Shown here in pieces: positions 1 to 64,000 of a stretch of DNA of 64,000 nt. The first letter of the stretch is position 1. Each line of letters begins with the position of its first letter. The position numbers and the translations under genes were made by a program. The stretch spans positions 56,290 through 120,289 of the forward strand of contig CAVGXP010000038.1 in the NCBI GenBank assembly GCA_963633165.1. Reading direction: 5' to 3'. The notes under the pieces were generated by a model. It was not told where the DNA came from, did not search any database, and saw nothing but the letters and a program-made list of their open reading frames with translations. The DNA comes from a bacterium. GTDB taxonomy: Bacteria > Bacillota_I > Bacilli_A > RFN20 > CAG-826.

Positions 1-297
1 CTGCATTTCCTCAAACAGGAAATTCCCCATCAATCCGCCGTTTTGATCACTTCCTTCAAGAAAGAGAAGGGCGGTTTGATCATCGACGCCACGATTCTGC
101 TAAACAAAAAGAACCACAAAGCCATCGTCATCGGCAAAGGTGGGGAGATGATCAAGAAAATCTCCATGGCGGCTAGACATGAAATGGAAAGGGTCTTCAA
201 GACCCACGTCACGGCTTTGAACATCGAAGTCGATGTCAAAGAAGGCTGGAGAGACGACCTTACGATGCTCAAAAAGCTCGGCTATGGTGAGAACTGA
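1..297 (+). CDS. era: GTPase Era, C-terminal part (KH domain); 5' end lies outside the window
   Basis: Frame-1 translation from base 1 gives ...SAVLITSFKKEKGGLIIDATILLNKKNHKAIVIGKGGEMIKKI..., the Era C-terminal KH domain (IVIGKGG motif). A recO gene immediately downstream matches the Firmicutes era-recO order. Confidence 0.8.
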   Translation: MHFLKQEIPHQSAVLITSFKKEKGGLIIDATILLNKKNHKAIVIGKGGEMIKKISMAARHEMERVFKTHVTALNIEVDVKEGWRDDLTMLKKLGYGEN

Positions 298-1015
298 GAA
301 ACGCCGCACCGGAATCGTGCTCCGCCTCACCCCTTTTAAGGACTCCGATGCGATGGTTAACGCGATTTCCGAAGACGGCTTCTTTTCCTTTAAGGCAAGA
401 GGAGTGGAAAAACTCTCTTCGAAAAACGCCCCGTCGGTGCAGCCTTTGACTTTGTCCGAGTTCGTCTTAATGGAATCCCAAAGCGGCGGACTAAGCTTAA
501 AAGAGGGCGGAGTTATCGAGTCTTTTTCAAAAATCGAGGATTTAAGCTGCGGTGCGACGCTTTCTTTCATTCAAGAGCTAACGCTCAAGGTCGTTCAAGA
601 GGACGAAGCGTTGAGGGTTTACCCTTATCTTCTCGCCTCTCTTAGGCTCATTTCTTCAGGCAATGATCCTTTGAGCGTGGGCCTGCTTTATTTTGCGAAG
701 GTCCTAACGATTGGTGGTTATGGGCTAAATGTCGATCGCTGCGTGATTTGCGGCAAGCAAAAGGACATCGTTTGTCTTAGCTACAGCGAGGGCGGTTTCC
801 TTTGCCGCGACGACTTCGAGACTGAGGCATCAATTAAAACTTCGCCACGTCACCTCCAGATTGCACGGTTTCTCTTCAAATGCGAAGAAAAGGACTTTCC
901 CCGTGGCAAATTCGCCAAGGAGGAATGCCTGCTTTTCTATTCCGAATTAAGCCAATACCTTGAAAACCTGACCGGTGTTAAGCTCAAATCCATCAGTCTT
1001 CTAAAGAAATTTTAG
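284..1015 (+). CDS. recO: DNA repair protein RecO
   Basis: About 244 aa with an N-terminal OB fold (GIVLRLTPFKDSDAMV) and a C-terminal Cys cluster (CVICG...C). An ATG at 284 overlaps the era stop; the track ORF starts at 233 but era-recO synteny favours the internal start. Confidence 0.8.
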   Translation: MVRTEKRRTGIVLRLTPFKDSDAMVNAISEDGFFSFKARGVEKLSSKNAPSVQPLTLSEFVLMESQSGGLSLKEGGVIESFSKIEDLSCGATLSFIQELTLKVVQEDEALRVYPYLLASLRLISSGNDPLSVGLLYFAKVLTIGGYGLNVDRCVICGKQKDIVCLSYSEGGFLCRDDFETEASIKTSPRHLQIARFLFKCEEKDFPRGKFAKEECLLFYSELSQYLENLTGVKLKSISLLKKF

Positions 1016-1030
1016 TACCCTTATAGTGGG

Positions 1031-1059
1031 TTGACGTAAAATGGATAGACGCATATACT
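1031..1059 (+). promoter_or_regulatory. Candidate sigmaA promoter for glyQS (TTGACG-17 bp-TATACT)
   Basis: Near-consensus -35 and -10 hexamers with 17-bp spacing, about 55 bp upstream of the glyQS ATG (1116). No T-box sequence fits in the 100-bp leader. Confidence 0.45.
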
Positions 1060-1115
1060 TTCACGGCTTTTTGCATGGCGAAAAGCGGGAAGGAGGAATC
1101 TATTTCCTTATCTAT

Positions 1116-2495
1116 ATGAGTCAAAAATTCAGTTTCGAAACAATCACCCAACACCTTCAAACCTCCGGGTTCGTGTTCCAAGGCTCCCAGATTTACGGCG
1201 GGCTTTCCAACACTTGGGATTACGGCCCCCTCGGGGCGGAGATGAAGCGCAATATTCGCTCGATGTGGTGGAAGAAATTCGTTCAGGAATCTCCCACAAA
1301 CGTCGGTTTGGACGCCGCCATTTTGATGAATCCCCGTGTTTGGGAAGCTACGGGCCACGTTTCCACCTTCAACGACCCGATGGTCGACTGCAAAGCCTGC
1401 AAAGCCAGGCATAGGGCCGATGAACTGATCAAAGGCCAATATCCCGACGTCGACGTTGATGGAATGACCTTCGAGCAGATGGATGAGTTCATGAAAACCC
1501 ACCCCATGACCTGTCCAAATTGCGGCAAGAGCGATTTCACTCCGATTCGCAAATTCAACATGATGTTCAAAACGCACATCGGCGTCACCGAGGACGCTTC
1601 CAGCGTCGTCTATTTGCGTCCGGAGACCGCTCAAGGCGTCTTCGTGAACTTCAAAAATGTCCAAAGGACCTGCAGGAAGAAGATCCCCTTCGGCGTCTGC
1701 AACGCCGGCAAGAGCTTCCGCAACGAAATCACCCCGGGGAACTTCACCTTCCGCACGCGTGAATTCGAGCAGCTCGAGATGGAATTCTTCTGCAAGCCAG
1801 GCACCGATCTTGAATGGTTTGCCTATTGGAAGGAGTATTGCCGTAAGTTCCTCGATTCCCTCGGCGTTAAGGATGAAAATCTTCGTTATAGGGACCACGA
1901 ACCCGCAGAGCTTGCCTTCTATTCCAAGGCGACGACCGACGTCGAGTACGATTTCCCAAGCATTGGCTGGGGCGAAATCCTCGGTGTTGCCGACAGAACC
2001 GATTATGACCTCAAGCGTCATATGGATTATTCCCATGAGGATCTGACTTATCTTGATCCTGAGACCAACGAGAAATACGTTCCTTATACCATCGAACCAT
2101 CGATGGGCTTGGACCGTCTGTTCTTGATGGTGGCCATGGACGCTTACGATGAGGAAGAGCTCGAAGGCGGCGAAAAACGCATCGTCATGCATCTTAACCC
2201 GGCTCTCGCCCCTTATAAAGTGGCGGTGCTTCCCTTGTCTAAGAAGCTCAACGACTCCGCTAAAGAGCTTGAGCAAGTTCTTGCCAAGGCTTTCTCGACG
2301 ACCTATGACGAGACCGGTTCTATCGGGAAACGCTATAGAAGAGAAGACGCGGTGGGCACGCCCTATTGCGTCACGGTCGACTTCGAGACCGAAAATGACC
2401 ACAGCGTCACCGTCCGCGACCGCGACAGCATGGAGCAGACCCGCGTCAAAATCGATGATCTCGTCGATTTCTTACGTGAGAAGGTTGCGTATTAA
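1116..2495 (+). CDS. glyQS: Glycine--tRNA ligase, homodimeric alpha2 type (GlyQS)
   Basis: The MSQKFSFETI..QGSQIYGGLSNTWDYGPLG N-terminus and class II motifs (FRNEITPGNFTFRTREFEQLEMEFF) identify it. The start is taken at the internal Met with a GGAGG-like RBS; the track ORF begins at 1041. Confidence 0.9.
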   Translation: MSQKFSFETITQHLQTSGFVFQGSQIYGGLSNTWDYGPLGAEMKRNIRSMWWKKFVQESPTNVGLDAAILMNPRVWEATGHVSTFNDPMVDCKACKARHRADELIKGQYPDVDVDGMTFEQMDEFMKTHPMTCPNCGKSDFTPIRKFNMMFKTHIGVTEDASSVVYLRPETAQGVFVNFKNVQRTCRKKIPFGVCNAGKSFRNEITPGNFTFRTREFEQLEMEFFCKPGTDLEWFAYWKEYCRKFLDSLGVKDENLRYRDHEPAELAFYSKATTDVEYDFPSIGWGEILGVADRTDYDLKRHMDYSHEDLTYLDPETNEKYVPYTIEPSMGLDRLFLMVAMDAYDEEELEGGEKRIVMHLNPALAPYKVAVLPLSKKLNDSAKELEQVLAKAFSTTYDETGSIGKRYRREDAVGTPYCVTVDFETENDHSVTVRDRDSMEQTRVKIDDLVDFLREKVAY

Positions 2496-2582
2496 TTAGT
2501 AGATTAAAAGTAATATATTAGTAGTCATTATATATTTATATATAAAAGGCTAGGAAAGGAGTGAAGTATATACAGCAAAGAT

Positions 2583-4391
2583 TTGATTGAAGCGGTGCTC
2601 AAAAACGCCGATATCGTCACCGTTATTTCCTCCTACCTCAATGTCATCAACAAAGGACGATACACCGTTGCCCTTTGCCCCTTCCATGACGACAAACACC
2701 CTTCGCTAAACATCTCCAAAGAGAAGCAAATCTACAAATGCTTCTCTTGCGGAGAGGGCGGGAACGCCATCTCCTTCGTTCAAAACTATGAGCATGTCTC
2801 ATTCGAGGAGGCTCTTAGGAAAGTCGCGGAGATCTCCGGATTCCATGACCCTCGTTTAGAAAGCGAGAGGACCCAAGTCGTCGTCGATCCTGAAAAGGAA
2901 CCCTTGTACAAGACAATCAACGACCTCGATAAGTATTATCGTTACGCGCTGAACACGCCTGAGGGCAAAAACGCCAGGGACTACCTTGAAAAAAGGAATA
3001 TCCCATCGAGCCAAATCGAGAAATTCGGCATTGGCTATGCCCCTAGGGACGGCAAAAACACGGTTCTTGTGCTCCAAGCCAAGAAGCATTCCTTGAAGTC
3101 GATTGAAGACATCGGCATCGCCCGCGCGCAGCTGACGGATTCAAAAGACGGAAACGCCGGACGGTTGATCTTCCCTTTGACCGATCCGCAGGGACGAGTC
3201 GTCGGCTTCTCGGCTAGAAAACTTCTCGAAGAGGATAGCCCCAAGTACGTCAATTCGCCCGAAACCAAGATCTTCCACAAAGGCGAAACGCTCTATAACT
3301 ACTTTAGGGCCTATAAAACCTGCAGGCACGATGGCTATGTTTATCTGCTTGAAGGCTTCATGGACGTCATGGCCTTAGACCGCATAGGCATCAGCTCTGC
3401 CGTGGCCTTATGCGGGACTTCGCTGACGAAGGAGCAGATCGATCTATTGAGAAAGATGCGGTGTGAGATCCGCGTCTGTCTTGATGGGGATGATCCAGGC
3501 CAAATCGGCATGATGAAGATTCTTGGCCTCCTTCAAAAAGCCAATCTTCCCTGCCGCTTCGTTTCCAATCCCGGCGACACCCGCGATCCTGACGATATCC
3601 TTCAAGAAAGCGGGGAGGCTGCCTTGAAAGAGGCGATGAGCCACCTCGTGGACGCTAGCGATTTCGCGTTGAACTTCTACCTCAACACGAAAAAGCTCGA
3701 TACTATCGAAGACCGCCAAAAGGTCTTGAAACATTTCCTGCCTTATTGCGCAAGCCTTGCGCCGGGGATAGAAAAGGAGAACTACATCGCAAAATTAGCC
3801 AAAGCAACCCGCTTTGAGCCAGAGGCGGTGAGAGCCATGCTTCCAAGCTCTCCTTCAAGCAGGAAAGAGGAGGATCAGGGTTTCGCCGAGCGTCGGCCCC
3901 GTCTTAAAAAAACGAGCCTTAAGGAAGAAAAAGGGCCCAACACGCGGCTATACCGCGCCGAGAGGACCATCCTCTATTACATGCTTCGCCACAGCGAAGC
4001 CATCGCCTATTTCGAAAATCGGCTCGGCGATTTCTATTATCCACTCAACAACACCTTAGCCAATTACATCATCGATTATTCCTCTTCTCACGATGGCCAA
4101 ATCGAAGAAGCTCAGCTCCTTGGAGTGGTCCAAAGCGAAGGAGGGGAAGAGGCGAAAGACCTCGAGGAATCCCTTCTTTCCCTTTATGGGGAGGAAGAGA
4201 AGTCCAAACCTCCCTTCTCTAGCGGCCTGCTAGACGCTTGCGGCAAGGCCATCGACCAGGAAAAAGAGAAGATGAGGGTTAACGAAGAGGCGAAGAAAGC
4301 CTTCGCCGCGAACGACTTAGAAGAGCGCAAGAAATTCTTAAGCGCCTTCGCTGACCAGCGCAGAAAGAACTGGAACAGCAAAAAGAAATAA
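2583..4391 (+). CDS. dnaG: DNA primase DnaG
   Basis: CHC2 zinc finger ([10 protein letters not shown]...[14 protein letters not shown]) and TOPRIM region ([20 protein letters not shown]). It sits in a glyQS-dnaG-sigA operon context. The start is uncertain, possibly TTG, and the SD aggaaaggag lies about 22 nt upstream. Confidence 0.9.
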
Positions 4392-4413
4392 AACGAAAAA
4401 AGGAGAGAAAACC

Positions 4414-5880
4414 ATGGCAACCAGCAAGAAACCAGCAAAATCCGCCAGCGCCAAAAAAGAAAGCAAGAAGGCTGTCAAACCCGTTTTGGAAGAAGAAGAG
4501 GACATCGAAGGCCTCGAAAGCATCAAAAAACGTTTCCTCAAGAAAGGGAAAGATGAAGGGGGCATCGACATCGGGGAAGTCCTTGACGCCGCCAACCACC
4601 TCGATCTTTCCGACGAAGACATCGAGTCTTTGATGGGCTTCTTCAAAGAGAACGGCATCAACGTCTCCGAAGATGAGGACATCAAAGAGGAAGAGGAGCC
4701 CGACGGCCCCAACCTCAGCGATCTTGAGAACGCCGAAAAGGATCTCGAGGAAGAAGACGCCGACGTCGCAGCTGAAGAGATGGGCGGAGGATCGGAGAAA
4801 GAAGAACTCGACGCCGTCAACGAGTTCAACCACGCCGCCATCGGCGAGGTCAAAGTCAACGACTCGGTCAAGATGTACCTCAAAGAGATCGGCAAAGTCG
4901 ATCTTCTCACCGCGGCGCAGGAAACCGAGCTTGCCAAGCGCATCGTCAAAGGCAACGAGGCCAAAGCCAAACTCGAACAGCTTTACTCTGAATACAAGAA
5001 GCGGGGCGGAGATGCCGAATACGCGGATTGGTACAAGAAGATTGACGTTTATGGCTCTTCCGATGAGTCCCGCCTCAAATACGCCCAGGAAGATGGCATC
5101 GGAAAAGGCGTCGACGGGCAGCAGGGGGCCAAAGACCAATTGATCACGGCCAACCTTCGTCTTGTCATCTCCATCGCCAAACACTACGTTGGCAGGGGCA
5201 TGCACTTCCTCGATCTCATCCAGGAAGGAAACATGGGTTTGATGAAGGCCGTCGAAAAATTCGATTACACCAAAGGGTTCAAATTCTCGACTTATGCGAC
5301 TTGGTGGATTCGTCAAGCCATCACCCGCGCCATCGCCGACCAAGCCAGAACCATCCGCATCCCGGTTCACATGGTCGAGACCATCAACAAAATCACCCGC
5401 GTTCAGCGCCAATTGACCCAGGAACTCGGCCGTGAGCCGACGGCGGAAGAAATCTCCGCCAAACTCGAAGGCGCCCAAAGCGCCGAAGCGATTCTCCGCA
5501 TCCAGCGCATCGCTCTTGAGCCCGTTTCTTTGGAAACTCCGATCGGAGAAGAGGACGACTCCAGGCTTGGCGACTTCCTTGAAGACAAAGAAACCCAATC
5601 TCCGGAAGAATACACGACCAAGAGCCTTCTCAAAGATGAGCTCTACGACATCATGAAGGACCTCACCGACCGCGAGGAGAAGGTCCTCAGGCTCCGCTAC
5701 GGCTTAGATGACAACCGTCCCCGCACCCTTGAGGAAGTCGGACGCGAATTCGGGGTCACTCGCGAACGCATCCGTCAGATCGAGGCCAAGGCCATCCGCA
5801 AACTTCGCCATCCCACCCGCGCCAAGAAGCTTGGCGATTATAGGGAAGCCAATTTCGGCGGGGAAGGCAAAAACCGCTAA
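4414..5880 (+). CDS. sigA: RNA polymerase primary sigma factor SigA/RpoD
   Basis: Acidic region 1.1, region 2 ([27 protein letters not shown]) and region 4 ([28 protein letters not shown]). A 22-bp gap after dnaG implies co-transcription. Confidence 0.95.
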
Positions 5881-5888
5881 CTGGATTT

Positions 5889-5957
5889 GTGGCGGCGCTT
5901 CAATAGGCGCCGCCTATTCCTTTCAAGCATAAAACCGCCGACAACGCGGTTTTTCGA
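5889..5957 (+). terminator. Two hairpins after sigA, the second a rho-independent terminator
   Basis: GGCGGCGC-ttcaatag-GCGCCGCC (8-bp stem) is followed by ACCGC-cgacaa-CGCGGT plus TTTTT. Confidence 0.55.
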
Positions 5958-5991
5958 TGATGAACCGTTTCGATGATTAGGAGAGAGAAGG

Positions 5992-6693
5992 ATGAGGAAA
6001 TTATCCGCTAGGCTAAAAGCCGCCTACGATTTCGTGCCCAAAGGGTGCGTTTTCGGCGACATCGGGGCCGACCACGCTTATCTCACCCTTTCCCTTCTAG
6101 AAAGTGGAAAGATCGAATGGGCCGAAGCGGTGGAGAACAAACCCGGCCCCTTCATCCGCATGAAAAGCAACATCGACGCCTCACCTTTCTCTAGCCACGT
6201 CGTCTGTTCCCATAGCGATGGGCTTGACGATCTCCGGGGCAACGTCAATTGCCTTGCCATCTGCGGGATGGGCGGCAAACTGGCCTCGGAAATTCTAGAG
6301 AAAGGCAAAGAGAAGCTCGATAACGTCGACACGATCATTCTCGATCCTCACCGCGATTTAGCCGAAGTCAGGCGGAGAGTCGTCGAACTTGGCTATCGAA
6401 TCGAAGACGAGAAAATGGTCTATGAGGATAAAATCTATTATTCCATCATCCTTTTCGTTAAAGGTGTGCCCGCTAAGCCTTATACGAAAGCCGAGCTTGG
6501 ATTGGGGCCTATTCTTCTAAAAAAACTCGATCCCGTCTTCCTTTCTTTCATCTCAGAACAAAAAAAGAACGTGGGGAAGATCCTTGATAAGAACCTTTCT
6601 GAGGAAGCAAGGCGCAAATATTTGAATTTTTATCGCTTGCTCAAAGACGTTGAGGAGAAAGGGAAGCTCAAAGCGAGCTCAGGTAATCCCTGA
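5992..6693 (+). CDS. trmK: tRNA (adenine22-N1)-methyltransferase TrmK (YqfN family)
   Basis: N-terminus FVPKGCVFGDIGADHAYLTLSLL and its position right after sigA match the B. subtilis yqfN arrangement. Confidence 0.8.
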   Translation: MRKLSARLKAAYDFVPKGCVFGDIGADHAYLTLSLLESGKIEWAEAVENKPGPFIRMKSNIDASPFSSHVVCSHSDGLDDLRGNVNCLAICGMGGKLASEILEKGKEKLDNVDTIILDPHRDLAEVRRRVVELGYRIEDEKMVYEDKIYYSIILFVKGVPAKPYTKAELGLGPILLKKLDPVFLSFISEQKKNVGKILDKNLSEEARRKYLNFYRLLKDVEEKGKLKASSGNP

Positions 6694-7525
6694 CCGATAG
6701 GAATGTGTCCCTGGAAGTGGAAGTTCCGGAAGCCAGGGCGATTTTAGAGTATTTTTTTAAATCGAGTTTTTTGACTTGCTCCAAATCCAGGCAAAGGAAA
6801 GACGGGCAAGATAAAGAAGCGATCTGATAAAGCTTTTTGCTGTTATTTGACGTGGATGAACCAATGATTATCGCCGCATCGGCCTTGCTGGCGGCCTCTT
6901 TCATGGCTTTTTGCCGCATTGAGGTTGCTAAGCAACGGCCTTTAATGAATTTGACCTGCCCAAGCGTTCTCTCGATCGTTTTAACCGCCTCCTCGATTTC
7001 TTCCCCTGATAGCGTCGTCTGGGCAATGATAAAGGGAGAGGCGGGGCAATCCCTCCAATTGCCTTCCCCATTAGAAACCGAATAGAAATAAGCGTAAGGG
7101 CAATTGGCGAGGAAGGCCTCTTTTTCCAAATGCCCGTCCTGCCCGATGTAAATAAGAGGTTTCCTTCCCGTGGCCTCCTGCAGATTCTCGGTCACGAAGC
7201 AACAAGTCGCATCGTAGGCAAGGAGGTTTTTTCTCTCGGCGATGTCTTGATAAGAGAGAGGATGTCCGTGGGCGGAGAAAACGACGACGTCGCCTTCTTG
7301 CAGGCTTAAAAGCGCTTGTTTCAAATCCAGGCGGGATTCGTCCAGCAATTCCAAGCCTTGGCTTTCTAAGAAAGCGATCGCGTTCTCGTTATGAATCAAA
7401 CTGCCTAGAAGGCAAACCCTTTTAAGCGGGTTCTCCTTCTTTGCTTTGATGGCGATGCCCATGGCTTTCTCCACGCCGGAGCAATATCCGAAAGGGGTGA
7501 CAGAGAGGACTTCCATGGCGTTCAT
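6668..7525 (-). CDS. ispH: 4-hydroxy-3-methylbut-2-enyl diphosphate reductase IspH (LytB)
   Basis: GYCSGVEKA (GFCFGV-like) N-terminal motif and conserved HNE/SAHG regions. It overlaps the trmK 3' end convergently by about 26 bp. Confidence 0.85.
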   Translation of the reverse strand: MNAMEVLSVTPFGYCSGVEKAMGIAIKAKKENPLKRVCLLGSLIHNENAIAFLESQGLELLDESRLDLKQALLSLQEGDVVVFSAHGHPLSYQDIAERKNLLAYDATCCFVTENLQEATGRKPLIYIGQDGHLEKEAFLANCPYAYFYSVSNGEGNWRDCPASPFIIAQTTLSGEEIEEAVKTIERTLGQVKFIKGRCLATSMRQKAMKEAASKADAAIIIGSSTSNNSKKLYQIASLSCPSFLCLDLEQVKKLDLKKYSKIALASGTSTSRDTFLSVRDYLSSL

Positions 7526-7578
7526 TTTGTTCCAAAGACGTGCAAAAAGGAAGCGAGTTCGCCTATAATGCGGAGGTT

Positions 7579-8931
7579 ATGTCCAATTTCGCACAGTTCA
7601 ATCTTTCTAAAGAATTAGTCGGAGCTCTAGAGAAGCTCGGCTACAAAGAGCCCTCCCCGGTTCAGGGCAAAGTCATTCCCAAGGCGTTGCGCGGGGAATC
7701 GATCCTTTGCCAAAGCGAGACCGGCTCAGGCAAAACCCACGCCTATTTGATTCCGATTCTTGCCAATCTCGACCTCTCTTTGCCTAGGCTTCAATCCATC
7801 GTTGTCTGCCCAAGCAGAGAACTTGCCCGCCAGGTCTACGAATTTGCTTTCGCCTTCACCCGTTTCTTCCCAAAGCTCAAGGTGCGCCTATTCACCAGCA
7901 GCGAGGAGAAAAGCGAGAATGAGCAGGGGCTTTCCGTCCCTCCGCAGCTCGTCATCGGGACGCCGGGAAGGCTTAAAGACCTTCTCGCCGAGGATTATTC
8001 CCTCAATCTCCGCGGGGTCAAATCGTTGGTTCTCGACGAAGCCGACATGCTCATGGAAATGGGCTATTTCGAAGACATCGACGCCTTGAGGAGCCTTCTC
8101 CGGGACGATTTGCAGGTGATGGTTTTCTCCGCGACCCTTGAGCAGGGGCTTAAGGAGAAGCTGCGCAAATACGCGGGAAGCGAATTCCTTTACGAAGGGG
8201 AAGACAACAAATCTTCTTCGAACGTCACCCATCATCTCATCGACATCAAACACGTCGGCAAAAACGAGGCTCTCATCCGCTTTTTGAAACTCCGCCAGCC
8301 TTATTTGGCCTTGGTGTTCGCCTCAAAGAAAGAAGACGTTAATTCCGCCTACGCCGCCGTCAAGGAAGCCGGGTTCACCTCCGTTCTTTTCTCTGGCGAT
8401 TTGGAGACGAGGGAAAGAAGGAAAACGATCCGCATGATCAAGGAGAACCGTTACCAGGTCGTCGTCTGCAGCGATTTGCTCAGCCGCGGCATCGACATCG
8501 AAGACGTGACCGACGTCATCTCCATCGACCTCCCCAAAGACCTCAACTATTACCATCATAGAGCCGGAAGAACGGCCCGTTTTGGCAAAAGCGGCGATTC
8601 CTGGATTTTCTACGATGACGATTCCACAAAGCTTCCCTTGGCTTTGATGGAGCAGGGGATTACCTTCGATTTCCTTATCCTTAGAAAAGAGGGCCTAGAG
8701 CAAGATCCGGTCGGCTTGCTCCCAAAGACCAAATTGAAGAAAAAGAAGGCCTTTGAGGATCCCGAGGAAGCCAAGGAGATCAAAATCGCCAAGGCCAAAA
8801 GCCGCGTGGACAAAGTCAAGCCAGGCTATAAGAGAAAGCAACGTTGGGCGGTGGAAAAAGTCAAAAACAAATACCGCCGCAAAGCGATAAGGAAGAAAAT
8901 CCGCGCAACATTACATGGAAAGAGCGAGTAA
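7579..8931 (+). CDS. DEAD-box ATP-dependent RNA helicase (CshB-like by synteny)
   Basis: Q motif (F..L..EL..A), motif I (SETGSGKTHAYLIP), DEAD (VLDEADMLMEMG), SAT (FSATL) and motif VI (HRAGRTARFG). It carries a Lys/Arg-rich C-terminal tail. The start is taken at MSNFAQF; the track ORF starts at 7540. Confidence 0.85.
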   Translation: MSNFAQFNLSKELVGALEKLGYKEPSPVQGKVIPKALRGESILCQSETGSGKTHAYLIPILANLDLSLPRLQSIVVCPSRELARQVYEFAFAFTRFFPKLKVRLFTSSEEKSENEQGLSVPPQLVIGTPGRLKDLLAEDYSLNLRGVKSLVLDEADMLMEMGYFEDIDALRSLLRDDLQVMVFSATLEQGLKEKLRKYAGSEFLYEGEDNKSSSNVTHHLIDIKHVGKNEALIRFLKLRQPYLALVFASKKEDVNSAYAAVKEAGFTSVLFSGDLETRERRKTIRMIKENRYQVVVCSDLLSRGIDIEDVTDVISIDLPKDLNYYHHRAGRTARFGKSGDSWIFYDDDSTKLPLALMEQGITFDFLILRKEGLEQDPVGLLPKTKLKKKKAFEDPEEAKEIKIAKAKSRVDKVKPGYKRKQRWAVEKVKNKYRRKAIRKKIRATLHGKSE

Positions 8932-8945
8932 ACCTCGCTCTTTTT

Positions 8946-10019
8946 TCATAACTTATCTATTTCCTTTATCATTTCTTCAACGATATTCTCGTCTTTGACT
9001 TGGCGCAAAATTTCGCCTTTTTTGAAAATGACCCAAACCCCGTTTCCTCCGGCGGCGCCTAAATCGGCGTGCCTAGCTTCCCCAGGGCCATTGACGATGC
9101 AGCCCATGATGGCCACGGTTTTGACGATTCGCTTTTGCTCCATATAGGACTGTATCTTTTTCGCGACGGGGATGAGGTTCACCTCCGTCCTGCCGCAGGT
9201 TGGGCAAGAGATGAAGGTAGGGTAGGAAGGGTATAACCCCAAATCGTGGAGAAGCCTATGGCAGGCCTTGACCTCTTCCTCGGGGTCATCGGAAAGAGAA
9301 ATGCGGATGGTGTCTCCGATCCCTTGCAGCAAAAGAGGGGATAAAGTGGCGGAGGAGCGGATCAGCCCGACGTCTTTAGGCCCGGCTTCAGTGACGCCTA
9401 GATGGAGGGGGTAGGGGAAAAGAGAAGAGGCTTCCTCATAAGCTTTTATGGTCTCAAGGGGCGAGGAACCTTTCAAGGATATGACGATGTCGTGGAAGTC
9501 GAGGTCTTCGAGAATCTGGATGTGCTTCTTCGCCGAAGCAACCAGATGAGAAGATGCGATGACGTCTTTTCCTTTGTAGATCTCGCTGTCCAAAGAACCG
9601 GAATTGACCCCGATGCGGATGGGGGCGTGATGGGCTTTGCAGGCGTCGACAACCTGCTTTATTTTTGAAATATCCCCGATGTTGCCGGGGTTTATCCTAA
9701 CTGCGTCGACGCCTCCTTCTAAAGCGAGCAAGGCGTATTTGTAATTGAAGTGGATGTCGGCGACCAAAGGGATGGAGACCCTCTCTTTGATTGCGGCGAA
9801 GCTTCTTGCATCTTCTTCATCCAAGCAAGAAAGCCGCATGATCTGGCATCCTAAGGCGGCACAACGGTTGATTTGCGCGGACACTTCCTCGACCTTGCTG
9901 GTCTTGATCGAAGCCATCGATTGGATGATGACTTTATCTTGTCCTCCGACTTGGATGGAGCCGACCTTGACGGGTCGGGTAGAATTTCTTTGAAGCATCA
10001 TGAAAACTATTCTAAGCAA
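8946..10019 (-). CDS. ispG: 4-hydroxy-3-methylbut-2-en-1-yl diphosphate synthase IspG (GcpE)
   Basis: TRPVKVGSIQVGGQDKVIIQSM N-terminus and the C-terminal FISCPTCGRTEVNL [4Fe-4S] motif. Confidence 0.9.
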   Translation of the reverse strand: MLRIVFMMLQRNSTRPVKVGSIQVGGQDKVIIQSMASIKTSKVEEVSAQINRCAALGCQIMRLSCLDEEDARSFAAIKERVSIPLVADIHFNYKYALLALEGGVDAVRINPGNIGDISKIKQVVDACKAHHAPIRIGVNSGSLDSEIYKGKDVIASSHLVASAKKHIQILEDLDFHDIVISLKGSSPLETIKAYEEASSLFPYPLHLGVTEAGPKDVGLIRSSATLSPLLLQGIGDTIRISLSDDPEEEVKACHRLLHDLGLYPSYPTFISCPTCGRTEVNLIPVAKKIQSYMEQKRIVKTVAIMGCIVNGPGEARHADLGAAGGNGVWVIFKKGEILRQVKDENIVEEMIKEIDKL

Positions 10020-10085
10020 GTTGTGGAACTTTTGGAAATGCTATGATAGACTACGTTGCGCGCAAGCGAAGGAGTGTGAATCGAT

Positions 10086-10244
10086 ATGGCATCCAAACGC
10101 GATCAAGTCATCTTAAAATGCACCGTCTGCGGCAATGAGAACTACATCACGACCAGGAACAAACGCAATAAGCCTGAGAAGATGGTTATCAAGAAATATT
10201 GCCCGACCTGCCGTCAAATGACTGAGCATAAGGAGAAAAAATAA
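10086..10244 (+). CDS. rpmG: 50S ribosomal protein L33
   Basis: A 52-aa ORF absent from the track: MASKRDQVILKCTVCGNENYITTRNKRNKPEKMVIKKYCPTCRQMTEHKEKK, with the CxxC...CxxC zinc ribbon typical of L33. Confidence 0.85.
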   Translation: MASKRDQVILKCTVCGNENYITTRNKRNKPEKMVIKKYCPTCRQMTEHKEKK

Positions 10245-10268
10245 GGCTTCGCGCCTTATTTTTTTATC
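10244..10268 (+). terminator. Rho-independent terminator after rpmG
   Basis: AAGGC-ttcgc-GCCTT hairpin followed by ATTTTTTT. It abuts the ATG of the next gene at 10269. Confidence 0.6.
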
Positions 10269-10910
10269 ATGGCATCCATCGCTAAGCTTTGCTTTGACCA
10301 AAGGCTATGCAACAGCTACGTCATCGGTGAGGAGGGGTCTCCTTGCTTGATCGTCGATCCCGGCTGCAACAAGAATTCGTGCTTAACCAATTACGTCACC
10401 AAGCATCATCAAGGGAAAATCCTCGGAATCCTATTGACCCACGGCCATTTCGACCATTTCGCAGGCTTGAATAGCTTCCCTAAGGTCGATGATTTTCCCG
10501 TTTTCCTTTCTACTGAGGACGCGCCTTGCCTCGACGACCCCAAAAAGAACGCCTCTTTCTACCTTTCTTCGCCAATAACTCTAGAAAAGAACATCAGCCC
10601 TTATTTCGTGGAAGACGGGGATGAAGTGACTTTGGGTGGGCTTTCTTTTCAAGTGTTGGCCACGCCTTTTCACACCAGAGGCTCCGTCTGCTTTTATTTC
10701 CCTCAGGAAAAAACCGTCTTCACCGGGGATACTTTGTTCCATTTGGGAATTGGTAGGGATGACCTCCACTGGGCTATGCCAAAAAGCAAAGAAACAAGTC
10801 TCCGAAAGCTCTTCAAACTGCCTCCTGATACCAAGGTTGCGTCCGGGCACGGCCCCATGACGACCCTTGCTAACGAAAACAAGTATCTTGAGGCTTATTT
10901 AAACGATTAA
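10269..10910 (+). CDS. MBL-fold metallo-hydrolase (hydroxyacylglutathione hydrolase-like)
   Basis: LLTHGHFDHFAGL (HxHxDH) metallo-beta-lactamase motif; 213 aa. Confidence 0.75.
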   Translation: MASIAKLCFDQRLCNSYVIGEEGSPCLIVDPGCNKNSCLTNYVTKHHQGKILGILLTHGHFDHFAGLNSFPKVDDFPVFLSTEDAPCLDDPKKNASFYLSSPITLEKNISPYFVEDGDEVTLGGLSFQVLATPFHTRGSVCFYFPQEKTVFTGDTLFHLGIGRDDLHWAMPKSKETSLRKLFKLPPDTKVASGHGPMTTLANENKYLEAYLND

Positions 10911-10975
10911 ATCCACCCTTTAAGGGTGGGGAGGAAACTCCTATAATACCAACGACATCTTAAGGAGAGTTCATT

Positions 10976-11536
10976 ATGATCAATGTCACCGAATTGCGCC
11001 CGGGCAATTACTTCATCGACGAAGGCAAGTTGTACCAGGTGCTCGACATCCTCCTCAACAAAACCGCGATGAGGAAGATGGTCGCCAAAGTCAAAGTCAA
11101 GGATATGAGGACCGGAGCCATCACCGAATTGGCCCGCAACTCTGGATACGGCGTCGAGGACGTCCACGTCGACAAGAAGACCATGACCTATCTCTACGAT
11201 GATGGCCAGGCCTACAACTTCATGGATCCGACCACCTACGAGCAGATCCCCCTTCCTCACGACACCTTGGTCAACGAAATCAAGTACATCGCTCCCAATA
11301 GCACCGTCACCATCGTTAGCTACGAAGACGAGATCCTTGGCGTTTTGCTTCCTGCCAAAGCCATTTTGACGGTCACCAAGACCGAACCTGGCGTTAGGGG
11401 AGACACCGTTTCCAACGGCGGTTCCAAAGACGCCGAGCTCGAGACTGGAATCACCATCCGCGTCCCTTTGTTCATCAACGAAGGCGACAAGATCTCCGTT
11501 GACACGACCACCGGCAAATACGACGGGAGAGCCTAA
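10976..11536 (+). CDS. efp: Elongation factor P
   Basis: MINVTELRPGNYFIDEGKLYQVLD...KVKDMRTGAITE; 186 aa. A TATAAT box about 30 bp upstream. Confidence 0.95.
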   Translation: MINVTELRPGNYFIDEGKLYQVLDILLNKTAMRKMVAKVKVKDMRTGAITELARNSGYGVEDVHVDKKTMTYLYDDGQAYNFMDPTTYEQIPLPHDTLVNEIKYIAPNSTVTIVSYEDEILGVLLPAKAILTVTKTEPGVRGDTVSNGGSKDAELETGITIRVPLFINEGDKISVDTTTGKYDGRA

Positions 11537-11538
11537 TA

Positions 11539-11784
11539 ATGACCATCCCGGCTTATTTCGGATGGGATGGTGGCTGGTTCGGCCTTGTCATTGGCGCTTT
11601 GATTTTAGGCGCCGTGGCTGGCTTCCTCGTTGCTCGCTTCGTGATGAAGAAACAACTTAAGGACAACCCGCCCATCAACGAAAACATGATTCGCGCGATG
11701 TTCCGCTCCATGGGGCGCAAGCCTTCTGAAGCGCAGATTCGCGCCGTCATGAAATCCATGCAACAAGAAAGCAATAACCGCTGA
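11539..11784 (+). CDS. yneF: UPF0154 / YneF family small membrane protein
   Basis: One N-terminal TM helix followed by NENMIRAMFRSMGRKPSEAQIRAVMKSMQQ; 81 aa. Confidence 0.7.
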   Translation: MTIPAYFGWDGGWFGLVIGALILGAVAGFLVARFVMKKQLKDNPPINENMIRAMFRSMGRKPSEAQIRAVMKSMQQESNNR

Positions 11785-11800
11785 CAACAGCGGTTTTTTA
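11777..11800 (+). terminator. Rho-independent terminator after yneF
   Basis: ACCGCTG-acaa-CAGCGGT plus TTTTTT, overlapping the TGA stop. Confidence 0.65.
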
Positions 11801-11822
11801 GCTTATCCAGAAAGGAAACAAC

Positions 11823-12716
11823 ATGAAAACCAATTTCGATATCTTCATCGATTCCACCGGTGATCTCAGCCACGATCTCCGTCTCAAATACGACATCGAC
11901 TACGTTCGCTTCACCGTCTCCATCGACGGCGGGGATTCCATCATCGCTTCCCTTGATTATGACCAAGGCCCAAGCCACCATGATTTCTATCAAGCCATGC
12001 GCGATGGCAAGCGCATCTACACCTCCCAAGTTACCGAGCAGGAATGCGCTGAGCGTTTTGCTCCTTCTCTTAAGGCGGGGAAAGACGTTCTCTACATCGC
12101 TTGCTCCAGTGGGTTGTCGGCTTCCGTTGGCGTCGCCCAAAAAGTCGCCCAGAAGCTCATGGAAGAATACCCTGGCCGCAAAGTCATCGCCTTTGATTCC
12201 TTGATCTCCGGCTATGCCCAAGGCACCATGGCCATCAAAGCCAGCGAAATGAGAGAAGAAGGGAAAACCCTCGATGAGGTCGTTGCTTTTTTGACCGAAA
12301 AGCGTCAGTGCTTCAATCAGTTTGCCTCCGTCAAGGACCTCACGTCCTTGAAGAAAGCCGGACGCGTCACCGCCTCCAGCGCTTTCTTTGGGAACATCTT
12401 CTCCGTCAAGCCGATCCTTATCAGCGACATCAAAGGTCACAATTTGGCCATTGAGAAAGTCAAGGGCCGCAAAGCCTCCCTCATCCGCATCGCCGACATG
12501 GCCGTCGAAGCTTGCCTTGACCCCAACGAGACCTTCTTCATCGCTAACGCCGACTGCGAAGAGGAAGCCGAGATCTCCAAAGAGGAAATTCTCCGCCGCT
12601 TGCCTAACGCCAAGATCATCACCGGCAACATCGGCCCCATCGTCGGCGCTTCCACCGGGCCTGGCACCGTCGCCGTCTACGTCTACGGGAAAGAAGTCAC
12701 CGCCTGCGGCGAGTAA
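11823..12716 (+). CDS. fakB: DegV-family fatty-acid-binding protein (fatty acid kinase subunit FakB)
   Basis: DegV N-terminus (IFIDSTGDLSHDL) and about 297 aa. It sits immediately upstream of the Dak2-domain FakA gene. Confidence 0.8.
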   Translation: MKTNFDIFIDSTGDLSHDLRLKYDIDYVRFTVSIDGGDSIIASLDYDQGPSHHDFYQAMRDGKRIYTSQVTEQECAERFAPSLKAGKDVLYIACSSGLSASVGVAQKVAQKLMEEYPGRKVIAFDSLISGYAQGTMAIKASEMREEGKTLDEVVAFLTEKRQCFNQFASVKDLTSLKKAGRVTASSAFFGNIFSVKPILISDIKGHNLAIEKVKGRKASLIRIADMAVEACLDPNETFFIANADCEEEAEISKEEILRRLPNAKIITGNIGPIVGASTGPGTVAVYVYGKEVTACGE

Positions 12717-12719
12717 GCT

Positions 12720-14384
12720 TTGGCCTTAGATATGGACAAAATTACCGCCGAGAGCTTTCAAAGCATGGTCGAAAACGGCCTGCGCAACCTGAAAGCACAT
12801 TATCAAGAGATCAATGACCTCAACGTCTTCCCTGTCCCTGATGGGGACACCGGAACCAACATGACCGCCACTTTAAAAGGCGGGGTTGAGGCCATGAACA
12901 AAAAAGAAAGCGAAGAGCTTTCCGAAAAAGCCGGAGCCTTGGCCTCGGGGATGCTTCTTTCCGCTAGAGGGAATTCCGGCGTCATCCTTTCGCAGTTCTT
13001 CGCCGGTATCGCCGAAGCCTTCCAAGGCCTTCATGAAGCTGACCTCAGCCAATTCGCCAATGCCTTATCCCAAGGCACGGCGAAAGCCTATAAAGCTGTC
13101 GTCAATCCCGTCGAAGGAACGATTCTGACGGTTGCCAAAGACGGCAGCCACGCGGTCGCCGAGGCCATCGGCACGATGAAATCCCTAGAAAGCGTCTTTG
13201 GATTGCTTTCTCGTTCCATGTCGGATTCGCTTAAAAATACGCCGAACCTGCTTCCTGTGCTCAAAGAAGCCGGCGTCATCGATTCCGGTGGAGCGGGTTT
13301 GCTTTCTGTTATGGAAGGCATGAGGAAAGACGTTTTGGGGGAGGAAATCGAAGACTCTTCGTTCAATGGGCCCTCAAATGCCGCCTCCTCAGTCGATCTA
13401 TCCGCCTTCAACGAAGACAGCGTTTTGACGTACGGTTATTGCACGGAGTTCATCCTTCAGCTGCAAAATTGCAAAAACGGCCCAGAGAACTTCGTTCTCG
13501 AGGATATGATCGATACCTTCAAAGGCTATGGCGATTCGATCGTGGCCTTAAGGGACGGCAACATCGTCAAAGTCCACGTGCACACCAAAACCCCGGCCTT
13601 GCCGATAGAATACGCCCAAAGATACGGCGAATTCTTGACCTTCAAGATGGAGAACATGAATCTTCAGCACAACGAGATTCTTCTTAAGGGGCTCCCTGCT
13701 GAGGAAGAGGGTGAGGAAAAGGAATACGGCATCGTCGCCGTGTCTCCTAGCCCTGAGATCTCCGCGCTATTTAAGGAGATGAAAGTCGATCAAATCGTCT
13801 CCGGCGGCCAAAGCATGAATCCCAGCGCGGATGATTTCGTGAAGGCTTTCAAATTGACCCACGCCAAAAAGATAATCGTATTCCCCAACAATGGGAACAT
13901 CATCCTTACGGCCAAGCAAGCCGCGGGGCTTTATGAAGGGAGCGAGATCCATGTCGTCTCTTCCAAATCCATCGTTGAGGCCTATTCGGCCCTTCAGCTC
14001 GTGGATTTTGAATCCTATAGTCTTGAAGAGAACCTGGAGAACATCCAATCCGCCATCTCCTCCGTCGTCTCCGGCGCGGTTTCCGTCGCCGTTAGGGATT
14101 CACTCAATAACGGGATCAACGTCACCAAAGGGGATGCCATTGGCATTCTTTCCGGAGCCTTAGTCGCCGATGAGAGCGATAGCGTCGATTGCCTTTTCAA
14201 GACCATCGCCCAGGTCGAAGACATCGATGACAGATCGGTCATCACCATCTTCTTTGGCAAAGCGACCAACGAAGCGACGAAAGAAGCGGTGGGGGCCCGC
14301 ATAGAGGAGAATTATCCCTTGATGGACTACCAATCCTTCGATGGGGGACAAGACGTTTACCCCTTCATCTTCGCGATAGAATAA
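12720..14384 (+). CDS. fakA: DAK2-domain protein YloV (fatty acid kinase subunit FakA)
   Basis: Dak2 N-terminus with VPDGDTGTNM and SARGNSGVILSQ motifs; 554 aa with a YloV-type C-terminal domain. Confidence 0.8.
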   Translation: MALDMDKITAESFQSMVENGLRNLKAHYQEINDLNVFPVPDGDTGTNMTATLKGGVEAMNKKESEELSEKAGALASGMLLSARGNSGVILSQFFAGIAEAFQGLHEADLSQFANALSQGTAKAYKAVVNPVEGTILTVAKDGSHAVAEAIGTMKSLESVFGLLSRSMSDSLKNTPNLLPVLKEAGVIDSGGAGLLSVMEGMRKDVLGEEIEDSSFNGPSNAASSVDLSAFNEDSVLTYGYCTEFILQLQNCKNGPENFVLEDMIDTFKGYGDSIVALRDGNIVKVHVHTKTPALPIEYAQRYGEFLTFKMENMNLQHNEILLKGLPAEEEGEEKEYGIVAVSPSPEISALFKEMKVDQIVSGGQSMNPSADDFVKAFKLTHAKKIIVFPNNGNIILTAKQAAGLYEGSEIHVVSSKSIVEAYSALQLVDFESYSLEENLENIQSAISSVVSGAVSVAVRDSLNNGINVTKGDAIGILSGALVADESDSVDCLFKTIAQVEDIDDRSVITIFFGKATNEATKEAVGARIEENYPLMDYQSFDGGQDVYPFIFAIE

Positions 14385-14404
14385 GCTTGAACATAAACTC
14401 ATGG

Positions 14405-14443
14405 AAGCGGCTTTCACATTTGCTGAGGCCGCTTTTCTTTTAA
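14405..14443 (+). terminator. Rho-independent terminator after fakA
   Basis: AAGCGGC-loop-GCCGCTT hairpin followed by a TTCTTTT run. Confidence 0.6.
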
Positions 14444-14603
14444 GGCAACACAATATGAAAAAAGGAGTGGAAGAAGGGGTGAATAGAATTGTTTCTTGGC
14501 TGAAATTCCGACAATTTTATTTTTTAATGAATAAAATAGGCATTCTTTAAATTCATCAATAAAAACGTATATTTTTTGTCAATATAAAACGCCGATACAA
14601 TCG

Positions 14604-14643
14604 AAAAAAACCATTCTTCTTGATAATTGAAGAATGGTTTTCC
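14604..14643 (-). terminator. Bidirectional-looking terminator downstream of plsY
   Basis: AAAAAAA-CCATTCTTC-ttgataatt-GAAGAATGG-TTTTCC. On the minus strand the hairpin is followed by a T7 run, about 30 bp after the plsY stop. Confidence 0.6.
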
Positions 14644-14672
14644 ACAATAGGTTTTATTTAGCTAAATATCTA

Positions 14673-15428
14673 CTAAATATTTCCTAATTTATCAGTTGTC
14701 TTCGCTTCGGTTCCGGCTTTGATTCTTTTGATGTTTTCCTTATGCCTGAAGATAAGAATCGGGGCAATCAAGGTGTCCACCAAGGCGAATTCCCACCCTA
14801 GGTGAAGCATGGGGTAAAAGCCGAATGTCCAACTGAAGACCGCATCCCAGGAACAGGCGTTAGGGAAGACCGTGACGATGATCACAACGATCCACGCGGT
14901 TAAGGTTCCGGCGATCGAAGTGGAGATGGAGGCCAAGGAAACCATCTTCTTTTTGCCAGCGACGAAGAGGTATGTGAAGCCAGCGAAGCAGAACTCAACC
15001 CAACTGGTCATGATATTGGTCCCCATATAGCACGAGACGGCTTTTCCGCCTTTGAAATGAATGTAGATAGGCCAGCAGTGACCGATGGCGGCGGCTAGTC
15101 CTGCGAACCAATAATACAAAGGAGCGGCGTTATAGCCGTTTTCCCAAATCATGTATTGGTTTAGTCTACTAAAGGTCAACGTTGCCCAAATAGCGTAGAT
15201 GGGCAAAGCGGTTTTGATCATATCGAGGATGATGACCAAGACGCCTATCTTCTTTCCGAAAACGCGGCCAGAGTTGGTGCCGCCGGAGTTGTGGGAGTAG
15301 TAGTCCCTGGGGTCGCGGTGGAAGAAGATTCTTCCAATCAGGACACCGCTAGGAATCGAGCCAAAAAGGTAGCCGACTAAAAGGCTAGACAGGGCGACGC
15401 AAAGGTTTATCCAAACAATTTTTTCCAT
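14673..15428 (-). CDS. plsY: Glycerol-3-phosphate acyltransferase PlsY (acyl-phosphate dependent)
   Basis: Multi-TM protein of 251 aa with the N-terminal GSIPSG..HNSGGTNSGRVFG motif characteristic of PlsY. It is adjacent to parEC, as yneS is in B. subtilis. Confidence 0.85.
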   Translation of the reverse strand: MEKIVWINLCVALSSLLVGYLFGSIPSGVLIGRIFFHRDPRDYYSHNSGGTNSGRVFGKKIGVLVIILDMIKTALPIYAIWATLTFSRLNQYMIWENGYNAAPLYYWFAGLAAAIGHCWPIYIHFKGGKAVSCYMGTNIMTSWVEFCFAGFTYLFVAGKKKMVSLASISTSIAGTLTAWIVVIIVTVFPNACSWDAVFSWTFGFYPMLHLGWEFALVDTLIAPILIFRHKENIKRIKAGTEAKTTDKLGNI

Positions 15429-15545
15429 ATTTCTCCTTAAAGCGGGCTAATTATATAGGAAAAATGGCCCGTGGTTTTCTCTTTTTCGAAGGGTATAATG
15501 TACAAGGTCACAAAAACCGCGTTTTTTTACGCAATCCAAAAGAAC

Positions 15546-17510
15546 ATGGCAGATATCGAAAAAGCAGAGGAACTCTATACCGCTAAGAACATTGAGGTTC
15601 TTTCAGAGCTCGAAGGCGTCAGGAAGCGCCCGGGCATGTACATCGGGGCGACGAACGCCTCCGGTTTGCATCATCTGATTTGGGAGATCGTCGATAACGG
15701 CGTGGATGAGGCCGCCAATGGCTATGGCGACCATATTTACGTTACCCTCAACAAAGATGGCTCGGTATCTGTCGAAGACGAAGGCCGTGGTGTTCCCGTG
15801 GATATGCATAAAGGCACTGGGAAGCCGGCGATTGAAATCATCTATACGAAGCTTCACGCGGGCGGAAAATTCTCCGATAAAGCCTATCAAACTGCGGCGG
15901 GGCTTCATGGCGTCGGCGCCACCGTCACCAATGCGCTTTCCGAATACCTCGACGTCACCGTTTTCCGCCAAGGGACCATTTATCACATCCGTTGGCAAAA
16001 TGGCGGCAAGCTCGCGGTTCCTTTGGAAAAGATCGGAACGACGAGGAAGCACGGCACTTTGGTCCGCTTTAAGCCCGACAAATCCATTTTCTCGACCACC
16101 GAATTCAAATGGGACACCGTTTACAACCACCTTCGCGAAGAGGCCTTCCTTTTAAGAAGGATCCATTTCGTGTTGAAGGACGAAAGAAGCGGCCAGTCGA
16201 TAGAATTCTTCTATAAAGATGGTTTGAAGGAATACGTCGCCTCCCTTAATGAGCATAAAACCCCTCTTGGCGGCATCCTCGATTTCTCCGATTCAAAATC
16301 AATCAAGGAGACCAACAGCCCCATCCGCATGGAAGTGGCTATGCAGTGGTGCTTGATGGATTACAACGATAACCTCATCTCCTACGCCAACAACGTCCGC
16401 ACCCACGACGGCGGTTCTCACGAAACCGGATTGAAGGCCGGTCTTACGAAAGCGGTGAATGAATGGGCCATTAAAAACGGCGTCATCAAAGAAAGCCAAA
16501 AGCTTGATGGCAACGACATTCGCGAGGGGTTGACCGCGGTTATTTCGGTGCAGATTCCAGAGAACATCCTCCAATACGAATCCCAGACCAAAACCAAGCT
16601 CGACACCGCCGAATTAACGCCGCTGGTGAATGATTTCATCTACACCAACCTTATGTATTACCTTTCCGAGCACAAGGATTTCGCCATCGATTTGGTTAAG
16701 AAGTGCTCCGCTTCCAGAATGGCTAGGGAAGCCGCAAGGAAAGCCAGGGAAGCTGCAAGGAGTGGCAAAGCCAAAAAGGTCGATGCCGTCATCTCCGATA
16801 AACTCGCCGCGGCGCAAAGCAAAGATTACGCCAACAACGAGCTTTTCATCGTTGAGGGCGATTCCGCAGGCGGTTCTGCCAAAGCCGGAAGGGATAGGAT
16901 GTATCAAGCAATCCTCCCTTTGCGCGGCAAACCTTTGAACACCGACTCCATCACCATGGAGAGGATGAAGCAAAACGTCGAATTCAGCACCATCATCCAA
17001 ACCATCGGCGCGGGAGTGGGGGCGGATTTCGACCCGGCCGAGTCCCATTATGGCAAGATCATCATCATGACCGACGCCGATACCGACGGCGCCCATATTC
17101 AGATTCTCCTTCTGACTTTCTTCTACAATTATATGAAGCCTCTCATCACCAACGGCATGGTCTACATCGCCTGCCCGCCGCTTTATGGGGTCTACAAAAA
17201 GATGGACAAGAGCCACATCGTCTATGCTTGGGACGACAAAACGCTTGAAGAGGCCAAAGAGAAAATCGGCCCCGGTTATTCGATTTCCCGTTACAAAGGT
17301 CTTGGCGAAATGAACGCGGACCAGCTTTTCAACACGACCATGAACAAAAAGACGCGCCGTCTTCTCCGCGTCCGCATCGACGATCCCCTCGTCGTTGAGA
17401 ACCGCATCTCCGTCCTTATGGGCAGCGATGCCAGCAAGAGAAGGGAATGGATTGAGCAAAACATCCAATTCAACGAAGAAGACAGCTTCCTTAAGGAGGT
17501 CAAGAAATGA
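15546..17510 (+). CDS. parE: DNA topoisomerase IV subunit B (ParE)
   Basis: GHKL ATPase (GLHHLIWEIVDNGVDEA) and TOPRIM (LFIVEGDSAGGSAK) motifs, paired with a downstream GyrA/ParC-like gene. Called ParE from the plsY-parE-parC synteny. Start taken at MADIEKAEEL. Confidence 0.8.
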   Translation: MADIEKAEELYTAKNIEVLSELEGVRKRPGMYIGATNASGLHHLIWEIVDNGVDEAANGYGDHIYVTLNKDGSVSVEDEGRGVPVDMHKGTGKPAIEIIYTKLHAGGKFSDKAYQTAAGLHGVGATVTNALSEYLDVTVFRQGTIYHIRWQNGGKLAVPLEKIGTTRKHGTLVRFKPDKSIFSTTEFKWDTVYNHLREEAFLLRRIHFVLKDERSGQSIEFFYKDGLKEYVASLNEHKTPLGGILDFSDSKSIKETNSPIRMEVAMQWCLMDYNDNLISYANNVRTHDGGSHETGLKAGLTKAVNEWAIKNGVIKESQKLDGNDIREGLTAVISVQIPENILQYESQTKTKLDTAELTPLVNDFIYTNLMYYLSEHKDFAIDLVKKCSASRMAREAARKAREAARSGKAKKVDAVISDKLAAAQSKDYANNELFIVEGDSAGGSAKAGRDRMYQAILPLRGKPLNTDSITMERMKQNVEFSTIIQTIGAGVGADFDPAESHYGKIIIMTDADTDGAHIQILLLTFFYNYMKPLITNGMVYIACPPLYGVYKKMDKSHIVYAWDDKTLEEAKEKIGPGYSISRYKGLGEMNADQLFNTTMNKKTRRLLRVRIDDPLVVENRISVLMGSDASKRREWIEQNIQFNEEDSFLKEVKK

Positions 17511-20116
17511 GCGCAAGGAAAAAAACTGACCTCGAACCGATCGTCGAGAACATCGAGCCTTCCACTTTGGACGAATTGATGGGCGAGCGTTTTGACATAT
17601 ACGCCAAAGACGTCATCCAAGACCGCGCCATCCCCGACGCAAGGGATGGCCTTAAGCCGGTTCAACGCCGCATTATCTATGCGATGTACAACACCCACAA
17701 CACCATCGACCACATGACGAAGAAGTGCGCCCACATCGTCGGTGAAGTCATGGGCAAATACCATCCCCATGGCGATTCCTCGATTTACGGGGCTCTCGTC
17801 CATATGTCCCAAAAGTGGGCTATGCGCGTGCCTTTGATCGACTTCCAGGGCAACAACGGCTCCATCGATGGCGATGGGGCGGCCGCTTATCGTTACACCG
17901 AAGCTAGGCTAGCCGCCATCTCCAACGAAATGGTTCGCGACATCGACAAGGAAACCGTCGATATGGAGCTCACTTTCGACGATACCGAATTTGAGCCTAC
18001 CGTTTTACCTTCCCGTTTCCCCAACTTGCTCGTCAACGGCTCCACCGGCATTGCCGTAGGCATGGCCACGGAAATCCCGCCGCATAACCTCAAAGAGGTT
18101 TGTCAGGCCGTCGTTCATAGAATCCGCCATCCCCGTTGCCCGGTTGAAACCTTGATGGCTTATATCCCCGGGCCGGATTTCCCCACGGGTGGTATCGTTT
18201 ATGAATCGCAAGGTCTTCAGGACATCTATCTTAAAGGCAAAGGCCGCATCGAGGTCGTTTCCCGTTGCCGCATAAAGGACAACGAAGACCAAACCCAGCA
18301 AATCATCGTCAGCGAGATCCCCTTTGGGGTTGTGAAAAGCTCTTTGGTGTTCTCCATCGACCAAATCCGTCACGACAAAAAGATCGATGGCATCGAGGAG
18401 GTCCGCGATGAATCCGATAAAGAAGGCATCCGCATCGTCATCGATATCAAAAAAGGCTTCAAAGCCGACGCCGTCTTGGCGTATTTGATGGCGAAAACCC
18501 AACTGAAGACGAGCTATTCGGCCAATATGGTCGCGATCGTCGACGGACGTCCGCAGACGCTGACGCTGCTTTCTTATTGCGATACTTACATCGCCCATCA
18601 AGTCGACGTTTACACCCGCAGGACGAAATTCATCCTCGATAAGGACGAAAAACGCTTGGAAATCGTCGACGGTTTGATTAAAGCCTATTCCATCATCAAT
18701 GAAGTCGTCGCCACGATCCGTGCTTCTAACGACAAAGCCGACTCCATGAATAACCTCATGGCGAGGTTCGGCTTCTCTCAGCCACAGGCCAAAGCCATCG
18801 TCGAGATGCCTTTGTACAAACTTTCTCATACCGACATCGCCGTTTTAGAAGAAGAAAAGGCGGCGTTAGAGGCCGATATTGCCAATTTGAAGAGCATCCT
18901 CGGCGATAGAAATAAGCTCAACGAGCTCATCGTCGATGATCTCCGCGCTTTATCTAAAACCTATGGCGATGCCAGAAGGACTGAGATCGCAGAGAAAAAC
19001 GATTCCCTAACCCAAGTCGATCAAAGGGATCTTATTGCCAAAGAAGAAGTTCTCCTCACCGTGTCTAGGGATGGCTACGTCAAACGCAGCTCCATCGCCT
19101 CTTGGAGGAGCTCAGGCGGGCTTAATGGAGCTTTGCCTGGCCTTAAAGCAGGGGATTCGCTGATTTATGAAGGCAATTGCATCACCACGGATTTCCTTTT
19201 GGCGTTCACCAATTTCGGAAATTACATCTATCTTCCCATCCATATGGTCAAAGCCAACAAATGGCTTGATGAGGGCGTACATCTCAGCAACCTGATCTCA
19301 ATGGCTACGGGAGAAAAGATCGTCCGTGCCTACGCGGTGCACGATTTCCGCAGCGATCTGACCGTCCTTATCCTTTCAAAAGGCGGGCAGATCAAAAAAG
19401 CCCGTCTATCTGATTTCCCGGTCACTCGTTTTACGCGCCCCATCAAAACGATGCGTTTGGCAAAAGACGATGAGGTCGTTGACGCTAAACTTGGCTGTGG
19501 CGATTCGACTTTGCTGCTTTTCTCTTCTTCTGGGCTGTGCTCAAGGTACAACGAAGGCCTCGTTCCTCTTAACGTCGGGGTTAGTTCAGGCGTCAAAGCC
19601 GCTTCCTTCAAAGGCTCTTCATGCGTCTGTTTGCTTTCCCTTACCCCTGAGGAGATCGAGAACGCCAAGATTTACGTCATCACCAATCTAGGCTCCTCCC
19701 GCGTCGTCTCCGTTTCTAACATCAACGAAGGCGAGCGCTTAACCAAAGCCACGTTGCTCTTCAAATCTTTCAAAAACGAGCCCCATGAACTTCTTTTCGC
19801 GGATGTCGTAGGGGATAAAGCTTCGCCGTTCACTTTGACTTCAGTTACCGATGATGGAAACCGCTTCTCTTTGGTCATCCCATCCTGGAATTTAACCCCC
19901 ATGGACCGTTACGCAAAGAAGGATGAAGCTTCGCCCAAGAAAGGCAAATTGACCCACGTGGATCAAAGGGCCAAGGACTATATTGACGACACCATCGTCT
20001 CCCATGCTCCGACGGTAGAAGAGGAGAATGAGGAAGAAATCGAAAAGCCAAATGACGAAGACGATCGTCCGAGCGAGAAGTTCGAGCAAATATCAATATT
20101 CGGTTTAGATGATTAA
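17507..20116 (+). CDS. parC: DNA topoisomerase IV subunit A (ParC) with an acidic C-terminal tail
   Basis: GyrA/ParC N-terminus ([33 protein letters not shown]; active-site Tyr in [10 protein letters not shown]). The C-terminus carries an extra acidic ~70-aa tail. Confidence 0.85.
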
Positions 20117-20292
20117 GTTATAGTAGATTATTAGTAGATAATTGGTTGAAAATATTTCGATTATATCGTTACTTTTTCTATTTTAACAAATTTAGTTTAT
20201 CTTTGGTTTCAAAGACTTTGTCACAAGGCCTCTTGCTATTTAGGCCCCGTTGAATCTAGTCACGCACGCGCGCAAGGCTTAAAATCAAATCT

Positions 20293-20817
20293 ATGAGGAA
20301 ACGCTGCATCCCCTTCGCTTTGGCCGATTCGATTTATGAGCTTACGCCTTCTTTCTTCAAGGACCTTGGCGTCTCCGTTTTGCTGATGGACCTCGATAAT
20401 ACCATGGCCACCTACGATTCTTCTTTGCCTGATGAGAGAACCATCAATTGGGCGAAAAAAATTGAGGATGCGGGGATTAAAATCATCATTTGTTCCAATA
20501 ATTCTGGGAAACGCGTTGGCAAGTTTGCCAGCGTTTTGGGCTGTGACCATGCCTGCTGGATGAAAAAGCCCTTCTCCGGGCCCATGAAAAAGCTCATCAA
20601 AGAAAAAGATTTGAACAAAGACAAGGTCCTTTTGATCGGGGATCAGATCATGACCGACGTCAAAGCGGGGAATGGAGCTGGCATCCGTTGCATTCTGACT
20701 GAACCTTTAGGCAAAGTCGAACCTTTATGGACGAAATTCAACCGTATGTTCGACAAACCACTTCGAAAGAAAATCAAAGATAAAAAGCTCGCAAAGAGCT
20801 GGAGGGATTGCATATGA
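20293..20817 (+). CDS. yqeG: YqeG-family HAD-IIIA phosphatase
   Basis: LLMDLDNTMATYD (DxD HAD motif) and KIIICSNNSGKRV; operon context yqeG-yqeH. Confidence 0.8.
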   Translation: MRKRCIPFALADSIYELTPSFFKDLGVSVLLMDLDNTMATYDSSLPDERTINWAKKIEDAGIKIIICSNNSGKRVGKFASVLGCDHACWMKKPFSGPMKKLIKEKDLNKDKVLLIGDQIMTDVKAGNGAGIRCILTEPLGKVEPLWTKFNRMFDKPLRKKIKDKKLAKSWRDCI

Positions 20818-21959
20818 GCGAATTCAATGTCGTCAGACGTTGCTATGGCTGCGGGGCCGTGCTGCAAAGCGATGACCCTGAGCAGATCGGTTACATCGAT
20901 AAGGAAACCTTCGATCACGCCGAGATCTCGGCGCCTTTGTTCTGTGAGAAATGCTGGAAAGGGACGCGTTATAACACCGTCCCCGGAGAGGCTAAAGCGA
21001 GCGAGGAATTCCTTTCGATGCTTAAGGACGCTCAGGCTAGCGACGCGATGATCGTCTACGTGGTGAATCTGTTCTCTTTTGAATCCAGCTTCATCCGCAA
21101 CGTGTCCGAATTGCTTAGGGGCCTCCACGTGCTTGTCTTGGCCAACAAACGCGATTTGCTACCCGCTAAAGCCGATGACCGGAAATTGAAGGAATACGTC
21201 GCCGCGAGGTTCCGTCGTGCCTCCATAAACGTGAGCGCATCCGACGTCGAGCTCATCTCGCTCCGCTCCGCTTTGGATGTCTCTTCAATCGTAAATAAGA
21301 TCAACAAAACGAGAAAAGGCCATGATGTCTATGTTATAGGAGCTTCAGGAGCTGGCAAGACCATCTTCGTCAACGCTTTCTTAAGAGGGTACGCCAATCC
21401 CTCGAATAGGGCGGTTTCAATCAGCAAATATCCCAAAACGTCTCTTTCCGTCATGACCATCCCCTTGGATTCATCCTCTTCTTTATACGACACCCCGGGG
21501 ATTGCCATGGAGAATTCCCTCCTTTGCAAAGTCGATCCCTTGACTTGTCACAAGATGATCCCTCAAGAAGCGGTCAAAGGCAGGCCGAGTTCCCTAGGAG
21601 AAGGAGAAACGCTCATCTTCGGCGACAATCTCGTCAGAATCGAGCTTTTGAAGGGCGAGAGGACCCCTTTGAAAGTCTATTGTTCCAACGACATCGCCTT
21701 CTTCAAGCGACGCGGCAACAAAGTCGAGGACGCCTTCTATAAATTCATCGACCAAATCGGATCGAAGGATAACGTGGGCAAAAGAGGTCCTTCGGATTTC
21801 GACGCCTTCGAAATATCCATAAACGAAACAGGGGCCAGAGACATCGGAATTGAAGGGTTGGGCTGGATTTGCTTTACGGGCAAACACCAAAGCTTCAGGA
21901 TTTACGTGCCCAAAGGGGTCGCTTTGTATTACAATTCCGCGAAGCTGTCCCTGCAATGA
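20808..21959 (+). CDS. yqeH: Ribosome biogenesis GTPase YqeH
   Basis: N-terminal zinc finger (CYGCGAVLQ...CEKCW) and a circularly permuted GTPase (VLANKRDLLP...GASGAGKTIFVN). Confidence 0.85.
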   Translation: MHMSEFNVVRRCYGCGAVLQSDDPEQIGYIDKETFDHAEISAPLFCEKCWKGTRYNTVPGEAKASEEFLSMLKDAQASDAMIVYVVNLFSFESSFIRNVSELLRGLHVLVLANKRDLLPAKADDRKLKEYVAARFRRASINVSASDVELISLRSALDVSSIVNKINKTRKGHDVYVIGASGAGKTIFVNAFLRGYANPSNRAVSISKYPKTSLSVMTIPLDSSSSLYDTPGIAMENSLLCKVDPLTCHKMIPQEAVKGRPSSLGEGETLIFGDNLVRIELLKGERTPLKVYCSNDIAFFKRRGNKVEDAFYKFIDQIGSKDNVGKRGPSDFDAFEISINETGARDIGIEGLGWICFTGKHQSFRIYVPKGVALYYNSAKLSLQ

Positions 21960-21978
21960 GGACGAAAGGATTTAAACC

Positions 21979-22272
21979 ATGCTTAAAGGAAACCAAAAAA
22001 GATATTTGAAAGGCCTTGCCAACACGATCTCCCATCGTTATCTCCTTGGGAAAGGGGAAATCGATGAGGCTTTCTTAAAACAAATCGACGATGCTCTTGA
22101 AGCCAAAGAGCTCATCAAAGTCGGTTTGCTGCAGAATTCCTCCTACGAAGTTAAGGAAGCGGGAGCGTTGCTTGCAGAAAAAACTAACGCCGAGCTGGTC
22201 CAGACGATTGGAAAAGTCATCGTTTTGTACCGTAAATCCGTGAAGAACCCCAAAATCGTTCTTCCTCAATAA
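21979..22272 (+). CDS. yhbY: YhbY/YqeI CRM-domain RNA-binding protein
   Basis: MLKGNQKRYLKGLANTISHRYLLGKGEI...KELIKV CRS1/YhbY fold; 97 aa. Confidence 0.85.
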   Translation: MLKGNQKRYLKGLANTISHRYLLGKGEIDEAFLKQIDDALEAKELIKVGLLQNSSYEVKEAGALLAEKTNAELVQTIGKVIVLYRKSVKNPKIVLPQ

Positions 22273-22275
22273 AGA

Positions 22276-23331
22276 ATGCAACGTTTCAGCCGTTTTTATT
22301 ATCTAAGCGATTTCGATCCCATATCCTCCAAAGACATCGCTTTCGGCGAAACAATAGCCGCGGAGTCAAGGGCAGAAGTCGTTTTCCTTCCTTCTCCAAA
22401 CGGTCTTTTTTCAGACTGCATTGCCACCTCTAGGCAAAGAGAAGATATGCTCTCTTTGGCTTTGAGTTCAAAAGAAGGCAAAACGTTATCACTTGATTGT
22501 TCCTTAATAGAATCCGCCGACGTTGCCTCTGATTTAAAGAAATTTAAAGAATCCCAAAAAAGCGAAGCCTGCTTCCTTATTAGCGAGGACAATCTCGCGA
22601 TTCTTGAAAAGAAAGGGCTAAGAGATCTGTTTGGGAAGGAGATTCGCGCTTTCCCCGTTAAGAGCGTCAACGAAGCAATGCTTGAAGATGGGCAAATCAG
22701 CCTTCCCCGTCCAAAAGAGGTCAGGAACCTTGTCGACCCCTGCCTAGAACCTTGCATAAGGGCTTATATCGAAAAGGAAAGACTCTATTACGTCGATAAA
22801 CTCGCCTCTTTCCTAAAAAGTGAACATCGCTTGCTTCATAGTCTATCGGTTGGGAATTTGTCTTATCAGATAGCTTGCTCCAACAAACTAGAGAATCCTA
22901 TAAGCGCCTATGTCGCCGGCGTTCTTCATGACTTAGGCAAACATTGCCCAAAAGAAGAAGAGAAGGCAATAATGGAGGAATTCTTTAGCGAATACGCGGA
23001 TTTCCCTTCTTGGACCTTCCATCAGTTCACGGGGGCATATCTAGCTAGGAAAGAATTTGGCATCCAAGACGAAGTCGTCCTAGAAGCGATAAGAAGCCAC
23101 GCGACAGGAAAGAAAGATATGTCCCCGTTGGGGAAAATCATTTACAGCGCGGATAAGATTGATCCGCTTCGTGGCTATGACTCTACATGGATGATAGACG
23201 CCTGCAAGAAAGATTATGAGGAAGGGTTCTTGACCGTGCTGAGGGAAAACCGGACGTACTTGACGGAAAAGGGATACCTGGTCGATAATCCGCTGACGAA
23301 AGAATGCTTCGAAATGTATTTAAAAGATTAA
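22276..23331 (+). CDS. yqeK: Fusion of a degenerate NadD-like domain (HxGH motif lost) with a YqeK HD-domain phosphohydrolase
   Basis: The N-terminal ~170 aa align along the full length of NaMN adenylyltransferase (VVFLPSPNG ~ WFMPNQIPPHK; REDMLSLAL ~ RVEMLKLAI). The catalytic GGTFDPPHNGH is replaced by YLSDFDPISSKD. The C-terminal half is a YqeK HD domain (YVAGVLHDLGKH). Confidence 0.75.
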   Translation: MQRFSRFYYLSDFDPISSKDIAFGETIAAESRAEVVFLPSPNGLFSDCIATSRQREDMLSLALSSKEGKTLSLDCSLIESADVASDLKKFKESQKSEACFLISEDNLAILEKKGLRDLFGKEIRAFPVKSVNEAMLEDGQISLPRPKEVRNLVDPCLEPCIRAYIEKERLYYVDKLASFLKSEHRLLHSLSVGNLSYQIACSNKLENPISAYVAGVLHDLGKHCPKEEEKAIMEEFFSEYADFPSWTFHQFTGAYLARKEFGIQDEVVLEAIRSHATGKKDMSPLGKIIYSADKIDPLRGYDSTWMIDACKKDYEEGFLTVLRENRTYLTEKGYLVDNPLTKECFEMYLKD

Positions 23332-23341
23332 GGAGAATAAC

Positions 23342-23683
23342 ATGAGCGAACTCAAAGAATTGACTTTAGCAAAAAAGGTCCTCGAGGATCACAAAGCCGA
23401 AGAGGTGGCGGTGGTGGATGTGAACGGTTTCTCGCCGTTCTCAAGCTATTATGTCTTAGCCACGGCGACCAACATCCGTCATCTTGGAGCCTTGTCCGAC
23501 GCCCTCATCGAGGAATTTGAAAAAGAAGGATACGAATCCATCAAAAAGGACGGAATCCCTGAATCCGGCTGGATGATTGTTGAAGCAGGAGAAGTTGTTG
23601 TGCATCTCTTCATTTCCGTCAATAGAAAAGAAATTGACCTCGAAGGTCTCTTACAAAAAGAAATCACCTCCAAACGTGCGTAA
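23342..23683 (+). CDS. rsfS: Ribosomal silencing factor RsfS (Iojap/YqeL)
   Basis: Iojap-family signature (EEVAVVDVNGFSPFSSYYVLATATNIRHL...EGLLQKE) at the end of the yqeG-H-I-K operon. Confidence 0.9.
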   Translation: MSELKELTLAKKVLEDHKAEEVAVVDVNGFSPFSSYYVLATATNIRHLGALSDALIEEFEKEGYESIKKDGIPESGWMIVEAGEVVVHLFISVNRKEIDLEGLLQKEITSKRA

Positions 23684-23704
23684 GCAGAAGAAGTGGAAGC
23701 TATA

Positions 23705-23741
23705 AAGCGGTTGGCAGCTGTCCAACCGCTTTTATTTTTAG
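23705..23741 (+). terminator. Rho-independent terminator after rsfS
   Basis: AAGCGGTTGG-cagctgt-CCAACCGCTT (10-bp stem) followed by TTATTTTT. Confidence 0.7.
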
Positions 23742-24083
23742 TAGTTTTTGTCCTTTGAGAAAATCTTCGGAATTCCTTTAAAAATGGCTTCTTCGCATAA
23801 TGTCTATTATGTTAAGAAGTAATAAAAATAAATAGGTGTAACCGAATGTTTTCTAAATCAAAGTCTTCGCGTTTATTTTAATGAACTAAGTTCTCAACCT
23901 AAGTTTTCCACTAAATAAACATTACTAGAAAACTACTAATATACAAAATTAGCCTATGCTTTCATTTCTTCTTGTTCTCTTAAAATATGTTCTTTGTTTT
24001 ACCTAGGTGGGTTCATGATCCTTAGGTTTTTTATTCTTATTTATAATGTATCTACTTTATGTCAGCCAAAAAATCGTTTGAGG

Positions 24084-24905
24084 CTATTTCTCTTTCTTTT
24101 TCAATATCAAGAAAGGAATATCGATTATGGCCATCAAAAGCAAGACGATCAAAGAATACGCCGGGATTTCTTCAATGCCACCGCTGGACTGCCTAGACAT
24201 CACGATCAATGTCCCGATTCCTATTTTGCCCACGCTGCTGGAAGTCAGAACCTCGGCCATGATTGAAACCTTAAACGATAGACCGAAGGATTGGGCTAAG
24301 CTCATTCTTATATATTTCCAGGAATCCGGGAGATAGATTTCTTTTATTGTCAGAATCTTCCTCTGAGCTCCTTCAATCCTTAATGAATCCAATATATCGC
24401 CTTCCTCGTTTTCTATCCCCGAAGAAAAAGCCTGATAATAAAGCGGGAAACATACAACGAAAGACAGAGCGACGGGAATCCAGCTTAACCAAGCGTGCGC
24501 TTTCATCCCCATCAACACGGAAATCAGCATTAAAACCACCGCCGCCGTCGGTATCGCCCTCAATATGGATATGCACGGGCGCATAAAATCTTTGAAGCGA
24601 GGATAGACGCCAGACAAAACGCCGAAAAACCCTCCTAGAAGGAAGGAAATAACGAAGGCGATCGCGATTCTAAGAAGCGTCCATCCTATCGCCATCCAGG
24701 TCGAAGGAGCCTGGGTCAAGAAAAGAAACGAAAACGCCAAAGAAACCGTATCCCATGGATAAGGTATTCCGTTGTTCCCATTCTTTTTAAGACAAAAAGC
24801 TAATAAGAACCAAGTTAGGAAAATGAGTGTTACGCCTGATAGGCAAGCCAAAAAGCGAGGCAGGGTGCTGTTTTTGAGTGTCCACCGCTTCCTTTTTTCG
24901 CCCAT
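24084..24905 (-). CDS. ABC transporter permease, NitT/TauT (SsuC-like) family
   Basis: Six TM helices and a BPD-transporter EAA-like loop; 273 aa. Translationally coupled to the upstream lipoprotein gene. Confidence 0.7.
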   Translation of the reverse strand: MGEKRKRWTLKNSTLPRFLACLSGVTLIFLTWFLLAFCLKKNGNNGIPYPWDTVSLAFSFLFLTQAPSTWMAIGWTLLRIAIAFVISFLLGGFFGVLSGVYPRFKDFMRPCISILRAIPTAAVVLMLISVLMGMKAHAWLSWIPVALSFVVCFPLYYQAFSSGIENEEGDILDSLRIEGAQRKILTIKEIYLPDSWKYIRMSLAQSFGLSFKVSIMAEVLTSSSVGKIGIGTLIVMSRQSSGGIEEIPAYSLIVLLLMAIIDIPFLILKKKEK

Positions 24906-24907
24906 AT

Positions 24908-25897
24908 TTAAATTAGGAACATTTCCTCAGGATAAGTCTCTCCGCCGAAAGATGAAGAGAAATTATCAGCGGTTTGCTTGGCCGTGCTTCCTTTTTGATC
25001 GAGACAGAAGCCGAAAGCGTTGTTTTTCTGAAGATTCGTCAAGTTAGCAACAATGCTTGTTGAGATGCCGAATTTATAAAGATTGTCCGCGACGACATGG
25101 GAAGGATCGCTGCTTTGATATTCTTCCAGCGCTTTTTGGGCGATTTGAGGCTCATGGACCAATGCATTGAGCCTTTCATCTGTTTTGGAGAGGAATTCGT
25201 CGTAAACGTCTTTGTGCTTTGAATAGCCTTCCTTATTGATGAACAAGGCGGCGCTAGGGATTTTCATGCCACCATGAGCCTTGCCCCATTCTTCTTGCAG
25301 GTCGTAGATTAGATGAAGCCCATCGCCCATTTTGGCTTTGAGATTGGTGTAAGCGGGATCGGCGATCAAATAGAAATCGTAGGCGTTGGTCGCTAAATTG
25401 GTGACGACGCTATCGACTCCATTTTCGTATGTGATGGTTCCTAATGAGGACAGATCGCCCCAATTCCAAACGTTAGATGCCAAATTAAGCAAACAACGGG
25501 AAGCGTTCCCGGTCGCGACAAATGAATTGACGGTCCAAGAGACGTCCCAAGAAGAAACGTCTTCTTTGGTATGCGTCTTTGAGACGAGGTAAAAGCCGAG
25601 GTTATTGATCCACCTGGCGAGTTTGTAATTGGAGGCGGAAGCGTTTTTGCTCATCAAATTGAGCCCTGAGATACCATCGAAGACGATGCCGTCATAGGAA
25701 TTTGCGGCGAAACTAGGGACGACAACCTCCGAAGGGTTGCTTGCAGAAATCCAGAAAGGGTTCTCACCCTGATCATAAAACGCTAAGGTCGGAGCTCCGG
25801 TTGGGGTGACCCAAGAAAAAACGTATGAATTGTTATTGCCTGAGCAAGATGCAAGGGCAAGCAAAGCCAGAGGAGCGAGAACGATTGTTTTCTTCAT
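24908..25897 (-). CDS. Lipoprotein, putative ABC substrate-binding protein (unknown ligand)
   Basis: Signal peptide with lipobox LALASC. It lies immediately upstream of and in an operon with the permease, and no ATPase gene is adjacent. Confidence 0.5.
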   Translation of the reverse strand: MKKTIVLAPLALLALASCSGNNNSYVFSWVTPTGAPTLAFYDQGENPFWISASNPSEVVVPSFAANSYDGIVFDGISGLNLMSKNASASNYKLARWINNLGFYLVSKTHTKEDVSSWDVSWTVNSFVATGNASRCLLNLASNVWNWGDLSSLGTITYENGVDSVVTNLATNAYDFYLIADPAYTNLKAKMGDGLHLIYDLQEEWGKAHGGMKIPSAALFINKEGYSKHKDVYDEFLSKTDERLNALVHEPQIAQKALEEYQSSDPSHVVADNLYKFGISTSIVANLTNLQKNNAFGFCLDQKGSTAKQTADNFSSSFGGETYPEEMFLI

Positions 25898-25915
25898 TGT
25901 GCTACCTTCCTTTCC

Positions 25916-27127
25916 TTATTCAAAAATCTCATTGAGGCAATTTCCAAGCATCGATGGATCTTTTTCCAAATAGAAATTATTGAGGATGGTTTCTCCCATG
26001 ACGGCGAACGTTTTCTGCTCCTCAAGCTTTTTTCCGCCTTCAAAAGAAGGCGAATAAATCAACAAAGGCACCTTTTCGCGGGTGTGGTCGGTTCCTCTGA
26101 AAGTCGGATCGTTGCCATGATCTGCCGTGATCATCAAAACGTCGTCGTCTTTCATGCTTTTGACGAATTCGCCGACGCGCTTATCAAAAGCTTCTAAGCA
26201 GCGGGCGTAGCCTTGCGGATTCCTCCTATGCCCGTATTCACTGTCGAATTCGACCAAATTGACGAAGCATAGGCCAGTCCAATCTTCCTGCTTGAGCTGA
26301 CGGATGGCTTCGTCCATTCCTTCCTCATTGCTTGCGGTATGGATGGTTTTGACGACGCCGACGCCATTGAATATATCGTTAATCTTGCCCACGGCGGAAA
26401 CCATGTAGCCGTTGCTTTTGAGGATGTCCATGGCCGTTATGGATGTTGGCGAGACGGTGTAGTCGTGCCTATGGGCTCCGACGCGTTTGAATTCGCCTTT
26501 ATTTTCGCCGACATAGGGCCTAGCAATGACTCTGCCGACCATCCATTCAGGCCTCATCGTTAGCTCTCTAGCGATCTGACAGCAGCGATAGATTTCCTCT
26601 AAAGGCATATGGTCCTCATTGGCGGCGATTTGGAGGACAGAATCGGAAGAAGTATAGACGATGAGCGCGTTTTCTTTGATTTGCTCTTCGCCCAGTTCAT
26701 CTAGGATCACCGTTCCGGAAGAAGCGTAATTGCCCAAAAGCTTATGGCCGGTCCTTTTTTCTAGCTCGTCCATGAGCTCTTTCGGGAACCCGGTGTCGGT
26801 GAAGGTTTGGAAAGGTTTGGTCGTGTTTATGCCCATCATCTCCCAGTGGCCCGTCATCGTGTCTTTCCCTAAGCTAGTTTCTTGGCAAGCAAGGCAATAG
26901 GCCTGAGGGTGCGCGTCGATGGGCTTTACGCCTTCGATGTCATCGAGGGTCCCTATGCCCATGGCTTCCATGTTGGGGACGTTCAAACCCCCGATTGAAG
27001 AAGCGGCGTGAGCCCATGTATTGGAGCCGACGTCGTTAAAATCGGCGGCGTCGGGCTCTTCTCCGATGCCGGCTGAGTCGGCAACGATCAAAAACACCCT
27101 TTTGAATTTGCGGTAATCCTTTTCCAT
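25916..27127 (-). CDS. deoB: Phosphopentomutase DeoB
   Basis: Alkaline-phosphatase-superfamily metal-site residues (LIVADSAGIGEE...TADHGNDPT) and about 400 aa. The start is probably the internal MEKDYRKF; the track ORF extends to 27175. Confidence 0.85.
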   Translation of the reverse strand: MEKDYRKFKRVFLIVADSAGIGEEPDAADFNDVGSNTWAHAASSIGGLNVPNMEAMGIGTLDDIEGVKPIDAHPQAYCLACQETSLGKDTMTGHWEMMGINTTKPFQTFTDTGFPKELMDELEKRTGHKLLGNYASSGTVILDELGEEQIKENALIVYTSSDSVLQIAANEDHMPLEEIYRCCQIARELTMRPEWMVGRVIARPYVGENKGEFKRVGAHRHDYTVSPTSITAMDILKSNGYMVSAVGKINDIFNGVGVVKTIHTASNEEGMDEAIRQLKQEDWTGLCFVNLVEFDSEYGHRRNPQGYARCLEAFDKRVGEFVKSMKDDDVLMITADHGNDPTFRGTDHTREKVPLLIYSPSFEGGKKLEEQKTFAVMGETILNNFYLEKDPSMLGNCLNEIFE

Positions 27128-27180
27128 ATATCGTGTCCTCCGTGAATTTGCGAAGGCGTTTGCCTCGCCCTTCATTATAC

Positions 27181-28065
27181 CTATTTCCTGGAGGAATAGC
27201 GGTCAAAGGCTTCCAAAATTCGCCTTGTGGAGACGTGAGTATAGATTTGCGTCGTCGATAAATGGGCGTGCCCAAGCATTTCCTGCACGGCGCGCAGCTC
27301 GGCTCCGTTTTCTAAAAGGTGAGTCGCGAAGCAATGCCGCAGGGTATGGGGCGAAACAACGGTGTCGATGCCGGCCTGGAGGGCGTATTTCTTCACCTGC
27401 ATGAAAAAATAATTACGGCTGATGGGCTCGCCACGGAGATTGAGGAAAATCTCCTTCTTTTTCCTTCCTTTGTTCTTGCTTCTGAAAGCGTGGATGTAAG
27501 ATTGCAACCACTCCAAGGCGAATGGAGAAATCGGGACGGTCCTTTGCTTGTTTCCTTTGCCTTTTTTGACGGTGATGAGACGGTTTTCGACATTGACTTG
27601 GCTTAATGTCAAGGCGCAGAGCTCAGAGACGCGGAGACCGGTCGCATACATTGTTTCAAGCATTGCTTTGTCTCTGCTTCCGGATTCTTTGCTGGTGTCG
27701 GGGGCGTCTAGCAATCTCTCAACTTCCTCGAAGGATAAAATCACGGGGAGGCTTCTTTCTTCTTTGGGGCGTTCGAGGTGATCTGGAGCGAAAGCAATGA
27801 TGCCCCTTCGGTTAAGGAAAAGATAGAAATTGAACAACGTCGAAAGCCTTCTAGCGATGCTAGCAGAACTCCTTTCTTTTTCTCCTTCCTTCAAAGCGAA
27901 ATCATAGAGATCGCTTTCAAGGAAATCCTCGGTCGTTTTCTTTTCGGGAAAGTCCTTCAAAAAGACGTTGAGGTCATCGCTATAATCCTTCACCGTGCTG
28001 TTGCTTAGGCCTTTTGAGGAGGTGAGATAGGTGAAATAATCCATGATGGCGTCTTCGATTTCCAT
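27181..28065 (-). CDS. xerD: Tyrosine recombinase XerD/XerC family (chromosome dimer resolution)
   Basis: N-terminal core-binding domain and C-terminal R..HxxR..Y catalytic set (HTLRHCFATHLLENGAELRAVQEMLGHAHLSTTQIYTHV). No phage genes flank it. The XerD versus XerC assignment is tentative. Confidence 0.6.
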   Translation of the reverse strand: MEIEDAIMDYFTYLTSSKGLSNSTVKDYSDDLNVFLKDFPEKKTTEDFLESDLYDFALKEGEKERSSASIARRLSTLFNFYLFLNRRGIIAFAPDHLERPKEERSLPVILSFEEVERLLDAPDTSKESGSRDKAMLETMYATGLRVSELCALTLSQVNVENRLITVKKGKGNKQRTVPISPFALEWLQSYIHAFRSKNKGRKKKEIFLNLRGEPISRNYFFMQVKKYALQAGIDTVVSPHTLRHCFATHLLENGAELRAVQEMLGHAHLSTTQIYTHVSTRRILEAFDRYSSRK

Positions 28066-29262
28066 TTATCTCTCCTTTTTCTTCTCGGTTTGGGACGCTC
28101 TTTTGAGCATCGGCTTATCCATTTTCCGGTTAAGCGATTCAATCAGCAATTTCGTCGCGTCTTTCTTTTCGTAATCCTCGTAATTCCACAAGCTCATCTG
28201 GACGCTTTCTTTCTCCGGGTCGATGAGCTTGGTCAAAGTGATTCCGACTTGGCGGATCAAAGGATGGCCTAGTTTCCCCATCAATTCTTCGAAAAGGCCT
28301 TTAGCTTCGTTAGTTATCAATTCCTCGCTAGAGGTGGATTCAGCCAACATCTTGGCTTTGCTATGGAGTTTAAAGTCGGTGGTTTTGACGTTTACGGTGA
28401 TTCCTTTTCCTTCTTTGCCTTCTTTTCTGGCCCTTAAGGATATGGTTCTAGCGATCGAAAAGAGGTTTTCTTTGACCTCTTCGTAGGTTTGGCAGTCCCT
28501 AGGCAGGGTTTCCTGAGCCCCGATGGATTTGGCTTCGTCTTCGAGGAGAGAAACCTCATCGCTTCCTTTGCCTTGCACCCATTCTTTCGCGGTTATATAG
28601 AACTTTCCAAGCTCTTTAATCAGCAAAGGGTCGTCTTGCTCGGCTTTTTTGGCGAAGTCCCCTATCGTGAGGATGCCGATTTCCCTAAGCCTAGGGCTGG
28701 TCTTTTTCCCGATTCCCCAGAAGGATTCGATGGGGAGAGGATAGAGAATCTCGGGGATGTCTTTTCTCCGCAATATGGTGAGGCCCATTGGCTTCCTTAA
28801 ATCAGAGGCCATTTTAGCGAGCCATTTCGTGGGAGCGACGCCGATGGAGCAGCCTAATCCGGTTTCTTTTTTAAGTTCGGCCTGAAGAGAAAGGAAAAAA
28901 CCATAGGGATCCTCTTTCCCTTTTAACGCCAAAGTCATATCCGCGTATCCTTCATCGATAGAAGCCGGTTCGACAAGAGGTGTGAATCGCCTTAGATAAT
29001 AGAAAAAGGAAGTCGACATCATCGAGTAATAATCCATATCTACGGGAAGCACCTTCGCCTTGGGGCAAAGTCGCTCTGCCTGGAACATCGGCTGTCCGCT
29101 GTGGCAACCATATTTTCTTGCTTCATAGCTTGCCGTGGAAACGATGCCAGAACGCCCAGAATGCCCGATAAGCAAAGGAACGCCCTTAAGGCTAGGATCT
29201 CTGACGACTTCGCAAGAGGCGAAAAAGGCGTTTAAGTCGATGTGCATGATGACTTTGGCCAT
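28066..29262 (-). CDS. dinB: DNA polymerase IV (DinB, Y-family)
   Basis: IMHIDLNAFFASCEVVRDPSLKGVPLLIG N-terminus with the catalytic D/E residues and Y-family palm/little-finger regions. Confidence 0.85.
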   Translation of the reverse strand: MAKVIMHIDLNAFFASCEVVRDPSLKGVPLLIGHSGRSGIVSTASYEARKYGCHSGQPMFQAERLCPKAKVLPVDMDYYSMMSTSFFYYLRRFTPLVEPASIDEGYADMTLALKGKEDPYGFFLSLQAELKKETGLGCSIGVAPTKWLAKMASDLRKPMGLTILRRKDIPEILYPLPIESFWGIGKKTSPRLREIGILTIGDFAKKAEQDDPLLIKELGKFYITAKEWVQGKGSDEVSLLEDEAKSIGAQETLPRDCQTYEEVKENLFSIARTISLRARKEGKEGKGITVNVKTTDFKLHSKAKMLAESTSSEELITNEAKGLFEELMGKLGHPLIRQVGITLTKLIDPEKESVQMSLWNYEDYEKKDATKLLIESLNRKMDKPMLKRASQTEKKKER

Positions 29263-29319
29263 GAAATTATTTTATCCAATGCTTCCCGTTATGTTAACTA
29301 ATTTCTCTTTTTAAAAGAA

Positions 29320-31194
29320 TCAGTCGACCATCTTAAGAACCTGCTCGTAAGCTTGGTCTAGGCCGCAATTAGAATCTTCCAATTGATTGGCGAGGCTATC
29401 GTAAGGGATAAATTCGTTTTTGATGCTTAAAGAGACGACCTTGCCTTTATAGGAAAGTTTCATCAAGGAGGCAAGCAGGCTTTGGCAGAAACCTTCTTCG
29501 GTTCCATAAGGGTCATAAATGAGAATGGAATCGTAACAAAGGAGCTTCTTGACCTCGTTTTCCAAAACCGGATTCAAATAAACCGGATCGAAGAAAGAAC
29601 AGGCAATGTTGTTTTCATGCAGCTTCAAACGTAGCTGCTCGCCTAAAGGGCCAACGCCAACGACGACGGTTTTGGCGTTAGGATATTGGAAACCTCTCCA
29701 ACAAAACGAAGGCAAATAAGAGGATTTGATTTCTTCGGGCTTTGGTAGAGATACACCAGGATAACGAATCGCGAAAACGCCGTTGTAATCGAAGGATTTA
29801 TCAAACAAAGCCTTCGCGACATCCGGGGTTGAGGGCATGGAAACGACAACATGCGGAATCGATTTGAGGAAAGCTTCATCGTAGATGCCTTGATGGGTTT
29901 CGCCGTTTTTCCCCACCAGCCCAGCGCGATCGATAAGCAGCGTCAAATTGGCACCCATTCTGGCGCAGTCGTGGGAAATCTCGTCGTATGCGCGTTGCAT
30001 GAAACTCGAGTAAATAGAGACGATGGGCTTTTTACCAGTCAACGACAAGGCACCGGCGAAAGTCAAGGCGTGCTCCTCGGCGATTCCTACATCGAGGCAG
30101 CGGCCTTTGTAAGTCGCATAAGCGTGCTCAAGCTCAGAGCCTTTTAAAGTCGCGGGAGTAATCAAAACGGTTTCTTCGTCTTCCTTCATTTTATCTTCAA
30201 TGAAGGAAGCAAAAAGAGCGGACCAGCTGATGGAAGATGCGTTTTCCTCTTTCTCAAGCCCCTTGTTTAAGTCAAATGGAGGAACGGAATGGTAATCCCC
30301 GGTCTTGTCCGCTTCGGCTAAGGGATAGCCTTTCCCTTTAATGGTGTGGCAATGAATAAGCACGGATTTCGTCGTGTTTTTAGCCGATTTGAATGCTTTT
30401 TCGAGCGCTCTTTGGTTATGCCCGTCCACAGGCCCGATATAGGTGAAGCCCATGTTGTCGAACATCGTTATCGGAACAAGACGAGATTTCAGCGCTCTTT
30501 TAAAACGCGCGGAGAAATCGTAGATTTTTCGCCCCGCGACGGTTCTATATAAGACGCGCATATAGCCTTTTTTGGCTTTGTTGTAGATTTTGCCCGTGGA
30601 GATGCGACGGAAGAACTTCCCCGCGCCACCGATGGGTTTAGAAATCGACATGGCGTTGTCGTTTAGGATAACGATGACTTTGTTCGATCTTTCCCCAATG
30701 TTGTTCAACGCCTCGAAGCTCAAGCCATTGACGATGGAGGCGTCTCCGACGACGGCGATGACGTTGTAATTCTCTTTTCTGGAATCTCTAGCGTAGGCAA
30801 AAGCTTCCGCGGCCGACAAAGCCGTTGAACTATGGCCGGCATCATAGGGGTCGTAAATGGACTCTTTGCGGTTCTGGAACCCGTTTGTATGTCCTTTTTC
30901 GTTAAGATGCTCGAGGCTTCTGCCGGTTAGGAGCTTATGCGCGTAGCATTGGTGGCCGACGTCGAAGATAAGTTTGTCTTTTGGGAAGTCGAAAACCCGG
31001 TGCAACGCCAAGGTGATCTCGATGTCGCCGAGGTTGCTCGAAAGGTGCCCTCCATAGGTGGAGGTGATCCGAAGAATCTCTTCGCGAAGAGCCTTCGCAA
31101 GACGCTTCAAGTCTTTGTAGTCGAGCGTTTTTAAAAAAGATGGGTCTTTAATGTCATTTATATTAATTGTTTCGACGCCGTCTTTCTTTTTCAT
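29320..31194 (-). CDS. dxs: 1-deoxy-D-xylulose-5-phosphate synthase
   Basis: ThDP-binding GHLSSNLGDIEITLALH.. and DVGHQCYAHKLLTGR; 624 aa. No obvious SD; the ATG is directly preceded by TTTAGTAGTTTATTAGTAT. Confidence 0.9.
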   Translation of the reverse strand: MKKKDGVETININDIKDPSFLKTLDYKDLKRLAKALREEILRITSTYGGHLSSNLGDIEITLALHRVFDFPKDKLIFDVGHQCYAHKLLTGRSLEHLNEKGHTNGFQNRKESIYDPYDAGHSSTALSAAEAFAYARDSRKENYNVIAVVGDASIVNGLSFEALNNIGERSNKVIVILNDNAMSISKPIGGAGKFFRRISTGKIYNKAKKGYMRVLYRTVAGRKIYDFSARFKRALKSRLVPITMFDNMGFTYIGPVDGHNQRALEKAFKSAKNTTKSVLIHCHTIKGKGYPLAEADKTGDYHSVPPFDLNKGLEKEENASSISWSALFASFIEDKMKEDEETVLITPATLKGSELEHAYATYKGRCLDVGIAEEHALTFAGALSLTGKKPIVSIYSSFMQRAYDEISHDCARMGANLTLLIDRAGLVGKNGETHQGIYDEAFLKSIPHVVVSMPSTPDVAKALFDKSFDYNGVFAIRYPGVSLPKPEEIKSSYLPSFCWRGFQYPNAKTVVVGVGPLGEQLRLKLHENNIACSFFDPVYLNPVLENEVKKLLCYDSILIYDPYGTEEGFCQSLLASLMKLSYKGKVVSLSIKNEFIPYDSLANQLEDSNCGLDQAYEQVLKMVD

Positions 31195-31216
31195 ATACTA
31201 ATAAACTACTAAAATC

Positions 31217-31426
31217 TTACTTTAAGTCTTCAGCTCCAACGTTCATTTCGCCAATCTTTTTCTCGGCTTCTGAAAGTGCGTTTTGAAGTTCGGATATGAG
31301 CTTCTTACCTTCTTGATAAAGGCTCACCATCTCTTCCAAAGGCAAAGGATCGCCCTCGATTTTGGACACGATTTCGTTGAGGCGATTCAGCTTCTCCTCA
31401 AAGGTTTTTTGTTCTTTATCAGGCAT
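31217..31426 (-). CDS. xseB: Exodeoxyribonuclease VII small subunit
   Basis: 69-aa coiled-coil protein (FEEKLNRLNEIVSKIEGDPLPLEEMVSLYQEGKKL) directly downstream of xseA. Confidence 0.85.
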   Translation of the reverse strand: MPDKEQKTFEEKLNRLNEIVSKIEGDPLPLEEMVSLYQEGKKLISELQNALSEAEKKIGEMNVGAEDLK

Positions 31427-32699
31427 CGTTAGACTCCTTTTCGACGATTTTCGATGTGATTATACCATCCTTGAATCTTGTTTTGATGACTTGGCCCTGC
31501 TTAAGGTCTTTCACTCTTTGAACGGGTTTCCCAGTTTCATCGGTGGTCATCGAATACCCTCTATTTAAGACGGCCTCTGGATTTAGCGACTCTAGTTTTG
31601 CTTCTAGGCCAAGCAAAGGCGAAGACATCCTTTCTAGGGCGTTTCTATAGGCTGGATTGATCCTTGACGCTAACGCCATCATCTTCTCTTTTCTCAAGGC
31701 AAGGTAATTCTTATAGGCGTTATCGATGTTTTTCTCTAGCGAAGCAATCTTTTCTTTCTGCGAATCGTAAATTTTGCTCGGATCCTTGAAATAAGGCCTT
31801 TGCGATAGTTGGGCCAAGTTTTGCCGCAAGGAGGAAATTCGATAGTTTAAAGCGTAATCCAGCCTGCTAGAGGCATCGTCTAAGGCTTGGTAAACTTCGT
31901 TTTTGTCTGGCGTTGCTTTCACCGCGGCGGCCGTTGGAGTCGATACTCGGCAATCGGCGACGAAATCAATCAAGGTCACGTCGATTTCATGTCCTACGGC
32001 GGCGATGACGGGCACGTTGCAGGAAGCAACGTCTCGGACGAGCGCTTCGTCATTGAAGGCGCTTAAATCCTCGCTGCTGCCGCCTCCTCGTCCGATGATA
32101 AGAGTGTCCGGATTCACTGAAATGGCTTCTTTCAATGCTTCTTTAAGCGAGGCGGGCGCGCTTTCGCCTTGGACAATCGCGGGAAAGACGAAAACCTCGG
32201 CCAAGGGCCATCTTTTGGCTAAATTGACGCGGATATCCTTAAGTCCCGCGCTGCCAGCCCCGGCGATGACGGCGATCCTATTTGGGAAAGCGGGTATCTG
32301 CTTCTTTCGGCTTTCATCGAAAAGCCCTTCTTTCCTAAGCTTTTCGGCAAGGAGGCGAAGATTTCTTAAAGCGTCCCCTTGTCCGACCATTTCGATTGAA
32401 AAAGCGCAGACTTGGTAGCTTCCCCGCGCCGTGAAAACGCTGACTTTGCCTCTAACGTGGACTTTGTCTCCGTTTTTTGGAACGAATTTCAACGTTGGGA
32501 CATAACTTTTCCACATCACCGCGGATACGATGGACTTCTCATCCTTTAACGAAAAGTAGATATGCCCGGAGGGGTAGGCTTTGAAATTTGAAATTTCCCC
32601 CTCAAGGAAGACGTGCGAGAGCTCGTAATCGTTCTCTAGACGGTCTTGAATCATTTCGTTGAGATCCGTGACGGAGAGGTAACTTCTTGTTTCGTTCAT
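31419..32699 (-). CDS. xseA: Exodeoxyribonuclease VII large subunit
   Basis: N-terminal OB fold (LSVTDLNEMIQDRLE..VFLEGEISNFKAYPSGHIYFSLKD) and catalytic domain; 426 aa. Overlaps xseB. Confidence 0.9.
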   Translation of the reverse strand: MNETRSYLSVTDLNEMIQDRLENDYELSHVFLEGEISNFKAYPSGHIYFSLKDEKSIVSAVMWKSYVPTLKFVPKNGDKVHVRGKVSVFTARGSYQVCAFSIEMVGQGDALRNLRLLAEKLRKEGLFDESRKKQIPAFPNRIAVIAGAGSAGLKDIRVNLAKRWPLAEVFVFPAIVQGESAPASLKEALKEAISVNPDTLIIGRGGGSSEDLSAFNDEALVRDVASCNVPVIAAVGHEIDVTLIDFVADCRVSTPTAAAVKATPDKNEVYQALDDASSRLDYALNYRISSLRQNLAQLSQRPYFKDPSKIYDSQKEKIASLEKNIDNAYKNYLALRKEKMMALASRINPAYRNALERMSSPLLGLEAKLESLNPEAVLNRGYSMTTDETGKPVQRVKDLKQGQVIKTRFKDGIITSKIVEKESNDA

Positions 32700-33142
32700 G
32701 CCCTCACCAATACATGATCAAGAATCGCGTTGACGAATTTATAATCGCCATCCCCAAGATAGGTTTTGGCTAGCGTTACGGCGACGGAGATGACGACTTT
32801 CTTCGAGACTTCCTTCTCGATCGCGTAGAAATGAACGTAGGCGAGAATCAAAATGGCCTGCTCGACCCTGTTAAGGCGGTCGAAAGTCCACTTCTTCATG
32901 TTCGCGTTGAATTTATCTTTCGCTTCATCGAGGTATTTTATGGCGTATACGGCAGCGGATTTGACGAAAAGATCGCATTCGGAGAAATCCTGTTCTAGCA
33001 AAGAAGAGACGATGCCTTCGACATCGACTTTCTCGCCCATGGAAATATAGGTGAGCTCATCGTAGATCGCGGTCATGGCCGCGCTTTGCAAGGCGTTTCT
33101 TCCGCCTTCTTCCCAGGAAATTTCGTTGCTGTTTTCGTCCAT
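32696..33142 (-). CDS. nusB: Transcription antitermination factor NusB
   Basis: NusB fold (RNALQSAAMTAIYDEL...) of about 148 aa, overlapping the xseA start as in the B. subtilis nusB-(folD)-xseA operon; folD is absent. Confidence 0.8.
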   Translation of the reverse strand: MDENSNEISWEEGGRNALQSAAMTAIYDELTYISMGEKVDVEGIVSSLLEQDFSECDLFVKSAAVYAIKYLDEAKDKFNANMKKWTFDRLNRVEQAILILAYVHFYAIEKEVSKKVVISVAVTLAKTYLGDGDYKFVNAILDHVLVRA

Positions 33143-33223
33143 AAAAATACGCCTTCTTAGGCCAGGTGGAATAATAGCACAGTTCCGCTTCCTTTTGCAG
33201 GAATTCTTCTTCTCCTTTTCCCC

Positions 33224-33250
33224 ATGAAAAAAGCCCGGAATACCCGGGCT
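33224..33250 (-). terminator. Rho-independent terminator after the asp23-family gene
   Basis: On the minus strand: AGCCCGGGTATTCCGGGCT followed by TTTTTT. Confidence 0.65.
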
Positions 33251-33259
33251 AGTAGATTA

Positions 33260-33601
33260 TTAAGCAAGGGACACGACGTGGACGTGGATCTCGTTGGGGA
33301 CGGCTTCGATCATCATCGAGAGGTTCGTCGCGATCTCTTTCTGTAATTTCAGGCAGATGTCTTTGACCTTGGAATCTCCTGGCAAGGCAACGTCGACGGA
33401 GATGCGGATCTTGCCTTCGCCAGTTATGGATATCCTTAGGGGGTTCTCGATCGTGAAGATGCGTTTCTTCCCCTTCTTTGGGCTAGGGGAAGCCCCAGTG
33501 AGGTTATAAACGGACCTTTCCACGATGGCCGCGATGGCCTTTTTGGAGATGGAGAGTTTCCCCAAAGAGGAATAATTGTTGATCGGGAGGTAATCGCTCA
33601 T
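33260..33601 (-). CDS. Asp23/Gls24-family (alkaline shock) protein
   Basis: 113-aa Asp23 family (ISKKAIAAIVERSVYNLTG...) upstream of nusB, like B. subtilis yqhY. Confidence 0.75.
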   Translation of the reverse strand: MSDYLPINNYSSLGKLSISKKAIAAIVERSVYNLTGASPSPKKGKKRIFTIENPLRISITGEGKIRISVDVALPGDSKVKDICLKLQKEIATNLSMMIEAVPNEIHVHVVSLA

Positions 33602-33605
33602 GGGC

Positions 33606-35576
33606 TTATTTTACCATCGAGGCGATTTTTTCGGCTACCTTTTCAGGCGTGAAGCCGAAATCGGCGAGCACGTCCTCCGCTTTTCCGCTTTCGCCAAAGC
33701 CATCGACGCCGATATTGTGCTCGGCGTAGCGCCCCCAAAGGGCCGTCGAGCCCATTTCTAGGGAAACGCGCTTATTGTAAGGGGAAGAGAGGATTTGCTG
33801 CTTGTAGGAAGATTCTTGAGCTTGGAAATTCTCTAGGCAAGGCAAGGAGACGACGCTAGCGGAAATGCCTTTCTCAAGCAAGATGTCCGCGGCTTCCAAG
33901 GCGAGGGAGACTTCGCTACCCGTCGCTAAGATTTCAATGTCTTCCTTTTCTTGCTTCCTGACGAAATAGGCACCGCGAGCGACCCCGTCTTCGATCTGCA
34001 CGGGCAAAACGGGTAAGTTCTGGCGGGTCAAGATGAGGCAGGTCGGATTCTTCTTCGAAGAAAGCGCCTCTTTGTAGGCAAGATAAGTCTCATACGCATC
34101 CGCGGGGCGGATGACTTTGACGCCCGGGATTGTCCTAAGCATCGTCAGCTGTTCGATCGGCTGATGGGTGGTCCCGTCTTCACCGACGGCGAGGGAGTCA
34201 TGGGAGAAAAGGTAAATCGCGGGCAATTCCTCCATCGCGGCCATGCGGATGGCGGGCTTGAGGTAATCGGAGAAAATGAGGAAGCATCCCGCGTAAGGTA
34301 AAAGCCCGCCGTGGAGAAGGATGCCGTTCATCGCCCCGGCCATGCCGAATTCGCGGATCCCCCAGTTGACGTTGCGCCCCTCGGGATGGCTGGGGGAGAA
34401 ATCAGTAGCGCCTTTGATATCGGTCTTTACCGAGGCGGCGACGTCTGCCGACCCGCCGAACATGAAGGGTATCTGGTTGAAATAAGAGGCAAGAAGTTTG
34501 CCCGAAGTCGCCCTTGTGGCCTCTTTTTTGGCCTCGAAGGGAATTTCTTTGACGTAAGGAGACCATTCCCTCTTGAACGCGTCGGAGAATAGCTTTGCTT
34601 GTTCGGGGAATTCTTTCTCATAGGCAAGCAAGGCGGATTGATATTCCTCGTAGGCCTTCTCGCCCCTAGCGGCGAAGGTTTCCTTGAAATGAGCGTAGAC
34701 TTCGCTAGGAACGGTCCATTCAGGATAAGTATAGCCGTAAACTTCTTTGGCGTGGCGTCCGTCCTCCGCCCCTAAAGGGGCCCCGTGGGTGGAATGGTCG
34801 CCTTGTTTGGCCGAGCCATAGCCGATCGTCGTGTGAACGATGATGATCGTCGGGTATAGAGGAGATTGCTTGGCTTCCCCTATCGCTTTGGAAATGGCGT
34901 CGACATCGTTGCCGGAATCGACCTCGAGGACATTCCATTCCTCAGCCAAGAAGCGGAGTTTCACCGATTCGGTGAGGGAATTTGAAGTCGGTCCGTCCAA
35001 AGTGGATCCGTTTTCATCGTAAAGGAGAATGAGTTTGTTTAGCTTGAGGTGGCCGGCTAAAGAAATTGCTTCCTGGCTGATGCCCTCTTCCAAGCACCCA
35101 TCGCCGCAAAGGCAATAGGTGTAATGGTCCATGATGCGGGAGCCTTCTTTGTATTGGGCGGCGACGGCTTTTTCGGCGATGGCCATGCCGACGGCTTGGC
35201 TGATCCCCTGCCCCAAAGGCCCGGCGGTGGCGTCAATCCCCGCGGTCAAGGTGACCTCAGGGTGGCCCGGGGTCAAGGAATGGAGCTGGCGGAAGCTCAT
35301 GAGATCCTCAAGGCTAAGAGAATAGCCCGAGAGATGGAGCAAAGAATAGATGAGAGCGCTAGGGTGGCCGGCGCTATAAACGAGGCGGTCACGGTTGACC
35401 CAATCGGGATGCTTGGGATCGGCTTTGAGATGATCGCGGTAAAGGGCGTACATCATCGGAGCGGCGTCTAAAGCCATTCCCGGGTGCCCGGAATTGGCTT
35501 TGTTGATGACGTCGATGATTAGCGAGCGTAGACTTGCCACGCAAAGCGAATCGATGTCGAGATGGGTTTCAGGCAT
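33606..35576 (-). CDS. tkt: Transketolase
   Basis: ThDP motif (NSGHPGMALDAAPMMYALY, CGDGCLEEGISQEA) and 656 aa. Confidence 0.95.
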   Translation of the reverse strand: MPETHLDIDSLCVASLRSLIIDVINKANSGHPGMALDAAPMMYALYRDHLKADPKHPDWVNRDRLVYSAGHPSALIYSLLHLSGYSLSLEDLMSFRQLHSLTPGHPEVTLTAGIDATAGPLGQGISQAVGMAIAEKAVAAQYKEGSRIMDHYTYCLCGDGCLEEGISQEAISLAGHLKLNKLILLYDENGSTLDGPTSNSLTESVKLRFLAEEWNVLEVDSGNDVDAISKAIGEAKQSPLYPTIIIVHTTIGYGSAKQGDHSTHGAPLGAEDGRHAKEVYGYTYPEWTVPSEVYAHFKETFAARGEKAYEEYQSALLAYEKEFPEQAKLFSDAFKREWSPYVKEIPFEAKKEATRATSGKLLASYFNQIPFMFGGSADVAASVKTDIKGATDFSPSHPEGRNVNWGIREFGMAGAMNGILLHGGLLPYAGCFLIFSDYLKPAIRMAAMEELPAIYLFSHDSLAVGEDGTTHQPIEQLTMLRTIPGVKVIRPADAYETYLAYKEALSSKKNPTCLILTRQNLPVLPVQIEDGVARGAYFVRKQEKEDIEILATGSEVSLALEAADILLEKGISASVVSLPCLENFQAQESSYKQQILSSPYNKRVSLEMGSTALWGRYAEHNIGVDGFGESGKAEDVLADFGFTPEKVAEKIASMVK

Positions 35577-35636
35577 ATGTTTCTCCTTTGGATTATTAGT
35601 CGTTTTTAAGTTGTTTTTATATACAAAGTATATAAT

Positions 35637-37379
35637 TTACTCTTCTTCCGTTGTTAACCCAACGAGTTCGAGCTGTTCTTTGGTCACCGGTTGGGGTGCG
35701 TGAGAGAGTGGATCGGAGGCTTGGAGATTCTTCGGGAAGGCCTCGACGTCGCGGATATTGTCGGTTCCGGTGAGTATCATGGCCAAGCGGTCCAATCCGA
35801 AGGCGATGCCGCCATGGGGCGGGCAGCCAAAGCGGAAGGCGTCGATGAACCAGCCGAATTTCTTAGCCACTTCCTCATCGGAGAGGCCGAGGATTTTGAA
35901 GATCTTCCATTGCGTGTCGTGATCGTAGATCCTAAGCGTTCCACCGCCGGCTTCATAGCCGTTGATGACGATGTCATAGGCATAAGCGAGGACTTCCTCC
36001 GGCTTGCTATCGAGCAGAGGCAAGTCTTCGTCGCGAGGACGGGTGAAAGGATGGTGCTCGGCAACGTATTTCCCCTCTTCCCCTTCAACGGGATCAAACA
36101 TCGGGAAATCGACGACCCAGAGCAAATCGTAGGTATTGGGTTTGATGAGGGATAGCTTCTTCGCGAAAAGCGTCCTCAATGCGCCTAAGCCAAAATCGAT
36201 GTCGCGGCGGTCGTTAGCGCTAGCGAATAGAAGCAAATCGTCTTCTTTCAAGCTCAAAGCTTCGATGAGCTTGGCTTTGGTCCCCTCATCGAGGAACTTC
36301 GCAAACGAGCCTTCCAAGACGCCATTTTCAACTTTCAAAGACAAAACGCCTTTGAGCTTGAATTTCCTAGCTTCGAGATTAAGCTCGTCCAAGACTTTCC
36401 TAGACGTTTCTTTGCCTTGATTAGGAACGATGATGCCTTTGATGTATTCTTGGCCCTCAAACCCTTTGAAAGGCACGTCTATTAGCAAGGATTTGAGATC
36501 GTGGATCTCCAGCCCATAGCGCGTATCGGGCTTATCGCTGCCATAGGTGTCCATAGCATCCCAATAAGAGATGCGGCGAAGAGGCAAAGAAACCTCATAG
36601 CCAGCAACGTCTTTGAATATTTTGGCCAAGAAACCCTCATTAAGAGCGAGGATTTCGTCTTGGCTAAGGAAGGAGACTTCCTCGTCGAGCTGAGTGAATT
36701 CAGGCTGCCTATCCGCGCGGAGATCTTCATCGCGGAAACATTTGGCGACTTGGTAATAACGTTCCACTCCGCCGATCATCAATAACTGCTTCCAAAGCTG
36801 CGGAGATTGAGGGAGAGCATAGAATGACCCATGATGGACGCGGCTAGGGACGAGATACTCCTTGGCTCCTTCTGGAGAAGAAACGTTAAGGGCGGGCGTA
36901 TCGACTTCAAGAAAGCCGCGCTCATCGAAATATTCATGGAAATCCTTGACGATTTTGGCCCTGGCTTTCAGTTTGTTGAGGATATAGGGCCTGCGGATGT
37001 CAAGATAGCGGTATTGAAGCCTGGTCTCCTCCAAGGCGTCGGTTTTGTCGGCGATGATGAAAGGGGTCGTTTCCGCTTTGTTGAAAACGGTGATCTCGGA
37101 GACAATGACCTCCACTTCCCCGGTCTTCAAAGCGGGATTAGGATCTTTCTTCAAAGCAACCTTCCCCTTGGCTTGGATGACGTATTCGCTTCTGACGTCA
37201 GGAATTGAGTCGGGATCATTAACGGTGAGCTGGACGATGCCCGTGCTGTCACGCAGATCGATGAATTCGATGCCGCCGAGCTTTCTTACCTTCGCGGCCC
37301 ATCCGCACAAGGCGACCTCGCGCCCGGCGTCTTCCTTACGGAGATTGCCGTTATAATCACTTCTTTCGATGCTTTTCAT
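35637..37379 (-). CDS. aspS: Aspartate--tRNA ligase
   Basis: Class IIb aaRS with N-terminal OB fold (VALCGWAAKVRKLGGIEFIDLRDSTGIVQ) and motifs 2/3 (FRDEDLRADRQPEFTQLD; GGIAFGLDRL). Start taken at MKSIER, whose ATG overlaps the hisS TGA (ATGA). Confidence 0.9.
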   Translation of the reverse strand: MKSIERSDYNGNLRKEDAGREVALCGWAAKVRKLGGIEFIDLRDSTGIVQLTVNDPDSIPDVRSEYVIQAKGKVALKKDPNPALKTGEVEVIVSEITVFNKAETTPFIIADKTDALEETRLQYRYLDIRRPYILNKLKARAKIVKDFHEYFDERGFLEVDTPALNVSSPEGAKEYLVPSRVHHGSFYALPQSPQLWKQLLMIGGVERYYQVAKCFRDEDLRADRQPEFTQLDEEVSFLSQDEILALNEGFLAKIFKDVAGYEVSLPLRRISYWDAMDTYGSDKPDTRYGLEIHDLKSLLIDVPFKGFEGQEYIKGIIVPNQGKETSRKVLDELNLEARKFKLKGVLSLKVENGVLEGSFAKFLDEGTKAKLIEALSLKEDDLLLFASANDRRDIDFGLGALRTLFAKKLSLIKPNTYDLLWVVDFPMFDPVEGEEGKYVAEHHPFTRPRDEDLPLLDSKPEEVLAYAYDIVINGYEAGGGTLRIYDHDTQWKIFKILGLSDEEVAKKFGWFIDAFRFGCPPHGGIAFGLDRLAMILTGTDNIRDVEAFPKNLQASDPLSHAPQPVTKEQLELVGLTTEEE

Positions 37380-38836
37380 TTCTTTTCTCCTTGGCAGCAG
37401 CAATGCCCTTCCTCATCATCGCAGCATTCGCCTTCGTGATGATCGTGATGCCCGCAGCAGCAATGGTCATGCTCTTCTGGGTGTTCGTTATGCTCCTGAC
37501 AGCAGCAATGCCCCTCTTCGTGGTCATGGCCGCAGCAGCAGGAATCCTCATGCTCCAATTTTCTGAATTCTTCGTCGAGGACGGCCTCTAAATCTTCGAT
37601 GGCGACTTCTTTCTGCTCCTGTGTGGCGACGTTTTTAAGCTGCACGACGCCTTTTTCGATGTCGTCTTGTCCTAGAATCAAAGCGAATTTGGCGTTGGCC
37701 CTGACGGCTTTCTTGAACATGGTTCCAAGTTTGCCTTTTGCAAAGGGCATCTCCACGGAATAGCCGCCGTGACGGAGGGATTGGGTCAAGGAATAGCAAT
37801 CGTCGAGGACTTCTTCCCCTATCGGCATGACATAGAGATCGACGCCGTGGCTTAAGGAAGAGAGCAACCCGTTGTCTTTCATCAATGAATACAGACGCTC
37901 AACGCCCATGGCGAAGCCCACGCCCGAATCGTTTTCCTTGGGGCCATTGAAGTTAGCCATCATGCCGTCGTAATGGCCTCCGCCAAGCAAGGCGCCATAA
38001 TCTTTGCCTTCTTTGGACGTGGCGTGGACCTCGAAGACGACCTCGCCGTAATAATCGAGGCCTCTGACGAGGGAATCGTCGATTTCATAATCGATTTCCT
38101 GATCGGCGATGATGGAAAGGGTTTGGTAGAAGCGTTTGCTGGATTCCTCGGAAAGGAAATCTTTCATCTTCGGGGCGTCTTTGACGATTTCCTGATCTTC
38201 GGGGACTTTGCAATCGAGGATGCGCATGGGGTTGAGGAGCAAGCGCTGCTTGCAATCCTCGCACATCGTGTCGATGCGGGTAGCGAAATATTTCTTCAAC
38301 GCCTCTTTGTAGGCATCCCTGGATTGCTGATCGCCCAAGGTGTTGATCTTGACCTTGAGGTTCTCGAACCCGAGATAGCTTAAAACGTCCATGGCAAGGC
38401 AGATGTTTTCGGCATCGAGCCTGGCGCTATTGACCCCCACGGCTTCAACGCCGGCTTGGATGAATTGGCGGTATCGGCCAAGTTGAGGCCTTTCATAACG
38501 GAAAACAGGTCCGACGTAATAGCATTTCAATGGGAGATCGCCGGTGGCGTAGAGCTTGTGCTCGACAATGGAGCGGATGACCCCGGCCGTGCCTTCGGGG
38601 CGGAGGGTCAAGGACCGTTCGCCTTTATCGAGGAAAGTGTACATCTCCTTCCTGACGACGTCGCTGCTTTCCCCCGTCGAACGATCGAAGACTTCGGTGT
38701 ATTCGAGCACCGGCGTCTCGATTTTGCGATATCCGTAAAGCTCGGCGACCGCGGAGAAAACGTTCTGAATGTAAGTGTAGGCTTCCGCCTCCTCGCCATA
38801 GAGGTCGTGCGTGCCTTTGATGCCTTGGAAAACCAT
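37376..38836 (-). CDS. hisS: Histidine--tRNA ligase with an unusual Cys/His-rich C-terminal extension
   Basis: HisRS motifs (RYERPQLGRYRQFIQAGVEAVG; GGGHYDGMM) over about 425 aa. A 60-aa tail follows: HEDSCCCGHDHEEGHCCCQEHNEHPEEHDHCCCGHHDHHEGECCDDEEGHCCCQGEKK. Confidence 0.9.
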   Translation of the reverse strand: MVFQGIKGTHDLYGEEAEAYTYIQNVFSAVAELYGYRKIETPVLEYTEVFDRSTGESSDVVRKEMYTFLDKGERSLTLRPEGTAGVIRSIVEHKLYATGDLPLKCYYVGPVFRYERPQLGRYRQFIQAGVEAVGVNSARLDAENICLAMDVLSYLGFENLKVKINTLGDQQSRDAYKEALKKYFATRIDTMCEDCKQRLLLNPMRILDCKVPEDQEIVKDAPKMKDFLSEESSKRFYQTLSIIADQEIDYEIDDSLVRGLDYYGEVVFEVHATSKEGKDYGALLGGGHYDGMMANFNGPKENDSGVGFAMGVERLYSLMKDNGLLSSLSHGVDLYVMPIGEEVLDDCYSLTQSLRHGGYSVEMPFAKGKLGTMFKKAVRANAKFALILGQDDIEKGVVQLKNVATQEQKEVAIEDLEAVLDEEFRKLEHEDSCCCGHDHEEGHCCCQEHNEHPEEHDHCCCGHHDHHEGECCDDEEGHCCCQGEKK

Positions 38837-38866
38837 GTTAAAAAACTCCTATTTTGCAACGTTGCT

Positions 38867-38895
38867 AGTATAAGCCCCTTAAGGGGCTACTTCAA
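38867..38895 (-). promoter_or_regulatory. Candidate sigmaA promoter of hisS-aspS with a GC palindrome in the spacer
   Basis: Minus-strand sense TTGAAG-17 bp-TATACT. The spacer is tAGCCCCTTAAGGGGCTt (a 16-bp palindrome). A ~31-nt leader with an AGGAG RBS leaves no room for a T-box. Confidence 0.45.
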
Positions 38896-38920
38896 AGGAA
38901 ATGGGACGACGATCGTCTGC

Positions 38921-41158
38921 TCAATGCGTCAAGCGGTTGACGGCAAAGACGCTTTTTACGCCAATAAGCGCCACGAAGAGATCTTCAAGGGCTTTTGCAG
39001 ATTTGACGTTGATGGTCAAATTGATGACGTCGTTCATCGTCTCGGTGACCAAATGAATCTTCAAATCGGAGACGAGAATGCTTTTGGCGGAGATTGTCTG
39101 CAGGATATCCGCGGCCAAGCCTTGTCGGTCGTTGGCGATGACTTCGATATCGACGGGGTAAGAGGCCGTCGGATCGAGGTCTTCTCTCCACTGCAAAGGA
39201 ATTAGACGCGCTTTTTCCTTAGCGATATTGGGGCAATCCTTGCGGTGAACCGTGATGCCTTTGCCGCGGGTGATGTAGCCTACGATTTCATCTCCGGGGA
39301 TCGGCGTGCAGCATTGGCTTATCGTGACGGCCAAGCCCGTGATTCCGCCAGGGACCTCGACGGGGCAATTGGAGGAAATCTCTTTTTGGGTCTTTTTCTT
39401 AGAGAGTTTTGGAGCGAGCTTCTTCTTGACATGGAGGAACTCCAAAACCGCGCCTGGAGCGGGGTTTCTGGAGCAAAGCATGACGAAAAGATCGTCGATG
39501 GACTCGCAATGGAATTCGTTTTCGAGCTTGGGGAAGGAGTCGTTGAGGATCTTCATCGCCTCTTCTTCCTCAAATCCCTGCATCTTGAAGGAATCCATCA
39601 TCGAAGTGCGGCCTTGCTTTATCTTCTCCTCCTTCATGATGGAGGCGTCTTTTTTCTGCAAGGCGCGGCGGATATGGGCTTTGGCGGAGGACGTTTTGGC
39701 GATGTCTAGCCAAGAAGTGTTGGGCCCGGAGGCGTTGGGGGAGGTTTTTATTTCGCAGATGTCGCCGGTTTTTAGCTCGGTTGATAATGGCACGAGGGCG
39801 CCGTTGACGAGGGCCCCCACCGCCGCATCGCCGACCTTGGTGTGAATCCTATAGGCAAAATCAAGCGTGGTCGACCCCGTGGGGAGCTCGATGACCCTGC
39901 CAAGGGGGGTGAAAACATAGACGTTGGCCCCGAAGATATCGTGGGTGAGCGTCTCCATGTATTCCTTGGCCGTCCCTTTTTCTTGGCCGGAGAGGCTGAC
40001 GAAATCGCGGAACCAATGGAGCTGATTCTCGATTTCCTTTTGTTCTTCCTTTGGGTTGTAATGGCTGCCTTCTTTGTATTTCCAATGGGCGGCGACGCCG
40101 GTTTCGGCGATTTGATCCATCTCCTCGGTGCGGATTTGGATCTCGTATACGCTGCCATCACCAGCCATGACCGAGGTATGCAGAGATTGGTACATGTTGG
40201 GCTTTGGCATGGCGATGTAATCTTTGAACCTGCCGGGGATGGGCGCATAGGTGGTATGGATCATCCCAAGGATTTCGTAGCAATTGACCGTTGTCTTCGT
40301 GATGACACGAATGGCAAGGATATCGAATATCTCATCGAAGGAATGTCCTTTTTTGTACATCTTCTTATATATCGAATAGATGGATTTGACGCGGCTTTCC
40401 ATCCTAAAGGGGATGCCATGTTCGTAGAGCTGATCGGCGATGCGCTTTTTGAACTGCTCAAGGGCGTCTTTGCGGTTCTCGAATCTCTCATCCACCATCG
40501 CTTTGATCTTTGCGTAAATCTCAGGCTCAAGGTATTTAAGAGACAGGTCCTCAAGCTCGCTTTGGACGGTGTAGATACCAAGTCGGTGGGCGATCGGGGT
40601 AAAGACCTCAAGGGTTTCTTTGGCCAAGGCGTGTTGCCTATCCGGGGACAAAGACTGGAGGGTGCGCATGTTGTGAAGCCTATCCGCGAGCTTGACGATG
40701 ATGACCCTGACGTCATTTGCCATGCCTAGGAAAATCTTTCTATGATCCTCGGCTTCGAAGTCCTCCTTGGACATATGGGAGAGCTTCATGCGCTGAATTT
40801 TCGTTAAGGAATCGACGATTAGGCGCACATCGGCCCCGAAACGGGTTTCGATTTCCTGAATTGGGGTGTCGGTGTCTTCCACCACATCATGAAGGAAAGC
40901 CGAGGCGATCGTGGCCGGTCCAGCTTGTAATTTCGCGCAGATATAGGCCACTTCCAAAGGATGGTGGATATAAGGCTCGCCGGATTTGCGGAATTGATTC
41001 TTGTGCTTTTCGGCGGCGAAATCATAAGCGCTTTGAATGAGCTTTTGATCATCGGGGTTGCTGATATAGGTCGACAAAAGGGCCTTCAGGTCCTCAAAGC
41101 TATGCATCGGGTATCCCCCATTTGGGGGCAATGGTTTGTTCTCTTGGCTTTTTTCCAT
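38921..41158 (-). CDS. relA: Bifunctional (p)ppGpp synthetase/hydrolase Rel (RelA/SpoT)
   Basis: HD hydrolase (HPLEVAYI..HDVVEDT), synthetase (MYQSLHTSVMAGDGSVYEIQIRTEEMD), TGS and ACT domains; 745 aa. Confidence 0.95.
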   Translation of the reverse strand: MEKSQENKPLPPNGGYPMHSFEDLKALLSTYISNPDDQKLIQSAYDFAAEKHKNQFRKSGEPYIHHPLEVAYICAKLQAGPATIASAFLHDVVEDTDTPIQEIETRFGADVRLIVDSLTKIQRMKLSHMSKEDFEAEDHRKIFLGMANDVRVIIVKLADRLHNMRTLQSLSPDRQHALAKETLEVFTPIAHRLGIYTVQSELEDLSLKYLEPEIYAKIKAMVDERFENRKDALEQFKKRIADQLYEHGIPFRMESRVKSIYSIYKKMYKKGHSFDEIFDILAIRVITKTTVNCYEILGMIHTTYAPIPGRFKDYIAMPKPNMYQSLHTSVMAGDGSVYEIQIRTEEMDQIAETGVAAHWKYKEGSHYNPKEEQKEIENQLHWFRDFVSLSGQEKGTAKEYMETLTHDIFGANVYVFTPLGRVIELPTGSTTLDFAYRIHTKVGDAAVGALVNGALVPLSTELKTGDICEIKTSPNASGPNTSWLDIAKTSSAKAHIRRALQKKDASIMKEEKIKQGRTSMMDSFKMQGFEEEEAMKILNDSFPKLENEFHCESIDDLFVMLCSRNPAPGAVLEFLHVKKKLAPKLSKKKTQKEISSNCPVEVPGGITGLAVTISQCCTPIPGDEIVGYITRGKGITVHRKDCPNIAKEKARLIPLQWREDLDPTASYPVDIEVIANDRQGLAADILQTISAKSILVSDLKIHLVTETMNDVINLTINVKSAKALEDLFVALIGVKSVFAVNRLTH

Positions 41159-41179
41159 GGGGTAAGTATAGACCGAGTT

Positions 41180-42757
41180 TCATCCTTTTCTAGGAAAACA
41201 GGAAGCAAGAAGACGAAGGGAAGTCGCGCCTTTGTATTCGTCGAGTTCGAATTTCACGCATAAAGAAGTCTTCTCGGAATCTAGGAAATCCTTCTTCCCA
41301 AGCTCAAACGAGCAAAGCTTGACGCCTTTGCCTAAAGGGGTGAGGAGGTATTTGCCGTCTTTAGAGTAAACAAAGCCATCGACATCAAGCCCGCTTAAAC
41401 AGAAAATGGGCTCTGGATGGCCTTCTCCAAAAGGAGCGAAAGCGCGGATTATGCGATAAGAATCCATGTTGGCTTCGCTTAAAGAGAGCGGGATCATCGT
41501 GGGTGGCTCCTCTAGAAAAGGGTGGGTGGCGCAATAAGAGAGGTAGAATTTCTTGAATGAGGGGAAGTCCTCTGCTTTGATGGTCAATCCGCCAGAGCAA
41601 TCGTGGCCTCCATAAGTTAAAGCGTATCCTTTGGCTTTATCGAAGAAATCGATTAAAGAGAAACCCTTCTCGCTGCGCAAAGAACCTACGAGTATGCTCG
41701 GGTCGCCGTGCTTTGGTGAGAATACGGCGGAAGGAACATGATGGGCTTTCATGATTTTGTTGGCCAATAGGCCGTTCAAGCCCTCTTTGATGTTTAGATT
41801 AAGGATGACTCCGCTGCTTCCTTCCACAAATGAAATGTCGGAAGAAACGTGCTTCAAAAGAGATTTCCGTTCCTCATTCACCCTCTTCATCCAACTTGAA
41901 ATCGCTAATCTTGAGTTAGGATCGCGCAAAGCAAAATAATCCACCGCTTTCATGGTCTGATGGCCTTCCATCATCCTGCCAAGGGCGTTGATGATGGGGA
42001 TGATTTCCATTTTCAGGACTTTCTCGTCGATGTGGGATTTACTCGTAAGATAGCAAATTTCCTCGATGGGGCTTTGCCTCATTACCCGAAAACTCAATCT
42101 GACGATCTCGCGGTTGATCGAAGACAAAGGCATCATGTCTGAAAGGGTAGTAATCGCGGCTAGGGTCAGCAAATAGTTGTCCACGCGGCCAAGCAAGGCA
42201 ATAGAGAACAAAAAGCAGACGAATCCGGCGGAGATGTTGAAACCCGCTTTCTGCCCAATGCCTAAGGTGATTGGGTGAATAAGAGAAAGGCAAGGCGGGT
42301 AAGGCTCATTCAATTCATGATGGTCCAGAATCAAAGTATCGATGCCGTTTGAGAGAAGATAAGCCACCGCTTCAAAGCATGAGACTCCGTTATCGACGCA
42401 GATGAGGAGCGTATAGCCTTTTTCTTTGATCTTCTTCGCGTTTTCAAGCGTCAAGCCATACCCATCAAGATAACGGCTGGGGATGAAATATTTCGCCTCG
42501 ATGCCGTATTCCAATAGACAACGAGTCAAAATCGACGTCCCTAAAATCCCATCCGCATCGTAATCCCCATAGATGAGAACTTTTTCTTTATTTTGTTTGG
42601 CTTTTTCAAGGCGCGTCCTCGCCTTTAAAAAAGCGGGATCGCTAGAAATATCCGGGAAACAGGAAAAGGAGGGTTCCTCGCTGTTACGCGAGAACTCCTC
42701 CTCTGTCCAGGAATAATATTTCTTAAGTCTTTCTTTCAGGCTTTCCATCTCAATCAA
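41180..42757 (-). CDS. recJ: Single-stranded-DNA-specific exonuclease RecJ
   Basis: DHH motifs (VLIYGDYDADGI, LICVDNGV, DHH) and DHHA1; 525 aa. Overlaps the secDF stop. Confidence 0.85.
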   Translation of the reverse strand: MIEMESLKERLKKYYSWTEEEFSRNSEEPSFSCFPDISSDPAFLKARTRLEKAKQNKEKVLIYGDYDADGILGTSILTRCLLEYGIEAKYFIPSRYLDGYGLTLENAKKIKEKGYTLLICVDNGVSCFEAVAYLLSNGIDTLILDHHELNEPYPPCLSLIHPITLGIGQKAGFNISAGFVCFLFSIALLGRVDNYLLTLAAITTLSDMMPLSSINREIVRLSFRVMRQSPIEEICYLTSKSHIDEKVLKMEIIPIINALGRMMEGHQTMKAVDYFALRDPNSRLAISSWMKRVNEERKSLLKHVSSDISFVEGSSGVILNLNIKEGLNGLLANKIMKAHHVPSAVFSPKHGDPSILVGSLRSEKGFSLIDFFDKAKGYALTYGGHDCSGGLTIKAEDFPSFKKFYLSYCATHPFLEEPPTMIPLSLSEANMDSYRIIRAFAPFGEGHPEPIFCLSGLDVDGFVYSKDGKYLLTPLGKGVKLCSFELGKKDFLDSEKTSLCVKFELDEYKGATSLRLLASCFPRKG

Positions 42758-45624
42758 TAATCGTTGATGCCGATGAAAGTGGCTTCCTCAGGCTCGCCGC
42801 CCTTCTTCTTGGGGAGATTGCCTTTCTTGGCCTTTCTCCGTTTCAGCGGCTTGATGGTGATTTTGGAGAAGAGCTTCGCCCAAACGTAGGCAAACGGCGC
42901 CATCAAGGAGAGATCGAAGGCGGAGAGGAAGGCTAACCCCATCACCATGGCGAGGTAGATCATCATGAAGGTCCTAGGCCCAAAGCCGAAGAAGGCGATG
43001 GCCCCATAGGCCGAAATCATGACAAGGAGCAAGAACGACCCGGCGGAGCGGGAAACGCCCTGTTTGAGGCATTCGTAGCGGAAATCGACGGTGTTCTTCT
43101 CTTTCTCCCTGCTTTCCTTGTAGATTTCTTTCTCTTTGTTGAAAGCGAATAAAGCGAAGATCAAGGCTAGCAAGGACCCGGCAAGGCAGCCGAGGGTCAC
43201 AAGCGGAGTGACCGAAATCCGGGTGAAGACGAAGAAGGCGATGGAGCAATATCCGACAGTGGCCGCGCCCAAGGTGGCGGAAATGCCTCTGCTAGGACGG
43301 AAGCGGACGCTTAGGTAGACCAAGTCAACCGCAAGAGCGACACCTAAGGCTAGACAAAGCTTGTCGATGTAAGGCTGGCCAAGCTCAGGGGTGACCGTGG
43401 CGAAGCGGACGGAAAGGTTGCTGTCATCAGACCCCGGGACGAAGACCGAGGTGAGGTAATCGGTCAAAGCCTCATCAAGGCTGTTGCTGGAAGCATTCAC
43501 GAAGGAATCGCCGCTAAGAACCTTGATTTCGTGGCTTGAATCGACGTCGTTCTCAAGGTATTTGTTGAGTTTGATCGAATAGTAGAACCAATAATAGGTC
43601 GTCTCGGAATTGGAATCGTAGACGGTCAAAGGCGTTTCGGAGAGAGAAATATCGGATGTCGAGGTCATGGAAGCAAGGCTCTTACCATCGATTTGCACGC
43701 GGTGGAAGAGATCCTCTCCTCCTTCCTCTGGGCTATAGATGTCCTCAATCGAGGAGATCCTAGACAAGGAGATCATGTCCGACTGAGTGGAGCGCACATC
43801 AATGCGAAGGACGGTGGAATTCTGCGTGTAGGCGGAGGTGTTGTAGACATTGCCTCCGTTTTGGATGCCGAAGGCAATCATGCTTCCGATACCCGCAAGC
43901 ACCACCGCGCCGAGGATTCCCGCGGTCCATTTACGGCTCTTGGTGAAGTCTTTTTTCTCATAAGGCCCGAAATAGGTCTGCTTTTCTTCCTTAAGAAGAT
44001 CAGGGATTTTCTTCGAATCGATGCCCAAGCGCTTGGGATAAGAACTTTGCAAGGTGGAATCGTTGCAGAATAGCCAAGCCCCGATGCGGGTGAGAATGAG
44101 GTTGCTAGCCAATGCAAAGACCGCGCCAAGGACGAGCATCGTGCCGAATTTGGAGGCAAGTTCACCGCCGAAGATATAGACGAACACGCCAAGGACGGCC
44201 GAGACGATGCTGGCGTCGATGATTGGCCAAGTGGATTTCTTCGCGGCTTCCTGATTGGCCTTCTTCAAGGTGCGACCTTTGTAGATCTCATCCTTCAAGG
44301 CCGCCCCATAATAAACGGAGCCGAAGCAAGACAAAATTGCGGTGACCAGTAAGCCAAGGCAGGCGGCGACGTTGAATTGGGCGCCGAAGCTCACGAACAA
44401 GGCGAAGGTGGAGAAGACGGTGGCGAAGACGGAAGCGATTTGGATAAGGGAGAAGCTTCTGTTGAACAAAGCAAGCACCACCACCATCAAGGCGATGGTG
44501 ACCAATGTCGCGATTAAGGTGCCGGAGAGAGCCGGAAAGACCGACCAAGCGGTATAGGCGTTGAGCGATTCAACGGTCGCCGGGGTATTTTCGCTATAGG
44601 TGAAATTGAGGGCGAAGCGATGCTTGGTGGATGTCCCGTCGCTGAAGCTCAATTCGCTAGCGTTAAACATGTTGCGAAGATATACCGCGGCGTCATAGGC
44701 CTCTTGGGCGTAGGAGGCGTCATATCCGCCATCGCTGGTGATGGCGGCGGAATTCGGGATCAAACGGAGATAGGGATTGTCCTTGTTCTCGTCGGAATCG
44801 TAATAATAGATGGCGTTGTCGCTAGAGACGTTTTCGACCGCGAGGATCTTTTTGGAAAGGTTGCGGTTGTTGCCGCCGCCAGAGGTCGAATCCTTATAGA
44901 GGTCGCCGTCGATGCGGTTGGCCCAAAGGACCAATTTGCAAGCGTCCCCGGTGGAGGCGGAGGAGGAAGAAGAATCGCTGTCATCGGAAGAATTGGCGTC
45001 GTTGGCGGCTTTTAGCAAATCGGTGAAATCGCTTTTGTAGGTATCGGGGATTTTCACCAAGACGACGGGGAAGTTGTACCCGTTGAGCTCGATGGACTGG
45101 ATGAAGGCCTCTTGGTCGTCGAGCATCTCCGCCCAAGAGTCTTTTTTGCTTTCCTCGGAGACCTTCTCGTCGGTGACGTCGAGTTCATAGTCCCCGCCGG
45201 AGAAAGAAAGGTAATTCTCGAGGTAAGTGTATTGCGTTTCGGTGGAGGTTTTGGTCCTGACGGATACGGCGATGGTGTCGTAACCTTGGACGGAAACCTC
45301 GTATTCGGAAAGATTCCAGATGTCGAGCCTGTCTTTGACGATGTTAGCGAGAGTGTGAATGGCGGGTTTGTTGTCGTTGTTGGGGTCGGTGGGCTGATCT
45401 TGGTCTAAGAAAGAGCCGGTTTCATTGCCATAATTCCCATTCGAGCTGGCCTCATCGTATTCGCTGGCTTTGAAATAAAGGGTTTTGCCATCGCTATAAG
45501 CGAGGTCGGCGTTCATTTTGGCGATAAAGGGGGCGGTTGCGCCCGCGACGCCGATTAAAGTCGCGGCGCTCAACAGCACATATCCTACATAACGTCTCAT
45601 TTTGTGACTCCTTAACGAAAGCAT
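42754..45624 (-). CDS. secDF: Protein translocase subunit SecDF (fused, enlarged)
   Basis: 956 aa with an N-terminal TM helix, a large first periplasmic domain containing a Ser/Asp-rich segment, a six-TM block, a second periplasmic domain and a second six-TM block (SecD and SecF halves). It sits upstream of recJ as in Bacilli. Confidence 0.75.
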   Translation of the reverse strand: MLSLRSHKMRRYVGYVLLSAATLIGVAGATAPFIAKMNADLAYSDGKTLYFKASEYDEASSNGNYGNETGSFLDQDQPTDPNNDNKPAIHTLANIVKDRLDIWNLSEYEVSVQGYDTIAVSVRTKTSTETQYTYLENYLSFSGGDYELDVTDEKVSEESKKDSWAEMLDDQEAFIQSIELNGYNFPVVLVKIPDTYKSDFTDLLKAANDANSSDDSDSSSSSASTGDACKLVLWANRIDGDLYKDSTSGGGNNRNLSKKILAVENVSSDNAIYYYDSDENKDNPYLRLIPNSAAITSDGGYDASYAQEAYDAAVYLRNMFNASELSFSDGTSTKHRFALNFTYSENTPATVESLNAYTAWSVFPALSGTLIATLVTIALMVVVLALFNRSFSLIQIASVFATVFSTFALFVSFGAQFNVAACLGLLVTAILSCFGSVYYGAALKDEIYKGRTLKKANQEAAKKSTWPIIDASIVSAVLGVFVYIFGGELASKFGTMLVLGAVFALASNLILTRIGAWLFCNDSTLQSSYPKRLGIDSKKIPDLLKEEKQTYFGPYEKKDFTKSRKWTAGILGAVVLAGIGSMIAFGIQNGGNVYNTSAYTQNSTVLRIDVRSTQSDMISLSRISSIEDIYSPEEGGEDLFHRVQIDGKSLASMTSTSDISLSETPLTVYDSNSETTYYWFYYSIKLNKYLENDVDSSHEIKVLSGDSFVNASSNSLDEALTDYLTSVFVPGSDDSNLSVRFATVTPELGQPYIDKLCLALGVALAVDLVYLSVRFRPSRGISATLGAATVGYCSIAFFVFTRISVTPLVTLGCLAGSLLALIFALFAFNKEKEIYKESREKEKNTVDFRYECLKQGVSRSAGSFLLLVMISAYGAIAFFGFGPRTFMMIYLAMVMGLAFLSAFDLSLMAPFAYVWAKLFSKITIKPLKRRKAKKGNLPKKKGGEPEEATFIGINDY

Positions 45625-45677
45625 CCCGAAAAATCAGGTGACGCGCTTTACTTTATACTCAACTCCCATCTTAGGCA

Positions 45678-45700
45678 ATAGAAAAGGCCCCATAGGGGCC
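45678..45700 (-). terminator. Rho-independent terminator after ruvB
   Basis: On the minus strand: GGCCCCTATGGGGCC followed by TTTTCTATT. Confidence 0.6.
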
Positions 45701-45713
45701 AATCCCAAAACTC

Positions 45714-46718
45714 TTAGAAAAGAGAGCTTTGATGGACTTTCTTAAGATGGGAATACGCCTTCTCGGTGGCGACCCTGCCCCTGGGGGTGCGGTTGACCAT
45801 TCCTATCATCACCAGATAGGGCTCGTATACGTCTTCGAGGTTGCCCGTTTCCTCCCCGATGCTAGAGGCAATCGATTCTAGCCCCACCGGGCCGCCATGG
45901 AAGCGGTCGATGATGGAGGAAAGGTAACGCAAATCGACCTCGTCGAGGCCTAGCTCATCGATTTTGAGGGCATCGAGGCTTTCCTGACACCTCGATGCGG
46001 AGATGGTGTCTTCTTGATGGAAGGAAGCGAAGTCGCGGATGCGCTTGAACAAACGATTGGCAATACGCGGGGTGCCCCTGCTTCTTTTTGCGATCATCGT
46101 GGCGGCTTCCTCGCTGATGGAGGTTTTGTAAACTTTCGATGTGCGTTTGATGATTTCCTTGATTTCCTCTTCGGTGTAGAAATCCAGTTTCATCGAGATT
46201 CCAAAGCGAGCCCTAAGAGGGGAAGAAAGGTCGCCAGAGCGCGTCGTGGCGCCCACTAATGTGAAAGGGGGCAAAGGCATGTTAAGAACCTTTGAAGTGC
46301 CGTTTTGGGGGATCAAAATGGACAATGTGAAATCCTCCATCGCCCCATAAAGGACCTCCTCCACCGCTCTGGGCAAACGATGGATCTCGTCGATGAAGAG
46401 GATGTCGCCTTCCTCTAACTCGGACAAAATCGCCGCCAAATCGCCAGGACGCTCAACTGAAGGGCCGTTGACGAGGCGTATTTTCCCTCCCATCTCGTGG
46501 GCGATGACGTAAGCAAGGGTCGTTTTGCCTAAACCCGGTGGCCCATAAAGCAAGACGTGGTCCAAGGGCTCCTGACGGTTTTTCGCCGCGCCCAAAAAAA
46601 CCTCAAGGTTCTTTTTGCTTTGGCTTTGGCCGATGTATTCGCTTAGCGATTCGGGGCGGAGGGAGAGTTCTTCGCTTTCCTCTTCGGGTTCTCGTCTCCC
46701 GTTTAATAGGCGTTCCAT
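45714..46718 (-). CDS. ruvB: Holliday junction branch-migration helicase RuvB
   Basis: AAA+ Walker A (LYGPPGLGKTTLA), Walker B (ILFIDEIHRL) and sensor motifs; 334 aa. Confidence 0.95.
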   Translation of the reverse strand: MERLLNGRREPEEESEELSLRPESLSEYIGQSQSKKNLEVFLGAAKNRQEPLDHVLLYGPPGLGKTTLAYVIAHEMGGKIRLVNGPSVERPGDLAAILSELEEGDILFIDEIHRLPRAVEEVLYGAMEDFTLSILIPQNGTSKVLNMPLPPFTLVGATTRSGDLSSPLRARFGISMKLDFYTEEEIKEIIKRTSKVYKTSISEEAATMIAKRSRGTPRIANRLFKRIRDFASFHQEDTISASRCQESLDALKIDELGLDEVDLRYLSSIIDRFHGGPVGLESIASSIGEETGNLEDVYEPYLVMIGMVNRTPRGRVATEKAYSHLKKVHQSSLF

Positions 46719-46719
46719 C

Positions 46720-47280
46720 TCACTTTTTCCTCAGATAGCGAAGCGCCATCCTGGTGGCTTCTTCATCGTTCAGCGAATCGACCTTGATCGAGGCGATGGC
46801 CGCTTCAATCTCCACTTTCTTGAAATTGAGGGCCTTCAAAGCCGCAGCCACGCCGGGATAGCGGTCCGGGTGCCCCTTCTCATCGGTTTTGACGAGCTTC
46901 CCTTTGAGGTCGAGGATGATCTGCGCGGCGGCTTTGGGGCCGATGCCGGGGAGCTTTTTCAAAAAGGATGTGTTGTTGCTTTCTATGGCTTGGAAAAGGA
47001 GCCCGGGGGTTGTTTGGGACAATGCCGAAAGGGCGGTCTTAGGCCCGATTCCCTTGACGCAAATCAAAGAGGCGAAGGCCATTTTCTCCGTTTTGTCTTT
47101 GAAACCGACAAGATAATGGTCTTCCTGAGAGATGGCTTCGTAGGTATAGACAAGGCATTTCTCGCCCAAAGAGAAATCCGAGGTCCGGGACACCAAAACC
47201 TCATAGGCGATGTCCCCAAGGTCGATGGCGACCCATCCTTCGCCGATTTCGGCGACTATTCCGTTAACAGAGTAAATCAT
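46720..47280 (-). CDS. ruvA: Holliday junction DNA helicase RuvA
   Basis: OB fold followed by HhH motifs (LICVKGIGPKTA...LPGIGPKAAAQI); 186 aa, 1 bp upstream of ruvB. Confidence 0.9.
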   Translation of the reverse strand: MIYSVNGIVAEIGEGWVAIDLGDIAYEVLVSRTSDFSLGEKCLVYTYEAISQEDHYLVGFKDKTEKMAFASLICVKGIGPKTALSALSQTTPGLLFQAIESNNTSFLKKLPGIGPKAAAQIILDLKGKLVKTDEKGHPDRYPGVAAALKALNFKKVEIEAAIASIKVDSLNDEEATRMALRYLRKK

Positions 47281-47421
47281 TATGAAAGAAGGATGAGGAA
47301 TATGGATAAGGCGAAAAGGCCGATTGAGGTTAGCGTCAACGCGATCAGGCTTTTAAGAAAATCCTCTTTCCCCATGCAAGGAGATTATAGCAAACCTAAA
47401 GGCATTCTGAGAAAAAGGGAA

Positions 47422-48711
47422 TCAATCCGTGTAGGTGAATTCAAAATCGCCAAGCCTTACGGTGTCGCCGTCTTTGGCGCCCTTCTTCTTCAAGGCCTCT
47501 TCCACGCCCAAGCGATTTAGGTAATTGATGAGTCTGGAGACGCCTTGGTCGTCGCTTAGGTTCATCAAGGCGTATTTCTCCAAAACCTCTTTGCCGGTGA
47601 TGACGAAGAGATGTTCGGAGGGGCGAGTCAAGGTGAATGGCGGCTCCTTGAGCTCTTTGGAGGCGTCATAGACGCGGTATTCTGGCGAATCGACGTCCTC
47701 TTGGGCCTTTCCAAGGGGGAATACTGGTGTTTTCTGGATAAGCTCATAGGCTTTCTTGATGAGCTCGTTAACGCCTTCGTTGGTAAGGGCGGAGACGGGG
47801 ATGACGGGCTCTTTGACCTTCTTTTGAAATTCTTCTAGCCGCTCTTGTGCCCCATCGCAGTCCATCTTCGTTCCGACGATGATCTGAGGGCGTTTCTCCA
47901 AATCGGCGCCGTAATCCTTCAGTTCTTCGTTAATCGCTAGGTAAGAAGCATAGGGATCCCTTTCCCCATCCATGCTTACCATATGAATCAAAACGCGGCA
48001 TCTTTCGATGTGGCGAAGGAAGGTGATGCCAAGGCCTTTCCCTTCATGGGCCCCTTCGATGAGACCGGGCATATCGGCCAAAACGAATTGGGAGTAACCA
48101 TCGGGCAAAGTGACAACGCCTAGATTGGGGACGAGGGTCGTGAAAGGGTAATCCGCCGTGGCGACATTGGCTTTGGAGACGATGTTCAAAAAAGTGGATT
48201 TACCTACGCTTGGGAAGCCGATAAGCCCTGCGTCAGCGACGAGCTTAAGCTCGAGAATTAGGCGTTTTTTCTCTCCGGGATGGCCGTTTTCGGCGACTCT
48301 TGGGATGCGGAGGCGGCTCGATTTGAAAGAGGCGTTGCCTCTTCCTCCCCTCCCCCCTTTAGCGACGCAGACAATCTGTCCCTCGCTAGAAAGATCGGCT
48401 AGAAGAGTGTTTCCTTCCTCAAGGTAAACCAGGGTCCCCACCGGGACTTCGGAGATGACGTCTTCGGCATTGCGCCCGGCTCTCATCTTCTTGTCGCCTT
48501 TTCCCCCGTCGGCAGCTTCCAAAACCCGGGAATGGCGGTAAGCCAAAAGGGTGTTGACGTTCTTTTTGGCAATCAGGAAGACCGATCCCCCTTTGCCTCC
48601 GTTCCCCCCATCCGGGCCGCCTTTGGGCATGTTTTTCTCCTGGAGAAAGGAAATGCAGCCATCTCCGCCTTTGCCGGAGCGTACTTCAACGATTGCGCGG
48701 TCTATCAGCAT
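47422..48711 (-). CDS. obg: GTPase Obg/CgtA
   Basis: Glycine-rich Obg fold (GGDGGNGGKGGSVF), G domain (GFPSVGKSTFL, DMPGLIEGA, NKMD) and a C-terminal TGS-like domain. Confidence 0.95.
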   Translation of the reverse strand: MLIDRAIVEVRSGKGGDGCISFLQEKNMPKGGPDGGNGGKGGSVFLIAKKNVNTLLAYRHSRVLEAADGGKGDKKMRAGRNAEDVISEVPVGTLVYLEEGNTLLADLSSEGQIVCVAKGGRGGRGNASFKSSRLRIPRVAENGHPGEKKRLILELKLVADAGLIGFPSVGKSTFLNIVSKANVATADYPFTTLVPNLGVVTLPDGYSQFVLADMPGLIEGAHEGKGLGITFLRHIERCRVLIHMVSMDGERDPYASYLAINEELKDYGADLEKRPQIIVGTKMDCDGAQERLEEFQKKVKEPVIPVSALTNEGVNELIKKAYELIQKTPVFPLGKAQEDVDSPEYRVYDASKELKEPPFTLTRPSEHLFVITGKEVLEKYALMNLSDDQGVSRLINYLNRLGVEEALKKKGAKDGDTVRLGDFEFTYTD

Positions 48712-49451
48712 AGTTTTTCTCCTTCTTTCAGCAGATAATGGGCTTTGTTCTTCTTGATGGCGCAGAGGTCATCGTAGAATTTGCGGCTCGAGGACACCAC
48801 TCCCTGTAGCGTGGAATCGGGATCGTCTTTCCAAGTCGCGGGATATTCTTTTATTTTGCCTTTGTTGAGATGGATGAAATAGAGATATTCGACATCGAAG
48901 GCCGAGCCCATGGTGAGTTGCTTTTCCGCGGCTTTTTTAGCAGCAGGAAGCTTAAAAAGCTTGAATCCGCATTGGGTGTCCGAGACTTCCTTAATATGGA
49001 ACTTCATCCTGATGATGGTTTTCGCGCCCCAATGGGTAATCCGCCTCTTCAGGGGCTGCTTTTGGGCGTATACGCTGCCTGCGCAATCCCTAGAAGCGAT
49101 TTGGGCATCGTATTTGCCGAGGTCTTTCTGCATCAAAGAGAACACCGACAGATCGGTGGACAAATCGGCGTCGAAGAAAAGGACGTAGTCCCCTTCGCTA
49201 TGGAGGATCCCCTTCTTCACGGCCCAGCCTTTGCCTTTCTTATCCTCGACCTCGTCGAGCTTGACTTGGGCTGGCATTTCCTTCAAGCCGTCTTCGAGTA
49301 GCTTAATCTGCTCTTTGGAGGAGCGATCGGCTTCGATGAGGATGGAATAGGTAAGGCCGCTGGCGTCGAAAAAAGGCAGAATGCTCTCTTTGAGGTTCTT
49401 AAGCAGCTTCTCGCTTTGATTATAACAAGGGATGACAATGCAGAGTTTCAT
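48705..49451 (-). CDS. Family 2 glycosyltransferase (DPM1/glycolipid-synthase-like)
   Basis: GT-A N-terminus (KLCIVIPCYNQSEKL) with a DAD-like motif (LFFDADLSTD). The start is probably MKLCIV; the track ORF begins at 49493. Overlaps the obg start. Confidence 0.7.
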   Translation of the reverse strand: MKLCIVIPCYNQSEKLLKNLKESILPFFDASGLTYSILIEADRSSKEQIKLLEDGLKEMPAQVKLDEVEDKKGKGWAVKKGILHSEGDYVLFFDADLSTDLSVFSLMQKDLGKYDAQIASRDCAGSVYAQKQPLKRRITHWGAKTIIRMKFHIKEVSDTQCGFKLFKLPAAKKAAEKQLTMGSAFDVEYLYFIHLNKGKIKEYPATWKDDPDSTLQGVVSSSRKFYDDLCAIKKNKAHYLLKEGEKLC

Positions 49452-49528
49452 AGGCCAAATGATTATATAGACACTCCTACAAGAAACAAGCAAAGAAAAA
49501 GGGCGGTACTCCGCCCTGCTTCTTGCTC

Positions 49529-50422
49529 TTAGTCTTCCGTTTGGGTGATGGTTAAGGCAAAGGATGGGTTGAATTCAAGCTCGGTTTCGGTGCGCTTATA
49601 TTGCTCCGCGTTCCAATTGACGATGACGCAATTGCCGTAAGTGAAGGCGGCTTTGTAGGAAGAGGAGGCGATTTTGTTTTGGGAGAAGGAATCGGCGACC
49701 TCATACGGCCGTCCGTCTTTGAAGCGATGGTATTCAGAATAGACATCGGTGTAATCTCTTAGCTCATGGATGGATTCACCGAAATAAACGCTGTCGAAAT
49801 AGGATTGGTAGCTCCTGGTGTCCCCTCCTTCAAGAACAAGGTCAGATTCGCTGCCGCTAGGGGAATAGGCGACGGATTCGCTGGCAAAGCTGATTGGGGA
49901 GACGCTGCCATCATACCGGTTGAGATAATCGTAGGCCACGTCTTCCATTTGATTGAATTGGGCGCGGTTTTCGTTCTCGAAAAGATTAAGCAAGGTAAGA
50001 AAACGGGTTTTATCGATGACGTTATATTGCCTTCTGACGGACATCGTGTTCACCGCGAAGATGTATTGCTCTTCCAAATCCACGATGCTCCCTTCCGAAT
50101 CGGTTGAGGCGGCGACGTTAGAGAAAAGGAAGAAGTCATTTCTTGTGACGTTAGAGGGATCACTGGATGAGGTGTAATGCTTGGCTGAGAAATAGGCGTA
50201 TTTTCCCTTCTGGAAACGCACGTCCACGGAGGTATACCAACCTTTGGAAAGTTCAAGGTAAGAAGCGGAAAACGAATCCTCTTCCATGGTCTTTCTATTT
50301 TCGTAGATGCTTTTAGCGTAGGTCACGCTATCCTCGATGCTGATCCTCTGTTTATTTGAACATCCAGAGGCAAGGGTAAGGATTGAAACGCCTATCAGGG
50401 CGATTTTCATTTTGTTGTTCAT
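49529..50422 (-). CDS. Lipoprotein of unknown function within the glycan utilisation locus
   Basis: Signal peptide and lipobox (ILTLASGC); about 295 aa, rich in Tyr/Ser/Asp, with no recognisable catalytic motif. Its start overlaps the end of the GH13 gene, suggesting co-transcription. Confidence 0.55.
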   Translation of the reverse strand: MNNKMKIALIGVSILTLASGCSNKQRISIEDSVTYAKSIYENRKTMEEDSFSASYLELSKGWYTSVDVRFQKGKYAYFSAKHYTSSSDPSNVTRNDFFLFSNVAASTDSEGSIVDLEEQYIFAVNTMSVRRQYNVIDKTRFLTLLNLFENENRAQFNQMEDVAYDYLNRYDGSVSPISFASESVAYSPSGSESDLVLEGGDTRSYQSYFDSVYFGESIHELRDYTDVYSEYHRFKDGRPYEVADSFSQNKIASSSYKAAFTYGNCVIVNWNAEQYKRTETELEFNPSFALTITQTED

Positions 50423-50442
50423 GTTCTTGTATATCCTCTCTT

Positions 50443-52149
50443 TCATTCCAAAGACAGTAATATCGATGAGCAAGGCCCTAAGGTCAGGGTCCTGCCTTCT
50501 AGTGTGGGCAATGTTTCGTCAGGATAGACTCCATCAAGGATCGAATAGGTGGCCCCATCTAGATCAGGGAGCAAGAAGGTCGCCTCTTCCTCTTCGTTAT
50601 GGACGATGGCGTAAGTTTTCCCTTCGTAAGTCACTTTGCCAAAGCCAACCGTGCGGATAGGTGTTTGACCGTCTTCTTTATAAAGCGGCGACACCCTTTC
50701 ATAAACCCCATCTTTGATGAAGGAGTATTTTTCTCTCAAGGCGATGAGGGCTTTGTAATGGGAAAGCAGGCTATCGGGGTCTTTTTCTTCGTCTAAGGCG
50801 CCTTTGACCTGCTGGTCGCCAGTATAATCCGCCCCAACGGGATTTGAGCATCTAGACGCATCATCTTCTTCTCTCCAGATGAAGGGCAGCCTGCGGTTAG
50901 CGTCGGTATTCGCACTCCCTCGGCTTCCTCCTAGATCAATCTCTTCCCCATAATAGAGGAATGGGGTGCCAGGGGTAAGAAGGCAATAGGAAGCGGCGAG
51001 TTTGCGGCGTAGCAGTCGCAGCCCCTCCACCTTGAATTTATTGAAGTAGCTACGGATGCGGTCTTGGTCGTGGTTGGAAAGGAAGAAGACGGGCTTGGTG
51101 CCCTCACCTTGTTTCCCTTGGACGGCTTCGATTTCAGAGAAGACCACCCCCGCTTTCTTATAATCGCCAGCGTAAGAGACGAAAGAGGAAGTCCCGGTGA
51201 CGGAATTCATGAAATCGAACAGCGTCATCCCCGAAGAGGAATAAGAGCTTATCGTATTCGAGCTGAAGTCGTTGGGCCAAACCTCGGCGACGGTGTAAAC
51301 ATCCTCTTTTTTCGAAGTCAGGAAATTGCGCAGTTCCTTGCAATAGGCGATATTTGAGGAATTCTGCTGATAGAAATAATAATAGACCCCATCGAAGCGG
51401 AAGCCGCTCGCCCCGGCGTTTAGCCAGAATTCGAGGATTTGCCTTTGCCTTGCTTTCAAAGATTCGCTAGAAAGGTTGAATTCAGGCATATTGGAATCGA
51501 AATTGGCTTCGTAATAAACGGTTTTGCCTTTATGGACGACGGTATAGAAACGCGATGTCGTATACGAAGGGAGGGTCGAATAGAAAACGTAGTCGTCTTT
51601 GTAGGAATCTTCTCCTTCGTATCCGGAGCAATAATCGTCCAAGGCGGCCTCAAACCAAGGGTTTTTCTTCGAAGAATGATTGAGGACCATGTCCAAGACG
51701 ATCTTCATGCCTCTTTTTTTGGCTTCGACGCAAAGCGAGGTGAAATCCTCGATGGTGCCGAATTCCTCGGCGACGGAGAAATAATCCTCAACGTCGTAAT
51801 GATGGTAAGTCGAAGAAGGGTGGATCGGAGTCAGCCAAAGATAGGTCACCCCTAGCGAAGAAAGGTAATCCAGATGCTCCTTTATTCCGTTGAGATCCCC
51901 GACGCCATCGCCATTGCTGTCGGCGAAGCTGCCCACGAAGATCTCATAGCCGACTTCGCTTTTGTTGATCTCCCCATCAGGGAGAGACACGGGGGACATG
52001 GTCTTGCCGAAATGGTAACGCCCATCGTCGATGGAGCTTTCCTCTTTTGAAGAAGAAACTTCGTCGCTGGAAGATTCCCCGCTTGGATTAGCGCAAGAAA
52101 ACAGCAAAGGGGCCAAAAGAACAATTTTAGAAAGCGACTTGCTTTTCAT
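50443..52149 (-). CDS. GH13 alpha-amylase-family enzyme, lipoprotein (alpha-glucosidase/neopullulanase-like)
   Basis: Lipobox LLFSC and GH13 regions (GVTYLWLTPIH; GFRFDGVYYY; FLSNHDQDR). 568 aa. Confidence 0.8.
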   Translation of the reverse strand: MKSKSLSKIVLLAPLLFSCANPSGESSSDEVSSSKEESSIDDGRYHFGKTMSPVSLPDGEINKSEVGYEIFVGSFADSNGDGVGDLNGIKEHLDYLSSLGVTYLWLTPIHPSSTYHHYDVEDYFSVAEEFGTIEDFTSLCVEAKKRGMKIVLDMVLNHSSKKNPWFEAALDDYCSGYEGEDSYKDDYVFYSTLPSYTTSRFYTVVHKGKTVYYEANFDSNMPEFNLSSESLKARQRQILEFWLNAGASGFRFDGVYYYFYQQNSSNIAYCKELRNFLTSKKEDVYTVAEVWPNDFSSNTISSYSSSGMTLFDFMNSVTGTSSFVSYAGDYKKAGVVFSEIEAVQGKQGEGTKPVFFLSNHDQDRIRSYFNKFKVEGLRLLRRKLAASYCLLTPGTPFLYYGEEIDLGGSRGSANTDANRRLPFIWREEDDASRCSNPVGADYTGDQQVKGALDEEKDPDSLLSHYKALIALREKYSFIKDGVYERVSPLYKEDGQTPIRTVGFGKVTYEGKTYAIVHNEEEEATFLLPDLDGATYSILDGVYPDETLPTLEGRTLTLGPCSSILLSLE

Positions 52150-52153
52150 TGGA

Positions 52154-53194
52154 CTAGCCTTTCACCGCCCCGCCGGTAACCCCGGACACGTAGTTCTTCT
52201 GCATGAGGATGAAGAGAACAGAAATAGGAACTGCGATAATGACCGCCCCGGCGCAGAATTGACCCCAATAATAGGAAGGGAGGCTTTTCTCAGAGGCGTT
52301 GACCATCTCATAAAGCATGACGGCAACGGTCGTGACCGTGCCCGTTTTGTTGTTTTGCGCCCCGCCTGTAAGCATGTATGAAGCCGTAATGTATTCGGCC
52401 CAAGGCGCCATGAAGGCGGTTAAAACGGTATAGACGACGATAGGTTTGGAAAGAGGGAGAGTGATTTTGTAGAAAATCTGGAAACGAGTCGCCCCATCCA
52501 CCATCGCCGCTTCGTCGATTTGCTTGGAAATCGTGTCGAAAAAGCCTTTGGAGATGTAATATCCCATCCCCGCGCCGCCGGAATAGCAGATGATCAAAGT
52601 CCAGATCGAATTGCCGATGTGAAGGATTTTGAAAATCTGATAAAGGATGATGAGGCCGACAAAACCCGGGAACATGCCAAGGATCAGGATGACCCTCATC
52701 ATGGGCTGCCTAGCCTTGAAGCGGAGGCGAGAGAAGGCATAGGCCGTCGCAAGGGTAAACAAAGTCGAGATAAGCGCGGAGAAAATTGCGATGATCAAAG
52801 TCTGGAAGAATCCGCCGAAGACGAATTTTCCTTCCAAATTGGCCGTGGACCAGAAGAAATTGAAGGCGCTGTCTTCGATGTTGAAACCCGAATCCGTCGC
52901 TTTCTTGACCTTGTTGGTGGCTAAGAAGATGTAATTCTCTAAACTCCAGGTAGACGGATAGAGTTTAGCCTGCGAGGCTAGACCATATTCGCCGGTGAAG
53001 GATTGAAGGATGAGCCACACGATCGGGGAAAGCCAGATGAGGGCCATGACGGTCAAAAGGAGATAGACCAAGACGTCTCCGGTGATGCGCCCGGCTTTTT
53101 GGGATGCGTAATGCTTTTTGGCCTTAGCTTTTGATAAGGCGATTTCGTTGTTGCTCATATTACTGGAACTCCTCCTCGTTTTTGGTGGAACCAA
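52154..53194 (-). CDS. Carbohydrate ABC transporter permease (MalG-like)
   Basis: Six-TM MalG-type permease of 346 aa with the EAA loop region; overlaps the end of the upstream MalF-like gene. Confidence 0.8.
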   Translation of the reverse strand: MVPPKTRRSSSNMSNNEIALSKAKAKKHYASQKAGRITGDVLVYLLLTVMALIWLSPIVWLILQSFTGEYGLASQAKLYPSTWSLENYIFLATNKVKKATDSGFNIEDSAFNFFWSTANLEGKFVFGGFFQTLIIAIFSALISTLFTLATAYAFSRLRFKARQPMMRVILILGMFPGFVGLIILYQIFKILHIGNSIWTLIICYSGGAGMGYYISKGFFDTISKQIDEAAMVDGATRFQIFYKITLPLSKPIVVYTVLTAFMAPWAEYITASYMLTGGAQNNKTGTVTTVAVMLYEMVNASEKSLPSYYWGQFCAGAVIIAVPISVLFILMQKNYVSGVTGGAVKG

Positions 53195-56069
53195 GCTTGC
53201 CGTACATGATAAGGCTGAAGAAAGCGCAAATCAGGAAGATGACGCAGCCGATGGCCGAAGCAAGGTAGTATTGCTTGTTGGTCGCGGTGACGGACATCTT
53301 GTAGATCCAGGTAATGAGCAAGTCTGTGTACCCTGCCGGTGCGGTCAAGGCCATCTGCGAATCCGGCCCGCCTCCGGTAAGGAAGAAGATGACGTTGAAA
53401 TTGTTGATGTTGCCGATGAATTGGGTCAGCAAGGAAGGCCCGGTGACGAAGAGGACGTAAGGCATCGTGATCTTCCAGAATTGCTTCCACGCCCCCGCTC
53501 CGTCGATGCAAGAGGATTCGTAGAGGTCGCCAGGGATGTTCATAAGAATCCCCGCGGTGGAAAGCATGGTGTAAGGGATGCCAACCCAGCAGTTGATGAG
53601 GATGATGTTGATTTTGGGAAGCACCGCCCTGACCGTCAAAAAGTTGCCTAGATCCCAGCCACCCCAGTTGGTATTGCTGAAGAAGCCGATGTAGCTAGAG
53701 GAAGTGACATAGGAGATCGTCTGTACCGATAAAGTGCCGTCTTCATTTCTAACGTAATTGGTCAGCGTCTTAAGGCCAGAGACAATGGAATTGCCATTCC
53801 AGTCCTTCCATCCGCTGATCCAGCCAAGGAAGCCTTGCTCTCCGACGATGCGGAAAGGATCATCAGGCGTGCCTGAGCCAACGTAATAGACCTCGGTCAT
53901 GACGCCATCGCTGCCGGCGACTTGTAGACCATGCGTGAAAGAGCCAAGGAAACCGTTGAAAGCGCCTTGGTCGCCGAAGAATTTGGCAATGACGAGAAGG
54001 GTGATGAACTGCGGGATGGCGATGGAGATCACGAACAGGGTGCGCCACACGCCTTTGCCTTTTATGGATTTCCTTTGGATGAGCAAAGCGAGGACGATGC
54101 CGAGGATGTAATTGAGCAAGGTCGCGAACACGGCCCAAACAAGCGTCCACACAAACAAGGACATGAAGGTCTTGGGCATGGTCGAATTGCCCTCCCCCAT
54201 GCCGAATAAGGCCGGGAAGCCCATATTGGACCAAGAGAAGTTATTGTCGCCTTGGCTCATGGTGTCCCAGTTTGTGAAAGCGAGCAAAACGGAGAAGATG
54301 AGCGGGATGATAGTGACGAGCAAGCAGCCGATGGTCGGCAAAGCCATGACCGTCACGGCGAATTTCTCATCGCCGAATTGCTTGAGTTGCTTCGAGAAGG
54401 TCATCGGCGCGGGGTGGAATGGGGTGGTTTCGAATTGAGAGACGTATTCTTCGAAATGGGAAAGCCTGCGGGCGAGGTTATCCCTATCGTGATTAGAGAG
54501 CTTCACTTCTTTATAAATGAGGGCTCCGGTGTCTTTGGGGATGCTATGTTGGAGAAGAAGCTGATTTAGGAAACTGGTTTTGCCGTTATCCGCCATCTCA
54601 AAAAGCAAAGAAGGATCGCCATAGAGCTTCTCGATTTCCTTAAGCAAAGAAAGCCTTGAGGTGTCGTTTTTATTCACGAAATCGTTCAAAGCGTCCTGTG
54701 CGCGGCGATATTTGTAGGAAAGTTCTTCCTCTGGGGTGGCCGTTTCGCCTTTTTTGGAAGAAGAACGGCTTAATCTAACCGCGGAAAGGGCGATTTTTGC
54801 GGCGGTCAAAGCCGTTTCGTAGGAGCAGCCAAAGCATCCGACGATGCGAGTCGCCACCCCTTTGGTTGAAAGCTTGGCTTTGGGATCATTCCTAGAAATT
54901 GGCGTCAAACCATTTCGAATGGATTGTTTATCTTCGGCGAAAACGCAGGCGATGAGGAGCTCGTTTTCCTTCAAAACGCTAAGAAGGGCTTTCGAATCGC
55001 GAAGATGACGGACGTAGTCGTTGTATTTATCGTAGGTGTGGATGAAACGGTAATAAGAGGCGGTCGTCTTGGCAGTGACGTAGGCCATGCCGTTATGGCG
55101 CTCATAAGGCTTTGGAGTCCAAACGAGGTATTTGGCAAAAAGTGTGTGCCAAGTCGATTTGGAGAGCTTGTTGCCCACTTTGGTGAAGATGCCATAAAAC
55201 CAATCTCTGCAGGAAAGATACCCTTTGACGATGAAATTCGGCTCCTTCGAAGGGAGGGAGGCGAAGTCAACGTAGGAGATCAAACGGGAAGAAATGTCGG
55301 AATAGCCGTATTTCTTCCTCATAAGGACGCGGATTTTATGACGGGAAAGTTTGCTCAGGTCCTCTTCGAATTCCTCGACGTGAGAAAGGACGTACATCGC
55401 ATCGATGTGGCCTTGCTTGTAGTCGTAGAGGTTTTCGATCTGATACATGTCGTATCCGCCTTGGACCCCTTTGTTCCAAACGATGAAATAGGCAACGATG
55501 ATGATGAACGTCATGATCCCCAAAACCATCCAGCGAACGGAGACGTCATGGGCGCTAGAAGCGATCAAATCCTCGCTCAACTGCCCAAGGTGGATGAAGT
55601 TGTGAATGGCGGAGCCGCCGACGGTGACCATATAGAAAACAAAGAGCACTTCGACGCAGAGGAACACGATCATGTTCGCCCACTGCTTGCTTTTGGCATA
55701 GCCAATGCCGTTGAAAATCAGATTGAGTCGTCTAAGCCAATCGGTCTCCAGCAGCATGCGGCCTTTGTTGCGAAACCAATTGAAGATTCCCTTGCAGCCG
55801 AGGTATCCATATTTGAACACCCCCACCACGATTTGCACCAAGGCCTTGCAGACATCGAAAATAACCTCCCCTATCAAAAGGAGAAGCCTGATCAAGAATT
55901 CAAGCAAGCCATGGCAAAACCGGAGATAGAAAGGGTCCGGCTTAGCGGTTTCACGGCTGAGGGCTCTGATGCCTTCGAAGTCGATTTTGGCTTCATCAGA
56001 GCTTTCAAACGTAAAACTATCTTTTTTCTCTTCTTCCTTGACGGAAGTCGTTTCCTTATTTTCTTCCAT
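53160..56069 (-). CDS. Carbohydrate ABC transporter permease (MalF-like) with a ~520-aa N-terminal extension
   Basis: The C-terminal ~440 aa are a MalF-type permease with a large extracytoplasmic loop. The N-terminal ~520 aa add three or more TM helices and a charged cytoplasmic domain with no recognisable motif. 969 aa in all. Confidence 0.75.
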   Translation of the reverse strand: MEENKETTSVKEEEKKDSFTFESSDEAKIDFEGIRALSRETAKPDPFYLRFCHGLLEFLIRLLLLIGEVIFDVCKALVQIVVGVFKYGYLGCKGIFNWFRNKGRMLLETDWLRRLNLIFNGIGYAKSKQWANMIVFLCVEVLFVFYMVTVGGSAIHNFIHLGQLSEDLIASSAHDVSVRWMVLGIMTFIIIVAYFIVWNKGVQGGYDMYQIENLYDYKQGHIDAMYVLSHVEEFEEDLSKLSRHKIRVLMRKKYGYSDISSRLISYVDFASLPSKEPNFIVKGYLSCRDWFYGIFTKVGNKLSKSTWHTLFAKYLVWTPKPYERHNGMAYVTAKTTASYYRFIHTYDKYNDYVRHLRDSKALLSVLKENELLIACVFAEDKQSIRNGLTPISRNDPKAKLSTKGVATRIVGCFGCSYETALTAAKIALSAVRLSRSSSKKGETATPEEELSYKYRRAQDALNDFVNKNDTSRLSLLKEIEKLYGDPSLLFEMADNGKTSFLNQLLLQHSIPKDTGALIYKEVKLSNHDRDNLARRLSHFEEYVSQFETTPFHPAPMTFSKQLKQFGDEKFAVTVMALPTIGCLLVTIIPLIFSVLLAFTNWDTMSQGDNNFSWSNMGFPALFGMGEGNSTMPKTFMSLFVWTLVWAVFATLLNYILGIVLALLIQRKSIKGKGVWRTLFVISIAIPQFITLLVIAKFFGDQGAFNGFLGSFTHGLQVAGSDGVMTEVYYVGSGTPDDPFRIVGEQGFLGWISGWKDWNGNSIVSGLKTLTNYVRNEDGTLSVQTISYVTSSSYIGFFSNTNWGGWDLGNFLTVRAVLPKINIILINCWVGIPYTMLSTAGILMNIPGDLYESSCIDGAGAWKQFWKITMPYVLFVTGPSLLTQFIGNINNFNVIFFLTGGGPDSQMALTAPAGYTDLLITWIYKMSVTATNKQYYLASAIGCVIFLICAFFSLIMYGKLGSTKNEEEFQ

Positions 56070-56142
56070 AAAACGCTCCTAGAACGGCGAAACCTCCGGG
56101 GGCCTTGCGACCCCCGGAAGCGATAGTCGATGATTCAGCGGA

Positions 56143-58032
56143 TTAGGCGATTTTCTTTTCGATGTTTTCCTTGATGGAAGCAAAGAAATTCTTCGCGCCC
56201 TCTTCGCCGGTGCCGAAAGTTCCCCAGGAATCGTTAGCGGCTCCTTGGGAAATGGTGGCGCCGATGCTGCCCATCGGGGTCCAGAAGTTGTCGTTGACGT
56301 TGGGGGCTTGGGCATGAGTATGGCCAGCAGCCATCATCTCAGCGATCTGACCGACGAACGGTAACGCTTTGACGTCAGCGTTATCGGCGACGGTGAGGTT
56401 GGACGGACCATGGCCGAGGGCTTTGGCACGAGCAAGCTGAACTTCGGGGCTGGTGGCGTATTCGCAGAAGCTCTTGGCTAGTTCGGTCTTCGCAGAGGAC
56501 AAGCCGGCCTTGACGGACATGAACTTATAGCCGTTGAAGGTATGAAGAGCCTTCTCTTCGCCGTCGATGGTCATCGAAGGAAGGACGGTGTAACCGAGGT
56601 TATCGCCGATTTGGGCTTTAAGGGAGGCGTAGTCGTTCCAAAGGATGCAAGCGCCGATCGTTTTGTCCTTGAAGCCTTTTTCGATAACACCATTGTCGGA
56701 ACTATAGACAAGGGTCGTTCCGCCATAGGTCTTATATTGGTTCATAAGGGCAACGCCGGCTTTGGCGGCAGCGTCGCTTTCGAAGTTGGAAACGATGTTG
56801 CCATCCGCGTCGAGGTGGAAGTCGATGCCGTTGGCCCAGAACGGTGCGGGGCTATACCAGCCATTGGCCATATCCCAGTAGACTTTCACGTTTTTCTGAT
56901 TAGCTTCGGCGAGGAGATCGTCCATGCTCTCGACGGTTTCGGGGTTGGTGAAGATTTCCTTGTTGTAGAAGAGGATGTATCCGTTGTCACCACGATAAGG
57001 ATAGCCGTAGAGGGTTCCATCAAGCGACCCAGCGGTCACGGCGTTCTCGCCATCGGAGACTTTGATGGCGGCTTGTTCGCTATCCTCAAGAGAAGTTAGA
57101 AGCTTGCTGTTGGCCGCGGAGCGGATGTTGTCGTCGGCAATGCACATGATGTCGGCGGCGGTGTCAAGGTCTTTGGCAAGCTCGGTGCGGACGTCGCCTT
57201 CGCCGAGGTTGGCTTTGATGGTGATCTTTCCCTTGAAATCGCTGTGGGCTTTCTTATAGCCCTCAATGACGGTGTTGGTGATGAAATCGGTGTCGGTGGT
57301 CGGGACCCAAAGAGTCAAATCGGTCTCCGCTTCGGCTTCTTCGACGGTGACGGTGAATTTGGCTTCGACGTCGCCGGCCTTGGCGATGATGTCGGTGGTT
57401 CCTTCGCCGACGGCGGTCCAAACGGCGGCTTTGTCGTTAGCAGAATCCGCGGCGACGGTGGCGACAGTGGTATCTTTAGAAGACCAGCTGACTTTGCCGC
57501 TCACGCCGATGGAAGTGAGGGTGAGGTCGCCGGTTTTGCCGACCATTGCTTTGGCTTTGCCATCGACTTTGAAAACGTTTTTAACGAAGTCGCCCTTTGC
57601 GTGGCCACCATCGTCTTTTTCGCCGTTTTCAACGAAATACCAAGTGCCAACGGCTTCGGGGAATGCGAGGTTCGCGGTTTGGCCATCGCTGCCGTTGAAG
57701 ATAATGGTATCGCCGGCGGCGTCGGTGACGGTAACCGTGAGGGTATTCCAACCTTCTTCGGTGGAAGCGGTCAAAGCGGTTCCAGGCCATGAGCCAAGTT
57801 TTTCGCCATCGTTTCCGAACATGTAGGCGTTGCCATAGGCGCTAGGAACGTTAAAGACGAAATCGCCCGCGATCTTTTCGTCGGTCTTGGAGGTGCTGTC
57901 CTGCTTGGATTGCGAAGCGCTGGTGCTATCCGAAGCCTTGGAGGATTCAGTCTGCCCCCCCGTCGGCGAGCAGGCGGCCAAGGCGAGGAAGCCGAGGGCT
58001 AACGCGCAGACAGTAAGTTTTTTGTTAATCAT
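56143..58032 (-). CDS. Lipoprotein: family-1 extracellular solute-binding protein (maltodextrin-type) with N-terminal CBM-like and Big_2 domains
   Basis: Lipobox LALAAC. An N-terminal aromatic/Gly-rich ~120-aa module is followed by a Big_2 domain (KVSWSSKDTTVATVAA..DIIAKAGDVEAKFTVTV) and a ~400-aa family-1 binding-protein core. 629 aa. Confidence 0.75.
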   Translation of the reverse strand: MINKKLTVCALALGFLALAACSPTGGQTESSKASDSTSASQSKQDSTSKTDEKIAGDFVFNVPSAYGNAYMFGNDGEKLGSWPGTALTASTEEGWNTLTVTVTDAAGDTIIFNGSDGQTANLAFPEAVGTWYFVENGEKDDGGHAKGDFVKNVFKVDGKAKAMVGKTGDLTLTSIGVSGKVSWSSKDTTVATVAADSANDKAAVWTAVGEGTTDIIAKAGDVEAKFTVTVEEAEAETDLTLWVPTTDTDFITNTVIEGYKKAHSDFKGKITIKANLGEGDVRTELAKDLDTAADIMCIADDNIRSAANSKLLTSLEDSEQAAIKVSDGENAVTAGSLDGTLYGYPYRGDNGYILFYNKEIFTNPETVESMDDLLAEANQKNVKVYWDMANGWYSPAPFWANGIDFHLDADGNIVSNFESDAAAKAGVALMNQYKTYGGTTLVYSSDNGVIEKGFKDKTIGACILWNDYASLKAQIGDNLGYTVLPSMTIDGEEKALHTFNGYKFMSVKAGLSSAKTELAKSFCEYATSPEVQLARAKALGHGPSNLTVADNADVKALPFVGQIAEMMAAGHTHAQAPNVNDNFWTPMGSIGATISQGAANDSWGTFGTGEEGAKNFFASIKENIEKKIA

Positions 58033-58183
58033 CGATTACTTCTCCTTTCTAAAAATTAGCGGGAAGCAATGCGCGGAAGGGTTGCTCAAAACGAATCAAA
58101 TCCGCCCGCAAAAAGCTTTGCTCCCTAGTAATTTTTGATCAACATGGTCATATTCTAGTCATTGTTCCACGGGATGTAAAGTT

Positions 58184-58205
58184 AAAATGTAACCTCTTAC
58201 ATTTT
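58184..58205. promoter_or_regulatory. Operator-like perfect inverted repeat upstream of the binding-protein/MalFG operon
   Basis: AAAATGTAA-cctc-TTACATTTT (9-bp arms) about 150 bp upstream of the binding-protein start. The half-site ATGTAAA recurs 10 bp upstream. Confidence 0.35.
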
Positions 58206-58285
58206 CTTTGCAATTGATAAAAAACGCCGAAGGCATCGGATTTTTTCCTTTGGCGTTAAAAGTTGGCGATTAAAACGGTTTGAGC

Positions 58286-60967
58286 CTATTTCACAGCGAT
58301 GATAGTTTGATATGGCATAACGCTTGTGGAAGAGGATAGAGAGGTCAATTGTCCAAGGGTGTCATAGACCAATTCAAATCCATCGAAATCCACCGCTTCC
58401 GGGCTGCTTGAGGTGCCATTAACGTGGCAGATGCGATATGTGCGTCCTTCCCCATCGGGCAAATCGTAGATGAGCTCGTTCTTTTTAGACGAATCCGTAA
58501 CGATTTCTAAAGACGTGGCATCGGAAGCAGAAAGGTGGAGTCCGGCGAGGTTTTTCTTTAGCGCGATGAGCGTTTTATAATCTTGGACCATGTCTTCGTG
58601 TTCCAAAGCCAAGGAATAGTCGAGTTCGTTCATCTTATAGTAATCCCGACCATCGTTTTGTCCCCCATAGGAATTGCTCTCCCCTCCTTTGCTTCTAAGG
58701 AACTCCTCTCCTTCTTGGAGGAAGGCGGTGCCTTGAGAAGTCAACGTAACCGCGTTGGCCAAAACGTTCATATTCTCAAGTTCTTCTTGGGTATAGGTAA
58801 TCTTCTTGCTGTTTTTTTCCACCGCTTCAAAGCGATCAACGAGGGTGTAATTATCGTGGCAAGTAACGTAATTAACCGTTCTATCAGGATCGGCGATTCT
58901 GGCGTTGCTCCCGATGCCGACGCCCCGGATGCCTTCTTGGACAAGACGGATGTCACCGGAAACAGTTAAAGTATCGGGGTCTTTGGCCGTAACGAAGCCA
59001 ACCTCCCCTGTCCCTTTCATGCCGCCTTTGATCATGGCGTCGCGGAAGCCATCGTTAAAGGCCCCATAGACCTCGGAACCTTCTTCGTTCATGTGCTTAG
59101 CGATGCCAGGCTGCGTGGCGAGCTCTTGATCGGTGGAGGTCGTCAATGTCCAAGGTTCTCCGTAAACGACGATGTTAGGATTGATCTCTTCTAACGCCTT
59201 GGTAACCTGGTCCATGGAAGAAAGGGTATGCAGGCCCATCAAATCGAAGCGGAAGCCGCCAAGCTTATATTCTTGCGCCCAGAAGGTCGTGCTTTGGGTC
59301 ATAAAATTAGCGAACATTGCTCTTTCTGAAGCCGTGTCGTTGCCGCATCCTGAGCCATTAGAGAAACTGCCATCGGTCTTATAGCGGAAGAAATAACCCG
59401 GGGCCAAAACATCGAAGTTCCGTCCAGAGACGCTGGCGACGTGGTTGTAGACAACGTCCATGATGATGTTGATGCCAGCGTTGGAATAGGCTTTCACCAC
59501 TTCCTTGAATTCCTTGATACGCGTATATCCATCATAGGGATCGCTGCTATAGGAGCCTTCCAGGGCGTTGTAATTCAAAGGGTTGTAGCCCCAGTTGTAG
59601 GTTGGATCGACTTCGTCATTATCTTGATCGAATATCGGCTGAAGCTGAACGGCGTTGACCCCTAGGGACTTGATGTAATCAAAGCCCGTCGGCGTCACTT
59701 TCCCCTCTTTTTCGAAGGACGTTCCTTCTTCACATAGGCCAAGATAACGCTTGCTCTTATCAGAAGTCCCATTCCATGTCGAACTGGACGAGACATCGGC
59801 GACATGTGTCTCATAGACGACGAGTTCTTTTCTATCGTAAGACTTCGGGGCGACTTCATCCCAACCTTCAGGATTTGTTTTAGAGAAATCGACGATCATC
59901 CCGCGCAATCCATTTACCCCAGCGCTTTTAGCCATGGGATCGACGATTTCCTTGTCCACATATACGCCGTTATTCACTACGAAAGTGTAATAATTCCCTT
60001 CTAGATCGCCTTCGATGGAAACGCTCCAAACGCCTTTTTCCCCTTTGACCATGGCAACGTCTTTATGGGTGTCATCGCCTTTAGAAGAGGAAACGGACTT
60101 CGGGGTCCCGTTATCGTAGATTCTTAGGCTAATCGAAGTCGAGGAGGGCGACCATACTTTGAAAACGGTCCGTTCTTTGCTGTAGGTCGCACCCAAATCA
60201 AGGCCGTCATAGGCGTATTTGTCGTTGAAATCCTTCGAATCGTACAAAGATGAGATCGAAACGGTCTTCTCCAAAGTCTGGCCATCTTCGAATGTGGCCT
60301 CGGCCTTATAAGTCGAAGCGAAATCGATTTCGAATTCATCGCCCAAACTCCATAGGATTTTTTTCATCGGGCTATCGAAGACGCTCTCTTTGATCGTTTT
60401 GTCACCGCTTTTGAGCTTCATGGACACGATGGCATCGCCGCTAGAAACGTTGATTGAGGTCAATGAATCGAACTCGAGCTTATCAAAAGAATGGTGAGAC
60501 GGCTCGCTGTAATAGATCTCCGAATCGTTGTATTTGAGCCAAATGGGCGCATTGCCGAATTCATCGATACTTGCCAAGGAGAAATCGGCCGTCAAATCGC
60601 CGGTTTGATAGTTCCAAGAACCCGCGGATTTTACGATGGTCCCTAATTTAAAGGTAGAAATCGATTGGGTGAACTTCGCAATAGGGACAATGGCGTAAGC
60701 CCCATAAGCGTCTGACCCCGTAAAGGTGTATTCGCTCCCACTGCCGCCAAGCGGCCAAAGCCAAAGGGCATAACTCGAATAATCGCCTTCAGCTTTGTAG
60801 AAATGGATGACGATGTTGTTCTCCCCGTAAACATTGACGATGGAGGAGGCGGAAGAATTATCATCCTGCGACTCGCTAGAGGAGGCCTCACCTCCACCCG
60901 ATGGCGAGCAAGAAGCGGCGAGGCTAAGCAAAGCCAGGCAGCAAAAGAAAGAATTGTGCTTTTTCAT
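58286..60967 (-). CDS. pulA: Type I pullulanase (GH13_14) lipoprotein with N-terminal CBM41/CBM48-like modules
   Basis: Lipobox LLSLAASC and GH13 catalytic regions (MDVVYNHV; GGFRFDLMGLH; VYGEPWT; CHDNYTLVD). About 890 aa. Confidence 0.85.
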   Translation of the reverse strand: MKKHNSFFCCLALLSLAASCSPSGGGEASSSESQDDNSSASSIVNVYGENNIVIHFYKAEGDYSSYALWLWPLGGSGSEYTFTGSDAYGAYAIVPIAKFTQSISTFKLGTIVKSAGSWNYQTGDLTADFSLASIDEFGNAPIWLKYNDSEIYYSEPSHHSFDKLEFDSLTSINVSSGDAIVSMKLKSGDKTIKESVFDSPMKKILWSLGDEFEIDFASTYKAEATFEDGQTLEKTVSISSLYDSKDFNDKYAYDGLDLGATYSKERTVFKVWSPSSTSISLRIYDNGTPKSVSSSKGDDTHKDVAMVKGEKGVWSVSIEGDLEGNYYTFVVNNGVYVDKEIVDPMAKSAGVNGLRGMIVDFSKTNPEGWDEVAPKSYDRKELVVYETHVADVSSSSTWNGTSDKSKRYLGLCEEGTSFEKEGKVTPTGFDYIKSLGVNAVQLQPIFDQDNDEVDPTYNWGYNPLNYNALEGSYSSDPYDGYTRIKEFKEVVKAYSNAGINIIMDVVYNHVASVSGRNFDVLAPGYFFRYKTDGSFSNGSGCGNDTASERAMFANFMTQSTTFWAQEYKLGGFRFDLMGLHTLSSMDQVTKALEEINPNIVVYGEPWTLTTSTDQELATQPGIAKHMNEEGSEVYGAFNDGFRDAMIKGGMKGTGEVGFVTAKDPDTLTVSGDIRLVQEGIRGVGIGSNARIADPDRTVNYVTCHDNYTLVDRFEAVEKNSKKITYTQEELENMNVLANAVTLTSQGTAFLQEGEEFLRSKGGESNSYGGQNDGRDYYKMNELDYSLALEHEDMVQDYKTLIALKKNLAGLHLSASDATSLEIVTDSSKKNELIYDLPDGEGRTYRICHVNGTSSSPEAVDFDGFELVYDTLGQLTSLSSSTSVMPYQTIIAVK

Positions 60968-61018
60968 GTTTATCTCCAAACTGAGGCCATTGTATACGCT
61001 TACAAGGCGTTTTTAAAG

Positions 61019-61046
61019 CAAACAAAAAGCCACCCCGAAGGGTGGC
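61019..61046 (-). terminator. Rho-independent terminator after rpmA
   Basis: On the minus strand: GCCACCC-ttcg-GGGTGGC followed by TTTTTGTTTG. Confidence 0.65.
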
Positions 61047-61065
61047 AAGTCTTTGTTAGAAGATA

Positions 61066-61362
61066 TTACTTCGCTTCGACGGGATAGACAGAGGCCTTTT
61101 TGCGGGTCTTGCCCCAACGCTCGAATTTGACGATGCCATCGATGACCGCGAAGAGGGTGTCATCTCCGCCCTTCATGACGTTTTCGCCCGGATAGATGCG
61201 GGTTCCGCGCTGACGGTAGATGATGGATCCAGCGGTGACGAATTGACCGTCGCCGACTTTGGCACCGAGCCTACGCCCGGCGGAATCACGGCCGTTCTTG
61301 GTCGAACCGACGCCTTTCTTCGAAGCGAAGAATTGAATGTCGAGGACAAATTTCAATTTCAT
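61066..61362 (-). CDS. rpmA: 50S ribosomal protein L27 with an N-terminal propeptide
   Basis: [13 protein letters not shown]|[14 protein letters not shown]... is the Firmicutes-type L27 with a cleavable N-terminal extension ahead of the conserved ASKKGVGST. Confidence 0.95.
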
Positions 61363-61685
61363 TTTGCTTGCTTCCTTTCTGTGATGGCGATGTTCTTGGG
61401 GTAGGAGGCTTCAACCGTCTTAAGCTGAAGGATGAGAACCTCGAGCACGATTTGGTCATGCTCGGAGATTTTCTTCTTCGCCTTGAGGCTGACGTTCCCA
61501 CCGCTTTGATCGATCGAATAGTCGAATTCCTCGTCGATGTCATCTAGGGCGTTCATCGCGCCGAAGGTGGCTAAGGAAACCGCTCCGCAGACAACGTCCT
61601 CGCCATAGGGGGCGCTGTTGGCGTGGCCTTTGATCTCCAAGGAATGGAGATCCTTGCCGCTATATTCGATCTTTACCTTAACCAT
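61359..61685 (-). CDS. prp: Ribosomal-processing cysteine protease Prp (YsxB)
   Basis: 108 aa with a His/Cys dyad context ([18 protein letters not shown]), placed between rplU and rpmA as in Firmicutes. Confidence 0.85.
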
Positions 61686-61690
61686 AGAGA

Positions 61691-61999
61691 TTAGGCGTTG
61701 ATCGCTTTGACGACCAAGCAGGTGTAAGGCTGACGATGGCCGAGAGTCTTGCGCTCGTTGGCCTTCGCTTTGTACTTGTAGATGCGGATCTTCTTGCCGA
61801 GGCCCTGCTTCTCGACTTTGCAGTCGACGGAAGCGCCTTCAACGTAGGGAGAACCGACTTTGACGGAATCCCCACCGATGAAGAGGACCTTGTCAAGCTT
61901 GACGTCTTTTCCGGCCTCAACGTCGAGTTTCTCGACGTAGATCTTGTCGCCAACAGCGACTTTGATCTGCTTGCCGCCGGTCATAACGATTGCGTACAT
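61691..61999 (-). CDS. rplU: 50S ribosomal protein L21
   Basis: [25 protein letters not shown]... and 102 aa. Confidence 0.95.
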
Positions 62000-62335
62000 G
62001 CTTGTTTTCCTCCTGTTTCCGGCTTTTTATAGACTCGCTAGGAAGGCGGGAAATTTCCACTTAAGCCTTTTTTAGGCGGTTGCACCCCAAAAGCCAGGAG
62101 GTTACAACGGGGTTATATTATGCGCTTTTCCCTTTAAAGGGAAGCCTTTTTTGAGCGAGTTTCGCCCTCGCTATACAAGGTTTTGCATCAGCGCGAATTT
62201 TAGGGCATAGGCCATTAAAGGAAAAGAGTTTCATTAACGCCAAAAATCCGGCCTTTATCGGTCTTTTCTCCGTTTTCAAAGGTCATAACTATGCAATAGA
62301 AACCGGCTTATTCAACAGAGGATTAATGCATGTGT
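62000..62335 (-). promoter_or_regulatory. Structured 5' leader of the rplU-prp-rpmA operon (candidate L21 leader)
   Basis: 335-bp non-coding region with several hairpins, including a perfect 16-bp palindrome TTCCCTTTAAAGGGAA. Firmicutes rplU operons commonly carry the L21 leader RNA; I did not verify the consensus. Confidence 0.3.
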
Positions 62336-64000
62336 TCAAGACAAGGAGGTAAGGTAGGAATTGAGCTTGGCAACGTCGTAATAGAGGGCGTCGTCGATCT
62401 GGTAGTCCACCCCCGCTCCTTTGTCGAAGCTGGATTGGTCGTTGGTGTGCACTAATTTGGCGTTGCTAGACATCACCCAATTGGTTCCGTCCACTCCGAC
62501 GGAAGCGCTAATAGAGCAATCGCCTCCACCGCTATTTTCACCCAAGATCTTCGCGTAGCCGTTTTCCCTAGCGATGCAAGGGAAGGCGTTGCCGCAGGAG
62601 AAAGAATAGCCGGAGGTGAGGATGTAGAAATTGTATTTTCCGGAATAGGAATCTTTATCCTTGAAATCGCCATCAAAATCGTTGTCGTAATCGACGCATT
62701 CGGTGTAGCGAGCGCCAGTGAGGGGGTTCTTGACGGTGATGGTGACAGAATCATCGGTCAAGAAAGAAAGGGCATGCCCTAAAGCCATGGCGTACCCGCC
62801 GCCATTAAGGCTAACGTCGAGGACGACGTTTTTGATCGAGGAATTGGCGCTTATCGCCTTGAAGCCGTTATAAAGGAAGCCGAAGGTGGATGTCGTGTCG
62901 GTTCCAACGCTTTCCTTAGTCGGGGAAGAGCCGTTTCCATCAAGAGAAAAGCTGGTGAAGCGAAGCACCGCGGTTTCTCCGGACATATCGAGGCTTTTCG
63001 CGTTGGATTTCTGATAAAGCGCCCTAAGCGAATTGCCGCGAAGGGCGAGATTTCTAAGCCTTGTGTCCGATTCTAGGATCTCCTGAGAAAGGGAAACGTC
63101 CTGGGTGTAGTTATAATTCACGGTCAGACCACGGTGATAGAACGCCGTATGCCCGCCATCGCCGAAATACAAATTAATTGTTCGGGCCACGGCCTCGTCG
63201 GCGGTTTTCGAATTGGGGGAAAGCAGATCTTCTTTAAGCCCGGCTCTCTCAAGCTTCTCATCCAAATTAGAAATGCCAAGCTCATCGAATTTCCCGTAGA
63301 AATTCTCCATCTCGAAGAGGAAGGAATTGTAGAAATATTGGCTATAGCTCGAGCTTCTGGTCGTTTGTTTTGAAAGGCTGCCGCTATAGATGGCTTTCCC
63401 GTAACTGGTAAGATTTTCGCCCGAATAAACATAGGAGGTCGAGAAAAGGTAATAGGCGTCCCCGTTAAAAACGATGCGCGTCCCGACATGGGAGAAAACC
63501 ATGGTCTCTAGGAAAGAGAAAGGAATGTAGTTCTCGCCTTCATAAGAGATGACGTGCGTGGAATACTTTCCCAATTTGAAACTGAAGGATCCCCCGCTGA
63601 CGAAAGAGGATTTCTCCTCGTTGAATTTGGCCAAGGAGTCGCTAGAAGATGAGAAGATGTCACCGGGAATGCTTAGCCCATAGAAAGAGAAGAAAAGATC
63701 GTAATCGGAGAAGGTCACCGTGTTCTTCAAACAAGAGGTCTCCATAGTGGCCTTCGTGTTGACGTTGTAGAGCTTCCCCTCTCCATTTAAGGAATACAAA
63801 GGCGTATCCAAGACCGATTTGAAGAAATCGGTGAAGAAATAATTGACGCTGACGTAAGGAACGCCTTCGTCGAAGGTGAAGAAATAAGTCGGCAGGACCG
63901 TCGAACTCTTCAGCGAAAGCATGTAGGTCTTATAATCGGTTTTCTTTTCTAAGACAGCTTCAACGCTAGAGAGGGGATATTCTTCTTCAGAAGACGAATC
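62336..64000 (-). CDS. S41-family peptidase (C-terminal processing/tail-specific protease-like), 5' end outside the window
   Basis: S41-like motifs (VVLDVSLNGGGYAMALGHALSFL; YILTSGYSFSCGNAFP). The reading frame stays open to the window edge upstream of the track start at 63922. Confidence 0.6.
   Translation of the reverse strand, partial: DSSSEEEYPLSSVEAVLEKKTDYKTYMLSLKSSTVLPTYFFTFDEGVPYVSVNYFFTDFFKSVLDTPLYSLNGEGKLYNVNTKATMETSCLKNTVTFSDYDLFFSFYGLSIPGDIFSSSSDSLAKFNEEKSSFVSGGSFSFKLGKYSTHVISYEGENYIPFSFLETMVFSHVGTRIVFNGDAYYLFSTSYVYSGENLTSYGKAIYSGSLSKQTTRSSSYSQYFYNSFLFEMENFYGKFDELGISNLDEKLERAGLKEDLLSPNSKTADEAVARTINLYFGDGGHTAFYHRGLTVNYNYTQDVSLSQEILESDTRLRNLALRGNSLRALYQKSNAKSLDMSGETAVLRFTSFSLDGNGSSPTKESVGTDTTSTFGFLYNGFKAISANSSIKNVVLDVSLNGGGYAMALGHALSFLTDDSVTITVKNPLTGARYTECVDYDNDFDGDFKDKDSYSGKYNFYILTSGYSFSCGNAFPCIARENGYAKILGENSGGGDCSISASVGVDGTNWVMSSNAKLVHTNDQSSFDKGAGVDYQIDDALYYDVAKLNSYLTSLS

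What the first reader, a model, noticed from the sequence alone, without database searches (positions are those of the whole stretch)
2496..2526. Recurrent intergenic motif TTAGTAG(A/T)TTA, often duplicated, at 8 or more non-coding sites
The AT-rich word (A)TTAGTAG(A/T)TT(A) occurs only in intergenic DNA of this GC-rich window. The sites are: 2496-2506 and 2517-2526 after glyQS and before dnaG; 14666-14680 (minus sense), directly after the plsY stop; 20121-20143 as TAGTAGATTATTAGTAGATAATT after parC and before yqeG; 23738-23746 after the rsfS terminator; 23929-23940 in inverted orientation; 31203-31215 (minus sense), filling the 22-bp xseB-dxs gap and abutting the dxs ATG where an SD is missing; and 33249-33264 as TAGTAGATTATTAAG, abutting the asp23 stop. 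The 13-mer TAGTAGATTATTA occurs twice exactly. In most cases the motif sits immediately 3' of a stop codon in the sense orientation of the upstream gene, often doubled. In several cases it sits where a gene present in B. subtilis synteny (ispA, yqeM, yqfO...) is missing. Candidates include a backup tandem-stop/termination context, a binding site for a global regulator or nucleoid protein, or the footprint of a small repeat element or deletion scar.
Basis: seen in the sequence. Interest (0 to 1): 0.55.

Follow-up and report, generated by a model that had tools for sequence, protein, structure and literature searches.

The report
Phased TTAGTAG repeat arrays around dif

Summary
TAGTAG is the most over-represented hexamer in the window's 3 kb of intergenic DNA (9 copies against 1-2 expected) and in 127 kb of intergenic DNA from 44 related uncultured gut Bacilli ("Candidatus Enteromonas/Alloenteromonas/Onthovivens" group). 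It is not enriched in 13 of 14 outgroup loci.

The word is the centre of a roughly 30-bp element, wAGTA-N6-TTAGTAG-TTTTT-TAGTAw. This is 2-5 head-to-tail TTAGTA units at a rigid 11-bp period, and it has no RNA structure.

The arrays occupy about ten orthologous intergenic positions from about 31 kb left to 12 kb right of a dif site that I found at 23790-23817. Genes converge on this site and xerD lies 3.4 kb away. None occur in 86 kb further right. One array sits at a fixed +141 bp from dif in 36 of 39 genomes, next to a DnaA-box-like 8-mer. Two phage contigs carry arrays beside clade-type dif-like sites.

The following are not supported: backup stop codons, a terminator signal, a deletion scar, DnaA-trios, and a simple fork trap.

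Best reading (about 0.4): phased binding sites for an unidentified protein tied to the terminus and dif. The main rival (about 0.3) is operator arrays of an OmpR/PhoB-type regulator. The binding protein and the genome-wide site map remain unknown.

The parts
2496..2524 (+). glyQS|dnaG array. The units are TTAGTAG (2496-2502), aAAGTAA (2507-2513) and TTAGTAG (2518-2524), at an 11-bp period. The last TTAGTA lies 17 bp upstream of TATAAA (2541-2546).
   Evidence: The same array, with TTAGTA-17-TATAAA, is present in L184; in L183 the corresponding hexamer is CTAGTA, with the same 17-bp spacer to TATAAG (spacing read from the printed sequences).
14659..14686 (-). plsY 3' array: TAGGAA, N5, TAGTAG (14675-14670; its first TAG is the plsY stop codon), N5, TAGCTA.
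   Evidence: About 35 PWM hits fall on the - strand at -9.5 to -9 kb from dif across the clade loci.
14638..14646 (-). TGTGGAAAA box, the complement of TTTTCCACA and therefore DnaA-box-like. Its GTGG core starts 30 nt downstream of the start of the plsY TAGTAG. It also forms the 5' side of the plsY terminator stem.
20114..20148 (+). parC|yqeG array: AAGTTA, TAGTAG (20121), TAGTAG (20132) and TGGTTG (20143), four units at an 11-bp period.
   Evidence: The orthologous + strand hits at about -4 kb from dif appear.
23738..23749 (+). dif-left unit TTAGTAGTTTTT, directly after the rsfS terminator, with TAGTAG starting 53 bp before position 23792 of dif.
   Evidence: It is kept as TTAGTAG, TTAGTCG or TTAGTTG in close relatives only.
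23790..23817 (+). dif, the XerC/XerD chromosome-dimer resolution site: TCTTCGCATAA-TGTCTA-TTATGTTAAGA.
   Evidence: The core matches E. coli dif (GGTGCGCATAATGTATATTATGTTAAAT, PMC3025954). The arms are nearly invariant and the central bases variable in 40 related loci (39 clade loci plus L048), always downstream of rsfS. xerD is at 27181-28065. Genes converge here.
23903..23911 (-). GTGGAAAAC box (GTTTTCCAC on the + strand; clade consensus GTTWTCCAC), lying between dif and the dif-right array.
23922..23949 (-). dif-right array: TGTATA, N5, TAGTAG (23938-23933), N5, TAGTAA. It is inverted relative to the dif-left unit.
   Evidence: It lies at +141 bp (plus or minus 11) from dif in 36 of 39 loci.
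31195..31222 (-). xseB|dxs array: AAGTAA (contains the xseB stop TAA), TAGTAG (31211-31206) and TAGTAT, abutting the dxs ATG at 31194. There is no Shine-Dalgarno sequence.
   Evidence: The orthologous site is in L001, L003, L007-L011, L017-19, L032, L036, L040, L062, L077 and L170.
33250..33262 (+). Single TAGTAG unit between the asp23 stop and its terminator, antisense to transcription. This is a weak, isolated unit.
   Evidence: PWM score is below 12.
35586..35615 (+). Degenerate array (TTAGTCGTTTTTAAGTTG) just upstream of the tkt start region, antisense to the genes.
   Evidence: PWM score 15.7. Strong arrays occupy the same spacer in L062, L170 and L112. The genes are named.

Best explanation
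The motif is the core of a cis-acting DNA element made of 2-5 head-to-tail TTAGTA(G) units at a rigid 11-bp period, roughly one helical turn. This places successive units on one face of the duplex.

I read these arrays as cooperative binding sites for a sequence-specific DNA-binding protein found in this order of Bacilli and not yet identified. The sites are not spread evenly over intergenic DNA. They occupy about ten conserved spacers from about 31 kb left to 12 kb right of the dif site at the replication terminus.

Two arrays point at dif from either side. The right-hand one is held at a fixed distance and is paired with a second conserved 8-mer, GTTWTCCAC. I infer that the bound protein builds a nucleoprotein structure that works with, or delimits, the XerCD/dif machinery and the terminus region, as an accessory, architectural or boundary element. 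Where an array overlaps a gene start or promoter (dnaG, dxs, tkt), it may also affect transcription.

Shown: the motif, its phasing, its conservation, its local clustering, and its fixed geometry relative to dif.

Inferred: that a protein binds the arrays, and what that binding does.
For: Enrichment:
- The motif is about 9-fold enriched in the window's intergenic DNA.
- In 127 kb (both strands) of clade intergenic DNA, TAGTAGT occurs 105 times against 4.0 expected (z about 47).
- In outgroup loci the top over-represented words are AGGAGG and TATAAT, with no TAGTAG signal.

Phasing and structure:
- nAGTA recurs at exactly +11 (56 of 145) and -11 (48 of 145) from TAGTAG, with almost none (one each) at 10 or 12, and with minor peaks at 22 and 33.
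- The arrays have no consistent RNA structure.

Conservation:
- Arrays are kept at orthologous spacers across YqeH identities of 37-86% and GC contents of 26-61%.

Link to dif:
- dif was identified at 23790-23817 and is conserved at the same place in 39 clade loci plus L048. xerD lies nearby and the genes converge on it.
- The dif-right array is present in 36 of 39 loci, at +141 bp give or take one repeat. The sequence in between is not conserved, but its length is.
- Intergenic GTGGAWAM boxes occur only beside arrays in the seven loci inspected.

Local clustering:
- Array density is 1.96 per kb of intergenic DNA within -10 to +12 kb of dif and 0.84 per kb further left.
- It is 0 in 86 kb (4.6 kb intergenic) further right, from the window's 36-64 kb stretch plus three related genomes. 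Nine were expected (P about 1e-4).

Independent sampling:
- Every recognisable clade hit in a metagenome scan with the exact 17-mer fell at one of the known sites. Six were the dif-right site.

Phages:
- The two viral contigs with at least two array clusters both carry a clade-type dif-like site next to an array. L191 is a microvirus that also has four TTTTCCAC boxes. L193 is a tailed-phage fragment.
- About a hundred other viral contigs with dif-like cores have no arrays.
Against: - No binding protein has been identified, and none is encoded consistently next to dif.
- Only about 150 kb around one locus has been sampled per lineage. Other clusters elsewhere in the roughly 1-2 Mb genomes cannot be excluded.
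- The density statistics count orthologous regions from related genomes as if they were independent.
- Most arrays (glyQS|dnaG, parC|yqeG, xseB|dxs, aspS|tkt, plsY 3') are kilobases from dif and sit at gene boundaries. That also fits an ordinary regulon.
- A second array in phage L193 lies on the portal gene's stop codon, far from any dif-like site, which suggests a role in gene expression.
- The dif-left unit is conserved only in close relatives.
- The phage evidence rests on two contigs.
Confidence: 0.4

Rival explanations
1. The arrays are operator or activator sites of a global transcription factor that binds tandem hexamers, such as an OmpR/PhoB-family response regulator. In this reading their concentration near dif is an accident of which genes lie there.
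For: - A hexamer plus a 5-bp spacer at a strict 11-bp period, in runs of 2-5 units, is the architecture I recall for PhoB/PhoP, WalR and CiaR boxes. From memory, TTAGTA matches the B. subtilis PhoP half-site TT[A/T/C]A[C/T]A at 5 of 6 positions.
- At dnaG the last unit sits at the -35 position, 17 bp from TATAAA, in the window and L184; L183 keeps the spacing with CTAGTA and TATAAG.
- Arrays abut the starts of dxs and tkt.
- Phage L193 has an array between the portal and scaffold genes, followed by TATAAT.
Against: - The best-conserved arrays lie at the 3' ends of convergent genes (plsY, and the permease next to dif), where there is nothing downstream to regulate.
- The fixed distance to dif over deep divergence is not explained.
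- No arrays occur in 4.6 kb of intergenic DNA containing many promoters further right.
- Canonical promoters elsewhere in the window carry no arrays.
Confidence: 0.3
2. The motif acts in RNA as a 3'-UTR or intercistronic signal. Possible roles are backup stops in several frames, a binding site for an RNA-binding protein or RNase, or an unstructured AU-rich platform for re-initiation at dxs.
For: - 126 of 143 instances follow a co-oriented gene, and many start within 5 nt of its stop.
- The plsY stop (and, in phage L193, the portal gene's stop) is the first TAG of the motif.
- dxs has no Shine-Dalgarno sequence, and the array fills the 22-nt gap before it.
- An 11-nt period moves TAG through all three reading frames.
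Against: - The instances are copies of about ten orthologous sites, so the orientation bias amounts to 7-8 of 10 site classes and is not significant.
- The tkt and asp23 sites are antisense.
- The frame relative to the upstream ORF is random.
- There is no excess of terminators and no RNA structure.
- The genetic code is standard.
- Fixed spacing to a DNA recombination site, and exact helical phasing, are properties of DNA.
Confidence: 0.1
3. The arrays are polar replication-fork barriers, a third kind of Ter site alongside Tus-Ter and RTP-Ter, forming a fork trap around dif.
For: - dif lies between two inverted arrays 194 bp apart. Most outer arrays point towards dif: the site upstream of the radical-SAM gene, glyQS|dnaG, fakA 3', parC|yqeG and dif-left on the + strand, and dif-right and xseB|dxs on the - strand.
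- In known fork traps dif sits between the innermost ter sites, and RTP sites are composite and asymmetric (PMC10331603).
- The arrays are clustered near the terminus.
Against: - The best-conserved outer array (plsY 3') and the tkt and asp23 sites have the opposite orientation. Under any assignment of polarity they would stop forks before they reach dif.
- Only 7 of 10 site classes point towards dif, which is not significant.
- No RTP or Tus homologue was seen in the sequence available.
Confidence: 0.08
4. The arrays guide a FtsK/SpoIIIE-type translocase towards dif, as KOPS or SRS do.
For: They are polar words pointing at dif from both sides, with the highest density next to dif.
Against: - KOPS and SRS are single 8-mers found all along both chromosome arms and mostly inside genes (my knowledge).
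- Here the element is about 30 bp long, phased at 11 bp, exclusively intergenic, and absent beyond about 30 kb.
- Orientation agrees with dif in only 7 of 10 classes.
Confidence: 0.05
5. Nothing specific is present: an AT-rich word expected from intergenic composition, or the remnant of a mobile repeat or a deletion.
For: Intergenic DNA is much more AT-rich than the genes (0.39 against 0.51 GC). TAG-containing words are also selected against within reading frames.
Against: - The enrichment persists against Markov models of the intergenic DNA itself.
- The 11-bp phasing is exact.
- The arrays are conserved at orthologous positions across an order-level clade and are not enriched in 13 of 14 outgroup loci.
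- They are absent from equally AT-rich spacers further from dif.
Confidence: 0.02

Closest known systems
Accessory sequences of Xer sites (cer, psi) with their ArgR/ArcA and PepA binding sites
   Same: Conserved protein-binding motifs are held at a fixed distance (about 50-180 bp) from an XerC/XerD core site. As I recall, one of the known accessory proteins (ArcA at psi) binds direct repeats 11 bp apart and also has an ordinary regulon elsewhere. That would explain arrays that lie away from dif. Phage attP-like sites of the clade type also carry arrays.
   Different: Known accessory sequences belong to plasmid sites and lie on the XerC side only. Chromosomal dif normally needs FtsK rather than accessory DNA. 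Here the better-conserved module is on the XerD side, and arrays occur on both sides. No ArgR, ArcA or PepA site consensus is present.
OmpR/PhoB-family response-regulator boxes (Pho box, B. subtilis PhoP TT[A/T/C]A[C/T]A-N5, WalR TGTWAH-N5-TGTWAH)
   Same: Hexamer direct repeats with a 5-bp A/T-rich spacer, a strict 11-bp period, and runs of 2-5 units. One unit can occupy the -35 position (dnaG).
   Different: The hexamer sequence is different. Most sites are not at promoters. The sites cluster around dif.
Replication terminators (RTP-Ter of Bacillus, Tus-Ter of enterobacteria)
   Same: Composite, asymmetric sites lie in intergenic DNA near the terminus, with dif between the innermost inverted pair (PMC10331603).
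   Different: Orientation is not uniform on each side of dif. The repeat spacing and sequence differ. No terminator protein was found.
matS/MatP and XerD-binding XDS sites (proteins that organise the terminus region)
   Same: A short motif confined to the terminus region and flanking dif. It would mark that region for a dedicated protein.
   Different: As I recall, matS is a 13-bp palindrome and XDS resembles the XerD half of dif. No extra XerD half-sites occur in the window. The arrays are direct repeats.
Iterons, DnaA box plus AT-rich repeats of replication origins, and DnaA-trios
   Same: Direct repeats phased by whole helical turns lie next to a DnaA-box-like TTWTCCAC. TAG is the DnaA-trio consensus read 5' to 3' (PMC8287927).
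   Different: An 11-bp period breaks the 3-nt register of DnaA-trios. The tandem TAGTAG lies about 21 bp from the box, beyond the 0-16 bp allowed. The ninth base of the box is not conserved. The locus is the terminus, not an origin.

Membership tests
dif / XerCD site (for the 23790-23817 element, not for the motif) | 28-bp core: two 11-bp arms in imperfect inverted repeat around a 6-bp central region, similar to known dif sites | tested here: met
   TCTTCGCATAA-TGTCTA-TTATGTTAAGA against E. coli GGTGCGCATAA-TGTATA-TTATGTTAAAT (PMC3025954). The arms are nearly invariant and the centre variable in 40 loci.
dif / XerCD site | Single copy, at the replication terminus, with a Xer recombinase in the genome | tested here: met
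   One copy in the window. The genes converge on it. XerD is at 27181-28065. The GC-skew flip coincides with it but is caused by codon usage.
Backup or tandem stop codons | The second stop is in frame with the upstream ORF | tested here: not met
   18 of 59 in frame, which is chance level.
Intrinsic terminator or REP-like palindromic element | Stable hairpin, followed by a U-run in the case of terminators | tested here: not met
   Array folding energies are -1.8 to -5.8 kcal/mol and z-scores are mostly near 0. Terminators follow arrays at the baseline rate.
OmpR/PhoB-type response-regulator box arrays | Tandem hexamers with a 10-11 bp centre-to-centre spacing | tested here: met
   Exact 11-bp offsets. 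Logo.
OmpR/PhoB-type response-regulator box arrays | Sites positioned at or upstream of the -35 element of regulated promoters | tested here: inconclusive
   Fits at dnaG (TTAGTA-17-TATAAA in the window and L184; CTAGTA with the same spacing in L183). Does not fit at plsY 3', dif-left or dif-right, which lie at convergent gene ends.
OmpR/PhoB-type response-regulator box arrays | A cognate regulator that binds the sites | not testable with these tools
   No whole genome of the clade could be read.
Ter sites (fork trap) | Two groups of sites of opposite polarity, uniform within each side of the terminus | tested here: not met
   plsY 3' (left, - strand) and tkt and asp23 (right, + strand) break the pattern.
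Ter sites (fork trap) | A terminator protein (RTP or Tus) and arrest of forks | not testable with these tools
   Needs complete genomes, coverage profiles or biochemistry.
KOPS / SRS | Short skewed words along both replichores, mostly in genes, oriented towards dif | tested here: not met
   The arrays are intergenic only. None occur from +12 to +50 kb. Seven of 10 site classes point towards dif.
matS / MatP | 13-bp palindrome | tested here: not met
   The arrays are direct repeats with no dyad symmetry.
DnaA-trio / basal unwinding system | At least three contiguous trinucleotide repeats (3'-GAT-5') within 0-16 bp of a DnaA box (PMC8287927) | tested here: not met
   Only two contiguous trios, about 21 bp from the box. 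The next unit is out of the 3-nt register.
Xer accessory sequences | Protein-binding DNA at a fixed distance from the core that is required for recombination | tested here: inconclusive
   The fixed distance is met (+141 plus or minus 11 bp in 36 of 39 loci), and arrays lie beside phage dif-like sites. Whether they are required for recombination cannot be tested here.

The most novel reading that the evidence does not exclude
The arrays and the GTTWTCCAC box may be the cis elements of a previously unseen terminus system in an uncultured order of gut Bacilli. In this reading a dedicated protein polymerises on 11-bp repeats around dif, either to control Xer recombination independently of, or together with, FtsK, or to organise or insulate the terminus. 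Integrating phages would copy the arrays next to their dif-like attachment sites.
Probability: 0.2. Interest if true: 0.85.

Novelty: new variant of a known kind. Interest (0 to 1): 0.62.

Why it matters
Systems that mark or organise the replication terminus are known from only a few model lineages: Tus-Ter, RTP-Ter, MatP-matS and XerD-XDS. A strongly conserved, geometrically fixed motif around dif in a widespread but uncultured group of gut Bacilli gives a concrete handle for finding another such system. The DNA is defined well enough for pull-downs, DAP-seq, and phylogenetic profiling to find the binding protein.

If the rival reading is right instead, the motif defines the regulon of a major, uncharacterised transcription factor of these organisms.

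There are two practical uses as well. The motif and the dif site locate the terminus in fragmented MAGs. They also flag phages that probably integrate at dif in this clade.

Tried and rejected
Searches that failed or added little:
- Looking up the window's own YqeH, or its 100%-identical database copy, returned no contig.
- A first genome scan with the NadD/YqeK protein found nothing.
- Rfam found only the L21 leader, and nothing in the large spacers. No tRNAs were found.
- Sigma-70-type promoter and terminator scans showed no excess and no consistent link to the motif.
- The metagenome and viral scans with the exact 17-mer returned mostly chance hits in AT-rich organisms. Pfam showed several of these to be unrelated lineages, for example one encoding LptD.
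- A scan for the array abutting the box (TAGTAGTTTTCCAC) added nothing beyond L191.
- A literature search for TAGTAG binding sites returned nothing relevant.

Ideas tested and dropped:
- The GC-skew minimum at about 22 kb looked like an origin. It is a codon-usage effect (C-ending codons, GC3 skew -0.31) that follows gene orientation.
- DnaA-trio or basal unwinding element: the spacing and register are wrong.
- Extra XerD half-sites of the XDS type: none found.
- DnaA boxes are not enriched in the window as a whole.
- A DNA-binding gene consistently adjacent to dif, as rtp is to its Ter sites: none. The neighbouring gene is usually an ABC permease.
- Array as a -35 element in general: no conserved -10 appears at the right distance in the logo. 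Only the dnaG site fits.
- Array as the promoter of a leaderless dxs mRNA: the spacing to the ATG does not fit a -10 element.
Full report
**1. The observation.** The window is a gene-dense Bacilli segment. Coding GC is 0.51 (GC3 about 0.65), and there are only 3.0 kb of intergenic DNA at 0.39 GC. TAGTAG occurs 12 times on both strands, 9 of them in or touching intergenic DNA. Markov models of order 0-2 built from the intergenic DNA itself predict 0.8-2.1 copies. TAGTAG is the most over-represented intergenic hexamer, ahead of the Shine-Dalgarno words. The three copies inside genes lack the flanking pattern.

**2. What organism, and is the motif conserved?** The closest YqeH proteins come from uncultured "Bacilli/Mollicutes/Firmicutes bacterium" MAGs. 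A genome-collection scan with a YqeH alignment returned 57 syntenic loci. Named members include Candidatus Enteromonas, Alloenteromonas and Onthovivens. The more distant loci are from Erysipelotrichales, Izemoplasmatales and related groups.

With a simple ORF mask, TAGTAG is roughly 8-10 times over-represented in the intergenic DNA of the window and L001-L044 (YqeH identity 37-86%, GC 26-61%). It is not enriched in 13 of the 14 outgroup loci L045-L058, the exception being L048. In the pooled clade intergenic DNA (127 kb, both strands) TAGTAGT occurs 105 times against 4.0 expected. In the outgroup the top words are AGGAGG and TATAAT.

In the closest relative (L001, YqeH 86% identical) the motif sits at the same places: the plsY stop, after the rsfS terminator, a second site in that spacer, and the xseB-dxs gap.

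**3. Anatomy.** I aligned 145 intergenic instances on TAGTAG. The consensus is wAGTA-nnnaAT-TAGTAG-TTTTtT-AGTAw. Offsets of nAGTA relative to TAGTAG peak at exactly +11 (56 of 145) and -11 (48 of 145), with essentially nothing at 10 or 12 and smaller peaks at 22 and 33. The unit is therefore TTAGTA plus a 5-bp T-rich spacer, repeated head to tail 2-5 times.

Examples in the window:
- parC|yqeG has four units (AAGTTA, TAGTAG, TAGTAG, TGGTTG).
- glyQS|dnaG has three.
- xseB|dxs has three. The first contains the xseB stop codon and the last abuts the dxs ATG.

The arrays are not palindromic and do not fold as RNA.

**4. A dif site in the middle.** A block between rsfS and the next gene is identical in the window and L001. 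It reads TCTTCGCATAA-TGTCTA-TTATGTTAAGA (23790-23817). This matches the E. coli dif sequence GGTGCGCATAA-TGTATA-TTATGTTAAAT and begins like the B. subtilis site ACTTCC... (both sequences from PMC3025954).

The block is present at the same position in 39 of the 45 clade sequences (the window plus 38 loci) and in L048. Its arms are nearly invariant and its central bases variable, which is the signature of a Xer core site. XerD is encoded at 27181-28065. All but a few genes to the left of the site are on the + strand, and all those to the right are on the - strand, so transcription converges here.

The GC skew also flips here, but with the sign usually seen at origins. This is a codon-usage effect. 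The coding strand has C>G whichever strand it lies on, and the third-position skew is -0.31. I take the locus to be the replication terminus.

**5. Arrays relative to dif.** Two arrays flank dif in inverted orientation: TAGTAG at 23739 (+) and 23933 (-). The right-hand array is found in 36 of 39 loci, 141 bp from dif give or take one 11-bp unit. The roughly 85 bp in between is not conserved in sequence. Between dif and this array lies a conserved GTTWTCCAC. It matches the DnaA-box consensus at 8 of 9 positions, but its ninth base varies. The same box follows the plsY array, with its GTGG core about 30 nt from the start of TAGTAG. In the seven loci inspected, intergenic copies of the box occur only beside arrays. 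The left-hand unit is kept only in close relatives.

Counting orthologous positions, there are about ten site classes:
- upstream of a radical-SAM gene at about -31 kb (+, moderate strength)
- glyQS|dnaG (+)
- fakA 3' (+, in some genomes)
- plsY 3' (-)
- parC|yqeG (+)
- dif-left (+)
- dif-right (-)
- xseB|dxs (-)
- asp23 3' (+, weak)
- aspS|tkt (+; weak in the window, strong in L062, L170 and L112)

**6. Are the arrays everywhere or local?** I used the two remaining protein searches to fetch DNA beyond the window's ends from related genomes.
- To the right, the window's 36-64 kb stretch plus L179, L181 and L182 give 86 kb, of which 4.6 kb is intergenic. There is no array and not even a weak matrix hit.
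- To the left (-34 to -10 kb) the density is 0.84 per kb of intergenic DNA.
- Within -10 to +12 kb it is 1.96 per kb.

At the near-dif rate, nine arrays would be expected on the right (Poisson P about 1e-4). This overstates the significance, because orthologous regions are not independent.

The metagenome scan with the exact 17-mer was not tied to any locus. It gave mostly chance hits in unrelated AT-rich organisms. Every hit I could assign to the clade fell at a known site: six at dif-right, three at tkt, three at dxs and one at plsY. The arrays are therefore site-specific and locally clustered in the DNA I could see. Whether other clusters exist elsewhere in these genomes is unknown.

**7. 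Phages.** Most viral contigs with the 17-mer are chance hits. The two that have more than one array cluster both carry a clade-type dif-like site beside an array.
- L191 is a 5.8-kb microvirus with a rolling-circle Rep and a 519-aa capsid protein. Its non-coding region contains TTAGTAGTTTTTTAGTAG, four (G)TTTTCCAC boxes, and a second array 21 bp from ACTTCGCGTAATTGTCATTATGTTAAC.
- L193 is a tailed-phage fragment with an array 50-60 bp from CTATAATGTGTAATATGTTAAC. It has another array on the portal gene's stop codon.

About a hundred other viral contigs with dif-like cores, presumably from other hosts, have no arrays. This links arrays, boxes and Xer-type sites in an independent replicon, but it rests on two contigs.

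**8. Readings tested and found wanting.**
- Backup stops: the frame is random and the code is standard.
- Terminator signal: no excess of terminators.
- RNA element: two site classes are antisense and there is no structure. The apparent co-orientation with upstream genes (126 of 143 instances) reduces to 7-8 of 10 independent classes.
- Fork trap: the plsY, tkt and asp23 sites have the wrong polarity under either assignment. I compared this with what is known of RTP and Tus (PMC10331603).
- KOPS-like guide: the element is too long, is only intergenic, and is not spread along the arms.
- DnaA-trios: the 11-bp period breaks the 3-nt register, and the tandem TAGTAG is too far from the box (PMC8287927).
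- General promoter element: canonical TTGACA/TATAAT-like promoters exist without arrays, and the logo shows no -10 at a fixed distance. Only at dnaG does a unit sit 17 bp upstream of a conserved TATAAA.

**9. Best explanation and its limits.** Several properties point to DNA sites bound cooperatively by a protein: a rigid one-turn phasing, asymmetric units, strong conservation of position but not of flanks, a partner box, and a fixed distance to dif.

I favour a role tied to dif and the terminus, as an accessory, architectural or boundary element (about 0.4). The reasons are the local clustering, the fixed geometry and the phage sites. The main rival is a tandem-hexamer transcription factor of the OmpR/PhoB type whose targets happen to lie here (about 0.3). 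The two are not exclusive. As I recall, known Xer accessory proteins such as ArgR and ArcA are regulators with their own regulons.

The binding protein, the genome-wide site map and any functional effect remain unknown.

**10. Novelty.** I found no description of this motif in one full-text search, and it fails the membership tests for the known terminus systems. It belongs to a familiar kind, phased protein-binding repeats and terminus-associated sites, but it is a new variant with an unidentified trans-acting factor.

Noticed in passing
window 23790-23817 (+): A chromosomal dif site (TCTTCGCATAA-TGTCTA-TTATGTTAAGA) lies between rsfS and an ABC permease gene. It is conserved at this position in 39 clade loci plus L048. 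xerD is 3.4 kb away at 27181-28065. This places the replication terminus in the window.
   Followed up: yes
window, whole; switch at about 23.8 kb: The GC skew flips at dif with the sign normally seen at origins. The cause is a strong preference for C-ending codons (third-position GC skew -0.31). The coding strand is C-rich whichever strand it lies on, so GC skew cannot be used to orient replication in this lineage.
   Followed up: yes
L191 (IMG/VR UViG 3300021254_001275), 4560-4900: A complete-size microvirus has a dif-like site matching the clade's dif, plus TTAGTAG arrays and four TTTTCCAC boxes in its non-coding region. It is probably a temperate microvirus that integrates at dif in these Bacilli.
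   Followed up: partly
window 14530-14615; the same spacer in L001-L044: The fakA-plsY convergent spacer holds a conserved block containing GTTTTTRATTGACA, a -35-like TTGACA with no conserved -10, downstream of the plsY terminator. It may be a small RNA promoter or another protein-binding site.
   Followed up: no
window 20257-20295: yqeG has no Shine-Dalgarno sequence. A TAGTCA-17-TAAAAT promoter-like site ends 7 nt before its ATG, and the TAAAAT is conserved in L001. This suggests a leaderless mRNA.
   Followed up: no
window 2551-2585: The dnaG ORF starts at TTG 2583, about 20 nt after a good Shine-Dalgarno sequence (GGAAAGGAG). An in-frame ATA at 2568 has the proper spacing. The true start codon is therefore uncertain.
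   Followed up: no
window 31194-31222: dxs starts directly after the array, with no Shine-Dalgarno sequence and 22 nt after the xseB stop. The same is true in many relatives. How it is translated (re-initiation, or an AU-rich leader) is open.
   Followed up: partly
window 4414-5880; L184 14768-16042; L185 14745-15680: SigA has a long N-terminal extension (488 aa). Some relatives encode a second RpoD-like sigma factor directly downstream of sigA. This window does not.
   Followed up: no
window 22276-23331: A 351-aa ORF occupies the place of nadD plus yqeK. Pfam detects only the HD (YqeK) domain in residues 187-297. The N-terminal half may be a divergent NadD fused to it.
   Followed up: no
window 62025-62091 (-): The L21 leader (RF00559, 38.4 bits) lies upstream of rplU-ysxB-rpmA. 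It is the only Rfam match in the window.
   Followed up: no
L132 4168-4195; L163 2630-2750; L129 240-275; L125 11338-11365: Long TAGTAG arrays of 3-10 units occur in metagenome contigs of uncertain affiliation. One (L132) has 58% GC, and there the array lies upstream of a NuoF-like gene, with a formate-dehydrogenase-like gene further downstream. The motif, or a look-alike, may therefore exist outside the clade studied here.
   Followed up: partly

What the first reader, a model, noticed from the sequence alone, without database searches (positions are those of the whole stretch)
22276..23331. Catalytically dead NadD-like domain fused in-frame to the YqeK HD phosphohydrolase
The ORF after yhbY(yqeI) occupies the position of nadD+yqeK in the conserved yqeG-H-I-J-K-L operon. 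Its N-terminal ~170 aa align over the full NaMN adenylyltransferase fold, but the essential (H/T)xGH nucleotidyltransferase signature GGTFDPPHNGH is replaced by YLSDFDPISSKD, with both His lost. The downstream PPHK lysine region is also degenerate (LPSPNG). The domain is fused without a stop to a YqeK HD domain (YVAGVLHDLGKH) that looks intact. This suggests either a NadD pseudo-enzyme retained as a structural or regulatory module of YqeK (an Ap4A hydrolase family), or NAD salvage relocated elsewhere in the genome.
Basis: partly seen in the sequence, partly recalled or inferred. Interest (0 to 1): 0.6.

Follow-up and report, generated by a model that had tools for sequence, protein, structure and literature searches.

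The report
Dead NadD domain fused to YqeK
This gene encodes an apparently working YqeK alarmone (Ap4A) hydrolase that still carries the folded but catalytically gutted remains of the NAD-making enzyme NadD, which shows that a group of uncultured gut bacteria gave up this normally essential enzyme while keeping its shell.

Summary
ORF 22276-23331 (+, 351 aa) lies in a yqeG-yqeH-yhbY-[ORF]-rsfS operon.

- **C-terminal half:** a bona fide YqeK HD hydrolase. It scores above the TIGR00488 cut-off, keeps all six metal ligands, and has TM about 0.8 to YqeK crystal structures.
- **N-terminal 160 aa:** NadD-derived by profile and fold evidence. It has lost both His of (H/T)xGH (now S17-S18-K19-D20), the GG loop, the basic loop equivalent to E. 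coli H45/R46, the SSTxxR motif, and about 15 residues net of the fold. NadD models score about 17 bits against cut-offs above 112.
- **Not an artefact:** the same architecture and synteny occur in relatives at 93%, 65%, 60% and 47% identity.
- **Origin:** the dead forms are nested among 92 fully intact NadD-YqeK fusions from uncultured gut and rumen Bacilli. One main dead clade has 86% bootstrap support, and there are at least one or two further independent losses.
- **Selection:** the dead domain evolves about three times faster than the HD half but remains under purifying selection (omega 0.35-0.39 against 0.11-0.13).

It is a new pseudoenzyme variant of the known NadD-YqeK fusion. I could not test how these genomes make NAD.

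The parts
22276..23331 (+). Whole ORF (351 aa plus stop): pseudo-NadD domain fused to a YqeK HD phosphohydrolase
   Evidence: ORF; HD/YqeK hits; AlphaFold pLDDT 93.2, pTM 0.91, two packed domains
22276..22755 (+). N-terminal NadD-derived pseudoenzyme domain (aa 1-160), a beta-alpha-beta nucleotidyltransferase-like core
   Evidence: Intact-fusion N-domain HMM E=3.5e-7. Dead-clade-only profile hits NadD structures and NadD proteins. Foldseek: all 50 top hits are NadD/NMNAT, TMq up to 0.67. Curated NadD models score only about 17 bits. PF01467 is not detected.
22303..22338 (+). Degenerate ATP motif L10-S-D-F-D-P-I-S-S-K-D-I21, replacing GG(S/T)FDP(I/V)HNGH(L/I)
   Evidence: Alignment A1. Frequencies in 92 intact fusions: G92, H92, G88, H92 at the positions of S11, S17, K19, D20. 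E. coli H19A leaves 0.62% activity.
22384..22416 (+). Degenerate substrate loop F37-LPSPNGLFSD47 (equivalent of the E. coli NadD N40...P-P-H45-R46 loop; PxxxPRWK in intact fusions)
   Evidence: Mapping via one search gives H45 to L44 and R46 to F45. Intact fusions have R (78/92) and W (82/92) at these positions.
22708..22725 (+). Remnant of the C-terminal SS(T/S)xxR ATP-binding motif: R145-P-K-E-V-R150 (only the Arg retained)
   Evidence: intact: S90, S92, S/T 87, R88 of 92
22756..23328 (+). YqeK-type HD phosphohydrolase half (aa 161-351), predicted symmetrical Np4N (Ap4A) hydrolase
   Evidence: TIGR00488 E=6.5e-32, 110.8 bits against cut-off 70.15. Pfam HD 1.1e-13. Foldseek to YqeK structures 3ccg, 2o08, 8wmy, 8jk9 with TMt 0.79-0.81.
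22837..23154 (+). Span containing the six binuclear-metal ligands H188 (22837-22839), H218-D219 (22927-22932), H249 (23020-23022), H275 (23098-23100), D293 (23152-23154)
   Evidence: Invariant in all 35 sequences of A1 and in 92 intact plus 21 dead fusions. The spacing matches GtYqeK ligands H21, H50, D51, H83, H109, D127 (PMC13627108).
20293..20817 (+). yqeG (HAD-IIIA phosphatase), first gene of the operon
   Evidence: TIGR01668 E=3.6e-26, above cut-off
20808..21959 (+). yqeH (ribosome biogenesis GTPase), TTG start overlapping the yqeG end
   Evidence: TIGR03597 E=5.4e-72, below the curated cut-off; PF21516 YqeH-like_C
21979..22272 (+). yhbY/yqeI (CRM-domain RNA-binding ribosome assembly protein)
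   Evidence: PF01985 E=7.8e-25
23342..23683 (+). rsfS/yqeL (ribosome silencing factor)
   Evidence: TIGR00090 E=1.7e-21
23704..23732 (+). Intrinsic-terminator-like hairpin (11-bp stem, T-run) closing the operon
20257..20285 (+). Promoter-like site just upstream of yqeG (weak consensus match, 9 of 12)
   Evidence: consensus scan only

Best explanation
The gene encodes a YqeK-type HD phosphohydrolase whose N-terminal 160 residues are a folded but catalytically inactive relic of NaMN adenylyltransferase (NadD). By homology, YqeK enzymes hydrolyse Ap4A and other Np4N symmetrically and remove Np4 caps from RNA. The ancestor was a bifunctional NadD-YqeK fusion of the kind found in mycoplasmas and in most uncultured gut and rumen Bacilli related to this organism. 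In the window's clade the NadD half lost its C-terminal ATP motif and part of the fold, and then lost the HxGH histidines and the NaMN-binding loop. The HD half stayed fully constrained. The dead domain is kept because the protein still needs it. The most likely reason is that it is a structural partner packed against the HD domain; a residual ligand-binding or regulatory role is less likely. The adenylyltransferase step of NAD synthesis must therefore be supplied by another enzyme, or NAD or a precursor must be imported. Shown here: NadD ancestry, loss of catalytic residues, an intact HD site, clade-wide conservation, and purifying but relaxed selection. Inferred: the Ap4A hydrolase activity, the structural role of the dead domain, and the alternative NAD route.
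For: YqeK half: TIGR00488 scores 110.8 bits against a 70.15 cut-off. All six metal ligands are invariant (mapped). TM is about 0.8 to YqeK crystal structures. NadD ancestry of the N half: the intact-domain HMM gives E=3.5e-7. The dead-only profile has NadD structures as its top 8 PDB hits and retrieves 177 proteins from 1.84e9 representatives, of which 8 of 10 sampled carry PF01467. The dead-only AlphaFold model matches only NadD/NMNAT structures among its 50 top hits. Loss of catalysis: the HxGH position reads S-S-K-D, the GG loop reads S-D, and the E. coli H45/R46 equivalents are L44/F45. SSTxxR is lost and there is a 16-column deletion. In E. coli NadD, H19A leaves 0.62% activity and H45 and R46 are needed. 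Second-His mutants of NMNATs block NAD synthesis. NadD HMMs score 17 bits against cut-offs of 112-187. Not an artefact: the same gene and synteny occur at 93% and 59% identity. Derived state: dead forms are nested among intact fusions, and the main dead clade has 86% bootstrap support. Retention under selection: omega for the N-domain is 0.35 (p=0.007) and 0.39 (p=2e-4), against 0.11 and 0.13 for the HD half. At matched HD identity the N-domain identity is 0.22-0.35 in dead fusions against 0.45-0.57 in intact ones. Rigid two-domain model, pTM 0.91.
Against: No biochemical data exist for any member. Some ancestral positions persist: F13-D14-P15, R55, R150, D105 in the window, and Ser/Thr at the first motif position, which is allowed in (H/T)xGH. 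An Asp is invariant at the former second-His position in the window subclade (9 of 9). This hints at a retained or new ligand-related role rather than a purely structural one. No alternative NMN/NaMN adenylyltransferase was found, but only 64 kb plus short flanks could be searched. The dN/dS estimates rest on two unsaturated pairs and a simple Nei-Gojobori method. I had no model coordinates, so the state of the old ATP pocket and the domain interface were not inspected.
Confidence: 0.76

Rival explanations
1. The dead NadD domain has been repurposed as a ligand-binding module. It would still bind a nucleotide or dinucleotide (ATP, NaMN, NAD or NaAD, or one half of Np4N or capped RNA) and use that to regulate or target the HD hydrolase.
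For: Purifying selection on the domain. Conservation of F13-D14-P15, R55 and R150 in 19-21 of 21 dead-clade sequences, and a newly fixed invariant Asp at the former second-His position in 9 of 9 window-subclade sequences. A similar T/S-x-x-D pattern appears in other dead fusions, P0063 and P0070. Catalytically inactive NMNATs are known to keep non-catalytic (chaperone) functions.
Against: Most residues that contact ATP phosphates and the pyridine nucleotide are gone, including the Trp-containing segment. The conserved residues are mostly the same ones conserved in intact NadDs, and could be fold-stabilising. N-domain identity across the dead clade is only 22-35%. There is no direct binding evidence.
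Confidence: 0.13
2. The N-domain is a functionless remnant drifting toward loss. It is still present only because too little time has passed, or because deleting it would disrupt translation or expression of the downstream HD half.
For: It evolves about 3 times faster than the HD half. N-domain length varies from 144 to 166 aa among dead lineages, and motifs decay step by step. The 130-152 segment is low-confidence when modelled without the HD half.
Against: Omega is significantly below 1 in both unsaturated pairs. The frame is open in every lineage, down to about 22% N-domain identity and saturated dS. No relative with the domain cleanly deleted was seen inside the dead clade. The shorter proteins (207-279 aa, 49-54% query coverage: P0014, P0050, P0051, P0056, P0057) were not examined and may be fragments. 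The fold is confidently predicted.
Confidence: 0.07
3. The N-domain is still an active NaMN/NMN adenylyltransferase using a non-canonical active site.
For: NAD is indispensable, and no other NadD-like gene was seen in the sequence available. D14 and D105, equivalents of E. coli D13 and D109, are present in the window.
Against: The second His, whose Ala mutant has 0.62% activity, together with H45 and R46 equivalents, the GG loop, SSTxxR and a fold segment, are all missing at once. D105 is not conserved in the dead clade. 92 of 92 intact relatives keep every one of these residues, so their joint loss marks release from catalytic constraint.
Confidence: 0.03
4. Sequencing or assembly error, or a recent pseudogene.
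For: None beyond the unusual motif.
Against: The same sequence state occurs in independent assemblies at 100% (P0207), 93%, 65%, 60% and 47% identity with conserved synteny. The frames are open and selection is purifying.
Confidence: 0.01

Closest known systems
Bifunctional NadD-YqeK fusion of mycoplasmas and related Bacilli (NCBIfam NF005519 / PRK07152; e.g. JCVISYN3A_0380, mBio 2022, PMC9426524)
   Same: Same two-domain order (NadD-type domain, then a YqeK HD domain), similar length, same operon slot, and direct phylogenetic descent: the window protein is nested among intact fusions. The HD half matches the model at E=1.8e-41.
   Different: Only profile positions 170-350 of 361 match. The total score is 142 bits against a cut-off of 315. 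All NadD catalytic motifs are lost and the N-domain is shortened. In JCVI-Syn3A the NadD half is an active, if promiscuous, adenylyltransferase that YqeK is proposed to proofread. Here there is nothing left to proofread.
Stand-alone YqeK, the symmetrical Ap4A/Np4N hydrolase and Np4-RNA decapping enzyme of Firmicutes (TIGR00488; PDB 3ccg, 2o08, 2ogi, 8wmy, 8jja)
   Same: Above-cut-off HMM score, the six metal ligands, fold TM about 0.8, and position upstream of rsfS.
   Different: It carries a 160-aa N-terminal pseudo-NadD domain. Stand-alone YqeK is about 190 aa and a homodimer. The oligomeric state here is unknown.
NadD, nicotinate-nucleotide adenylyltransferase (PF01467; TIGR00482; PDB 1kam, 1k4k, 2h29, 3e27)
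   Same: Rossmann-like nucleotidyltransferase fold. Retained F-D-P core, R55 (E. coli R56) and R150. Detectable profile homology.
   Different: Lacks (H/T)xGH, the GG loop, the PPH(K/R)-type loop, the Trp segment and SSTxxR. It scores about 17 bits against cut-offs of 112-187.
Catalytically inactive NMNAT variants with non-enzymatic (chaperone) function in eukaryotes
   Same: Second-His substitution of the (H/T)xxH motif abolishes NAD synthesis while the protein keeps another function. This is a conceptual precedent for a useful dead NMNAT-fold protein.
   Different: Those are engineered point mutants of otherwise intact enzymes. Here the loss is natural, affects several motifs and occurs in a fusion protein. 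No chaperone role is indicated.

Membership tests
NadD (NaMN adenylyltransferase, PF01467 / TIGR00482 / NF000839) | Score at or above the curated family cut-off | tested here: not met
   PF01467 not reported even at E<=10. TIGR00482 scores 17.3 bits against 112.45. NF000839 scores 17.4 bits against 187.
NadD (NaMN adenylyltransferase, PF01467 / TIGR00482 / NF000839) | (H/T)xGH ATP-binding motif | tested here: not met
   S17-S18-K19-D20. The second His is H in 92 of 92 intact relatives and D in 9 of 9 of the window subclade.
NadD (NaMN adenylyltransferase, PF01467 / TIGR00482 / NF000839) | C-terminal SxTxxR (ISSTxxR) ATP motif | tested here: not met
   R145-P-K-E-V-R150; only the Arg is kept.
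NadD (NaMN adenylyltransferase, PF01467 / TIGR00482 / NF000839) | Substrate loop with His/Arg (E. coli H45, R46) needed for catalysis | tested here: not met
   L44 and F45 (mapping; mutagenesis; frequencies).
NadD (NaMN adenylyltransferase, PF01467 / TIGR00482 / NF000839) | Nucleotidyltransferase alpha/beta (Rossmann-like) fold | tested here: met
   Foldseek hits to NadD/NMNAT structures only, TMq 0.46-0.67.
NadD (NaMN adenylyltransferase, PF01467 / TIGR00482 / NF000839) | NaMN + ATP -> NaAD activity | not testable with these tools
   Requires an enzyme assay or complementation.
YqeK (bis(5'-nucleosyl)-tetraphosphatase, symmetrical; TIGR00488) | Score at or above the curated cut-off | tested here: met
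   110.8 bits against 70.15, E=6.5e-32, residues 182-333.
YqeK (bis(5'-nucleosyl)-tetraphosphatase, symmetrical; TIGR00488) | Six binuclear-metal ligands (GtYqeK H21, H50, D51, H83, H109, D127) | tested here: met
   H188, H218, D219, H249, H275, D293 with matching spacing, invariant in all relatives.
YqeK (bis(5'-nucleosyl)-tetraphosphatase, symmetrical; TIGR00488) | YqeK fold | tested here: met
   TMt 0.79-0.82 to 3ccg, 2o08, 2ogi, 8wmy and 8jk9.
YqeK (bis(5'-nucleosyl)-tetraphosphatase, symmetrical; TIGR00488) | Genomic context in the yqeG...rsfS cluster | tested here: met
   yqeG-yqeH-yhbY-[ORF]-rsfS, conserved in relatives.
YqeK (bis(5'-nucleosyl)-tetraphosphatase, symmetrical; TIGR00488) | Symmetrical Ap4A hydrolysis / Np4 decapping activity | not testable with these tools
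   Requires an enzyme assay.
Bifunctional NadD-YqeK fusion (NF005519 / PRK07152) | Full-length match above the curated cut-off | tested here: not met
   142.3 bits against 315. Only profile positions 170-350 of 361 are aligned.
Bifunctional NadD-YqeK fusion (NF005519 / PRK07152) | Two-domain architecture, NadD-fold N-terminal and HD C-terminal, in one polypeptide | tested here: met
Bifunctional NadD-YqeK fusion (NF005519 / PRK07152) | Catalytically competent NadD half | tested here: not met
   All NadD motifs are lost. This is judged from sequence only; activity was not assayed.

The most novel reading that the evidence does not exclude
The dead NadD domain is not just scaffolding but a re-purposed sensor or targeting module. 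It would keep a partial nucleotide pocket (F13-D14-P15, Ser/Thr17, R55, R150, plus a newly fixed Asp20) and couple the Np4N-hydrolase/decapping activity of YqeK to the pyridine- or adenine-nucleotide state of the cell, or to dinucleotide-capped RNA ends. That would make it a naturally evolved pseudoenzyme regulator in alarmone turnover. A corollary is that a whole clade of gut Bacilli lacks NadD altogether and depends on NMN, NR or NAD obtained from the community.
Probability: 0.13. Interest if true: 0.7.

Novelty: new variant of a known kind. Interest (0 to 1): 0.5.

Why it matters
NadD is treated as a near-universal, essential bacterial enzyme and an antibiotic target (it is essential in E. 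coli). A clade of gut bacteria that let it die implies a different NAD economy, either another adenylyltransferase or dependence on precursors from the community, and gives a concrete prediction to test in those genomes.

The case is also a natural separation-of-function experiment for the NadD-YqeK pair. YqeK stays under strong constraint (omega about 0.11) after NadD catalysis is gone. Its core role therefore cannot be only to proofread NadD's mistakes, as proposed for the mycoplasma fusion. This fits the independent Ap4A/Np4-cap hydrolase role.

There is a practical consequence too. These proteins hit 'nicotinate-nucleotide adenylyltransferase' models with strong E-values through the HD half alone (1.8e-41). 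Homology-based annotation and metabolic reconstructions can therefore wrongly credit these organisms with the NadD step.

Finally, the graded series of intact forms, forms that have lost SSTxxR but keep HxGH, and fully dead forms gives an unusually clear picture of how an enzyme domain decays inside a fusion.

Tried and rejected
1. **Truncated variants.** Several 272-aa members of the P0004 cluster suggested that the dead domain might be disrupted in some strains. Translating the upstream DNA (L084:1282-2319) shows an open frame encoding the whole N-domain from a TTG start, so these are gene-calling artefacts.

2. **A second NadD nearby.** An HMM of intact N-domains run with --max on six-frame translations found nothing else in the 64 kb window (next best E=0.84). 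It also found no second ORF in any of the 83 fetched loci. Pfam annotation of 30 other window genes found only housekeeping and starch-utilisation genes, with no NAD genes.

3. **The rest of the genome.** The window's exact protein, and its identical copy P0207 on a 135-kb NCBI contig, are not in the contig index. The question of another nadD, nadR or nadM stays open.

4. **NAD riboswitches or other regulatory RNAs.** The Rfam gathering scan of the whole window found only an L21 leader.

5. **dN/dS on distant pairs.** dS is saturated beyond about 75% HD identity. Only window-L001 and L002-L004 are usable. The first attempt had two out-of-frame CDS extractions, corrected.

6. **Literature.** No paper in the held library describes a catalytically dead NadD domain or NadD pseudoenzyme. 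A search for RFN20 plus NAD gave nothing relevant. Minazzato et al. 2020 (PMC7186459), the paper defining YqeK as an Ap4A hydrolase, is not held.

7. **A single origin of all dead fusions.** This is rejected by the HD-half tree: 0 of 200 bootstraps unite them.

8. **The N-domain belonging to a different nucleotidyltransferase family (PPAT or similar).** PPATs appear only as weak hits, and only when the profile contains intact sequences. NadD/NMNAT structures dominate the structure searches and take the top eight places in the dead-only profile search, whose lower ranks include unrelated proteins and one PPAT at E>0.09.
Full report
**What is there**

The window (GC 50%) carries an ORF at 22276-23331 on the + strand. 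It is 351 aa and starts 3 nt after the stop of yhbY. It sits in a compact co-directional cluster:
- yqeG (20293-20817)
- yqeH (20808-21959)
- yhbY/yqeI (21979-22272)
- the ORF
- rsfS/yqeL (23342-23683)

A promoter-like site lies just upstream of yqeG, and a strong terminator hairpin (23704-23732) lies just after rsfS.

**The C-terminal half is an intact YqeK**

- Residues 182-333 score 110.8 bits on TIGR00488 (YqeK, symmetrical bis(5'-nucleosyl)-tetraphosphatase) against a cut-off of 70.15. Pfam HD gives 1.1e-13.
- The AlphaFold model of the full protein is very confident (pLDDT 93.2, pTM 0.91).
- Its C-terminal half superposes on YqeK crystal structures 3ccg, 2o08, 2ogi, 8wmy and 8jk9 with target-normalised TM 0.79-0.82.
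- The binuclear-metal ligands of Geobacillus YqeK are H21, H50, D51, H83, H109 and D127 (PMC13627108). They correspond, with matching spacing, to H188, H218, D219, H249, H275 and D293. These are invariant in all 35 sequences of alignment A1 and in 92 intact plus 21 dead fusions.

By homology the expected activity is Mn-dependent symmetrical cleavage of Ap4A/Np4N and removal of Np4 caps from RNA. This was not tested here.

**The N-terminal half is NadD-derived**

General libraries barely see it. PF01467 is not reported even at E<=10. Curated NadD models give about 17 bits (E about 3e-3) against cut-offs of 112-187. The mycoplasma-type fusion model NF005519 aligns only through its HD half, at profile positions 170-350 of 361, scoring 142 bits against a cut-off of 315.

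Four independent lines establish the ancestry:
1. An HMM built from the N-domains of 12 intact related fusions hits this ORF at E=3.5e-7 in the six-frame translation of the window. The next best hit has E=0.84.
2. A profile made only from eight dead-clade N-domains (A2) has NadD structures as its eight best PDB hits, with E from 2e-3 to 8e-2.
3. The same profile, searched exhaustively against 1.84 billion representative proteins, finds 177 proteins at E<=1e-3. Their lengths fit fusions (about 360-370 aa) and stand-alone NadDs (about 190-220 aa). Eight of ten sampled carry PF01467, and the other two are further dead fusions.
4. An AlphaFold model of the N-domain built from the dead-only alignment (pLDDT 78, pTM 0.75) has the same beta-alpha-beta core. 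Its 50 best Foldseek hits are all NadD/NMNAT structures, with TMq up to 0.67.

**The catalytic apparatus is gone**

The table compares 92 non-redundant intact fusions with the window.

| Feature | Intact fusions | Window |
|---|---|---|
| ATP motif | GG(S/T)FDP(I/V)HNGH, with G, H, G, H in 92, 92, 88, 92 of 92 | S11, S17, K19, D20 |
| Substrate loop | PxxxPRWK, with R in 78 and W in 82 of 92 | L44, F45 |
| Acidic residue after beta4 | D in 92 of 92 | D105, but variable across the dead clade |
| C-terminal ATP motif | SS(S/T)xxR | R145-P-K-E-V-R150, only the Arg kept |

In addition, a 16-column alignment gap removes the Trp-containing segment that follows the GxD motif. The domain is 165 aa instead of about 180.

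Mapped through the HMMER alignment to E. coli NadD, the replacements are:
- T11 becomes D12
- H16 becomes S17
- G18 becomes K19
- H19 becomes D20
- N40 becomes S40
- H45 becomes L44
- R46 becomes F45

D13 and D109 are kept as D14 and D105. In E. coli NadD, H19A alone leaves 0.62% activity, and H45, R46 and D109 are assigned to catalysis (PMC1249556). Second-His mutants of eukaryotic NMNATs block NAD synthesis (PMC12470169). Losing all these elements together makes canonical adenylyl transfer very unlikely. This is an inference from sequence, not an assay.

**It is a clade trait, not an error**

The closest homologues, at 93%, 65%, 60%, 59% and 47% identity, share the degenerate motif DFDP(I/V)(S/T)xKD or close variants. 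They have no PF01467 call. The 93% and 59% relatives have the same gene order over more than 20 kb. A protein identical to the window's exists on an independent 135-kb NCBI contig. Apparent 272-aa truncated versions are gene-calling artefacts, because the upstream frame is open.

Relatives come from uncultured gut and rumen MAGs labelled Bacilli, Mollicutes, Erysipelotrichaceae, Candidatus Enteromonas or Alloenteromonas. NCBI places Alloenteromonas in Bacillota incertae sedis. From memory, GTDB places these genera in order RFN20; I did not verify this.

**Evolutionary picture**

On an NJ tree of the HD half, the window falls in a large clade of degenerate fusions nested among intact ones. That clade is recovered in 86% of 200 bootstraps.

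All members of the clade lack SSTxxR and 15-35 residues of the N-domain. A complete HxGH survives only on some early branches (P0008, P0032/L042, P0015). This suggests that the C-terminal motif and the fold segment were lost first and the histidines decayed afterwards, more than once.

Two other degenerate groups (L020/P0029/P0033 and L061/L069) never join the main clade: 0 of 200 bootstraps unite all dead fusions, or the main clade with either group. Inactivation therefore appears to have happened at least two or three times. This rests on a single-domain NJ tree, and the groups themselves have weaker support (67% and 28%). More dead fusions appear among the representatives: P0063, P0070, P0087, P0093, P0137 and P0171.

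**Selection**

For the two pairs with unsaturated dS:

| Pair | Omega, N-domain | Omega, HD half |
|---|---|---|
| window vs L001 | 0.35 (excess of synonymous changes, p=0.007) | 0.11 |
| L002 vs L004 | 0.39 (p=2e-4) | 0.13 |

At matched HD-half identity, intact fusions keep their N-domains about as conserved as the HD half: 45%, 50% and 57% in the 40-50%, 50-60% and 60-70% bins. Dead fusions have only 22%, 22% and 35%. Constraint on the N-domain is thus clearly relaxed after inactivation, but it is not abolished.

The positions that stay conserved in the dead clade (F13, D14, P15, F37, A50, R55, M58, L59, R150) are mostly also conserved in intact NadDs. The exception is D20. It replaces the second His and is invariant in the window subclade, 9 of 9.

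**Most likely mechanism**

The protein works as a YqeK Np4N hydrolase. The N-terminal domain no longer makes NaAD. It is retained because the fused HD enzyme depends on it, most simply as a folded partner. The full-length model is rigid (pTM 0.91), and segment 130-152 is confident only in the presence of the HD half.

A residual ligand-binding or regulatory role is a live alternative, at about 13%. Neutral decay (about 7%), cryptic catalysis (about 3%) and artefact (about 1%) are less likely.

Because NAD is indispensable, the adenylyltransferase step must be supplied by another enzyme, or NAD or a precursor must be imported. I could not test this. No other NadD-like ORF exists in the window or in any fetched flank. 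No NAD-pathway gene or NAD riboswitch is in the 64 kb. No whole genome of the clade was reachable.

**Comparison with what is known**

NadD-YqeK fusions are known in mycoplasmas. In JCVI-Syn3A the NadD half is active and promiscuous, and YqeK was proposed to proofread its products (PMC9426524). Stand-alone YqeK is an established Ap4A/Np4N hydrolase and decapping enzyme.

The present protein meets the tested YqeK criteria. It fails the sequence-defined criteria for NadD and for the bifunctional fusion family. It is best described as a pseudoenzyme variant of that fusion. I found no description of such a dead NadD domain in the held literature.

**Verdict**

The finding is a new variant of a known kind. 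It is of moderate interest (0.5) for four reasons:
- It documents natural loss of a supposedly essential enzyme.
- It decouples YqeK from NadD catalysis.
- It warns about misannotation.
- It offers a graded series of domain decay.

Its main open question, where NAD comes from, is directly testable with complete genomes.

Noticed in passing
L004, L008, L027, L032, L036, L041, L045, L054, L055, L061: Many MAG contigs carrying this Bacilli-type operon and fusion are labelled with unrelated taxa in their record titles: uncultured Bacteroidales, Paludibacteraceae, Parasutterella excrementihominis, Bacteroides uniformis, Lachnospiraceae, Sodaliphilus, Hallerella, Oscillospiraceae, Roseburia hominis. 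All come from the '...-L1_cleanbin' series, so these bins appear to be taxonomically mislabelled.
   Followed up: no
P0008, P0032/L042, P0015: Intermediate fusions keep a complete HxGH (FNPVHQGHL, FDPVHQGHI) but have already lost SSTxxR and about 30 residues of the N-domain. They may mark the first step of inactivation, or could retain partial nucleotide binding.
   Followed up: partly
window 22333-22335 (D20) and relatives P0063, P0070: The second catalytic His is replaced by an invariant Asp in the window subclade (9 of 9). A similar (T/S)xxD pattern recurs in other dead fusions. This looks like a non-random substitution and is unexplained.
   Followed up: partly
window 53160-56069 (-): A 969-aa ORF whose only Pfam hit (BPD_transp_1, ABC permease) covers residues 821-955. 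The N-terminal 800 or so residues have no hit at E<=1e-6. It lies in a starch/pullulan utilisation cluster with a second permease, a 629-aa SBP that has a roughly 250-aa N-terminal extension, an alpha-amylase and a pullulanase (50443-60979).
   Followed up: no
window 42754-45624 (-): A 956-aa ORF with only a weak SecD/SecF C-terminal hit (E=8.4e-9). It is probably a divergent SecDF fusion, sitting between recJ and ruvB.
   Followed up: no
window 24908-25897 (-) and 49529-50473 (-): Two ORFs (329 and 314 aa) have no Pfam family at E<=1e-6. The first has a lipoprotein-like N-terminus (…LALASCSG…) and sits beside an ABC permease (24084-24905). Its counterpart in L002 (331 aa) also has no Pfam hit. 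It may be a substrate-binding protein of an undescribed family.
   Followed up: no
window 20808-21959 (+): yqeH is divergent: TIGR03597 scores 242.9 bits, below the 297.4 cut-off, and its orthologue in L002 has no precomputed Pfam hit. It uses a TTG start that overlaps the end of yqeG by 10 nt. Compared with the B. subtilis yqeG-yqeM cluster (from memory), the shikimate dehydrogenase gene and yqeM are absent.
   Followed up: no
window 62025-62091 (-): Ribosomal protein L21 leader (Rfam RF00559, 38.4 bits against 36), upstream of small ORFs at 61691-61999 and 61359-61685. It is the only Rfam family found in the 64 kb.
   Followed up: no
window 6668-7525 (-), 8946-10019 (-), 29320-31194 (-): The MEP-pathway genes ispH and ispG (Pfam LYTB and GcpE) are present. 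The ORF at 29320-31194 is probably dxs, judged from its size and its syntenic position to the DXP_synthase_N gene of L002; it was not scanned itself. Transketolase and relA are also present. The organism is therefore less reduced than classical mycoplasmas, even though its relatives are labelled 'Mollicutes'.
   Followed up: no

What the first reader, a model, noticed from the sequence alone, without database searches (positions are those of the whole stretch)
37376..37570. Histidyl-tRNA synthetase carries a 60-aa Cys/His-rich, metal-binding-like C-terminal tail encoded by repetitive DNA
After a complete, canonical HisRS the ORF continues with ...HEDSCCCGHDHEEGHCCCQEHNEHPEEHDHCCCGHHDHHEGECCDDEEGHCCCQGEKK. 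That segment has four CCC triplets, about 17 His and a high Glu/Asp content. The underlying DNA is a degenerate repeat of gcagcagcaatg..., which also yields two spurious overlapping ORFs (37357-37551 minus, 37391-37591 plus). Such tails resemble the His/Cys-rich metal-storage or metallochaperone extensions of HypB, SlyD and UreE. One on an aminoacyl-tRNA synthetase is not a standard feature, least of all on the enzyme that charges histidine. The tail ends exactly at an ATGA overlap with aspS, so it is not an intergenic artefact.
Basis: seen in the sequence. Interest (0 to 1): 0.7.

Follow-up and report, generated by a model that had tools for sequence, protein, structure and literature searches.

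The report
Cysteine/histidine-rich tail on histidyl-tRNA synthetase
A group of uncultured gut and rumen bacteria has added a floppy tail rich in cysteine, histidine and acidic residues, the kind of sequence that binds metal ions, to the enzyme that loads histidine onto tRNA; the tail is real, under selection and apparently undescribed, but its metal and purpose are untested.

Summary
hisS (37376-38836, minus strand) encodes a complete HisRS (residues 1-426) followed by a 60-aa tail. The tail has 14 Cys (four CCC and one CC), 13 His (not about 17) and 19 Asp/Glu. It ends in an ATGA overlap with aspS.

The tail is not an artefact. A 91%-identical orthologue with the same tail was read on 10 contigs, the three shown coming from three samples.

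It is lineage-wide. Of 77 complete HisRS from species-representative MAGs of this clade (Ca. Enteromonas and similar "Bacilli/Mollicutes" MAGs), 65 carry a tail with at least 3 Cys+His, 1-80 aa long: 48 Cys+His, 15 His-only, 2 Cys-only. Make-up is conserved; sequence and length are not. Aligned tail codons show pN/pS of about 0.1-0.26 at saturated synonymous sites. AlphaFold predicts disorder. No other gene in the window or in 680 kb of related loci has such a stretch.

The same EEGHCCCGHH-type motif turned up in a CobW-type metallochaperone GTPase and a Cd/Zn P-type ATPase. The best reading is a metal-binding extension like the tail of H. pylori HspA. The metal and the physiological role are inferred only. 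The "repetitive DNA" is just reuse of the codons CAT-TGC-TGC-TGC.

The parts
37559..38836 (-). hisS core: complete class II histidyl-tRNA synthetase, residues 1-426 (catalytic domain plus anticodon-binding domain plus final helix)
   Evidence: TIGR00442 matches residues 5-412 at 459 bits. Pfam PF13393 covers 8-315 and PF03129 covers 334-422. The AF2 model is confident up to the last helix, 413-432. Solved bacterial HisRS align up to residues 416-426.
37379..37558 (-). C-terminal tail, residues 427-486: 14 Cys, 13 His, 19 Asp/Glu and 6 Gly, built from about five CC(C)-x8-15 units (SCCCGHDHEEGH / CCCQEHNEHPEEHDH / CCCGHHDHHEGE / CCDDEEGH / CCCQGEKK)
   Evidence: No Pfam or NCBIfam domain matches it. 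pLDDT is 32-39 with no secondary structure. pN/pS is about 0.10 against the nearest relative at pS 0.78. Equivalent tails occur in 65 of 77 related species.
37392..37555 (.). Four degenerate copies of (T/C)GGCAGCAGCAATG on the + strand (37392-37414, 37452-37474, 37497-37519, 37533-55). This is the reverse complement of the (G)H/S-C-C-C codons. It is codon reuse, not a tandem repeat.
   Evidence: See repeat finder family D2. TRF found nothing. The pattern count is 3 against 0.26 expected.
37376..37379 (-). ATGA overlap: the hisS stop TGA (37378-37376) overlaps the aspS start ATG (37379-37377)
   Evidence: Read directly. The same 4-nt overlap is called in L081-L083. hisS-aspS spacing is -9 to +57 nt in 76 related loci.
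37387..37392 (-). AAGGAG Shine-Dalgarno sequence for aspS, lying inside the last tail codons (Q-G-E); it ends 7 nt before the aspS ATG
   Evidence: Read directly. An SD-like motif lies inside the end of hisS in 37 of 76 related loci. This probably explains the recurring G/E/K-rich last residues of the tails.
35637..37379 (-). aspS (aspartyl-tRNA synthetase), probably translationally coupled to hisS; it has no Cys/His-rich segment
   Evidence: See the ORF list. Pfam families tRNA_anti-codon, tRNA-synt_2 and GAD hit the orthologue in L081. It follows hisS in 76 of the 80 related loci.
38921..41158 (-). relA/spoT-family (p)ppGpp synthetase/hydrolase, ending 84 nt upstream of hisS; there is no room for a T-box leader and none was detected
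   Evidence: See the ORF list. The orthologue in L081 has HD, RelA_SpoT, TGS and ACT domains. Rfam found no T-box in the window.
37357..37591 (.). Three overlapping ORFs in other frames (37357-37551 -, 37369-37566 +, 37391-37591 +). They stay open only because the Cys/His/Glu codon periodicity avoids stop codons. They are judged not to be genes.
   Evidence: See the ORF list. Selection acts on the HisRS frame. One metagenome scaffold (L084) was called in the Ala-rich frame after a junction frameshift, while its Cys/His frame stays intact downstream.

Best explanation
hisS here encodes a normal, complete HisRS fused at its C-terminus to a 60-residue, intrinsically disordered, strongly acidic tail rich in Cys and His. 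The tail is a lineage-wide but fast-changing feature of HisRS in this clade of uncultured gut and rumen Bacilli (Ca. Enteromonas and relatives).

Selection keeps its make-up (Cys, His, Glu/Asp, Gly) but not its sequence or length. It grows and shrinks by in-frame gain and loss of short H-C-C-C / H-H-H-type units.

Its most likely role is to bind soft or borderline transition-metal ions (Zn(II), Ni(II), Co(II) or Cu(I)) through thiolate and imidazole ligands. That would make an abundant, constitutively made housekeeping enzyme double as a metal buffer, sequestration site or donor. The His/Cys-rich C-terminal extension of H. pylori GroES (HspA) does this for nickel.

Shown here: the tail is real, translated in this frame, under selection, specific to HisRS, predicted disordered, and shares its motif with proteins of metal-handling families. 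Inferred: that it binds metal in the cell, which metal, and that buffering or delivery is the selected function.
For: 1. The enzyme is complete before the tail.

2. The tail is conserved across species. Of 77 complete HisRS from species-representative genomes, 65 carry tails with at least 3 Cys+His: 48 Cys+His, 15 His-only such as EEHHHHE, and 2 Cys-only. Tail length is 1-80 aa. Pooled tail composition is Cys 15.6%, His 22.7%, Glu 25%, Asp 10% and Gly 10%, against Cys 1.4% and His 1.6% in the cores.

3. Aligned tail codons are under purifying selection at saturated synonymous sites. pN/pS is 0.079/0.78, 0.217/0.84, 0.11/0.85 and 0.14/0.93 in four close pairs. All length differences are in frame.

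4. It is not an assembly artefact. The identical 484-aa orthologue was read on 10 contigs, the three shown coming from three samples.

5. It is specific to HisRS. No other Cys/His-rich stretch lies in any real gene of the window. In the flanking genes of the 80 related loci (680 kb, including RelA and AspRS from the same genomes) the only other hits were three short antisense ORFs that I judged spurious.

6. AF2 gives pLDDT 32-39 and no secondary structure for residues 431-486, while the core is confident.

7. A metagenome scan for HCCC...HCCC coding DNA gave two real genes among the 120 stretches returned. One is a CobW/COG0523-type GTPase with an (HEHHHHEEGHCCCGHHHEE)n linker. The other is a Cd/Zn-type P1B ATPase with an N-terminal HEDHCCCHEHEHEEEHCCC stretch. 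Both families handle metals.

8. There is precedent. The His- and Cys-rich C-terminal extension of HspA is a nickel sequestration domain, and the -CC- motifs of Hpn and HspA are proposed metal anchors (PMC4671568). The His-rich C-terminus of mycobacterial GroEL1 binds Cu(II) (PMC10170517).

9. Tails made only of Cys or only of His both occur. The shared property is metal-ligand richness, not histidine as such.
Against: - There is no experimental evidence of metal binding for any of these proteins.
- Twelve of the 77 species lack the tail. They form about five small clades nested among tailed ones, so the tail is dispensable, at least in some backgrounds.
- Sequence and length turn over very fast, as also expected for weakly selected low-complexity sequence. 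Alignments of low-complexity sequence can bias pN downwards.
- Metal capacity carried on one aminoacyl-tRNA synthetase would be modest.
- Nothing explains why HisRS in particular is the carrier.
- I could not scan whole genomes of this clade for other tailed proteins or for nickel, zinc or cobalt enzymes and transporters.
- Tail-only homology searches found nothing, so the link to known metal-binding tails is by composition and motif, not by descent.
Confidence: 0.55

Rival explanations
1. The tail is a regulatory appendage of HisRS itself. Being acidic and disordered, it would fold back on the tRNA-binding or active-site surface, or change oligomerisation. Metal binding or thiol oxidation would release or lock it. 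tRNA-His charging would then respond to metal or redox state, and so would the RelA-dependent stringent response; relA sits directly upstream.
For: - The tail has 19 acidic and only 2 basic residues.
- It starts right after the last helix of the anticodon-binding domain.
- relA, hisS and aspS are contiguous, with only 84 nt between relA and hisS and no T-box.
- The tail is specific to HisRS rather than spread over other genes.
- From general knowledge, free histidine is a major cellular ligand of Ni, Zn and Cu. The search listed a paper titled 'Brucella abortus histidine auxotrophs are copper sensitive' (PMC13001215; title only, paper not read).
Against: - No position or spacing is conserved relative to the core.
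- Length varies from 1 to 80 aa, and short EEHHHH tails are too short to reach far.
- Loss in about five clades suggests no obligatory regulatory role.
- Nothing here tests enzyme activity.
- This rival is compatible with the metal-binding explanation and differs only in what the binding is for.
Confidence: 0.15
2. The tail is neutral or nearly neutral low-complexity sequence. It would be created by stop-codon loss and replication slippage in a region that tolerates extension, with no selected function.
For: - Length and sequence turn over very fast, and unit number varies between close relatives. L003 has a 44-aa tail and L005 an 80-aa tail, although their cores are very similar (core pN 0.034).
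- The tail was lost repeatedly.
- The DNA motif CATTGCTGCTGC recurs.
- Some assemblies break or frameshift here: L004 has an N run and L084 a frameshift.
Against: - Composition stays restricted to five residue types across cores that are only 50-100% identical.
- pN/pS is 0.1-0.26 at saturated synonymous sites.
- The reading frame is always kept, although two other frames are also open.
- No comparable expansion occurs in any neighbouring gene of 80 genomes.
- The same motif is used in proteins of metal-handling families from other phyla.
Confidence: 0.12
3. The tail is a 'hungry-codon' sensor. The run of His codons at the very end of hisS would stall ribosomes when His-tRNA-His is scarce. Stalled ribosomes would sit over the aspS ribosome-binding site and so tune translation of the coupled aspS, or tune hisS mRNA fate. 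This would replace the T-box leader that controls hisS-aspS in Bacillus (the Bacillus T-box is from general knowledge).
For: - The carrier is the enzyme that charges tRNA-His.
- The commonest short form is 3-6 consecutive His codons only a few codons from the stop.
- hisS and aspS overlap or lie -9 to +57 nt apart, and the aspS SD lies inside hisS in 37 of 76 loci.
- No T-box is present.
Against: - Two species have Cys-only tails with no His at all (L020, L052), and most long tails are as rich in Cys as in His.
- Stalling would lower synthesis of full-length HisRS just when it is needed.
- The tail-coding mRNA is not more structured than shuffled controls (z = +1.34), so there is no attenuator-like structure.
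- Amino-acid-level selection also acts on the Cys, Glu and Gly positions.
Confidence: 0.07
4. The Cys clusters ligate an iron-sulfur cluster (some aminoacyl-tRNA synthetases carry [4Fe-4S] clusters, from general knowledge) or act as a sacrificial thiol or redox buffer in these strict anaerobes.
For: There are 14 Cys in 60 residues with CCC triplets. The organisms live in anoxic gut and rumen habitats, judging by the record titles.
Against: - Fifteen species have His-only tails without any Cys.
- No fixed Cys spacing is conserved.
- The tail is predicted disordered.
- The same motif occurs in Zn/Cd/Co-type metal-handling families rather than in Fe-S proteins.
Confidence: 0.05
5. The tail is an assembly or frameshift artefact, and the real protein ends near residue 426.
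For: One related scaffold (L084) is frameshifted at the core/tail junction, and one MAG (L004) has a run of N inside the tail.
Against: - The same architecture occurs in 65 independent species-level assemblies.
- The identical orthologue was read on 10 contigs.
- All length differences are in frame and selection acts on the frame.
- In L084 the Cys/His frame is intact downstream of the shift.
Confidence: 0.01

Closest known systems
HspA, the GroES co-chaperonin of Helicobacter pylori, with its His/Cys-rich C-terminal extension
   Same: An essential housekeeping protein carries a lineage-restricted C-terminal extension rich in His with Cys-Cys motifs. In HspA this extension acts as a nickel sequestration domain and a nickel chaperone for hydrogenase (PMC4671568).
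   Different: - The carrier differs: an aminoacyl-tRNA synthetase, not a chaperonin.
- The tail here is longer (60 aa, up to 80), more acidic, and has CCC triplets.
- Its length and sequence vary widely between species.
- There is no sequence homology.
- No metal, regulator or client is known.
Hpn / Hpn-2 of gastric Helicobacter (small His-rich nickel-storage proteins)
   Same: Similar extreme His content with -CC- motifs that are proposed to be functionally important for metal binding (PMC4671568). The flavour of the motifs is also similar: acidic-Gly-Cys-Cys next to His runs.
   Different: Hpn proteins are free-standing 60-66 aa proteins, not a tail on an enzyme. They are far richer in His (28 of 60). 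They are unrelated by descent.
His-rich tails of nickel and other metal accessory proteins (SlyD, HypB, UreE, CooJ) and the His-rich C-terminus of mycobacterial GroEL1
   Same: These are disordered terminal low-complexity segments rich in metal-ligand residues, attached to a folded protein. The GroEL1 tail binds Cu(II) (PMC10170517). The rest is from general knowledge.
   Different: Apart from GroEL1, those carriers are themselves part of metal-insertion pathways. HisRS has no known metal-trafficking role and needs only Mg-ATP. Most of those tails are poor in Cys.
His/Cys-rich linkers of COG0523 (CobW-type) metallochaperone GTPases, and N-terminal His/Cys-rich extensions of Zn/Cd P1B-type ATPases
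   Same: Nearly the same peptide motif occurs. L154 (Pfam cobW plus CobW_C) has (HEHHHHEEGHCCCGHHHEE)n. L172 (TIGR01512 Cd-family P-type ATPase, 498 bits) starts MTHHHEHEDHCCCHEHEHEEEHCCC. The window tail has HEEGHCCC, HCCCGHH and DEEGHCCC.
   Different: Those stretches sit in proteins whose business is metal handling, and from other lineages. By neighbouring genes (spoIIGA-like and glycoside-hydrolase-like, my reading of their N-termini without a family search), L154 looks like a sporulating Clostridia-like contig and L172 a Bacteroidota-like contig. The resemblance is convergent, not homologous.
Bacterial metallothioneins (SmtA/BmtA type)
   Same: High Cys plus His content, and metal-thiolate and imidazole clusters are expected.
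   Different: Metallothioneins have a defined Cys/His pattern and a zinc-finger-like fold. The tail has no Pfam match, no conserved pattern and is predicted disordered.
Canonical bacterial HisRS (S. aureus 1QE0, T. thermophilus 1ADJ/4RDX, E. coli 1KMM)
   Same: The core aligns end to end (E = 1e-108 to 1e-79), and it is an equivalog-level hisS match.
   Different: Solved bacterial HisRS are 420-438 aa and end within a few residues of our position 416-426. None has a Cys/His-rich extension.

Membership tests
Histidine--tRNA ligase (HisRS, class IIa; NCBIfam TIGR00442) | Full-length match to the hisS equivalog model above its curated cutoff | tested here: met
   459 bits against a cutoff of 286.75; residues 5-412 match model positions 2-405 of 406.
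Histidine--tRNA ligase (HisRS, class IIa; NCBIfam TIGR00442) | HisRS catalytic domain followed by an HGTP-type anticodon-binding domain | tested here: met
   PF13393 covers 8-315 (E = 1.4e-41) and PF03129 covers 334-422 (E = 4.6e-16). The AF2 core is confident. The best PDB match is S. aureus HisRS at E = 1e-108.
Histidine--tRNA ligase (HisRS, class IIa; NCBIfam TIGR00442) | It is the housekeeping enzyme rather than the HisZ regulatory paralogue | tested here: met
   The HisZ model TIGR00443 scores 178 bits, below its cutoff of 271.65. An anticodon-binding domain is present. The conserved relA-hisS-aspS context holds in the related loci.
HspA/Hpn-like His/Cys-rich metal-sequestering extension (a functional class, not a homology family) | A terminal extension that is absent from orthologues outside the lineage | tested here: met
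   It is absent from all solved bacterial HisRS and present in 65 of 77 species of this clade. Sister orders could not be sampled.
HspA/Hpn-like His/Cys-rich metal-sequestering extension (a functional class, not a homology family) | Strong enrichment of His together with paired or clustered Cys | tested here: met
   14 Cys (four CCC and one CC) and 13 His in 60 aa. P is about 1e-11 to 1e-13 against the core composition.
HspA/Hpn-like His/Cys-rich metal-sequestering extension (a functional class, not a homology family) | Demonstrated binding of several metal ions per chain and a metal-tolerance or metal-delivery phenotype | not testable with these tools
   This needs purified protein (ICP-MS, ITC) and genetics. 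The organisms are uncultured.
HspA/Hpn-like His/Cys-rich metal-sequestering extension (a functional class, not a homology family) | Co-occurrence with, or regulation by, a metal regulon (for example NikR with urease or [NiFe]-hydrogenase in Helicobacter) | not tested
   Only 64 kb of this genome and about 8 kb per relative were available. I found no metal-related gene next to hisS in the gene calls I saw.
Bacterial metallothionein or a folded zinc-ribbon/zinc-finger domain | A match to a domain model with a fixed Cys/His pattern, and a predicted fold | tested here: not met
   No Pfam or NCBIfam hit covers residues 427-486 at E up to 0.1. There is no PDB sequence match at E up to 10. pLDDT is 32-39 with no secondary structure. 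No Cys spacing is conserved among relatives.
T-box-regulated hisS-aspS operon (Bacillus type) | A T-box leader RNA upstream of hisS | tested here: not met
   Rfam at gathering thresholds found only an L21 leader in the whole window. Only 84 nt separate relA from hisS.
Tandem-repeat (micro/minisatellite) coding array | Head-to-tail copies of a unit with a regular period | tested here: not met
   TRF found nothing at a minimum score of 30. The copies are degenerate (65-87% identity) with spacings of 24-60 nt.

The most novel reading that the evidence does not exclude
In this clade HisRS would be a true bifunctional protein. The tail would make it a metal-responsive node, sensing or buffering Zn, Ni or Cu that competes with or is chelated by the free histidine pool. 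tRNA-His charging, and through uncharged tRNA-His the co-encoded RelA stringent response, would then report the cell's metal and histidine status. Alternatively, HisRS would serve as the main cytosolic metal store or donor in these reduced genomes. Either case would be the first aminoacyl-tRNA synthetase with a dedicated metallostasis role.
Probability: 0.12. Interest if true: 0.75.

Novelty: new variant of a known kind. Interest (0 to 1): 0.55.

Why it matters
His/Cys-rich metal-binding tails are known on a handful of proteins, such as HspA, GroEL1, SlyD, HypB and UreE. I found none described on an aminoacyl-tRNA synthetase.

Here the tail is not a one-off. It runs through dozens of species of an abundant but uncultured lineage of human and animal gut bacteria, in forms from a natural His-tag (EEHHHHE) to an 80-residue module like a metallothionein.

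If it binds metal in vivo, it would show how small-genome gut bacteria buffer or allocate Zn, Ni, Co or Cu without dedicated storage proteins. It would also link metal homeostasis to the histidine branch of translation. The practical test is simple: compare recombinant protein with and without the tail.

The tail also causes mis-called genes in automatic annotation, through frame-shifted and overlapping ORFs, and it causes assembly breaks.

Tried and rejected
- **Tail-only homology searches found nothing.** The word-indexed search found no candidate. phmmer against 1.84 billion representatives gave 0 hits. phmmer against PDB at E up to 10 gave 0 hits. Low complexity defeats these methods, so nothing can be said about descent.
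- **No tandem repeat.** TRF found none, so the 'repetitive DNA' idea is downgraded to codon reuse.
- **No T-box or other riboswitch before hisS.** Rfam found none. Promoter and terminator scans were at chance level.
- **No RNA structure in the tail-coding region.** The fold is not more stable than shuffled controls (z = +1.34), so an RNA-level element is rejected.
- **The Cys/His enrichment is not genome-wide.** No other real gene in the window has such a stretch. In 680 kb of related loci the only other hits were three short antisense ORFs, judged spurious.
- **The metagenome DNA-pattern scan was mostly noise.** The scan for HCCC...HCCC returned 120 stretches, mostly simple-sequence DNA read in the wrong frame. 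Only L154 and L172 were informative.
- **The window's own protein could not be looked up.** P0001 is not on record in the contig index, so I could not extend beyond the window.
- **Taxonomy look-up failed.** 'Candidatus Enteromonas' is not in the NCBI taxonomy dump. Placing the clade in GTDB order RF39 rests on my memory, not on a test.
- **Literature searches found nothing relevant.** Searches for a HisRS His/Cys tail gave nothing. A large metallostasis review does not mention tRNA synthetases in the 300,000 of about 606,000 characters held.
- The third homologue search, the second structure job and fold search were not used. None could sample outgroup HisRS or whole genomes, which is what is still missing.

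Full report
**What is there**

On the minus strand, 37376..38836 is a 486-codon ORF. It matches the NCBIfam hisS equivalog model end to end: residues 5-412 against model positions 2-405 of 406, at 459 bits with a cutoff of 286.75. It also matches the Pfam HisRS catalytic domain (8-315) and anticodon-binding domain (334-422). All solved bacterial HisRS structures (420-438 aa) stop within a few residues of our position 416-426. The enzyme is therefore complete at about residue 426.

The ORF then continues for 60 more residues: LEHEDSCCCGHDHEEGHCCCQEHNEHPEEHDHCCCGHHDHHEGECCDDEEGHCCCQGEKK. This tail has 14 Cys (four CCC and one CC), 13 His, 19 Asp/Glu, 6 Gly and only 2 basic residues. Against the composition of HisRS cores, such Cys and His counts have probabilities of about 1e-13 and 1e-11.

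The stop codon overlaps the aspS start as ATGA (37379-37376). The aspS Shine-Dalgarno sequence AAGGAG (37392-37387) lies inside the last tail codons.

**The DNA 'repeat'**

Tandem Repeats Finder reports nothing. The repeat finder shows four degenerate copies (65-87% identity) of a motif containing GCAGCAGCAATG at irregular spacings. That 12-mer occurs three times with up to one mismatch, against 0.26 expected. It is the reverse complement of CAT-TGC-TGC-TGC (His-Cys-Cys-Cys).

The TGC:TGT ratio in the tail (13:1) is the same as in neighbouring genes (24:1). So the DNA similarity is a consequence of a repeated peptide motif plus normal codon bias.

Because Cys, His and Glu codons avoid stop codons in other frames, three overlapping ORFs of 64-66 aa stay open. 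They are by-products. The tail-coding RNA is not more structured than shuffled controls (z = +1.34).

**The tail is real and conserved**

The closest database proteins are HisRS from uncultured MAGs labelled Candidatus Enteromonas, Mollicutes or Bacilli. Nearly all of the top 120 carry an extension after the conserved ...LDxxF end.

A scan of one genome per GTDB species returned 80 loci, nearly all labelled as uncultured Bacilli, Mollicutes or Erysipelotrichaceae bacteria; where a source is given it is gut, faeces or rumen. A few bins carry other names. In 76 of them hisS is followed by aspS at -9 to +57 nt.

Of 77 complete HisRS (the window plus 76 of these loci), 65 have a tail with at least 3 Cys+His:
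- 48 are mixed Cys+His.
- 15 are His-only, typically EEHHHH(E), a natural His-tag.
- 2 are Cys-only (L020, L052).
- The remaining 12 have essentially no tail and form about five small clades nested among tailed ones.

Tail length runs from 1 to 80 aa, with a median of 20. Pooled tail composition is Cys 15.6%, His 22.7%, Glu 25%, Asp 10% and Gly 10% (83% in total). The cores have Cys 1.4% and His 1.6%.

A 91%-identical orthologue (484 aa, same ATGA overlap) was read on 10 contigs, the three shown coming from three samples. This excludes an assembly artefact.

**Selection**

Between the window and its nearest relatives, synonymous sites are saturated (pS 0.64 in the core, 0.78 in the tail). Non-synonymous differences in aligned tail codons stay low. 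pN/pS is 0.079/0.78 against L081 and 0.217/0.84 against L001. In two other close pairs it is 0.11/0.85 and 0.14/0.93. All length differences are in frame.

Close relatives differ by whole units. For example, the L003 tail is 44 aa and the L005 tail is 80 aa, with extra HECCCGHHHEE-type units. The tail is therefore translated in this frame and its amino-acid make-up is under purifying selection, while unit number changes freely. One caveat: alignments of low-complexity sequence can bias pN downwards.

**Specificity and structure**

No other real gene among about 44 long ORFs in the window has a Cys/His run or cluster. In 680 kb of flanking sequence from the 80 related loci the only other hits were three short antisense ORFs that I judged spurious. 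Those flanks include RelA and AspRS from the same genomes, which serve as internal controls.

AlphaFold2, run with a 45-sequence alignment, models the core confidently. It gives pLDDT 32-39 and no secondary structure for residues 431-486. The tail is thus predicted to be disordered, at least without metal. No Pfam, NCBIfam or PDB sequence match covers the tail.

**What it most likely does**

His imidazoles, Cys thiolates and carboxylates are the classic ligands of Zn, Ni, Co and Cu. The fact that His-only, Cys-only and mixed tails all occur points to ligand richness as the common selected property.

Independent support came from a metagenome scan for DNA encoding HCCC...HCCC. Most hits were simple-sequence DNA in meaningless frames, but two were real genes:
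- L154 is a CobW/COG0523-type GTPase (Pfam cobW plus CobW_C) with an (HEHHHHEEGHCCCGHHHEE)n linker.
- L172 is a Cd/Zn-family P1B-type ATPase (TIGR01512, 498 bits) starting MTHHHEHEDHCCCHEHEHEEEHCCC.

Judging by their neighbouring genes, which I read from N-terminal sequence without a family search, these two contigs come from unrelated lineages. The same peptide motif therefore appears to be used convergently in proteins whose job is handling such metals.

The closest described analogue is H. pylori HspA. This GroES has a lineage-specific His- and Cys-rich C-terminal extension that sequesters nickel and serves hydrogenase maturation. The -CC- motifs of Hpn and HspA are proposed metal anchors (PMC4671568). 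The His-rich tail of mycobacterial GroEL1 binds Cu(II) (PMC10170517).

I therefore favour a metal-buffering, sequestering or donating tail carried on an abundant housekeeping enzyme (confidence about 0.55). Which metal is bound is not decidable from sequence. The resemblance to the CobW-type linker and the Cd/Zn ATPase N-terminus leans towards Zn/Co/Cd-type chemistry, and the resemblance to HspA and Hpn towards Ni.

**Rivals**

1. Metal- or redox-controlled regulation of HisRS itself, and through uncharged tRNA-His of the RelA encoded directly upstream. This is compatible with the data but untested (0.15).
2. Neutral low-complexity expansion. It fits the rapid turnover and the losses, but not the composition constraint, the pN/pS values or the specificity to HisRS (0.12).
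3. A His-codon stalling sensor coupled to aspS translation. This is attractive because the carrier is HisRS, there is no T-box, and the aspS ribosome-binding site often lies inside the tail. It is contradicted by the Cys-only tails, by the equal enrichment of Cys, and by the absence of RNA structure (0.07).
4. An Fe-S cluster or thiol buffer, contradicted by the His-only tails (0.05).
5. An artefact (0.01).

**Known or new**

Searches of the held literature found no description of a His/Cys-rich extension on HisRS or on any aminoacyl-tRNA synthetase. A recent comprehensive review of bacterial metallostasis does not mention tRNA synthetases in the part held.

The kind of element is known: a disordered metal-ligand-rich tail on a folded protein. 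Three things appear new: the carrier, the spread across a whole clade, and the continuum from His-tag to a metallothionein-like module. I rate it a new variant of a known kind with moderate interest (0.55). It is surprising to a synthetase or metal-homeostasis specialist and easy to test, but no function has been demonstrated.

**Limits**

- I could not scan whole genomes of this clade or sample outgroup HisRS.
- Placing the clade in GTDB order RF39 is from memory, since the taxonomy look-up failed.
- The tree is a quick neighbour-joining tree with midpoint rooting.

Noticed in passing
L084:2640-2760 (ENA scaffold STEW19-1...26763; protein P0008): In this relative of L001 the core frame runs into the Ala/Met/Thr-rich alternative frame of the tail (VWAAMTTMKAIA...). 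The cause is a frameshift exactly at the core/tail junction, together with one extra GHDHDEGHCSC unit. The Cys/His frame stays open downstream and still ends in the aspS overlap. This is probably an assembly or sequencing error in the repeat, or a very recent mutation. It shows how gene callers can mis-annotate these tails.
   Followed up: partly
L004:about 2500-2720 (MAG UBA1624 contig): A run of N sits inside the HisRS tail, so my ORF extraction fused hisS and aspS into one reading frame. The tail region seems to be a weak point for short-read assembly and scaffolding.
   Followed up: no
window 38200-38265 (-), HisRS residues C192, C195, C209: Three cysteines in the insertion domain (MCEDCKQRLLLNPMRILDCKV) are invariant in all 45 aligned HisRS of the clade. 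This could be a structural metal or disulfide site in the core, separate from the tail. The same CxxC...C pattern occurs in other Firmicute HisRS as far as I remember.
   Followed up: no
window 37377-37403 (-): The mechanical ORF list starts aspS at a TTG (37403) inside the hisS tail. Comparison with relatives and their gene calls puts the real start at the ATG of the ATGA overlap (37379), with the AAGGAG SD ending 7 nt upstream of it.
   Followed up: yes
window 62025-62091 (-): This ribosomal protein L21 leader (Rfam RF00559, 38.4 bits against a gathering score of 36) is the only Rfam family found in the 64-kb window.
   Followed up: no
L154 (JAEIGA010033685.1), minus strand 3816-5042: A CobW/COG0523-type GTPase has a roughly 90-residue internal array of (HEHHHHEEGHCCCGHHHEE) units between the GTPase domain and the CobW_C domain. 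It lies next to an ORF whose N-terminus (GFLDSGKT) looks like a second CobW-type protein (not checked by a family search), on a sporulating-Firmicute-like contig. It is a striking example of the same motif in a metallochaperone family.
   Followed up: partly
L172 (JAEEGG010017545.1) 257-2362 (+): A Cd/Zn-type P1B heavy-metal ATPase has an N-terminus that replaces or precedes the usual metal-binding domain with HHHEHEDHCCCHEHEHEEEHCCCHEHEHEEHEHHGCGCGCGCHH. It sits on a Bacteroidota-like contig.
   Followed up: partly
L012, L013 and proteins P0023, P0027, P0028, P0033, P0041, P0048: A subset of short tails shares a defined motif, E-G-C-(D/T)-C-(P/G)-x-C-(Q/H), for example EGCDCPQCQEK and EGCTCGHCHD. 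This looks more like a single discrete metal site than bulk low-complexity sequence. Two such tails in the HisRS dimer could form an inter-subunit site.
   Followed up: no
window 38837-38920 (-): Only 84 nt separate relA/spoT from hisS. They contain one weak sigma-70-like match (TTGAAG-17-TATACT, 38895-38867) and no terminator above chance. relA-hisS-aspS-tkt may be one transcription unit, and it lacks the T-box leader typical of Bacillus hisS-aspS.
   Followed up: partly
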